Part shown: in pieces, positions 1 through 29,298 of the stretch
Position numbering within the stretch: the stretch's first letter is position 1
How the letters are laid out: every line of letters begins with the position of its first letter
Assembly (NCBI GenBank): GCA_938074535.1
Contig: CALJER010000021.1
Span: forward strand, 1 to 29,298
Reading direction: 5' to 3'
Length of the DNA stretch: 29,298 bases
Source: an uncultured archaeon
Lineage (GTDB): Archaea > Hadarchaeota > Hadarchaeia > Hadarchaeales > WYZ-LMO6
Made by a program: the position numbers and the translations under genes
The notes under the pieces: generated by a model
Databases searched by the model: none
Seen by the model: the letters and a program-made list of their open reading frames with translations, nothing else
Told to the model about the DNA's origin: nothing

Positions 1-3000
1 CCGCTCCGGGGAGAGCTCCCCCTGGTCGGAGGTCCGGACCTTCAGGGTGGACACCCTCCCTCCCGCCAAGCCCGTCCTCCTCTCCCCCCTCCCGGGGGAG
101 AACGTGGGGGACAGCACCCCCCTCCTGGTCTGGCAGGCCCCCCCGGAGAACTCCCTCCCGCTGACGTACTACGTCGAGGTCTCACCCGACAAGGTTAACA
201 TAGCGGAGAACACCTGGGTTTCCCGCACGGAGTACGAGACCTCCTTCAAGCAGGACGGGATCTGGTGGTGGAGGGTCCTGGCCAGGGACAACGCCGGGAA
301 CACGGGCCTCTTCGCGGACTGGAGGAGGTTCCGCGTGGACACCCTTCCGCCCACCTTCCCCCTCCTCCTCTCCCCCGAGAATGACAGGTGGGTGCAGACC
401 TCCCCGGCCCTGAGCTGGAGTGCGGTGGAGGAGAATTCCCTGCCCGTAACCTACAACCTCGTGATCCTCTACTACCCCAGCCTGCTGGTGAGGGAGAACG
501 TGTGGACGGGCTCCACCTCCTTCGCCACCGCCTTGGATGAGGGGAAGTACCTGTGGAGGGTCCTGGCCAGGGACAACGCCGGGAACACGGGGCCCTGGTC
601 GGAGGACCGCCTCTTCGGCGTGGACAATACTCCACCCTCCGATGCGGAGCCCCTCCTCCCGGCCAGCGGCACCTTTCTGGACTTCGGGCCGGTTCAGCTC
701 ACGTGGGTTTCCTCCACCGACGCCCCCTCAGGGGTGGATGGCTACCACCTGCAGGTGGGTGGGGGCCTGGAGCTCTCCCCCCTCCTTCACGAGAACGAGG
801 GGGTGGAGGAGAACGCCTATGCCTGGGTTCCTCCGGGGCCAGGGGTCTACAGCTGGCGCGTGAGGGCCCTGGACCTCGCCGGGAATCCGGGGAGCTGGTC
901 GGAGGTGAGGTGGTTCAGGGTGTGCAGGTGGGAGGAGCTGGAGGGGTGGACGGCGGGAACCACGGCGCCGGTGGGATGGGAGGAGCTGGAGGGGTGGGCT
1001 GGCCGCGCATCCTCCCCCGCCGGCTGGAGGGAACTGGAAGGGTGGAGCGGCGGGGCCGAGGCCCCCTTCTCGGGCTGGAGGGAACTGGAAGGGTGGAGCG
1101 GCGGCGCTCGCACCGTCCAGGCCAGCTGGAGGGGGGTGGAGGGATGGACGACCTTCCTTCCCGCGAACGTGCCTGCTCCCGTCCTCCTCTTCCCGGAGAA
1201 CGGGAGGAACATGAGGGAGAACGCACCCACCCTGGGCTGGGAAGCCGTCTTCCTTGCCGACAACTACAGGCTCCAGCTCTCCTCCCAGGCACCGCAGTGG
1301 AGGGGGGAGAACGCCAGGGTGGGGAGCGAGCCCCTGCAGCTGGTGGACGGTTCCTCGCGCAGGGGTGAGGTGGTGGGGGGATCCCTGCAGAACACCTGGG
1401 AGGAGGATGGAGTGTGCGAGAACATAGCGGAGAACGAGGAGGACAACACCCTCAACTGGGAGCACAGGATAGAAAACGTGCCCACGGCTTCCTCCTACTC
1501 CCTTAGGGTGAGGGGCAGGACGAGCGGAGACGAGAACGTGGAGGTTTACCTGTGGGAGGTGGATGGCTGGAGGTTCCTGGGCCTGCTCGGGGAGGAGGAG
1601 AGCGTGCTGGAGTTCTCCTTCGGTTCGCAGGAGCTGCTGAAGTACCTTGTGGGAGGGGCCATCCACGTGAGGTACCTGGAGAACACCCCCGACGGCACCA
1701 GAACGGTGCTGTACGCGGACCTCTGCGTGGTGGAAGGATGGTTCCAGGATTTCCCCTCCACCCTCCTGGACTCGGTGGTAACGGAGAATCACTACACCTC
1801 CTCCCCCCTCCCCGATAACCTCTACTACTGGCGCGTCGGGGCCTCCGTGGCGGGTCTGGTAGGGGAGTGGTCGGGCATCAGGACCTTCAGGGTGGACACC
1901 CTTCCCCCCCAGGCCCCGCCCACCCTCCTCTCCCCCGCCAACGGGGAGAACGAGAACACCTCCACCCCCCTCCTCAGCTGGTCTCCCCCACCCGAGAACT
2001 CCTACCCGCTGGCCTTCTTCGTGCAGCTTGCCCTCGACCACCTCTTCACGCAGCCCGTGGAGAACTCCGGCTGGATCCAGCAGACCTACTGGGTTCCCTC
2101 CCCCCTGCAGGAGAACGTCTACTACTGGAGGGTTTTTGTAAGGGACAACGCCGGGAACGAGTGCCCCATGCCCTCCCCCACCTGGAGCTTCAGGGTGGAC
2201 CTCACCCCGCCGCCCGCTCCCGTCCTCCTCTCACCGGCCGGCGGGGAGAACCTGAGCACTCCCACTCCCGTCCTCAGGTGGGAGAACGTGTGGGATGTTT
2301 CCCTCCCGATCAGCTACAACGTGAGGGTGGAGTACGGCCCGGTCACGGTCTACGACGCGGTGGTCTCCGAGAACGCCTGGCAGGTCCCGCCCCTTCCGGT
2401 TGACGGGATCTACGCCTGGAGGGTTAGGAGCAGGGATGGGGCGGGCAACTGGAGCCCCTTCACCAGCCCGCGCACCTTCCAGCTGGACAGGGCCCCGCCC
2501 CCCGCTCCCTCCCCCCTCTCCCCGGGGGACGGGGAGAACCTCAGGGAGGTGGAGTTCAGGTGGGCCCCCGTGGTGGAGAACTCTCTGCCCGTGAGGTACA
2601 GGGTGCTCCTCAGCGACAACCAGGAGTTCCCCTACGAGAACGGAAGCTCGGGATGGCTGAGGGAGGAGAACTGGAGGATGGACCTCACCCTGCCCGACGG
2701 GATTTGGTACTGGAGGGTCCAGGCCAAAGACAACGCGGGGAACGAGGGGGAGAACTCGGTGGTCCGCTGGTTCAGGCTGGACACCCAGCCCCCCCAGAGT
2801 GTGACCCTCCTCTGGCCCGACAACGAGGCCACGCTGGAGAACTCCCAGCCCACCCTCACCTGGAGCCAGGGGGCGGACAACTCCCTCCCCCTCACCTACA
2901 GGGTCCTGCTCTCCCGGAAGGGTGCGGCCGAGAATTACCTGGACTCGGGCTGGATCCGCGAGAACTGGTGGGAGGTTCCTTTCCCCCTCACCGACAACGA

Positions 3001-5092
3001 CTACGAGTGGAGGGTCCAGGCCAAAGACAACGCGGGCAACGTGTTTGAAACGCAGGCCTGGTGGTTCAGGGTGGAGAACGCCCCGCCCCCCGCTCCCTCC
3101 CCCCTCTCCCCGGAGAACGGGAAGGTGGTGGGGACCTCCTCACCCCTGCTGGTGTGGCAGCCCTCCTGGGACATCTCCCAGCCCGTCCTCCATCGGGTCT
3201 GGGTCTCCACAGACGAGAACTTCGAGAACGTGGTGGCGGATTCGGACTGGAGGGACAACGACCGCTGGGAGGTTTCACCCCCTCTGGAGGACAACCTCAC
3301 CTACTACTGGAGGGTCCAGGCCCGGGACAACTCAGGAAGGGAGAGCGAGAACTCCCCGGCGCACCGCTTCTTCACGGACCTGCACGCTCCCCCAGAAGTT
3401 GAGCTGCTTTCCCCCGTGAACGGTGCCGAGCTGGAGACCTTCACCCTCATGTTCAAGTGGAGGAGCGTGCAGGACAACACCTCCGTTCTCTACGAGCTTG
3501 CGATAGACAACGAGCCCGTGCCTGCGGAGCCCTTCGTCCATGCGGAGAACACGTATGAGAACTCCAGCATCGTGGGTCTTTCCCAGCCCGGAACCTACTA
3601 CTGGAGGGTGAAGGCCAGGGACGAGGCGGGGCACGAGAACTCTTCGGGGATTTGGAGCTTCACCCTCAGGAAGTGGCGGTCCCTCGAGGGCTGGAGTTCG
3701 GCCCTTTCCGGTCCCAGGGAGAAGGGATGGGTGGTGCTGGATGGGAGGACGGGCTCGGTACCCTCCCTCACCCCCGTCTGGAGGAAGGTCCAGGAGTGGA
3801 GCGCCGCGGTAAAGGGAGGGGTGGGGTGGAGGGAACTTGAAAAGAGAGCGTTCTGGGTGAGGCACCAGGCCTGCTGGAGGGAGCTGGAGGGAAGGAACTT
3901 CTCCCTGAGGTCCCCCGTGCTCAGGGGATGGGCGCAGCTGGAGAACAGGGCGGGCAAGGTGGTGGCCCCGCACGGCTGGAGGGAGCTGGATGCCCTCTCG
4001 GGGGGGGCGGTGACGGTGGCGGGCTGGAAGGGGGTGGTGGTGGGAGGGCCCCCGTTCCTCCTGGAGTGGGTCCGGCTGGAGGGATGGAGGGTTGTGGTGA
4101 GCGGCTGGGCTCCCCCCTCCGTCGAGGAGGTCTCTCTGGGGTACCTGGAGCCCGGTGTCCCGGGCGCCGCCGATCTCTCCTGGCTCGGGACCTGCGTGGC
4201 GGGGCTGGAGGTGGTGGTGAGGGAGGAAGGAAGGGTGACGGTCTCGGTCTGGGAGGCCGAGGAGTTCCCGGCCTCCACCGCGCCCGAGCTCGTGCCCTAC
4301 CGGTACTTCCAGGTGGAGCTGAAGCCTCCCTCCCCGCCCCTCTCCTATGCGGTGGTGAAGGTGAGGGTGAGCCGCTCCTGGGTGAGGGGGGAGAGGATAG
4401 ACGTGAGGAGCATGGGGGTGAGGAGGCTCACCGGCTCGGAGGAGCTCCCGCTGGAGGAGGCTGGGAGGGACGGGCAGTACCTTTACTTCCAGTTCAGGAC
4501 GGAGGAGCTCGGCACCTTCCTCCTCTTCGGGCGTCGGGTGAGGGCGCCCCCCTCCCCCCCCGTGGCCCTGCTGCCCACCTTTGAGGTCCCCGCCGCCCCC
4601 TCTTCCCCGGTCCTCCTGGTGGTCCTGCTGGGTCTGATCCTGGCCGCGGCGGGCTTCGGCCTCTACCAGGTCAGCTGGTCCTTCAGGTACGGGAGGATGG
4701 TGGGCCTGCTGAGGAGGACCACGGAGAGGCCGGAGCACAGGAGGGCGGTGAGGGAGAGGGTGAGGCTCACCAGGAGGCAGAGGGAGAGCCTGGCCAGGAT
4801 GTCCCTCCTCCTGCGCCGTGCGGGCCTGCCCAAGGTGGTCCCGGTGCGCAGGCGCCTGGCCAAGCCCGAGAGGGTGGCGGTGGAGGCCCTGGAGAGGTTC
4901 ATAAGGGAGAGGAGGAGGGAGGCGGGCCTCACTCCGTCCGAGATGGAGAGGCTCAGGAGGAGGGCGAGGAAGGAACTGGCTTCCTGGAGGACCATGGAGG
5001 AAGTGGTGAAGAGGAAGAGGGAGGAGGTGCTGAGGCGCAGGAGGGTCAGAGGCTCTTCAGGCGCTCGGAGAGGGAAGAAGCGAGCTTCTTGA
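1..5092 (+). CDS. Giant cell-surface protein, 5' truncated by the window edge: about 10 Fn3/Ig-like repeats, two Trp-rich WxELEGW repeat blocks, PGF-pre-PGF-like domain, one TM helix, Arg-rich cytoplasmic tail
   Basis: The frame is open from base 2 (RSGESSPWSEVRTFRVDTLPP), so GTG 47 is internal. Ten ~95-aa units start DxxPPxxPxLLSPxxG and end (Y/W)xWRVxAxDxAGN. The segment VKVRVSRSWVRGERIDVRSM...EELPLEEAGRDGQYLYFQFRTEELGTFLLFG resembles PGF-pre-PGF. It is followed by a Pro-rich linker, the hydrophobic helix PVLLVVLLGLILAAAGFGLY and a basic tail. Confidence 0.88.
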   Translation, partial: RSGESSPWSEVRTFRVDTLPPAKPVLLSPLPGENVGDSTPLLVWQAPPENSLPLTYYVEVSPDKVNIAENTWVSRTEYETSFKQDGIWWWRVLARDNAGNTGLFADWRRFRVDTLPPTFPLLLSPENDRWVQTSPALSWSAVEENSLPVTYNLVILYYPSLLVRENVWTGSTSFATALDEGKYLWRVLARDNAGNTGPWSEDRLFGVDNTPPSDAEPLLPASGTFLDFGPVQLTWVSSTDAPSGVDGYHLQVGGGLELSPLLHENEGVEENAYAWVPPGPGVYSWRVRALDLAGNPGSWSEVRWFRVCRWEELEGWTAGTTAPVGWEELEGWAGRASSPAGWRELEGWSGGAEAPFSGWRELEGWSGGARTVQASWRGVEGWTTFLPANVPAPVLLFPENGRNMRENAPTLGWEAVFLADNYRLQLSSQAPQWRGENARVGSEPLQLVDGSSRRGEVVGGSLQNTWEEDGVCENIAENEEDNTLNWEHRIENVPTASSYSLRVRGRTSGDENVEVYLWEVDGWRFLGLLGEEESVLEFSFGSQELLKYLVGGAIHVRYLENTPDGTRTVLYADLCVVEGWFQDFPSTLLDSVVTENHYTSSPLPDNLYYWRVGASVAGLVGEWSGIRTFRVDTLPPQAPPTLLSPANGENENTSTPLLSWSPPPENSYPLAFFVQLALDHLFTQPVENSGWIQQTYWVPSPLQENVYYWRVFVRDNAGNECPMPSPTWSFRVDLTPPPAPVLLSPAGGENLSTPTPVLRWENVWDVSLPISYNVRVEYGPVTVYDAVVSENAWQVPPLPVDGIYAWRVRSRDGAGNWSPFTSPRTFQLDRAPPPAPSPLSPGDGENLREVEFRWAPVVENSLPVRYRVLLSDNQEFPYENGSSGWLREENWRMDLTLPDGIWYWRVQAKDNAGNEGENSVVRWFRLDTQPPQSVTLLWPDNEATLENSQPTLTWSQGADNSLPLTYRVLLSRKGAAENYLDSGWIRENWWEVPFPLTDNDYEWRVQAKDNAGNVFETQAWWFRVENAPPPAPSPLSPENGKVVGTSSPLLVWQPSWDISQPVLHRVWVSTDENFENVVADSDWRDNDRWEVSPPLEDNLTYYWRVQARDNSGRESENSPAHRFFTDLHAPPEVELLSPVNGAELETFTLMFKWRSVQDNTSVLYELAIDNEPVPAEPFVHAENTYENSSIVGLSQPGTYYWRVKARDEAGHENSSGIWSFTLRKWRSLEGWSSALSGPREKGWVVLDGRTGSVPSLTPVWRKVQEWSAAVKGGVGWRELEKRAFWVRHQACWRELEGRNFSLRSPVLRGWAQLENRAGKVVAPHGWRELDALSGGAVTVAGWKGVVVGGPPFLLEWVRLEGWRVVVSGWAPPSVEEVSLGYLEPGVPGAADLSWLGTCVAGLEVVVREEGRVTVSVWEAEEFPASTAPELVPYRYFQVELKPPSPPLSYAVVKVRVSRSWVRGERIDVRSMGVRRLTGSEELPLEEAGRDGQYLYFQFRTEELGTFLLFGRRVRAPPSPPVALLPTFEVPAAPSSPVLLVVLLGLILAAAGFGLYQVSWSFRYGRMVGLLRRTTERPEHRRAVRERVRLTRRQRESLARMSLLLRRAGLPKVVPVRRRLAKPERVAVEALERFIRERRREAGLTPSEMERLRRRARKELASWRTMEEVVKRKREEVLRRRRVRGSSGARRGKKRAS
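929..1150 (+). repeat. In-frame tandem repeat block 1 (5 x WxELEGW, 16-17 aa, 48-51 bp period)
   Basis: tgggaggagctggaggggtgg occurs at 929 and 977. ggctggagggaactggaagggtggagcggcgg (32 bp) occurs exactly at 1022 and 1073. Confidence 0.9.
3674..4110 (+). repeat. In-frame degenerate repeat block 2 (about 9 x WxxLEG/W-type units)
   Basis: WRSLEGW, WVVLDGR, WRKVQEW, WRELEKR, WRELEGR, WAQLENR, WRELDAL, WKGV and WVRLEGW recur at roughly 15-18 aa spacing. Confidence 0.75.
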
Positions 5093-5831
5093 GCTCCCTG
5101 GCGGCCTTCGACCTGGGGCGGTACTTCACCACCGGGATGCCGGCCGCCGTGGACTCCCTCACCCTCTTATCCTCGGGGATCACCCCAATCACCGGCCAGC
5201 CCAGGGCCTCCCTTATCTCCCCCACCGACAGTTCGAAGGGCTCCCCCGCCACCCGGTTCACCACCACTCCCAGGATGGGGACCCTGTACTTCTCCGCGGC
5301 CCTGAAAGTCTTGAGGGTGCTGGCGATGGTGGGGACGTAGGGGTTGGTCACGATGATCATCCCCGTGCAGGCCTTGAGGGCGGCCACCACCTCGCTCCCT
5401 ATCCCAGGGGCGGAGTCCAGCAGGATCATCTCGTATTCCCTCTTGAGGGGGGAGAGGAGCTCCCTGAGGTCCGTAGGGCGGACCTCGTCCTCGTAGGCTA
5501 TGGAGCCCAGCACCATGGGCACCCCCTGTATCTCCAGCACGGCCTCCCTGATGGGCAGGTCGGAGGAGATCACGTCGTGTACGGTGACCTTGGGGGTAAG
5601 TTCCCCGAAGTGCAGCCCCAGGTTGGGGGCCCCCAGGTTGGCGTCGAAGGCCAGGACCTTCCTCTTGAGGTCCACGAGGCTGGAGGCCAGGTTGGAGACC
5701 ACCGTGGTCTTTCCCACCCCCCCCTTGCAGGAGAAGACCCCTATCACCCTGGCCTCCCTGGGCCTGATCTCCATCCCCCTTTCCTTCTTGGGGGGTTTGA
5801 GGAGGGTGGGGAGCTTTTTCTTCCCGGGCAC
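5046..5831 (-). CDS. minD: MinD/ParA-family ATPase
   Basis: Deviant Walker A SCKGGVGKTT, FDANLGAPNL, ILLDSAPG, GVVVNRV and IPED...G.PVV. The 3' end overlaps the surface-protein gene by 47 bp. Alternative start ATG 5774. Confidence 0.85.
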   Translation of the reverse strand: MPGKKKLPTLLKPPKKERGMEIRPREARVIGVFSCKGGVGKTTVVSNLASSLVDLKRKVLAFDANLGAPNLGLHFGELTPKVTVHDVISSDLPIREAVLEIQGVPMVLGSIAYEDEVRPTDLRELLSPLKREYEMILLDSAPGIGSEVVAALKACTGMIIVTNPYVPTIASTLKTFRAAEKYRVPILGVVVNRVAGEPFELSVGEIREALGWPVIGVIPEDKRVRESTAAGIPVVKYRPRSKAARELKKLASSLSERLKSL

Positions 5832-5943
5832 ATCCTCCTTTCCCCTGAAGGCCTAAATAGGGGCCAGGAGGGCCTTTGCCCGCGAACCACCTCCGGGTTT
5901 CACCGGGGCTAACCTCTTAATCTCCGGGGAAGAAAGAAAGAGG

Positions 5944-6591
5944 ATGGAAGCGGTCTCCCTGGACCTGGACGGCACCCTGGTGGACATGAGCTTCGCCAAC
6001 AGGGTGTGGCTGGAGGAGATACCGAGGCTCTACTCCCTCAGGCACGGCCTCCCCCTGCAGAGGGCCAGGGAGGTGGTGAGGGGGGAGTACGACAGGGTGG
6101 GCGACGGAAGGCTGGAGTGGTACGACCTCCGGTACTGGCTCAGGAAGTTCGACCTGGCGGTGGAGCCCCAGGAGCTCTTCGAGCGCTCCAGGGGGGCGGT
6201 GAGGGTCTACCCGGAGGTCCCGGAGGTGCTCGAGGAGCTCAGGGGAGAGGGGTACAGGCTGATCCTCCTCACCAACGCGCCCAGGGAGTTCGCCTCCTTC
6301 CAGCTCAGGGCTCTGGGCCTCGAGGGCCACTTCGACCGCTTCTTCTCTTCCTTCTCGGACTTCCGCAGGATCAAGCGGTCGGAGGAAACCTACCTAAGGA
6401 TCCTGCAGGAGTGCTCCCTCTCCCCCTCCCAGCTCGTCCACGTGGGGGACCACTTCGAGTACGATTACCAGGTCCCCAGGAGGGTGGGGATAAGGGCCTT
6501 CTACCTGGACAGGGAGGGCAGGACCTCGGGGGAGTTCGTGGTGAGGGACCTGAGGGAGTTCAGGGAGAGGCTGAGGAACGGGTTCGGGTAG
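5944..6591 (+). CDS. HAD-superfamily hydrolase (subfamily IA)
   Basis: Motif I DLDGTLVD, motif II LLTN, motif III Lys (IKR) and motif [11 protein letters not shown]. Confidence 0.92.
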
Positions 6592-6599
6592 GTGGTGGG

Positions 6600-6872
6600 G
6601 TGAGGGTGAGGGCCCACGTTTACATCAGCGGGAGGGTGCAGGGGGTCTTCTTCAGGTACAGGGCCAGCGAGCTGGCGGAGCGCCTGGGCCTGGGGGGATG
6701 GGTGAGGAACCTGCCGGACGGCAGGGTGGAGGCGGTCTTCGAGGGGGAGAAGGAGGGTGTGGAGAAGATGCTGGAGTTCTGCAGGAGGGGTCCTCCCGGG
6801 GCGAGGGTGGACGGGGTGGAGGTGGAGTGGGAGGAGCCCAGGGGGGAGGAGGGCTTCCGGATAAGGTGGTGA
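6600..6872 (+). CDS. acyP: Acylphosphatase
   Basis: GRVQGVFFR and [17 protein letters not shown] signatures. GTG 6600 follows GGTGG and gives 90 aa. It is the C-terminal part of track ORF 6006..6872. Confidence 0.95.
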
Positions 6873-6873
6873 G

Positions 6874-7332
6874 ATGGAGATAAAGCCCGTAGCGGAGGTG
6901 ATGGAGGAGATGCGCAGGAAGTACCGCAGGCATTCCTCCCTCAGGGGGGAGTGGAGGGTGCTGATGGGGGGGGACGACCACGGCTACGGCGACCTCTTCT
7001 TCCACGCCCCCGGGCTGGGGCTCTGGCAGATCAAGGGGGAGATGCTCAGCCCCTTCGAGCTGCTGGGTCTGGGCGTGAAGTTCTCCGCCAAGAAGATGGA
7101 CGAGGAGATAAGGAGGGTGATGGAGGAGGGTGAGCCCGTCCCCTTCGGCCTGGCGTCCTTCCATCCCTCCTCCAGGGACAGGCTGGTGATAGCCTCGGGG
7201 ATGGGCTGCCGCACCGAGTCCACCCGCTCCCTCTCGGAGCTCCTCTCCGAGTGCAGGACGGCCGGCGGGGAGCTGAGGAGGAAACTGGAGGAGCTGAAGC
7301 GGAGGCTGGGGAGGGGTGGGGAGTACCTCTGA
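6874..7332 (+). CDS. Hypothetical archaeal protein (152 aa)
   Basis: Starts 1 bp after the acyP stop with a GGTGGTG RBS and protein-like composition (WRVLMG..GDLFF..LWQIK..SPFEL.GLG..AKKMDEEI). Function not recognised. Confidence 0.75.
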   Translation: MEIKPVAEVMEEMRRKYRRHSSLRGEWRVLMGGDDHGYGDLFFHAPGLGLWQIKGEMLSPFELLGLGVKFSAKKMDEEIRRVMEEGEPVPFGLASFHPSSRDRLVIASGMGCRTESTRSLSELLSECRTAGGELRRKLEELKRRLGRGGEYL

Positions 7333-7342
7333 GCCGGCGGGG

Positions 7343-10183
7343 ATGGGGCCGAACCCCTTCCAGCTGCTCCTGAAGCCCCTCAGGGAACTGCTGGAGCAGA
7401 GGGGCTTCTCCGAGCCCACCCCTCCCCAGAGGCTCTCCCTCCCCCTCATCCTGCAGGGGAAGAACGTTCTCCTGATCGCCCCCAGCGGCTCAGGGAAGAC
7501 GGAGGGGGCCTTCCTCCCCATCCTGCACCTCCTCCTCCTCTCCCAGCCGCAGGGGAGGGGTGTGAGGGTCCTGTACCTCACGCCCCTCAGGGCCCTGAAC
7601 AGGGACATGCTGGAGAGGCTGGAGTGGTGGTGCAGGGCGCTGGACCTCAGGGTGGCGGTGAGGCACGGGGACACCCTCCCCTCCGAGAGGCAGAGGCAGG
7701 CCCTCGTCCCTCCCGACGTCATGATCACCACCCCAGAGAGCCTGCAGATCCTCCTGGCCGGGAGGAGGCTGAGCGGGCACCTCAGGACGGTGAGGTGGGT
7801 GATCGTGGACGAGGTGCACGAGCTCGCCGACAACAAGAGGGGGGCCCAGCTCTCCCTCTCGCTGGAGAGGCTCAGGTCCCTCTGCGGGGAGGTCCAGATC
7901 GTGGGGCTCTCCGCCACCATAGGCTCCCCCGAGGAGGTGGCCCGCTTCCTGGTGGGGGAGGGGAGGCCGTGCGAGATCGTGGACGTGAGCATGGAGAAGG
8001 AAATGGAGCTGGAGGTGGTGTATCCCAGGCCCACCGAGGAGGACAGGGAGCTGGCCTCCAGGCTCTACACCTTCCCGGAGGTGGCGGCCAGGCTCAGGGA
8101 GATCAGGAGGCTGATGGAGGCCCACGGCTCCACCCTCCTCTTCACCAACACCCGCCCCACCGCCGAGGTTCTGGCCAACCGCTTCAAGCTCTGGGACGTG
8201 AAGTTCCCCGTGAGCGTCCACCACGGCTCCCTCTCCAGCTTCTCCAGGGTGAGGGCGGAGAGGGGGCTGAAGGAGGGCGAGGTGAAGGGGCTGGTGAGCA
8301 CCTCCTCCCTGGAGCTGGGCCTCGACATAGGGAGGGTGGATCTGGTCATCCAGTACAACTCCCCCAGGCAGGCCACCCGCCTCCTCCAGAGGGTGGGGAG
8401 GAGCGGCCACAGGCTGGGGAAGGTGGCGAAGGGGGTGGTGGTGGTCCAGGACCCCGACGACCTGCTGGAGTCCGTGGTGATCCTCTCCCACGCCAGGAGG
8501 AAGGAACTGGAGCCGGTGAGGGTACCCGAGGAGCCCCTGGACGTCCTCCTCCACTCCCTGACCTCCCTCCTCCTCTCCCGCAGGAGGGTGGGGGTGAGGG
8601 AGGTCGTGGAGCTCTTCAGGAGGGCCCACCCCTTCAGAAAGCTGGGCAGGGGGGAGGTGGTGAGGGTGGTGGAGTTCGCGCAGGGCCTGAGCCGGAGGTT
8701 CCTGAGGCTCTCGGAGGACGGGGAGGCTGTGGAGAGGGCCGGGCCGCCGGGCAGGCTCTTCGAGTACTACTTCGAGAACCTCTCCATGATCCCCGACCTG
8801 AAGCAGTACCTGGTGGTGGACGACGGGAGCGGGCAGCCGGTGGGGGTGCTGGACGAGTCCTTCATGGCCGAGTACGGGGAGCCCGGGGTGAAGTTCACGC
8901 TGGGAGGGGAGGTCTGGAGGCTCGTGCAGGTCTTCGGCTCCAGGGTGTACGTGAGGAGGGATGAGGATCCCGTGGGCGCGGTCCCCAGCTGGATAGGGGA
9001 GGAGATCCCCGTGCCCTTCTCGGTGGCGCAGGAGGTGGGGAGGATCAGGAGGAGGGTGGAGGAGGCCTTCCTGCAGGGGAAGGGGGAGGAGGAGCTCAGG
9101 TCCGAGCTGGCCAGGGAGTACGGGGTGGAGGAGAAAGAACTGGAGGCGCCCCTCTCCGAGATGCTCTCACAGCTGAGGGAGGGGCTTCCCCTCCCCACCG
9201 ATCGGAGGGTGGTGGTGGAGAAGGTGGGGGAGTTCTGCGTGGTGGGGGCCTGCTTCGGCACCCTGGTCAACCGCACCCTCTCCAGGTTCCTGGCCCAGGG
9301 CCTTTCCTCGGAGCTGGTGGAGACCGTGGCCTCCAGGGTGGACCCCTACCGCCTGGTCCTCCGCTCCCCCTCCCTGGACCCCGAGCTGGTGGTGAGCCTG
9401 CTCAGGAGGGGAGGGGAGGAGGGGCTGAGGGAGACGGTGGAGGGGAGCAAGTTCTTCAGGTGGAGGCTGGTGCAGGTGGCCAGGAGGATGGGTGTGCTGC
9501 GGAAGGAAGTGGAGCTCACCCACTCCCTCGTGGACAAGCTGATGGTCTCCCTGAAGGGGACCCCGGTGTTCGAGGAGACCTTCAAGGAGGTGGTGCAGAA
9601 GGACCTGGACCTGGAGAGGACGGCCTGGGTGCTCCGCCTCATCCGCTCGGGGGAGATAGAGGTGAGGTCCCTGGGTGAGAGGGATCACCCCACCCCCCTC
9701 TCCTTCCAGGTCTGGAGGCAGCACAGGGTGGGCATGGAGCCCTCCGTTCCGGGCAGGCTGAGGCTGCTTGCCGTGGCCTCCGCCAGGGCCAGGCTGCTGG
9801 GCGAGGTCAGGACCTTCGCCTGCGTCTCCTGCCGCTCCTGGTTCCGGGAGCTCCCCCTGCACGAGCTGGAGGAGAGGCCCAGGTGCCCCAGGTGCGGGAG
9901 CGCCGAGATAGGGATGGCGGAGGAGCCCGAGGAGGAGGTGAGGAAGGCGGCCGAAATGGCGGGGAGGGGGAGGGAGGGGGAGGTCTGGAAGAGGGTGGTG
10001 GAGAGCTCCAGGCTCCTCTCCCAGTACGGCAGGCTGGCGGCCCTGGCCCTGGCGGGGAGGCACATGAGCCCCAGGGCGGCGGAGGGGATCCTGAAAAGGG
10101 AGAGGGAGTTCTCCACCTCCTTCGTAGAGAGGGTGCTGGAGAAGGAGCGCGAGGAGATGCTGAGGAGGTGGGGAAGGTTCTGA
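7343..10183 (+). CDS. lhr: Lhr-family SF2 ATP-dependent helicase with C-terminal Zn ribbon
   Basis: APSGSGKT, TPLRALNRD, RHGDT, ITTPESL, DEVHEL, GLSATIG, HHGSLS, TSSLELGLDIG and QRVGRSGH. C-terminal CVSC...CPRC. ATG 7343 is preferred over GTG 7316. Confidence 0.93.
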   Translation: MGPNPFQLLLKPLRELLEQRGFSEPTPPQRLSLPLILQGKNVLLIAPSGSGKTEGAFLPILHLLLLSQPQGRGVRVLYLTPLRALNRDMLERLEWWCRALDLRVAVRHGDTLPSERQRQALVPPDVMITTPESLQILLAGRRLSGHLRTVRWVIVDEVHELADNKRGAQLSLSLERLRSLCGEVQIVGLSATIGSPEEVARFLVGEGRPCEIVDVSMEKEMELEVVYPRPTEEDRELASRLYTFPEVAARLREIRRLMEAHGSTLLFTNTRPTAEVLANRFKLWDVKFPVSVHHGSLSSFSRVRAERGLKEGEVKGLVSTSSLELGLDIGRVDLVIQYNSPRQATRLLQRVGRSGHRLGKVAKGVVVVQDPDDLLESVVILSHARRKELEPVRVPEEPLDVLLHSLTSLLLSRRRVGVREVVELFRRAHPFRKLGRGEVVRVVEFAQGLSRRFLRLSEDGEAVERAGPPGRLFEYYFENLSMIPDLKQYLVVDDGSGQPVGVLDESFMAEYGEPGVKFTLGGEVWRLVQVFGSRVYVRRDEDPVGAVPSWIGEEIPVPFSVAQEVGRIRRRVEEAFLQGKGEEELRSELAREYGVEEKELEAPLSEMLSQLREGLPLPTDRRVVVEKVGEFCVVGACFGTLVNRTLSRFLAQGLSSELVETVASRVDPYRLVLRSPSLDPELVVSLLRRGGEEGLRETVEGSKFFRWRLVQVARRMGVLRKEVELTHSLVDKLMVSLKGTPVFEETFKEVVQKDLDLERTAWVLRLIRSGEIEVRSLGERDHPTPLSFQVWRQHRVGMEPSVPGRLRLLAVASARARLLGEVRTFACVSCRSWFRELPLHELEERPRCPRCGSAEIGMAEEPEEEVRKAAEMAGRGREGEVWKRVVESSRLLSQYGRLAALALAGRHMSPRAAEGILKREREFSTSFVERVLEKEREEMLRRWGRF

Positions 10184-10186
10184 GCC

Positions 10187-10447
10187 CTACAGGGGGTGGA
10201 GGGTGATGGCACCGGCGGGGCAGACCTTCAGGCAGACCCCGCATCCCCAGCACAGGGTGTCGTTGGCCACGAGCTCCCACTCCTCGCACACCTTCCCCTT
10301 CTCCCTCCCCTTCGGGAAGGTGATGAAGACGGAGGAGGGGCAGTTCCTCAGGCACTTCCCGCACCTGGGGGTGCCCAGGCACTTTTCCCCATCCACCTGA
10401 ACCCTCACGGTCCTCTCGGGGAGGGCCAGCCTCCTCAGACGCTCCAT
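10187..10447 (-). CDS. 2[4Fe-4S] ferredoxin (86 aa)
   Basis: CLGTPRCGKCLRNCP and CWGCGVCLKVCP. The ATG overlaps the upstream stop (TGATG). Confidence 0.88.
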   Translation of the reverse strand: MERLRRLALPERTVRVQVDGEKCLGTPRCGKCLRNCPSSVFITFPKGREKGKVCEEWELVANDTLCWGCGVCLKVCPAGAITLHPL

Positions 10448-11289
10448 CACCACAGCCCCCTCACGGCCGGGACCTCGGACCGGGGGACCAGCCTGAGGGC
10501 CCCTTGCTCGCAGGCGGTGCGGCAGAGGCCGCAGCCCGCGCACTCCTTCAGGTTCAGGACGGCCTTTCCCAGGTAGGGCGAGAGGGAGAGGGCCCCGAAC
10601 TGGCAGCGGGGCACGCACCTGCCGCAGCCCGTGCATTTGTCGTAGTCCAGCACGGCCACGTACTCCGCCTTCCTGAGGAAGAAGTTGAACCAGTCGCCCA
10701 GGGCCCTCCTGTACCGCAGGGCGGCGCAGGTGGGGAACTCGCAGTTGCAGAAGCCCATGACCGCACCCGAGAGCATGTCCATCCAGAAGGTGTGGACGTA
10801 TCCCTTCTCCTCGAATCCCCTCATGAGCTCCACGGCCTCCCCCTTCGAGATGTACTGAATCCCTCCCCTGGTGAAGTCGGGCCAGTCCCTCGCGTACTCC
10901 AGGTAGACGGGACCCACCAGGATGCAGGTCCTCTCCTCGAAGCTCCCCTTCAGCATCCTCCTGCAGACGCATGCTACCCTCGCCATGGGGCCCGAGAGCT
11001 CTATGATGCGCTCCGCGTCCTCCATGGGCACCACCTGCCCCCTGTGGGGGGAGAGGCTTTCGATCATCCCCTTCACCGTCTCCACCGTCCTGGAGAACTC
11101 CTCGTCGTTTTCCAGCTTCAGGGCCTCCTCGAACATGGCCGGAACCATGCCCACCATGCTCTCGGTGTTCTGGAAGTACTTGACGGCGCTCTCCACCACC
11201 GCCCTGTCCTTCAGGAACTCCGCGGAGAAGTTCCTCAGGTTCAGGTACCACTTCCTGCCCTCTCCGTGCTTCAGGCACCAGTCGCACAT
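10447..11289 (-). CDS. Cys-rich Fe-S protein with C-terminal 2[4Fe-4S] ferredoxin domain (280 aa)
   Basis: N-terminal MCDWCLKHGEGRKWY, internal ACVCRR and FCNCEFPTC, C-terminal CTGCGRCVPRC and CAGCGLCRTAC. Confidence 0.85.
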   Translation of the reverse strand: MCDWCLKHGEGRKWYLNLRNFSAEFLKDRAVVESAVKYFQNTESMVGMVPAMFEEALKLENDEEFSRTVETVKGMIESLSPHRGQVVPMEDAERIIELSGPMARVACVCRRMLKGSFEERTCILVGPVYLEYARDWPDFTRGGIQYISKGEAVELMRGFEEKGYVHTFWMDMLSGAVMGFCNCEFPTCAALRYRRALGDWFNFFLRKAEYVAVLDYDKCTGCGRCVPRCQFGALSLSPYLGKAVLNLKECAGCGLCRTACEQGALRLVPRSEVPAVRGLW

Positions 11290-12479
11290 TTTCCCCCCTC
11301 CCTTTCACAACCCACCCAGAACCTCTCCTCTGAAAAGACGGTCTTCTCCCCCAGCCCCCTGATCATGTCCTCCGCCCTCTGCATGTTCCTCCTGAGCGGC
11401 TCCTCACCCGTGGCCAGCTGGAGAAGCTCCAGCACGTGGAAGATGGGCATCCCGGCAGGATAGACCACCTTTCCTATGGAGAGGATGAGCAGGCAGGTGG
11501 CGCAGTAGACGACGAGCAGGTCCGCCCCCGTTCTCTCGGCCTCCTTCAGCTGTCTCACGGCCCCCTCCACGATGTCGAAGGGGTTGTAGCTGCAGATCCC
11601 CTCGGCTATGCCGCAGCACATGGCCCTCCTCCTCGAGCGTTCCATCTCCACGACCTCCATCCCCATCGCCTCCACCATCTTCCTCGGGAGGTCCAGGAAG
11701 GATTCTCCCAGGAGCTTCGCGTGGCAGGAGTCCTGGATCGTCGCCCTCTTGTCCAGCTTCCTCCTGAGCTCGATCCTCCCCTTCTCCATTCCCTCCCACA
11801 GCCATTCCCTCAGGTCCTGGAGCTCGAAGTCAAGCCCGACCCCGAAGTCGGGGTAGATGTCCCTCAGCATGTGGTAGCAGGCCGGGCAGAAGGTGATGAG
11901 CTTTTTGGGGCGGAGGGAGTTGAGCCTCCTCCCCACCCTCTCCGGCAGCCCCTCCATCTTTCCCAGCAGCCCCATCCTGTAGTAGATCTCCCCGCAGCAC
12001 AGGCTCTGCTCCCCCACCGCGGTCAGACCCTCCAGCAGCCTCGTGCGGAGGAGGTAGGGGAAGATCTGGGCGTTGCAGCCGGCGTACAGGATCTCCCCTC
12101 CTCCTTTCCCCCCCTTCAGGGCTTCCGACCAGGAGCTGAGCATCCTCCTCTCATCCTCTGGCATGCTCTCCCTCGCGATGGAAAGGAAGTTGGGAGTTTC
12201 GAGCGGCAGAACCGTTCTGACCCTCAGGGGGAGCCCTTCCCTCTCGTACCTCTCCTCCCACCGTCTGAGGATCAGGTGGTAAGGGCTGCAGCCAGCCGGG
12301 CAGAGGAGGTTGCAGGTCATGCAGCTGGTGCACCTGGAGAGGACCTCCGTCTCCCTTCCCTCCACCAATTTCTCCATTTCCTCCCCCGCCCTTTCCCGGG
12401 GCACCCCCAGCACGGGGCACTCGCTCAGGCACAGGCCGCACCGGTTGCAGGAGCTTTCCCTGAAAAGGGGGCGGCCCAT
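11271..12479 (-). CDS. HdrD/GlpC-like Fe-S oxidoreductase (2 x 4Fe-4S motifs + 2 CCG domains)
   Basis: CNRCGLCLSECP and CTSCMTCNLLCP. CCG domains YAGC...LCCG...FCPAC and DSCH...MCCG...YCATC. Start ATG 12479 (alternative 12500). Confidence 0.88.
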   Translation of the reverse strand: MGRPLFRESSCNRCGLCLSECPVLGVPRERAGEEMEKLVEGRETEVLSRCTSCMTCNLLCPAGCSPYHLILRRWEERYEREGLPLRVRTVLPLETPNFLSIARESMPEDERRMLSSWSEALKGGKGGGEILYAGCNAQIFPYLLRTRLLEGLTAVGEQSLCCGEIYYRMGLLGKMEGLPERVGRRLNSLRPKKLITFCPACYHMLRDIYPDFGVGLDFELQDLREWLWEGMEKGRIELRRKLDKRATIQDSCHAKLLGESFLDLPRKMVEAMGMEVVEMERSRRRAMCCGIAEGICSYNPFDIVEGAVRQLKEAERTGADLLVVYCATCLLILSIGKVVYPAGMPIFHVLELLQLATGEEPLRRNMQRAEDMIRGLGEKTVFSEERFWVGCEREGGKCATGA

Positions 12480-12498
12480 CGTCCTCTCTTCTCCTCCC

Positions 12499-12506
12499 AT
12501 AAAAAA
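12499..12506 (-). promoter_or_regulatory. Putative TATA box (TTTTTTAT) for the HdrD-like operon
   Basis: The only AT-rich tract nearby, 20-27 nt upstream of ATG 12479. Confidence 0.45.
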
Positions 12507-12678
12507 GCCGCGCCGGGGCACCGCTCGTTCCCGTCCGGGAGGAGGCGCGGGTGGCGGGCCTTCCTCCCTGGCCGGTCCTGAGGCCCGAGGGCGGCGGTGG
12601 CCCAGAAGGGGTGGAGGGGGCGGGAACACCCTCTGTGCGGGCCCCCAGCCCTTTAGCCTCCCCGGAACAGGAGGGAAG

Positions 12679-13833
12679 GTGGAGGACCTGAGGAAGGTGC
12701 TGGTGGTGGGGGTCAACACCAGGCCCGTGGTGAAGTCAGCCAGGGCTTTGGGCCTGAGGGTGGTGGCCGTGGATCGCTTCAGGGATGTGGACCTCTGCTC
12801 CCTGGCCGAGGACGTTCTTCCCCCTCCCCCCTCCTCCCCGGCGGAGAGGCTGGACTGGAAGGATCTGTGCCTCAGGGCCCTAGAGGAGCATGAGGTGGAC
12901 GCCGTGCTCTACACCTCCGGGATGGAACACCAGCGCGAGCTGCTGAAGGAGCTTGAGAGAAGGGGGCTGCTGGTGGGGAACCCATGGGAGCGGGTGAGGA
13001 GGGCCAGGAGGGAGCTCTTCTCCACCGCCTCCAGCCTGGGCCTTTCCTTCCCCCCTACGGAGGAGGCCAGGAGCCCGGAGGAGGCGGAGGAGAGGGCGGA
13101 GGAGCTCGGCTATCCCGTGGTGCTGAAGCCTCCGTCCGGCGGGGGAGGGAGGGGGATTGTCCTGGTGAAGTCGGGGGAGGAGGTGGAGGGGGGCTTCAGG
13201 CGGGCCTCTTCCTCCGGGAGGGTCCTGGTGCAGAAGTACGTGCGGGGCAGGAACGCCAGCGCCAGCCTGGTGTGCGGGAGGGGGGAGGCCGTCTGCTTGA
13301 CGGTGAACGAGCAGCTGATAGGGGATTCCTCCCTGGGCGCTCCAGGACCTTTCTCCTACTGCGGAGGGGTGGTTCCGCTGGAGGGGGGAAAGGAGGCGGA
13401 GAGGATAAGGGAAGGCGCCGAGGCCCTCTGCTCGGAGCTGGGGCTGGTGGGGAGCAACGGAGTGGACTTCGTGATCTCGGGGGGGGAGCCCTGGGTGGTG
13501 GAGGTGAACCCCAGGTTCCAGGGGACGCTGGAGCAGGTGGAGGGTGTGCTGGGGATAAACCTGGTGGAGGAGCACCTGAGGTGGTGCGGGGGGGGAGGGG
13601 GGAGATACGGGAAGCCCAGGGGGTGCTCCGTGAAGCTCGTCCTCTACGCCGGAAGGGAGCTCACGGCACCGGATCTGAGGAGGTTCCCCAACGCGGTGGA
13701 TCTCCCCTGGAGGGGACAGAGGGTGGGGAGGGGCCAGCCGGTCTGCAGCGTGCTGGAGTTCGCCCCCGGCAGGGAGAGGGCCATGGAAGGGGCGAGGGCA
13801 GCGGCGGCGGAGATCCTGCGCCGCCTGGGGTGA
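12679..13833 (+). CDS. ATP-grasp ligase (MJ0776/COG2232-like, C1-cofactor associated)
   Basis: KVLVVGVNTRPVVKSA..VDRFRDVDL, YPVVLKPPSGGGGRGI, VQKYVRG, TVNEQLIG, GSNGVDF and VEVNPRFQGT. GTG 12679 follows GGAGG. Confidence 0.85.
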   Translation: MEDLRKVLVVGVNTRPVVKSARALGLRVVAVDRFRDVDLCSLAEDVLPPPPSSPAERLDWKDLCLRALEEHEVDAVLYTSGMEHQRELLKELERRGLLVGNPWERVRRARRELFSTASSLGLSFPPTEEARSPEEAEERAEELGYPVVLKPPSGGGGRGIVLVKSGEEVEGGFRRASSSGRVLVQKYVRGRNASASLVCGRGEAVCLTVNEQLIGDSSLGAPGPFSYCGGVVPLEGGKEAERIREGAEALCSELGLVGSNGVDFVISGGEPWVVEVNPRFQGTLEQVEGVLGINLVEEHLRWCGGGGGRYGKPRGCSVKLVLYAGRELTAPDLRRFPNAVDLPWRGQRVGRGQPVCSVLEFAPGRERAMEGARAAAAEILRRLG

Positions 13834-13889
13834 CCGATTTCCGATCCGCTCCTCTGGGGTGCGGCCGGTTCCGCGCCCGGGCGGCCGGG

Positions 13890-14612
13890 CTAGGGATCCC
13901 TGAGGATCTCCTCGATCTCCTTCCTCCCCACCCTGCCCAGATGGAGGGAGGTGGCCAGCAGGACCCCCGCCATTCCGAGTTTCTTGAGGAGCCTGAGGTC
14001 CCCCGCGCCCCTCACCCCCCCTCCCACCAGCACCGGAAGGCGGGTGAGGCGCAGCACCCTCTGGGAGAGGGCCACGTTGGGCCCGGTGGAGGTCCCCACC
14101 CTGTCGAGGTTGAGGAGGAGGAGCTCCGACACCCCGGCCCTTTCCAGAGCCTGCACCACCCTCGCCACCGGACCGCCGGTCTTCCTCGAGCGGGCCACCA
14201 CCCTGCCCTCCTTCAGGTCCACGCTCCCCACCAGCGGCAGGCCGTAGCCCCTGGCCCTTTCCACCTCCGCGAAGCTCTCGAGGGTTTCGGTGGCAGCCAC
14301 GAGCTTCTTCACCCCCACCTCCGCGTAGGGTCTGGCGTCCTCCGCCCTCTCGAAGCCCGCGTCCACCATCACCTCCGCCCCCCCCTTCACTATCTGGGAG
14401 AGGGAGGCGAGGTTGTCCCCGCTTCCCTCGATGGCGTCCAGGTCGGCGAAGTAGATCTCCTTCAGGCCGAGGCTCAGGTAGGCCCTGGCCAGGGAGAGGG
14501 GGGAGGAGCCCTCCGCCAGCACGCTCTTCACCGGCCGGTATTCCTTCCTCCTTCCGCCCACGGCATGCACCGCTGTTCCCTCCCTCACGTCCAGCACGGG
14601 GATGAGCCTCAC
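13890..14612 (-). CDS. HisA/HisF-related TIM-barrel protein (C1-cluster type)
   Basis: MRLIPVLDVREGTAVHAVGGRRKEYRP, IYFADLDAI, MVDAG, LNLDRVGTSTG and VGGGVRG. GTG 14612 overlaps the mfnE stop (GTGA). Confidence 0.85.
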   Translation of the reverse strand: MRLIPVLDVREGTAVHAVGGRRKEYRPVKSVLAEGSSPLSLARAYLSLGLKEIYFADLDAIEGSGDNLASLSQIVKGGAEVMVDAGFERAEDARPYAEVGVKKLVAATETLESFAEVERARGYGLPLVGSVDLKEGRVVARSRKTGGPVARVVQALERAGVSELLLLNLDRVGTSTGPNVALSQRVLRLTRLPVLVGGGVRGAGDLRLLKKLGMAGVLLATSLHLGRVGRKEIEEILRDP

Positions 14613-15241
14613 TCCACCACCGGGATGATTTTGGTCCCCAACGTTTCCCCGCCCCTCAGGGCTTTCCCCAGGCCCTCCATGCCCCTTGCCCCCACCACCC
14701 AGCAGGTGATGGCCCACTTCTCCAGCAGGTCGGGGAGGAGGGGATCCACGACGGTGGTCCTCATCTCCCTCAGCTCCTTCGTGGTCAGGACCTTCCTCAG
14801 CCTTCCCCCCTCCCTTATCCCCTCCACCCCTTTCACCAGCACCAGGGTGCGGCACTCCACCTTCCCGCAGAGCCAGGCGGCGATGGAGTCGGAGGTGAGC
14901 CTCCAGGACTTCTCCAGCTTCTTTTCCTTCCTGAGCTCCAGGAAGGGCAGGAAAACGGTCTCCCCCTTCACCTCCTTGAGGGAGGAGGTGCACCTCCACT
15001 TCAGGAGCTCCCTCAGCAGAATCCCGTAGGCCTCCATGCCGAGGATGGCCATCCAGTGGGCGGCCTCCTCCGAGAACCCCAGCCTCCTCTGTAGCTCCCT
15101 CACGGTCTCCGTCATCCTGCCCCCTCCTGGGACCACGAGCAGGTCGTACTCCTCCGAGAGGGAGCGGAGGAGGGAGCAGATCCTCCTCAGCGCCTCCCCC
15201 TTCTCCTGCAGGCTTCCGCCCACCTTCACCACGGCGTCCGT
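14609..15241 (-). CDS. mfnE: Amino-acid-kinase-family protein, [5-(aminomethyl)furan-3-yl]methyl phosphate kinase
   Basis: VVKVGGSL, VPGGG, AHWMAILGME, SWRLTSDSIAAWL and LVKGVEGI, in the context of mfnB/D/F. Start is uncertain: ACG 15241 with an SD, or GTG 15232. Confidence 0.82.
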   Translation of the reverse strand, partial: TDAVVKVGGSLQEKGEALRRICSLLRSLSEEYDLLVVPGGGRMTETVRELQRRLGFSEEAAHWMAILGMEAYGILLRELLKWRCTSSLKEVKGETVFLPFLELRKEKKLEKSWRLTSDSIAAWLCGKVECRTLVLVKGVEGIREGGRLRKVLTTKELREMRTTVVDPLLPDLLEKWAITCWVVGARGMEGLGKALRGGETLGTKIIPVVE

Positions 15242-16236
15242 CCCACCGCCTCCCCCGCCAGTCTGCCCATGCAGAAGGCCGGCGTCATGAGGGCCGCCTC
15301 CTCCCCCCATATCCTCCCAAGGTCCACCACCCTTTTGAAACCTGCTTCCCCTGCGGCCTCCCTTCCCAGGATCTTCCTGCCCACTCCCGTCACCACGGCC
15401 GGGCAGCCCTCCAGCCCGTACCTTTCCGCCACCGCCCTCATCTTCCCCGCCACCCTCCTCACCTGCTCCCGGTGGAGGGCCCTGGCGCTTCTTCTGAGGA
15501 AGCCCTCCCCCACCTCCTCCGGGTCGGAGCAGAAGGCCCTGGCCAGCCTCCTCCTGCAGCTCTCCTCGTCCCTCCCCCTCCCGTCGGGGGTCTCGGAGGT
15601 GTACTCCCCAGGATGGAGCTTGCCCAGCAGGATGTAGACGTCCCCCATCACCGCAAAGTGCTCCGCCGCCACCCCCACCCCCTCCACCTCTCCCAGCACG
15701 CAGGGGACGGGGGTGCGCACCACCCCGGTGTACACGAGCTCCCCCCTCCTCAGGCGCTGGAAGTCCGTGCTCCCCAGGTTGGCCACCCTCCCCCCCACCA
15801 GGGGGATGAGGTCGGTGGTGGTGCTCCCCACATCCACCAGCAGGGAGTCGGGGAACTCCCTGGCCACCAGGAGCCCGCTGGCCACCCAGTTGGAGGCCGC
15901 CACGGAAAGGGGATCGGAAAGCACCTCCCTCATCCCCACCAGTTCACCGCGGAGGGTGAGAAAAAGAGCTTTTCCCCACACCTTCCGCACCTCCTTCACC
16001 AGCTCCCTCACCCCCTCCTCCCTCGTCCCGAACACGTCGGCCAGCTCCCCGGTCATCACCACCCCCACCCTTTCCGCCCCCCACCGCTTCAGCTCCCTCA
16101 GGGTGCTGCCCAGCCTTCCGCGTTCCTTCCAGAGGGGGAGGTAGCGGAGGAGGGAGGCTTCCACCCTCTCCCCCCTCAGGAGCACTGCCTTGGTGTGGGC
16201 CCCACCCAGGTCGAGGCCGAGAGAGGGCGTCCTCAC
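15226..16236 (-). CDS. mfnF: Methanofuran biosynthesis coupling enzyme (hydantoinase A/ASKHA-like, MJ0840 type)
   Basis: GLDLGGAHTK, YLPLWK, VVMTGELAD, AASNWVAS, DVGSTTTDLIP, GELVYTGVVRTP, AEHFA..DVY and TPDGRG. Confidence 0.9.
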   Translation of the reverse strand: MRTPSLGLDLGGAHTKAVLLRGERVEASLLRYLPLWKERGRLGSTLRELKRWGAERVGVVMTGELADVFGTREEGVRELVKEVRKVWGKALFLTLRGELVGMREVLSDPLSVAASNWVASGLLVAREFPDSLLVDVGSTTTDLIPLVGGRVANLGSTDFQRLRRGELVYTGVVRTPVPCVLGEVEGVGVAAEHFAVMGDVYILLGKLHPGEYTSETPDGRGRDEESCRRRLARAFCSDPEEVGEGFLRRSARALHREQVRRVAGKMRAVAERYGLEGCPAVVTGVGRKILGREAAGEAGFKRVVDLGRIWGEEAALMTPAFCMGRLAGEAVGRTPW

Positions 16237-16307
16237 AGCTCTGAGGGGGGAGGCTTAGGGGAAAACGCTTGTGGTGGGCTGATAGCGGAAGGGGCGGAGC
16301 CCCACCG

Positions 16308-16565
16308 ATGCTGTCGGAACTTCCGACGTGGAGCCGAAGGAGGGGCAGGGAAATCCTCAGGGTGGGGATGATCGCAGGGCTGGATGCCCTCGACCTCTGC
16401 GAACAGACGGCGGCCGCGGCGACCAGCGGGCCGGCGAGGCTGCTCGGCACAGCCGGGGAGGAAGGGACCCACCTCGGGGAGCTCCGGACCACGCCTGAGG
16501 AGGACCGGGAAGAGGTGGAGAAGGGCGGGGAGGAGGTGGAGGGGCTCAGGTCCTCCAAGCGCTGA
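16308..16565 (+). pseudogene. Degenerate encapsulin-associated ferritin-like (Flp/EncFtn-type) gene
   Basis: EILRVGMIAGLDALDLCEQ...EEGTHLGEL...EVEKGGEEVEGL follows the Flp pattern EILRxAIIAELDAINLYEQ...EEKxHVGEF...ELxxGxxEVxEL as I recall it, but with E>G and Y>C substitutions and shortened helices. It lies antisense within the mfn operon. Confidence 0.6.
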
Positions 16566-16569
16566 AACC

Positions 16570-17613
16570 TCACACCCCTGACCGCTCCCTCACCCTGGCC
16601 TCGGTTTCTTCTATCTTCCGGAGGGCCTCCTCCCTCTTTTTCCCCCAGCCCACCACCACCATCCTGCGGCCTTCCCCCGTGTCCACGGGGGGGGTGAGGA
16701 GGCCCTCCAGCTCCTCCATTCCCACCGCCCCTTCGGGGGGAAGGGGCGGGGCCTCCAGGATCCTCACGCAGGCCTCCCCCCTCAGCCCGGTTTTCCCCCT
16801 CCCCTCCACCAGCATCTCGGCCAGGTTCCCCTTCAGGATTCTCGCCAGGGCGAGGAAGGAAGTGGTGGGGCGGGGGTTGAGCTCTATGAAGTAGGGTTCC
16901 TTCCCCACCACCAGATCCGCCCCGCAGAGCCCCCTGGCCCCCAGCACCCTGGCCCCGCGCTCGGCCAGCTCCCTGCACTTCCTGAAGAGGGGAGGGGGCA
17001 GGTGGAGGGGCACGTCGCTTCCCAGGTAGCGGATGCTTCTCCCGAGGGAAAGCACCTGCCGGTTGAGGGAGAGGAAGGTGATTTTCTTCCCGGCCAGGAG
17101 GCAGCAGCTCGCGTGGATTCCCTCCACGTACCGCTGGAAGAACTCGCCCCTCCTTCTTCTCCTCCCGAACCTGATCCCCTCTCCCCCCGCCCCCCACCTG
17201 GGCTTCACCAGCCACTTCCCGGAGCCGGGTGGGGCGAGCCTGGAGGGGGGGAGGTTGACTTCCCCCCTCAGCGCGAGGTAGGTGAGCCACTTGTCCCCCG
17301 CCCTCTCGGCGCCCTCCCGGCCCGTGCCCAGCACCCTCACCCCCTTTCTCTCGAGCCGGTCGGTGAGCTCCACCAGCTCCCTGGGAGGGGCGATCACGAG
17401 GGCGGCCTCCGGAAGGGGAGAGGGGAGGGAGCGGTCCACCTCCCCGGGGAGGAACCCCTCGAGCCACCGGAGGCGCGGGTGGAGGAGGGAGAGGGGTTTG
17501 AAGCCGGCCTCCTCGAACTGGAGGGCCATCGTTCTGAGGAGGGCAAAGCCTTCGGGGAGGAGGGAAGGATATTTCCCCGAGAAGGAAGCGAACTCCAGCA
17601 GGAGAACCTTCAT
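16570..17613 (-). CDS. mfnD: Tyramine--L-glutamate ligase (ATP-grasp)
   Basis: MKVLLLEFA..SLLPEG..L, ALVIAP, DKWLTYLAL, VKPRWGAGGEG, LSLNRQ and IELNPRPTTS. Translationally coupled to mfnB (ATGA). Confidence 0.85.
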   Translation of the reverse strand: MKVLLLEFASFSGKYPSLLPEGFALLRTMALQFEEAGFKPLSLLHPRLRWLEGFLPGEVDRSLPSPLPEAALVIAPPRELVELTDRLERKGVRVLGTGREGAERAGDKWLTYLALRGEVNLPPSRLAPPGSGKWLVKPRWGAGGEGIRFGRRRRRGEFFQRYVEGIHASCCLLAGKKITFLSLNRQVLSLGRSIRYLGSDVPLHLPPPLFRKCRELAERGARVLGARGLCGADLVVGKEPYFIELNPRPTTSFLALARILKGNLAEMLVEGRGKTGLRGEACVRILEAPPLPPEGAVGMEELEGLLTPPVDTGEGRRMVVVGWGKKREEALRKIEETEARVRERSGV

Positions 17614-18332
17614 CGTCCGGGTACTTCGGTCCCGGCCCCGAGCACCTCCTTAAGCCTCCTCACCAGTTCCCCGGAAAGCCTGCCCTCCCTGCCCGAGGGG
17701 CAGACCGCTCCCCTGACCCCCAGGATATCCGCCAGTCCCACGAGCTCAGCGAGCTCTTTTTCCCCCAGCGAGCCCGCAAGGGCCACCTTCAGTCCCAGCG
17801 AGTGGGCTTTTCTGCAAAACTCCCTCAGACGGGGAGGAGGAAGGAAGGAGGTGAGGGGCTCACCGTCCTTCACCGCCGTGTCCAGCATGACCACCCTCAC
17901 CCCGGTCTCGGCGGCCAGTTCCGGCAGCAGAAAGGGTTCGAGGGTTCCCACCCTCTCGAAATCACCGTAGGCGCATGCCACCGCCTCTCCCCTTCCCCAG
18001 AAGCTCACAGCCCCCGCCACCGCCCTCAGCAGGGAAAGGGCCTCCCCCCTCGTCCTGGGGCCCCTGAGTCCCACCTTGACGAAGCTTGCCCCGGCCTGCA
18101 GCGCTCCCAGGGCGGCCAGGGAGGCGCTCCCCGGGAGGGAGGGAAAATCGCCTATCGCGGCACTCACGGGGATGGAGGGGGGGAGGAGGCTCCTCACCTC
18201 CGAGATCACCCAGGGGAAGCCGGCGCCCAGGGAGCCCTCGAGGGGGTTCTTCACATCCACGATGTCCGCTCCCCCCTCGGCGGCTTCCAAGGCCTCTCTC
18301 CCGTCCCTCACGCTTACGAGCAGGAGGGTCAT
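17610..18332 (-). CDS. mfnB: (5-formylfuran-3-yl)methyl phosphate synthase
   Basis: LLVSV...EA..GGADIVDVKNPLEGSLGA, VSAAIGD, FVKVGL, MLDTAVKDG, ALAGSL and DILGVRGAVC. Confidence 0.95.
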   Translation of the reverse strand: MTLLLVSVRDGREALEAAEGGADIVDVKNPLEGSLGAGFPWVISEVRSLLPPSIPVSAAIGDFPSLPGSASLAALGALQAGASFVKVGLRGPRTRGEALSLLRAVAGAVSFWGRGEAVACAYGDFERVGTLEPFLLPELAAETGVRVVMLDTAVKDGEPLTSFLPPPRLREFCRKAHSLGLKVALAGSLGEKELAELVGLADILGVRGAVCPSGREGRLSGELVRRLKEVLGAGTEVPGR

Positions 18333-18360
18333 CCTCCCACCATTAGAAAGGGGGTTCCCC

Positions 18361-18366
18361 TATAAA
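18361..18366 (-). promoter_or_regulatory. Putative TATA box (TTTATA) of the mfnB operon
   Basis: Canonical archaeal TATA about 29-34 nt upstream of the mfnB ATG, with a GGTGGGAGG SD in between. Confidence 0.55.
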
Positions 18367-18406
18367 CGGTTCGAGGCCAGGACCGGGGGAGTCTTCCGGG
18401 GCTTGC

Positions 18407-19918
18407 TCAGAAGAGTTCTCCCTCCTGGACGTAGCTCCTGCCCGTCCTCAGGGCTATCTCCGCCTTCTGAAGCTCCCTTCCCAGGTAGGCGGCGTGGGAG
18501 GGCTCCTCCACCACACCCTCCTCCAGGATCCTCCTGCAGAGACCCTCCGCGCTCTTCCCCCTGAACACCAGCTCCGCCCTTCCACCCCTGTAGAGCACGG
18601 CCCTTATCTCCCCCCCCTCCACCCTTATCCGGAAGAAGCTTCCCTCCAGCCTGCTCACGCCCTGGGCGGGCTTCTCCTCCAGGATCCTGGCGCGGGTCTC
18701 CCCGGAGGGATCGTAAGGTTCCTCCTTCCTCCTCTTCTCCTTCAGGAGGAGGAGGTCCAGCCCCAGGTCCTTGGGCGCGGAGCCCCTCTCGCTGGCCAGG
18801 AGCATCATGTCCCTCGCCCTCCTCAGCTCCCCCACGCTCCCCCTGGTCTTGTCGCTGGCCTCCACCGTAAGGAAGAGGCTCACCCCCGCCTCCATTCCCA
18901 TCCCCGCCAGAAGGGCCATCATCCCCGGGGAGTCGGCATCGCACAGCTCCACCACGTTCCCCACCCCCATCAGGAGGGGGAGGTCGGGCCTCTCCTCCCT
19001 CACCTCCCCCAGCAGCCTCACGGAGTTCAGGAAACCCAGGTTGAGGGGCTCCAGGAGGGGATCCGCCACCACCTTCCTGAACCCCCTCTCCTCCGCCTCC
19101 TCCACCAGCCTCAGCAGCTCCCTCTTCCTCCTACCCCTTTCCACGCGGGGGGGGATGAGCACCACGGCCAGATCCGTCCTGTCGAACTTCCTCAGGGAGG
19201 AGCGGTCCAGGCTCGCGATGAGGTCCGCCCCTTCTTCCGCCGCCCTGGCCATCTCCCTCGGGTTGAGGGTGTCGATGCTCACCGGGACCCCGAACTCGTG
19301 CTTGAGGAGGGAGACCAGCTCCCCCGCCCTCTCCGGGAACTCCCTTCCCGCCACCATTCCCACATCCAGGATTTCCGCCCCCTCCTCCAGGTACCTCCTG
19401 GCCCTCTCCACCACCTCCTCGTCGGAGAGGAGGGGAGCATCGGGGATCTCCGCCATCACCCTGGGAGGGAATCCCCCGCCCACCCCCAGCCTGCCCAGCA
19501 GGAAGGCCCCCTTTCCCATCCTTCTCGCCCTGCTCTCCACCTCCCTCAGGAGCCTCTCCGCCCTCCTCCTCGTCTCCTCCTTCAGGAGCTCGCACGCGGG
19601 GACTTCCTTGGAGAGCTCCACCTCCCCCAGACGCTCCAGCACCGGAGGGAGATCCGCCGCGTGCTTGGGCCCCCTGTAGGTGGGAACCCCCACCTTTCTC
19701 TCCACCTCGGAGGGGTCGAACCTCACCAGGCCCGGGAGGAGGATGAGGTCGTAGCCCTTCACCCCCCTCTTCTCCAGCTCCCTCACCGCCAGCGAGGGGG
19801 TGAGGAAGGTGGCAACGGGGACGGGGGCCGCCACCACCTCCGCTTCCACCCCCTTCACCCTGGAGTACTTCTTCACCAGGGGAAAGGCCAGCCTCCCGGT
19901 GAGGAGGAGGACCCTCAT
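18407..19918 (-). CDS. Dihydropteroate synthase-like protein (MJ0107 type) with C-terminal DUF4346-like domain
   Basis: MRVLLLTGRLA, VATFLTP, LILLPGL, GPKHAADL, MAEIPDAP, GAEILDVG, PVSIDT, GVGNVVELCDADSPG and terminal HAAYLGRELQKAEIALRTGRSYVQE. ATG 19918 overlaps the upstream stop. Confidence 0.88.
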   Translation of the reverse strand: MRVLLLTGRLAFPLVKKYSRVKGVEAEVVAAPVPVATFLTPSLAVRELEKRGVKGYDLILLPGLVRFDPSEVERKVGVPTYRGPKHAADLPPVLERLGEVELSKEVPACELLKEETRRRAERLLREVESRARRMGKGAFLLGRLGVGGGFPPRVMAEIPDAPLLSDEEVVERARRYLEEGAEILDVGMVAGREFPERAGELVSLLKHEFGVPVSIDTLNPREMARAAEEGADLIASLDRSSLRKFDRTDLAVVLIPPRVERGRRKRELLRLVEEAEERGFRKVVADPLLEPLNLGFLNSVRLLGEVREERPDLPLLMGVGNVVELCDADSPGMMALLAGMGMEAGVSLFLTVEASDKTRGSVGELRRARDMMLLASERGSAPKDLGLDLLLLKEKRRKEEPYDPSGETRARILEEKPAQGVSRLEGSFFRIRVEGGEIRAVLYRGGRAELVFRGKSAEGLCRRILEEGVVEEPSHAAYLGRELQKAEIALRTGRSYVQEGELF

Positions 19919-20532
19919 GCGCTCATCCTCTTCTCCACGGCCTCCAGGAGTTCTCTCGCCGTCTCGGCTTCCCTGGAGGAGGGGGAGAGACGGAGGCACC
20001 CCTCGACCTGCCTCCTCAGCTCCTCCATCATCCTCCCCACCTTCAGTCCCCTTTTCCTGGCGACCAGGATCCTGCTGGCCAGCACGGCCGCCTCGAGCAG
20101 GAAGAACTCGGACCTCAGGAGGGGTTTTACGTGGGGGTCGACCGCCTCCACCTTCCTCACCTCGCAGGTGATTCTGAAGGCCAGGGAGGTTCCGAGTTCG
20201 TCCTCGACTTCTTCCCCCCTCATCCCCTTCACCCTGGGCACCCTTACCGTGGAGGAGGGCAGGAACTCCAGCTTGGGAGGAGGGAGGAGGTTTTTGAGCG
20301 CCAGCCTCACCAGCAGGTTCACGTCGTCTGTCAGGTTGAGCACACCCTCCCCCACCCTCCTGAGGTTGGAGAGGGAGGTGGAGGGGTGGAAGAGCCTCAT
20401 CTCCACCTCCTCCCCCTTCAGCCAGGCGCCCACCGTGGCGGCGTGGGGTGAGGAGTCGGGGTTGAGGGTGGAGAGGATCACCTCACCTGGCGACTCCTTC
20501 AGACCCAGCTCCCTCGGGGAGCTCATCAACAA
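19915..20532 (-). CDS. DUF447 family protein (split-barrel, H4MPT-cluster associated)
   Basis: EVILSTLNPDSSPHAATVG...F.PSTSLSNL...GVLNLTDD...LLEAAVLASR. Confidence 0.75.
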   Translation of the reverse strand: MLMSSPRELGLKESPGEVILSTLNPDSSPHAATVGAWLKGEEVEMRLFHPSTSLSNLRRVGEGVLNLTDDVNLLVRLALKNLLPPPKLEFLPSSTVRVPRVKGMRGEEVEDELGTSLAFRITCEVRKVEAVDPHVKPLLRSEFFLLEAAVLASRILVARKRGLKVGRMMEELRRQVEGCLRLSPSSREAETARELLEAVEKRMSA

Positions 20533-20580
20533 GGCTCCTCCTTTCCCTATTTAGCCCAGGTCCCTGAGAACGGATTTGGA

Positions 20581-21519
20581 TCAGGGTCTTATCCCCTCCA
20601 GCAGAAGGGCCAGCATCCAGGAGGAGGCGACGAGGTCGGCGGTGGTCCCCGGATTCACATCCTCCCTTTTGAACTCCTCGTCCAGCTCACCCACCATCCT
20701 CCTCCCCCTTTCCGTGAGCATCCCCCCCTCCTCCAGCACCTTCCTGGCCTTGCGCGAGGCCTCCTCCGCCTTTTCCCTCCCCTTGGTGCGAGCCACGAAG
20801 GTGTCCGGGCGGAAGGCCAGGAGCTCCAGGAAGGTCTGGACGGTGGCGGTGTTGACGTGGTTCGTCCTCCTGTAGAGCTGGGTGAGGGTGGGATAACCGA
20901 ACTCGAAGGTCACGGAGTAATCCGTCACCCACTCCCTGGCCACATCGTCCCATCCCGAGCAAATCCTCATGACCTCGTAGGCGGAGAGCCCCCTCTTCCT
21001 CAGCTCTTCCTGGGAGCGCGGATCGTTCACGTCCAGGTCCTCCAGCCTTCCCAGCCCGGCGGGCTCCGCGAGGAGGACGGCCCGGTAGAGCCCCACGGCG
21101 TCCTCTGGGGTGGTGGCCCTGAGGAGCTCGGAGAGGCGCCGGCGGAGGGGTTCTTTCCCCACCGCGCCCTCTTCGGCCAGCACCCAGCCGGCGGCCGCCG
21201 TCAGGGGTACCAGCAGGAGGATCGTCCCCAGGTTGGTGTTCCCGTCCCTCTGCCACCTCCTGGTCTCCCTCATGGCTTCCTCCATGATCGCCCCCAGGCC
21301 CGCCTCTCCCTTCCGCAGCTCGCCCTTTCCCACCGAGAAGCCCCTGCGGGCGGCCAGGAGCATGGAGGGGCCTATGGCGATGGTGCTGGCCACGAAGTGC
21401 TCGAAGGTGGCGTCCGGGAAGTCGGAGGTGCGGTGCACGTTTCCGGGCTTGGGGTGGCCGCACACCTCCAGGGCGGAGGAGAGCTGGGCCATCCTGGCCA
21501 AATCCTCCGGCGTGAGCAT
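20581..21519 (-). CDS. citG: CitG-family (triphosphoribosyl-dephospho-CoA synthase-like) protein, archaeal C1-cluster type
   Basis: ALEVCGHPKPGNVHR..DFPD..FEHF, NTNLGTILLLVPL, PDTFVAR..G and NPGTTADLVAS. ATG 21519 with TTTTAT at 21542-21547. Confidence 0.85.
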   Translation of the reverse strand: MLTPEDLARMAQLSSALEVCGHPKPGNVHRTSDFPDATFEHFVASTIAIGPSMLLAARRGFSVGKGELRKGEAGLGAIMEEAMRETRRWQRDGNTNLGTILLLVPLTAAAGWVLAEEGAVGKEPLRRRLSELLRATTPEDAVGLYRAVLLAEPAGLGRLEDLDVNDPRSQEELRKRGLSAYEVMRICSGWDDVAREWVTDYSVTFEFGYPTLTQLYRRTNHVNTATVQTFLELLAFRPDTFVARTKGREKAEEASRKARKVLEEGGMLTERGRRMVGELDEEFKREDVNPGTTADLVASSWMLALLLEGIRP

Positions 21520-21560
21520 CTCCGATTTCTCTCCTCTCCCGATAAAAGGGGTTTCCCGCT

Positions 21561-21821
21561 TCAGAGTTTGCTGAGGACCTCCAGGGCCTTTGAAAGCTTG
21601 GGCTTGGCCACCCTGTAGTAGGTCTTTCTTCCCTCCTTCCTGCTGGAGACCAGACCGCATTTCTTCATCAGCTTCAGGTGGTGGGAGACCAGCGGCTGTT
21701 TTTTCCCGAGTTCCTTCACCAGCTCGCACACGCACTTTTCCCCTTCATCCAGAAGGAGTAGGATCTTGTACCTAGTTTCGTCGCTTAGGCATTTCAGCAC
21801 TTTAATTCCTCGAGTACCCAT
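21561..21821 (-). CDS. arsR: ArsR/SmtB metalloregulator with alpha3 CVC site
   Basis: LKCLSDETRYKIL, EKCVCEL, QPLVSHHLKLM..CGLV and RKEGRKTYY. It lies directly downstream of acr3. Confidence 0.9.
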   Translation of the reverse strand: MGTRGIKVLKCLSDETRYKILLLLDEGEKCVCELVKELGKKQPLVSHHLKLMKKCGLVSSRKEGRKTYYRVAKPKLSKALEVLSKL

Positions 21822-21836
21822 CTTGTTCCCTCCACC

Positions 21837-22868
21837 TCAATCGAAAAAATCCCTTGTTTTTTTGCACAGGAACACCAGGAAGAGCATGAGTGGTACCTCG
21901 GTCAACACCCCCACCACCGTGGCCAAGGCAGCCCCGGATTCCACCCCGAAAAGGGAGATGGCCACAGCGATGGCCACCTCGAAGTGGTTGCTGCCCGCTA
22001 TGATGGCCGCCGGGGCGGCATCCTCATATCCCAGCCGCATGGACCTGGCGACCATGTAGGTGATACCGAAGACCAGGAGGATGTTGGCGAAGATGCCGGC
22101 CGTGATCATTCCTATGATACCAGGGATTTCGGTGATCAGGTGCCCCTGGTAGGTGAAGAGGATCACCAGCGTGATGAGAAGGGCTGCGATGGCCACCCTC
22201 CCCAGCGCGGGCACCAGTTTTGCGTTGAGCCACCTCTCACCCTTTCGCTCCAGAACCTTTTGCCTGGTGTAGTATCCGGCGATCAGGGGGGTGCAGATAT
22301 AGAACGTCACCGAGAGGGCTATGGTCTCCCAGGGCACCCTTATTCCGGAAACTCCCAGGAGGAAGGTGGCGAGGGGGGCGTAGAGGAAGACCATGGTGAG
22401 GGAGTTGATGGCGGTCATCACCAGGGTGTGTGCCATGTTCCCCCTGGCCAGGTAGCTCCAAACCAGCACCATCGCCGTGCAGGGAGCCACCCCCAGCAGG
22501 ATCATCCCGGCCCTGTACTGCTCGATCTGCTCGGGGGAGAGGAAGCCTGAAAAAAGGACCGCGAGGAAGAACCAGGAGAAGAAGGCCATGGTGAAGGGCT
22601 TGACGGCCCAGTTCATGAAGAGGGTGAGTCCCACGGGTCTGGGAGATCTGCTGGCTTTCTTGATTTCCTCGAAGCTTATCTGGACCATGATGGGGTAGAT
22701 CATGGCGAAGAGACAGATGGCGATGGGCACGGAGATATGGGCCACCTCCAGTTTCCCCAGGGCGTTTGAGAGCCCAGGAAGGGATCTTCCCAGGAGGATT
22801 CCCGCGAGGATGCAGAGGGCCACCCACACCGAGAGGTACTTCTCCCAGAGGCCCAGTCCCCTTTTCAC
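21837..22868 (-). CDS. acr3: Acr3-family arsenite efflux transporter
   Basis: EKYLSVWV, MIYPIMVQI, NWAVKPFTM, AGMILLGVAPCTAMVLVWS, SNHFEVAIAVAISLFG and ALATVVGVLTEVPLML, with about 10 TM helices. GTG 22868 overlaps the ferredoxin stop. Confidence 0.95.
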   Translation of the reverse strand: MKRGLGLWEKYLSVWVALCILAGILLGRSLPGLSNALGKLEVAHISVPIAICLFAMIYPIMVQISFEEIKKASRSPRPVGLTLFMNWAVKPFTMAFFSWFFLAVLFSGFLSPEQIEQYRAGMILLGVAPCTAMVLVWSYLARGNMAHTLVMTAINSLTMVFLYAPLATFLLGVSGIRVPWETIALSVTFYICTPLIAGYYTRQKVLERKGERWLNAKLVPALGRVAIAALLITLVILFTYQGHLITEIPGIIGMITAGIFANILLVFGITYMVARSMRLGYEDAAPAAIIAGSNHFEVAIAVAISLFGVESGAALATVVGVLTEVPLMLFLVFLCKKTRDFFD

Positions 22869-23125
22869 CTGCGGGCTTCCAGCTCCCTCATCAGCTTTCT
22901 TATCTCCGCGAGCGGTGGGAAGGAGATGGCCTCGGAGGGACACAGCTTGGCGCAGGAGCTGCACCCCACCACACACTCGTAGGGATGCTCCACCTTCGGC
23001 TTCCCCTCCTCCTCGTCCCAGCCGTAGACCCCGTGGGGACAGGATTCGAAACAGGTGCGGCATCCCGCGCACTTCTGGAGATCCACCCTGGGGAACCATG
23101 GTATTTTGTCCCTCGGCAGGTTCAT
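22865..23125 (-). CDS. 2[4Fe-4S] ferredoxin (86 aa) in the ars operon
   Basis: IPWFPRVD..KCAGCRTCFESCPHGVY and YECVVGCSSCAKLCPSEAISFP. Coupled on both sides (ATGA and GTGA overlaps). Confidence 0.9.
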   Translation of the reverse strand: MNLPRDKIPWFPRVDLQKCAGCRTCFESCPHGVYGWDEEEGKPKVEHPYECVVGCSSCAKLCPSEAISFPPLAEIRKLMRELEARR

Positions 23126-23481
23126 CCTTTCAATCCCTGCACGGCTTTCTTCACCCTTTCCGCAGCCTCCTCGGTCGAGAGGTTCCTGAGGTCGAGGGGC
23201 ACCGCCTGTGAGTCGAAGTCCCCTCCCGCTTCTTTGAAGGCCTGCGAGAACATTTTCTTCTGCATCCTCGGGTCGCACCCCCCTATCACGTATTTCTCCC
23301 CGGGCTTGACCAGGTCCCTGAGGAAGCGGTCGCCGTCTTCCACGCAGAGCTGGGGGTGCACCAGGGCGTAGTCCACCTCCAGCTGGTTCCTCACGTAGTT
23401 GATGAGCTTCCAGAGCTCCAGGTTCTTGAAGCCGGGGCACTCCCCCGTGCAGATGCACATCAGGAATTTGGGGTTGGGCAT
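23122..23481 (-). CDS. Stand-alone HdrA N-terminal-domain-like Cys protein (about 119 aa)
   Basis: FLMCICTGEC...HPQLC..DG...YVIGGCDPRMQKKMF...AG...LDLRN parallels the HdrA N-terminus (VCHCG...xxLCSxxG...VVAACSPRMHxxxF...AG...ANIRE). Start ATG 23481 or 23490. Confidence 0.7.
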   Translation of the reverse strand: MPNPKFLMCICTGECPGFKNLELWKLINYVRNQLEVDYALVHPQLCVEDGDRFLRDLVKPGEKYVIGGCDPRMQKKMFSQAFKEAGGDFDSQAVPLDLRNLSTEEAAERVKKAVQGLKG

Positions 23482-23488
23482 CTCAATC

Positions 23489-23554
23489 ATAAATGTATAT
23501 TCATATAAAAGGTTTTGGGAGGTGGGAGGTGGTCAAGGCGGACAACTCTTATAT
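23489..23554. promoter_or_regulatory. Divergent promoter region with two TATA boxes and a candidate ArsR operator
   Basis: AT-rich island. TTTTATAT (minus, 23503-23510) lies 22-29 nt before ATG 23481. TTATAT (plus, 23549-23554) lies 24-29 nt before ATG 23578. Imperfect palindrome ATAAATGTATATTCAT at 23489-23504. Confidence 0.55.
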
Positions 23555-23577
23555 TCTCAAGGTGGCCAGGGGGCGTG

Positions 23578-24477
23578 ATGGTGGGGGTGAGGGTGAGGGA
23601 GGAGAGGTGCACGGGGTGCGGCAGATGTGTGGAGGTCTGCCCTGCCGGGGTGTTCGGGCTGGAGGGGGAGGGTGGGAGGAAGGTCGCGAGGGTGGCGAGG
23701 GCGGAGGAGTGCTGTGCCTGCAGGGCGTGCGAGCTGAAGTGTCCCGAGAGGGCCATCGAGGTGGAGGGGTACCAGCTTCTCAAGGTGGATCCCCCTCCGG
23801 ACTATCCTCCTGAGGAAGGACGCTACCTCAGGGGCAACGACTACTCACCTGTCGCGGTCTGTGCCATCCTGGACACCTACGACTTCCGGATACCACCGGA
23901 GCTCCTGAAGCTCGTGGAGGTGGGTGTGGAGGCGGGAGCCGCCCTGGCGGGAACCCTTCAGACAGAGAACATAGGGATAGAGAAGCTGGTGGCCAACGTG
24001 GTGGCCAATCCCAACCTGCGCTACCTGGTTCTGTGCTGGAGGGAGTCCCAGGGACATCTTCCCGCCCATTCCCTCCTTCAGCTGGTGGAGAGGGGCGTGG
24101 CCAGCGACAAGCGCAGGACCATTCTCGGGTCGAAGGCCCCCGCCCCCTATCTCCCCAACCTCCCCCTCCGCTCCATCGAGAGGTTCAGGAGGCAGATCAC
24201 CATCGTGAACCTGATCTCGGAAGAGGAGCCCAAGAGGGGGATGGACCCCGAGAACGTGAAGAAGGCCGTCCGGGCCTGCATCCAGGAGAAGCCGGTGGAG
24301 TTCATGGGGTACACCCTGTGGGATCCTGGCGCCTGGCCGGAGCCACCCATCTGTGAGAAGCTCTCCATGAGGGTGAAGGAGCCCTGGAGGCCGGAGCTCA
24401 CCAGGGAGGAGGCCGACGCCCTGGAGCGCATCAGGAGGGCGGCGGAGAGGATTGGGAAGTCCCGTCGCTCCGAGTAG
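23578..24477 (+). CDS. Ferredoxin::MtrA-like soluble corrinoid protein fusion (299 aa)
   Basis: N-terminal CTGCGRCVEVCP and CCACRACELKCP, then MtrA motifs YPPEEGRY..GNDYSPVAV, GAALAG..QTENIGIEKLVANVVANPNLRYLVLC..ESQGH (Co-ligand His position), PYLPNL...IERFRRQI and DPGA. No C-terminal TM anchor. Confidence 0.88.
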   Translation: MVGVRVREERCTGCGRCVEVCPAGVFGLEGEGGRKVARVARAEECCACRACELKCPERAIEVEGYQLLKVDPPPDYPPEEGRYLRGNDYSPVAVCAILDTYDFRIPPELLKLVEVGVEAGAALAGTLQTENIGIEKLVANVVANPNLRYLVLCWRESQGHLPAHSLLQLVERGVASDKRRTILGSKAPAPYLPNLPLRSIERFRRQITIVNLISEEEPKRGMDPENVKKAVRACIQEKPVEFMGYTLWDPGAWPEPPICEKLSMRVKEPWRPELTREEADALERIRRAAERIGKSRRSE

Positions 24478-25051
24478 CCCCTTCTTGCTCCTCCGGTGAG
24501 GGGGGCTTCTCTTCCCTCACCTCCTTCCCCAGCAGGAGGGTGAGGAGGGTTTGCTGGTCGATCTCAGCCCTGGTCCTCCACCCCACGTAGAGGGTGCCCT
24601 GCTCGTCCTCCGAGAGGTAGCCCATCCTGATGAACCTCTCCAGCGTGGGCTCCACCCTGAACTTGGGGAACTTCTCCTCCAGGATGCTCTCCACCTCCCT
24701 GAAGGGGGCCTTTCCCCCCTTGGCCAGCAGGTGGGCCAGGGCTACGGTGAGCATGGCCATGTCGTCTATCCTCCACCCGAAGGTCCTGGCTTCCGTGAGG
24801 GTGGGATGACCCTTCAGGGTGAGGAAGTACCTGTCGCTCTCGGGCTCTCCTCCCTCGCTCACCCTCTTGATGGTGAGGCCCAGCTTCCCCACCTCCTCCT
24901 CCAGCACCTTCAGCACATGCTCGTACTCCCTCCCCAGGGCCCTCTTCAGCTCCCAGCCCCTGGCGCCAGGCTGGGCGTGGTGCTTGAAAAAGAGGAGCTG
25001 GGCCGCCCTGGCCAGCTTCTCCCTCAGCTCAGCCTCTCCTCTCTCCTCCAC
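24431..25051 (-). CDS. ScpB/kite-like tandem winged-helix protein
   Basis: 206 aa, two WH-like halves, C-terminal LERFIRMGYL...LYVGWRTRAEID (reminiscent of the Nse3/MAGE WGPRAxxE). Third gene of the smc-kleisin operon. Confidence 0.7.
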   Translation of the reverse strand: MEERGEAELREKLARAAQLLFFKHHAQPGARGWELKRALGREYEHVLKVLEEEVGKLGLTIKRVSEGGEPESDRYFLTLKGHPTLTEARTFGWRIDDMAMLTVALAHLLAKGGKAPFREVESILEEKFPKFRVEPTLERFIRMGYLSEDEQGTLYVGWRTRAEIDQQTLLTLLLGKEVREEKPPSPEEQEGATRSDGTSQSSPPPS

Positions 25052-25820
25052 GCTTCCTCCTCCACTTCTCCCTCGAGATGGAAACTGGCACCGACATGCC
25101 TTCCCCCCTGCGCTGCGGGGAGGAACAGGGGAAGAGGAGCATGTCGTCCTCCAGAGGCTTCAGCTCCATTCCCGCGTATCCGTAGCTCACCAGGAAGCTC
25201 ACCAGCCAGGCCTTTCTCACGGTCTCCTCGAAGGTGGGGGCGGAGATGAACTTCCAGTACGAGATCCCCCCGTCCCTGGCCCTCCTCTTCAGCTCGTCCC
25301 AAAGCTCCGTGAGCAGCCTGTGGAACTCCTCCCTGCTCACGATCCCCATCCTGGAGAGCTCCTCCAGCGGGAGCTCGCCTCCGCCCTCCCCGCCCCCCTC
25401 CAGCTCCCTCCTCCTCTCCTCCAGGGGGGGAAGGTTGGTCCAGTACTCCTTTGCCTCCGAAAGGGCCGGGGGGGAGAGGGCCTCCAGCTCCACCGTCGGG
25501 TGCCAGGCCTTCGCCAGCACCTCCGCCAGGTCCCTCGGGGACATCACCTGCACCTTCAGGGAAATCAGGAGCGGATCGAGGTACAGGAGGGAGGAGCGGT
25601 GCTTGATCCACTCCCCCTGCTGGAGGACCACCTCTGCGAGACCCACCAGCGCCCGCAGGTCCAGGTAGAGGTCCTGGAGATCCCTGAGCCTGGGGAGGAG
25701 CTCCCTCAGCCTCCGCAGGAAGTCGCCCACCTGCACCTCGAAGGGGTCCAGCTCGTGCTTCCTCACGCTCTCGCAGAGGTCTATCACCCTCAGCAGGAGT
25801 TCCTTCCTCTCTCTACGCAC
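25029..25820 (-). CDS. ScpA/kleisin-like protein
   Basis: N-terminal ELDPFEVQV (ScpA LDPWDIDI-like) and C-terminal WH ISYWKFI...TVRKAWLVSFLVSYGY..L...EDDMLL. Overlaps the smc stop. Confidence 0.7.
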   Translation of the reverse strand: MRRERKELLLRVIDLCESVRKHELDPFEVQVGDFLRRLRELLPRLRDLQDLYLDLRALVGLAEVVLQQGEWIKHRSSLLYLDPLLISLKVQVMSPRDLAEVLAKAWHPTVELEALSPPALSEAKEYWTNLPPLEERRRELEGGGEGGGELPLEELSRMGIVSREEFHRLLTELWDELKRRARDGGISYWKFISAPTFEETVRKAWLVSFLVSYGYAGMELKPLEDDMLLFPCSSPQRRGEGMSVPVSISREKWRRKRGGERRG

Positions 25821-27669
25821 GCGTTACCACCCTCACCTGGGAGGTTCCCCCCACGTTCTGAACCATCACGATGTTGGGCACCTCCTCCACTCCCAGCAGG
25901 TAACCTGGCGTGATCACCAGGTACTGAACCCTCTCCCCCCTCGTGGCCTCTATGATGGAGCGGAAGATGGCCTCCCGGTTGCGGGGATCCAGATGGGTCT
26001 CGAACTCGTCTATGGCCCTGAGGGGCGACCTGATCTGCTTCTGGAGGGCCAGCAGGAAGAGCATGATGGCCGTGGTTCTCTCACCCCCGCTCTGGGTGTA
26101 GGCGTCGAGCAGCTGGGGGGAGGTACCCCTGAAGCCCACGTAAAGCTCCAGCCCGGCCCCCTCTATGTCCTCCGGATTCACCAGCTTCAGGTCCCCTCCG
26201 GCGTTCACCCTTTCCAGCAGCTTCACGTATTCTTCCCTCACCTGGCCCAGGAGTTTCTCCACCTCCCTCCTCCACCGCCTCTTCCTCTCCTCCACCTCCT
26301 CCAGCGCCCTCCTCCTGTTCTCCTCGGCCACCCTCGCCCTCTCCTTCAGCTCCTCCATGGTGGCCCGGTAGTTGAGGTACATCTGCTCCACCTCGGGCGA
26401 GACCTCCCCCAGCGTGCTCAGGTGGGCCCCCACCACCTTCAGCTCCTCCAGCACCTCCTGGGGTTTCCTCTTCGTCTCCACCCTTCCTCCCGCACCCTCG
26501 GCCTCCTTCCTCAGAACTTCCAGCTCCCTCCTGGTCCTCCTGGCCTCCCCCGAGAGGGAGTCCATCTCCCGGCGCAGGAGGTCCTGCCTCAGCTCCAGCA
26601 GGGCCTCCCTCACCCTGGTTTCCACGTATGCCTTCCTCTTTTCCGAGAGCTCCCCCTTGAGCCTGGCTATCCTCCCCCTCGCCTCCCCTATCTTGGCCTC
26701 AACCCTTTCCCGGTCGTAGCCCGGCAGGGAAAGGGCTCCACCCAGGCCTGAGAGCTTCCCGGACAAGGAGAGATACACCTCCCCCTCCGCCTTCAGCCTC
26801 TCCCCGGCGATCAGCTCCTCGTAGGAGGCCTCCAGCTCGAACTCCAGCCTGCCGACCTCGCCTTCAAGCTCCCCCCCTCTCCTCCTCTCCCTCTCCGCTT
26901 CCGTCCTCAGCTCCGCGAGCTGGTTCTGGAGCTCCTCCATCTCCGCCTCCAGCTCTCCGAGCTCCTCCTCCTTCCTGAGGTACCTGGACCACCGGTACTC
27001 GGCCTCCAGCTCCACCCTCCTCCTCTCCAGCTCCCTCTTCCTCTTCAGCCTCTGGTACTCCCCCTCCCAGTACCTGAGGGTCTCCTCCGCCTTCTCCAGC
27101 AGCCTCTTCACGGCCTCCTCCTCGCTCAGGGTGTGGGAGAGCTTCTGCATGGCGCTCAGGATGTTTTCCCTGTACTCGTGCAGTCCCACCGCTTCCTCCA
27201 CCAGCTTGAGCCTCTCCCTCGTGTCGATGGCCCCGAAGGTGTCCACCATGTTCTGGTGCATGATGATGAGCATGTTGTCGGGATTCAGGGAGAGGTGCTT
27301 CAGGAACCTCAGCAGCTCCCCCTTGGTGATGCTCCTGGAGTTTATCTCGTGCCAGTAGGTCCCGTCCCTGCTGAGGTACCGGGAGAGCACCACCGTGTCC
27401 GAGCTGAAGCCGGGGAGGGGTCTTTTCCCGTCCAGGGGTGAGTTGTCGAAGACCACGCTGACCCTGGCCAGGTCCTTCCCCCTCTGGATGAGGTCGCTGA
27501 GCCTCCTGGACCTCTCGGTGTAGGTCTGCCCGAGGGCCACGGACAGCCCCAGCAGGATGGAGGACTTCCCAGCCCCGTTGGGGCCGCACACGAGGTTCAG
27601 TCCCTGCTTGAGGGGAATCCGGCTGTAGGAGTGGCTCATGAAGTTCTCCAGGATGAGCTCCGAGATCGT
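25813..27669 (-). CDS. Short SMC-related ATPase (SMC5/6-like, archaea-specific ClsN/Sph/arcadin-4 class)
   Basis: ISELILENFMSH, Walker A GPNGAGKSS, Q-loop IMHQN, long coiled coil, signature QSGGERTT, Walker B RAIDEF and D-loop HLDPRN. About 618 aa. The conserved first strand lies upstream of ATG 27639 and has no ATG/GTG/TTG in frame, so ACG 27669 is proposed. Confidence 0.88.
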   Translation of the reverse strand, partial: TISELILENFMSHSYSRIPLKQGLNLVCGPNGAGKSSILLGLSVALGQTYTERSRRLSDLIQRGKDLARVSVVFDNSPLDGKRPLPGFSSDTVVLSRYLSRDGTYWHEINSRSITKGELLRFLKHLSLNPDNMLIIMHQNMVDTFGAIDTRERLKLVEEAVGLHEYRENILSAMQKLSHTLSEEEAVKRLLEKAEETLRYWEGEYQRLKRKRELERRRVELEAEYRWSRYLRKEEELGELEAEMEELQNQLAELRTEAERERRRGGELEGEVGRLEFELEASYEELIAGERLKAEGEVYLSLSGKLSGLGGALSLPGYDRERVEAKIGEARGRIARLKGELSEKRKAYVETRVREALLELRQDLLRREMDSLSGEARRTRRELEVLRKEAEGAGGRVETKRKPQEVLEELKVVGAHLSTLGEVSPEVEQMYLNYRATMEELKERARVAEENRRRALEEVEERKRRWRREVEKLLGQVREEYVKLLERVNAGGDLKLVNPEDIEGAGLELYVGFRGTSPQLLDAYTQSGGERTTAIMLFLLALQKQIRSPLRAIDEFETHLDPRNREAIFRSIIEATRGERVQYLVITPGYLLGVEEVPNIVMVQNVGGTSQVRVVTRA

Positions 27670-27771
27670 ACCACCACCTCCAGCAGTATGCTCCCCTCCC
27701 TCTCTTTAAAAGGTGGGGAGGGGGGGGCGGTGGGGATTAAAGGCCTGGGGGGGAATATCTCCGGTATCGGG

Positions 27772-28476
27772 ATGGTTCTGGCGGCGAAGGTCTTCGAGGT
27801 CAAGGAGAAGATGGAGCCGACGCTCATGGCCCGCAAGCTCAGGGACTTCAGGGAGGAGGAGCCCCACGAGAGCGGGGGCAAGAAGGTGGGCCTCAGGACG
27901 GAGATCCTGGACCTGAAGATGGAGGGGGGTGGGCTCGCGGGGGTCTTCAGCAAGGACTTCGTTCTGAGCAGGTACTACCGCCGAGGGCTGGTTGAGGTGC
28001 CCGTGACCGAGGAGGTGCCCTTCTGGATAAGATCTTTCAAAGGGAGGACCTTCCTGACGGTGCTGGCCCCCTCGAAGGCGAGGGGGGTGAAGAAGCTCCT
28101 CACCAACTACGTGGCCAACAAGCTGAGCGAGATACTGTTTCTCAAAACGGGGGGTATTGTGGAGGGCAGAATTACGCACGAGACCCTGAGAGACCTCCAC
28201 GAGTCCAACCCCCAGGCCACCAAGCTCATATGGTTTGACGATATCGACATCCCCAACGTGGGTAAGGTGGCCCTGGCGGGATCGGCCCTGGCGGACAGCA
28301 GGCTCTACAGGGAGTACTTGGAGCACGGGAAGATCTGGTACGCGGTGTTCGAGTTTCGCAAGTACGGCATGGTGGTGGGCATCACCAGGAACTGCGTGGT
28401 GACCACCTTCAGCAGGGTGGAGCTCAGGGACTTTTTGGACTGCGTGTTTGGGGAGATCCTACCCCTTATCTCTTGA
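27772..28476 (+). CDS. Hypothetical archaeal protein (234 aa) divergent from smc
   Basis: Clean ORF from ATG 27772 with globular alpha/beta composition (ANKLSEILF...ITHETLRDLHESNP..TKLIWFDDIDIPNV.KVALAG..L.DS.LY..YLEHGKIWYAVFE...VVGITRNCVV). ATTAAA lies about 30 nt upstream. Confidence 0.8.
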   Translation: MVLAAKVFEVKEKMEPTLMARKLRDFREEEPHESGGKKVGLRTEILDLKMEGGGLAGVFSKDFVLSRYYRRGLVEVPVTEEVPFWIRSFKGRTFLTVLAPSKARGVKKLLTNYVANKLSEILFLKTGGIVEGRITHETLRDLHESNPQATKLIWFDDIDIPNVGKVALAGSALADSRLYREYLEHGKIWYAVFEFRKYGMVVGITRNCVVTTFSRVELRDFLDCVFGEILPLIS

Positions 28477-28661
28477 GCCTTTCTTTTTCCCGCCCAGCTC
28501 CTTTCCCAGCTCCTTGCCGGATGCCATGACCTCCGACCCCAGCAGCAGATCCACCATCTCTTTCTGCTTCTTTGATATGCTCTCTAGAAGTATGGGGAAG
28601 GGGTCTTTTTTGGTTTTCGGGGAGGGAAGAAGAGAAAAGGGGGGAGAGGAAGAATTAAGGG

Positions 28662-28734
28662 GCCCCGGTAGCTCAGCGGGCAGAGCAGTCGCCTTGTAAG
28701 CGATGGGTCGTGGGTTCAAATCCCACCCGGGGCT
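28662..28734 (+). tRNA. tRNA-Thr(UGU), intron-less, CCA not encoded
   Basis: GCCCCGG/CCGGGGC acceptor stem, GCTC/GAGC D stem, GTCGC-CTTGTAA-GCGAT anticodon arm and GTGGG-TTCAAAT-CCCAC T arm. 73 nt. Confidence 0.96.
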
Positions 28735-28770
28735 CTTCAAAGGGTGCCTTCTAAAGGAGGAAAGTTTTTT

Positions 28771-29298
28771 ATGGAAGGAAGAAAATACTTTTTAATGTCC
28801 TCCCCGGAGAGGAAGGGGGAGAAGGCCTTCCAGGAAAGGGGGCAGATCGAAGCCAGAGAAAGGGAATACGTAAGGGAGCTCTACGCGGTTTCTGCGAGGT
28901 TCCTCCCCTTGGAAAGGGAAAGGGTGCTCTACGCCAGCCTGAAGGAGACCTTCGGCTCCGACCCCTTCGCCCTCCGGGACTCCCAGATGTACAAGAGGGG
29001 GGGCTACAGGCAGTCCAGGAGGAAGCAGGAGTTCGCCAGGCTGGGAAGGCAGGTGGCCGTGGAGAGGGGTCTGCCCGCCTACAACAGGGCGGTGGGCCTG
29101 CCCATAGGCCAGAGGCAGCTGGAGCCCTTCCTCATTTCCGGGACCAACATAGTGATAGAGCAGGACGACACCCACCACCTGAACAACGTGGCCATCCAGC
29201 AGATGCTGGACGACATCAAGCGCACCGTCATCGTGAACCTGGACATCGCCCACCGCATGCTCACCGTGAGGGCCGGCAAGGAGGTCACCCCCGAGACC
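28771..29298 (+). CDS. mcrA: Methyl/alkyl-coenzyme M reductase alpha subunit, N-terminal part (3' truncated by the window)
   Basis: Manual translation gives ...SLKETFGSDP...YKRGGYRQSRRKQEFARLGRQVAVERGLPAYNRAVGLPIGQRQLEPFLISGTNIVIEQDDTHHLNNVAIQQMLDDIKRTVIVNLDIAHRMLTVRAGKEVTPET, which is colinear with the McrA N-terminus (GGWxQSxRKxEF...RGIPxYNxxxGxPLGQR...[25 protein letters not shown]...RLGKEVTPET). Start ATG 28771 or 28795. Absent from the ORF track because it has no stop in the window. Confidence 0.93.
   Translation, partial: MEGRKYFLMSSPERKGEKAFQERGQIEAREREYVRELYAVSARFLPLERERVLYASLKETFGSDPFALRDSQMYKRGGYRQSRRKQEFARLGRQVAVERGLPAYNRAVGLPIGQRQLEPFLISGTNIVIEQDDTHHLNNVAIQQMLDDIKRTVIVNLDIAHRMLTVRAGKEVTPET

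Follow-up and report, generated by a model that had tools for sequence, protein, structure and literature searches.

A ferredoxin-fused MtrA-like protein of a Hadarchaeales archaeon and its recurrent linkage to arsenic-resistance genes

The window analysed here is a stretch of 29,298 nucleotides from an uncultured Hadarchaeales archaeon (assembly GCA_938074535.1, contig CALJER010000021.1), and we could confirm all five genes that had been proposed at positions 21561-24477 (Table 1). Four of them form a tightly packed leftward operon in the order p122-fdx84-acr3-arsR: the ATG of fdx84 overlaps the stop codon of p122 (ATGA), the GTG at 22868, which is the likely start of acr3, overlaps the stop codon of fdx84 (GTGA), and arsR begins 15 nt past the acr3 stop and is preceded by GGAGG. 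The fifth gene points in the opposite direction and encodes a ferredoxin fused to an MtrA-like protein (MtrAL). The original prediction of a low-GC spacer shared by the divergent genes was right about composition but not about length, which is 87 bp and not about 95 bp. The GC content of the spacer is 47% and drops to 31% in the first 35 bp, compared to 65.5% in the window, and one of the two lowest-GC 35-bp stretches of the window lies here. It has two TATA-like elements, one for each start codon at a distance of about 25-33 nt, and these elements are kept in the loci L003, L004 and L118. We presume that the spacer combines promoter and operator roles and is a putative target of ArsR. The GC content of the whole island is 60%, while that of the flanks is 64-67%.

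Table 1. Genes, domains and control region of the arsenic-linked locus (positions in the window).
Feature	Position	Strand	Description
arsR	21561-21821	-	86-aa ArsR/SmtB repressor with CVC motif; last gene of the leftward operon
acr3	21837-22868	-	arsenite efflux permease; TIGR00832
fdx84	22865-23125	-	86-aa 2x[4Fe-4S]-type ferredoxin with eight Cys
p122	23122-23490	-	free-standing HdrA N-terminal-like Fe-S protein; first gene of the leftward operon
divergent control region (presumed)	23491-23577	.	87 bp, two TATA-like elements
ferredoxin::MtrA-like gene	23578-24477	+	PF04208 and Fer4 families
N-terminal 2x[4Fe-4S] ferredoxin domain of the fusion	23578-23775	+	residues 1-66; Fer4, Fer4_9, Fer4_7
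MtrA-like cobamide domain and C-terminal extension	23776-24477	+	Pfam match about 23785-24294

The product of arsR, the translation of which shows the CVC motif, matches HTH_5 with 68.5 bits and NF033788 with 98 bits (cut-off 55). Acr3 passes the equivalog model TIGR00832 (363.6 bits, cut-off 282.8), matches SBF with 152.1 bits and is 86-88% identical in the sister genomes. The combination of a CVC-type ArsR and an above-cut-off Acr3 in one operon is what this locus has in common with classical ars operons, and related loci add genes for ArsM, ArsC, ArsD, ArsF-like proteins and ArsP_1-type permeases. The difference lies in two extra modules without an assigned ars function, MtrAL and the p122-ferredoxin pair. 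Moreover, while classical operons may carry arsC, arsM, arsP and arsD, the host genome (93.6% complete) yielded no Grx-type ArsC and no match that reaches the cut-off of the ArsM model. A gene resembling the LMW-phosphatase-type ArsC sits on a different contig of the same genome, and the earlier observation that the window is free of other mtr genes, arsC and arsM holds.

The MtrA-like domain of the fusion scores 125.6 bits against PF04208 (cut-off 25) and passes the subfamily model NF002126 with 166.2 bits (cut-off 161); it stays below the equivalog model TIGR01111 (116.2 bits, cut-off 249.15). Residues 67-242 align with 5LAA, a cobalamin-bound MtrA homologue, at an E-value of 1.3e-32, and this alignment puts His160 on His84 and Glu130 on Glu54. 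In the accessible text of the paper on 5LAA, His84 is the lower cobalt ligand and Glu54 its hydrogen-bond linkage partner (PMC4915002). All 82 clade members share His160 and Cys234, and in an alignment of 24 archaeal homologues at least 90% retain Glu130. The PF04208 signature, the cobalt-ligand His and the Glu are thus shared with canonical MtrA and its cytoplasmic homologues (5LAA, 5L8X, 8Q3V), from which MtrAL differs by an 11-residue insertion and by the N-terminal ferredoxin. Also, canonical MtrA ends in a transmembrane anchor, whereas MtrAL has a clade-specific soluble C-terminal extension instead: a 19-residue hydropathy scan revealed no transmembrane helix in MtrAL (maximum 1.37), compared to maxima of 2.18-2.71 near residues 219-227 in four canonical MtrA proteins. 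The ferredoxin fusion is retained in archaeal homologues at 54-93% identity and is missing from most bacterial members of the clade.

In the MtrA-H complex MtrA is encoded together with MtrH and other mtr genes. Contrastingly, PF04208 matches the fusion gene alone in the whole 93.6%-complete genome, and MtrH (PF02007) was not found there. The absence of an anchor, the presence of His160 and the lack of MtrH support the original prediction that this cobamide-type protein is soluble, His-on and not part of an Mtr complex, and MtrAL most likely holds its cobamide in the His-on mode. There are six matches to B12-binding domains in the genome, but neither CobS nor CbiB was found, which makes the use of a cobamide plausible. 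Elsewhere the genome encodes a B12-binding protein of 224 aa.

Profile searches against Pfam and NCBIfam gave no match for p122. A profile of 26 homologues, however, aligns with residues 4-128 of HdrA and matches the four conserved cysteines (Cys12, Cys14, Cys49 and Cys72), with E-values of 2.5e-7 for 9sfi_A (residues 4-105), 3.1e-5 for 7bkb_A and 1.8e-3 for 5odc_A. The AF2 model of p122 (pLDDT 96) points in the same direction: its seven best Foldseek matches are HdrA chains (E 1.6e-5 to 7bkb_A, TM-scores on the query 0.61-0.67), followed by weaker matches to MvhD chains. What p122 shares with HdrA is the fold of the N-terminal domain with its four cluster-binding cysteines, while the flavin-binding thioredoxin-reductase-like core and the ferredoxin domains are missing from this protein of 122 aa. 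At E <= 1e-3 its relatives amount to no more than 106 representative clusters, none outside the range of 41-187 aa. The neighbouring fdx84 belongs to the Fer4 families, and in an alignment of 14 homologues seven of its cysteines are invariant and one is kept in at least 90%. The pair is intact in 75 of 80 metagenome p122 loci, with a ferredoxin homologue right after p122; arsR is present in 50 of these 80 loci and MtrAL in only five. Seen from the other side, p122-fdx84 is present at four of 80 MtrAL loci and absent from two sister species whose MtrAL is 92-93% identical. Therefore, p122 and fdx84 form a cassette of their own that is linked to ars genes, and the claim that the five genes constitute one dedicated system is contradicted by both the counts and the sister species.

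It had further been proposed to place the protein in a tree of MtrA and MtxA and to score the gene neighbourhoods of its homologues for ars genes. In the resulting tree a branch of length 1.42 with a support of 100/99 separates the 82 MtrAL rows from eight rows that represent canonical MtrA, MtxA and a third paralogue, and MtrAL is thereby placed in a clade of its own, predicted to be soluble and separate from canonical MtrA and MtxA. The neighbourhood survey covered the best 80 of 319 genome loci with a reach of 7 kb; ORFs were called crudely, and the name given to each cluster of neighbours rests on one to three scanned representatives. Within this reach, 30 of the 80 loci, distributed over about ten phyla, contain acr3, arsM, arsC, arsD, arsF or a gene for an arsP-type permease. 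Clusters of neighbours were named ArsR (24/80 loci), Acr3 (19/80), ArsP_1-type permease (16/80), Thioredoxin_3 (15/80), DGC (9/80) and ArsM-type (9/80), and the CxC motif is found in 26 of the 28 ArsR proteins neighbouring MtrAL. The commonest immediate neighbour is Acr3, at most 400 bp from MtrAL at 12 of 80 loci and on the same strand at ten of these 12; ArsM, ArsC, ArsP and ArsE-like genes lie as close and on the same strand at 2-3 loci each. In all five genomes examined (1.2-3.8 Mb) the sole above-cut-off Acr3 is the one adjoining MtrAL, so that adjacency by chance is estimated at about 1% or less per genome. On the tree the ars context changes its label at least 14 times, and ten of these changes are forced by well-supported branches; judged by the titles of the records, it extends over about ten phyla. 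Two genomes of the same genus have MtrAL reduced to a C-terminal remnant, and one of them retains acr3-arsR beside it. At 50 of the 80 loci no ars structural gene is within reach; among these are 24 of the 28 rows of a Desulfobacterota subclade and all five rows of the Thorarchaeota type. The linkage of MtrAL to ars genes is supported by these data and, like that of the p122 family, appears to be undescribed: searches of the openly accessible literature, main texts only, found no paper in which ars genes are tied to either MtrA-like proteins or the p122 family.

The chemistry originally predicted for this locus agrees less well with our data. The likeness to HgcA/HgcB consists in a corrinoid protein accompanied by a 2[4Fe-4S] ferredoxin with ArsR-family regulators nearby, and so extends to the cofactor set only. 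The corrinoid part of MtrAL has neither homology to HgcA nor a membrane domain, and its cobalt ligand is a His, while that of HgcA is a Cys. By score, too, the proposed analogy is weak, as only the ferredoxin parts match the HgcB and HgcAB-like models, far below the cut-offs. An HgcB-type ferredoxin was rejected with 47.1 bits for the fusion and 42.7 bits for fdx84 against NF040864 (cut-off 99), and an HgcA-type corrinoid domain with 47.5 bits against the HgcAB-like model NF043039 (cut-off 285), a match confined to the ferredoxin part. Methyl-H4MPT is not a convincing methyl donor, given a genome without MtrH and the many clade members in bacterial phyla. The suggested independence from SAM is at odds with the SAM-dependent arsM-type gene found within 7 kb at 9 of 80 loci, and two of three tested arsM-type representatives near MtrAL reach the ArsM cut-off. 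A single HgcAB-like, methyl-H4MPT-driven system of five genes is thus not supported. Corrinoid methyltransferases of the MtaABC type with their reductive activase resemble MtrAL in the His-on corrinoid carrier and in a plausible Fe-S-mediated reactivation of cobalt. However, their corrinoid fold is PF02310 and that of MtrAL is of the MtrA type, and neither a substrate-specific or acceptor methyltransferase nor an ATP-dependent activase is encoded near MtrAL. No gene for a substrate:corrinoid or corrinoid:acceptor methyltransferase recurs beside MtrAL in the 80 loci, and a methyl-transfer cycle would therefore have to run without its usual partners.

We tentatively favour an ArsR-controlled arsenic-resistance locus in which MtrAL acts on an arsenical by means of its cobamide and without oxygen, methyl transfer being the preferred reaction; we regard this as possible, though somewhat short of probable. 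The host would be a cobamide-auxotrophic archaeon and the locus would consist of three separable modules, the workings of which we infer from gene content and homology. In the acr3-arsR module As(III) would bind to the CVC-type ArsR and thereby open both divergent promoters, and Acr3 would export As(III). The p122-fdx84 module would be a pair for electron transfer at low potential, which accompanies ars islands independently. The third module is the 2[4Fe-4S]-ferredoxin::MtrAL, which recurs in the ars islands of anaerobes, both archaeal and bacterial. Here a methylated arsenical would pass its methyl group to Co(I), and As(III) would become available to Acr3; run backwards, this cobalt-arsenic transfer would be a methylation. 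Co(I) would be regenerated by the fused ferredoxin. Several observations speak against this reading: the 50 of 80 loci without an ars structural gene in reach, the absence of a recurrent methyltransferase partner, the bacterial members without a ferredoxin domain, the C1-cofactor biosynthesis gene near MtrAL in two archaeal lineages, and Cys234 as the sole invariant Cys of the clade, which leaves MtrAL without an As(III) site of three thiols as is typical for ArsM, ArsD and ArsR. Since many anaerobic microbes encode MtrAL and the p122-ferredoxin pair beside arsenic genes, these proteins may perform an arsenic reaction. It is doubtful, however, that MtrAL would be the missing oxygen-independent arsenic methyl-transfer enzyme, acting in demethylation or SAM-free methylation and passing As(III) to Acr3, with the p122-ferredoxin pair as a second ars function supplying low-potential electrons.

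The main rival is that MtrAL is a cobamide/Fe-S reductase, the cobalt of which reduces an arsenical such as As(V) or a pentavalent methylated or aromatic compound, and we consider it unlikely. Electrons would reach the cobalt from the ferredoxin domain or from a separate ferredoxin, and the trivalent product would leave through Acr3 or an ArsP-type permease, a route that we think has only a small chance of being correct. One would argue that the archaeal fusion combines 2[4Fe-4S] clusters with a corrinoid, which is the cofactor set of reductive dehalogenases and QueG, that p122-fdx84 pairs for electron transfer share islands with MtrAL, and that no partner methyltransferase recurs beside it. 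That Cys234 is the sole invariant Cys of the clade would also suit a reductase. Additionally, ArsF- and ArsE-like genes are found directly upstream of MtrAL in Chloroflexota islands, and ArsF and ArsE proteins act on aromatic arsenicals. However, MtrAL shows no homology to RdhA or QueG, as its Pfam matches are limited to MtrA and Fer4, and most bacterial members have no ferredoxin domain. Two Chloroflexota loci have an LMW-type arsC directly upstream of MtrAL, so that the reduction of As(V) is already covered there. Moreover, every protein with the MtrA fold that has been characterised is a methyl carrier, as far as the accessible text of PMC4915002 goes.

MtrAL could also be an ordinary corrinoid protein of C1 metabolism or methylotrophy that merely co-travels with ars genes on mobile accessory islands. 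The 50 loci without ars structural genes agree with this, as does the separate 224-aa B12-binding protein of the host, and a DHPS-like gene of the H4MPT cluster (C1-cofactor biosynthesis) beside or near MtrAL in L039, L041, L022 and the window, in two archaeal lineages, fits ordinary C1 metabolism. In the accessible part of the relevant study such proteins are treated as Mtr-related methyltransferases of unclear activity (10.1101/2023.11.21.568159). Nevertheless, we find this explanation rather improbable: the linkage extends over about ten phyla with at least ten well-supported context changes, Acr3 and other ars genes lie close to MtrAL and mostly on its strand, MtrH was not found in this genome, a methylotrophic methyltransferase cluster recurs nowhere in the 80 loci, and the clade is rare in Methanosarcinaceae (1/61 genomes). 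We see similarly little chance for MtrAL being a non-catalytic component of the arsenic stress response, which would hold or protect the cobamide, act as a sensor or assist Acr3. Its frequent position next to Acr3 and its lack of a thiol-rich substrate site would suit such a role, and GcvH, lipoate-ligase and DGC-domain genes in the ars islands of the same anaerobes look as if they protect or replace arsenite-sensitive functions. On the other hand, the invariant His160 and the well-kept Glu130 speak against it, the electron-input domain fused in archaea argues for redox-active catalysis, and no precedent was found.

In flooded soils the formation and removal of methylated arsenic control rice straighthead disease and the arsenic content of the grain. 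The cobamide protein inside the ars islands of many anaerobes provides a concrete gene for the question of anaerobic arsenic demethylation. According to the accessible parts of two sources, the mechanism of this process is unresolved and corrinoid methyl transfer is suspected (PMC10579292; 10.64898/2026.08.27.747368). Furthermore, MtrA-like genes of Asgard archaea, Bathyarchaeia and Hadarchaeota are at present interpreted as indications of methyl-group metabolism, as stated in the accessible part of the study concerned (10.1101/2023.11.21.568159). Our findings correct this reading of the literature for a part of the MtrAL clade, the gene context of which fits a role in arsenic stress better.

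The fusion gene in the window encodes a two-cluster ferredoxin domain (residues 1-66) joined to an MtrA-family domain (PF04208, 125.6 bits). Compared with the cobalamin-bound MtrA homologue 5LAA (E 1.3e-32), its His160 aligns with His84 and its Glu130 with Glu54: the former is the lower cobalt ligand and the latter its hydrogen-bond partner, according to the accessible part of the structural paper (PMC4915002). The fusion protein is predicted to bind a cobamide. Judged from its sequence, it is not a canonical MtrA, because it does not reach the equivalog model TIGR01111 (116 vs 249) and the hydrophobic anchor of canonical MtrA is absent. It is the sole PF04208 match in the host genome (1.2 Mb, 93.6% complete, with the window as its contig C21), in which MtrH, CobS and CbiB were not found either; six B12-binding-domain matches are present, and the host probably imports cobamides. 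The AF2 model of the whole fusion has a mean pLDDT of 76 and drops below 50 at residues 65-86, the linker, and at residues 260-273. We rejected the C-terminal extension as a DUF4346 domain, such as the neighbouring DHPS-like protein has (hhalign probability 0.3%, no PF14251 match).

Features of the window, by group
Feature	Position	Strand	Remark
p122 (free-standing HdrA-N-like protein)	23122-23490	-	leftward operon
fdx84 (eight-Cys ferredoxin)	22865-23125	-	leftward operon
acr3	21837-22868	-	leftward operon
arsR	21561-21821	-	leftward operon
Ferredoxin::MtrA-like gene, 299 aa	ATG at 23578	+	87 bp from leftward operon
Hydantoinase-like gene	within 15226-21735	-	C1-cofactor run
ATP-grasp gene	within 15226-21735	-	C1-cofactor run
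4-HFC-P synthase	within 15226-21735	-	C1-cofactor run; 237.9 bits
DHPS-like protein	within 15226-21735	-	C1-cofactor run; DUF6513, Pterin_bind, DUF4346 domains
DUF447 gene	within 15226-21735	-	C1-cofactor run
CitG-like gene	within 15226-21735	-	C1-cofactor run
Conserved 206-aa protein	within 24431-27639	-	no family
263-aa protein	within 24431-27639	-	faint kleisin-type match
608-aa protein	within 24431-27639	-	coiled-coil-like repeats seen in translation
HdrD-like protein	within 10187-12719	-	CCG domain + Fer4; beside 373-aa protein, 38-bp overlap
373-aa protein	within 10187-12719	-	two-cluster ferredoxin domain at C-terminus
Surface-type protein, at least 1681 aa	47-5092	+	repeated Ig-like domains (Big_13, 84.5 bits)

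Five genes lie between 21561 and 24477, and four of them are tightly packed: the start of fdx84 overlaps the p122 stop (ATGA), its own stop overlaps the GTG at which homology to Acr3 begins (GTGA), and arsR, with GGAGG ahead of its start, begins 15 nt past acr3. p122-fdx84-acr3-arsR is a single compact operon. Acr3 scores above its equivalog cut-off (363.6 bits vs 282.8) and ArsR, with its CVC motif, above that of the metalloregulator model (98 vs 55). The 87-bp spacer, at 47% GC against 65.5% for the window, includes one of the two 35-bp stretches in which GC is lowest across the window. Two TATA-like elements in it, both retained in three related loci and each some 25-33 nt away from one of the two start codons, are putative back-to-back archaeal promoters for near-leaderless transcripts, and both divergent promoters would be under ArsR control. 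On the other side three genes are convergent to the fusion gene, the first overlapping its 3' end by 47 bp.

With 93% identity, the nearest copy of the fusion in the database stands in a record named Candidatus Hadarchaeales archaeon; fused forms at 54-93% identity are found in records labelled as Bathyarchaeia, Thorarchaeota, other Asgard groups and Nitrososphaerota. When one genome per species was scanned, 319 genomes had a relative; among the best 80 are many bacteria (Chloroflexota, Desulfobacterota, Acidobacteriota and others), and the bacterial copies have no ferredoxin domain. Placement in an MtrA/MtxA tree, as proposed originally, sets these soluble MtrA-like proteins (MtrAL) apart as a separate clade: in the maximum-likelihood tree, from which the short fragment L033 was omitted, a branch of 1.42 with support 100/99 parts 82 members from eight sequences (canonical MtrA, MtxA-like and third-paralogue) taken from five methanogen or ANME genomes. 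The plasmid search gave no close MtrAL. On plasmid pA30H1 of Planococcus, an aerobic Firmicute, a 459-aa protein (L198:5440-6819) combines an MtrA domain (128 bits) with a C-terminal DUF4346 domain, and its gene ends an operon whose other members encode an ArsR/SmtB regulator, a small cation transporter and a heavy-metal P-type ATPase, which gives the MtrA fold a second, distant tie to metal resistance.

The neighbourhood test proposed originally was run on MtrAL in the best 80 of the 319 genomes, many of these loci being short contigs; ORFs were crudely called and BLAST-clustered, antisense shadow clusters were removed and the remaining clusters were named via representatives.

Gene clusters found around MtrAL in the best 80 of 319 genomes
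Cluster	Loci	Basis
ArsR	24/80	26/28 proteins with CxC, 21 with CVC
Acr3	19/80	SBF match of representative
PF03773 ArsP_1-type permease	16/80	Pfam only; representative below every NCBIfam cut-off
Thioredoxin_3	15/80	Pfam
DGC domain	9/80	Pfam
ArsM-type	9/80	two representatives 332, 349 bits vs 263; third, truncated, 222
LMW-type ArsC	5/80	one member's sequence, without family scan
ArsD-like	5/80	Pfam 27.6 vs 27; NCBIfam below cut-off
ArsF-family	5/80	82 bits vs 60

At least one ars structural gene is present in 30 of these best 80 loci (32 counting ArsR), and in 12 of the 80 no more than 400 bp separate Acr3 from MtrAL. The sole above-cut-off Acr3 adjoins MtrAL in all five genomes checked, an adjacency for which we estimate a chance of about 1% or less per genome. 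Ars context changes at least 14 times on the tree, 10 of the changes being forced by well-supported branches, and occurs in most deep subclades. The predicted association of MtrAL with ars genes is therefore a recurrent one. Against it, no ars gene was in reach for 24 of 28 rows in a Desulfobacterota subclade and for all five Thorarchaeota-type rows.

Directly downstream of the ferredoxin::MtrAL gene, four Thorarchaeota-type loci (L025, L027, L028, L035; no ars genes in reach) carry a glyoxalase/VOC-family gene (PF00903, 62 bits), the superfamily of the aerobic C-As lyase ArsI; its representative matched no ArsI model. In three ANME-1-type loci (L036, L038, L044) a DUF169 gene (157.9 bits) immediately precedes MtrAL; the large ars islands around the two genes further contain ArsM, permeases of two types and genes for ABC transporters, and in L036 MtrAL is present twice. 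A radical SAM/SPASM protein some 490 aa long (best models NirJ2 and AhbD, both below cut-off) shares three Bathyarchaeia loci (L026, L030, L060) with MtrAL and p122, its gene being directly upstream of MtrAL only in L030; the host genome has a 48% identical copy at C16:4030-5409. Genes resembling those for GcvH and lipoate ligase, together with DGC-domain genes, are repeatedly present in such ars-type islands (L024, L042, L075, L096, L150, L157, L173, L177). Lipoyl dithiols are classic arsenite targets, and therefore these genes may have decoy or repair functions.

The label HdrA-N-like originally given to p122 is right, because a 26-sequence p122 profile matches HdrA residues 4-128 with four conserved Cys in register; additionally, when its AF2 model (pLDDT 96) is compared with the PDB, the seven best fold matches all belong to HdrA (E 1.6e-5 to 1.6e-4). 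The N-terminal domain of HdrA binds a [4Fe-4S] cluster. No Pfam or NCBIfam model matches p122, and only 106 relatives, all of 41-187 aa, were found among 1.84 billion representatives. Its partner fdx84 has eight Cys in two cluster-type motifs; seven are invariant among 14 homologues, and the eighth is kept by 90% or more of them. A p122 profile retrieved at least 570 metagenome loci. In the best 80 of these, an fdx84 homologue lies beside p122 in 75, and ArsR occurs in 50, Thioredoxin_3 in 40, a permease in 21, DGC in 17, Acr3 in 13 and ArsC in 6; MtrAL occurs in just 5. The five-gene layout of the window is repeated in one locus (L118, p122 84% identical). In two same-genus genomes acr3-arsR is divergent from a 92-93% identical MtrAL without p122 or fdx84; two further ones retain only a C-terminal MtrAL remnant, with acr3-arsR beside it in one. 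Since p122-fdx84 and MtrAL occur apart across loci and same-genus genomes, the five genes form a mosaic, with one core and two accessory modules, rather than a single dedicated machine. The original prediction of one HgcAB-analogous module thus gives way to an independent p122-fdx84 pair, and a specific service of this pair to MtrAL was likewise rejected. In the spacer of two sister genomes (L003:1340-1530 and L004), a short stretch read by eye resembles the first p122 codons, apparently in frame into acr3; this would suggest that recombination at the end next to the promoter removed the pair there, or inserted it in the window.

What the locus is composed of, its conserved cobalt site, the absence of an Mtr complex in the genome and the recurrent linkage to ars genes are shown by these data. 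We favour a reaction in which MtrAL would transfer methyl groups between cobalt and arsenic. Methylcobalamin chemically methylates arsenite, which is one reason for this reading. A second is that the commonest immediate neighbour is the As(III) pump Acr3, which fits an As(III) product, and a third is that every known protein of the MtrA fold carries methyl groups on a His-on cobalt, as the accessible text of PMC4915002 describes them. Its weak points are that no partner methyltransferase recurs beside MtrAL in the 80 loci, that bacterial members do without the ferredoxin domain, and that Cys234 is the single invariant Cys. The last point also rules out a three-Cys arsenite site: position 153 is Cys in 57% of members, and Ser is the commonest residue (43%) at position 259. 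The main rival, which we consider rather improbable, is that MtrAL is a cobamide/Fe-S reductase. The donor originally suggested for methyl transfer, methyl-H4MPT, could not be sustained, its sole support being nearby C1-cofactor biosynthesis genes in the window and two Hydrothermarchaeota-type loci. The run in the window lies directly beside arsR, and its DHPS-like family also adjoins MtrAL in L039 and L041.

Our search of full-text literature, with subscription journals and supplementary files outside its scope, found no paper in which proteins of the MtrA-like or p122 type are tied to ars genes. An Asgard preprint, in its accessible part, regards such MtrA-like genes as candidates for methyl metabolism whose activity is unclear (10.1101/2023.11.21.568159); in one of its genomes (L042) two MtrAL copies in tandem are some 4-5 kb away from acr3 and arsR. 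For arsenic demethylation under anaerobic conditions, the accessible parts of paddy-soil papers describe the mechanism as unclear, with methyl transfer by corrinoids as the suspected route (PMC10579292; 10.64898/2026.08.27.747368), the type of chemistry that MtrAL would perform in the reading favoured here.
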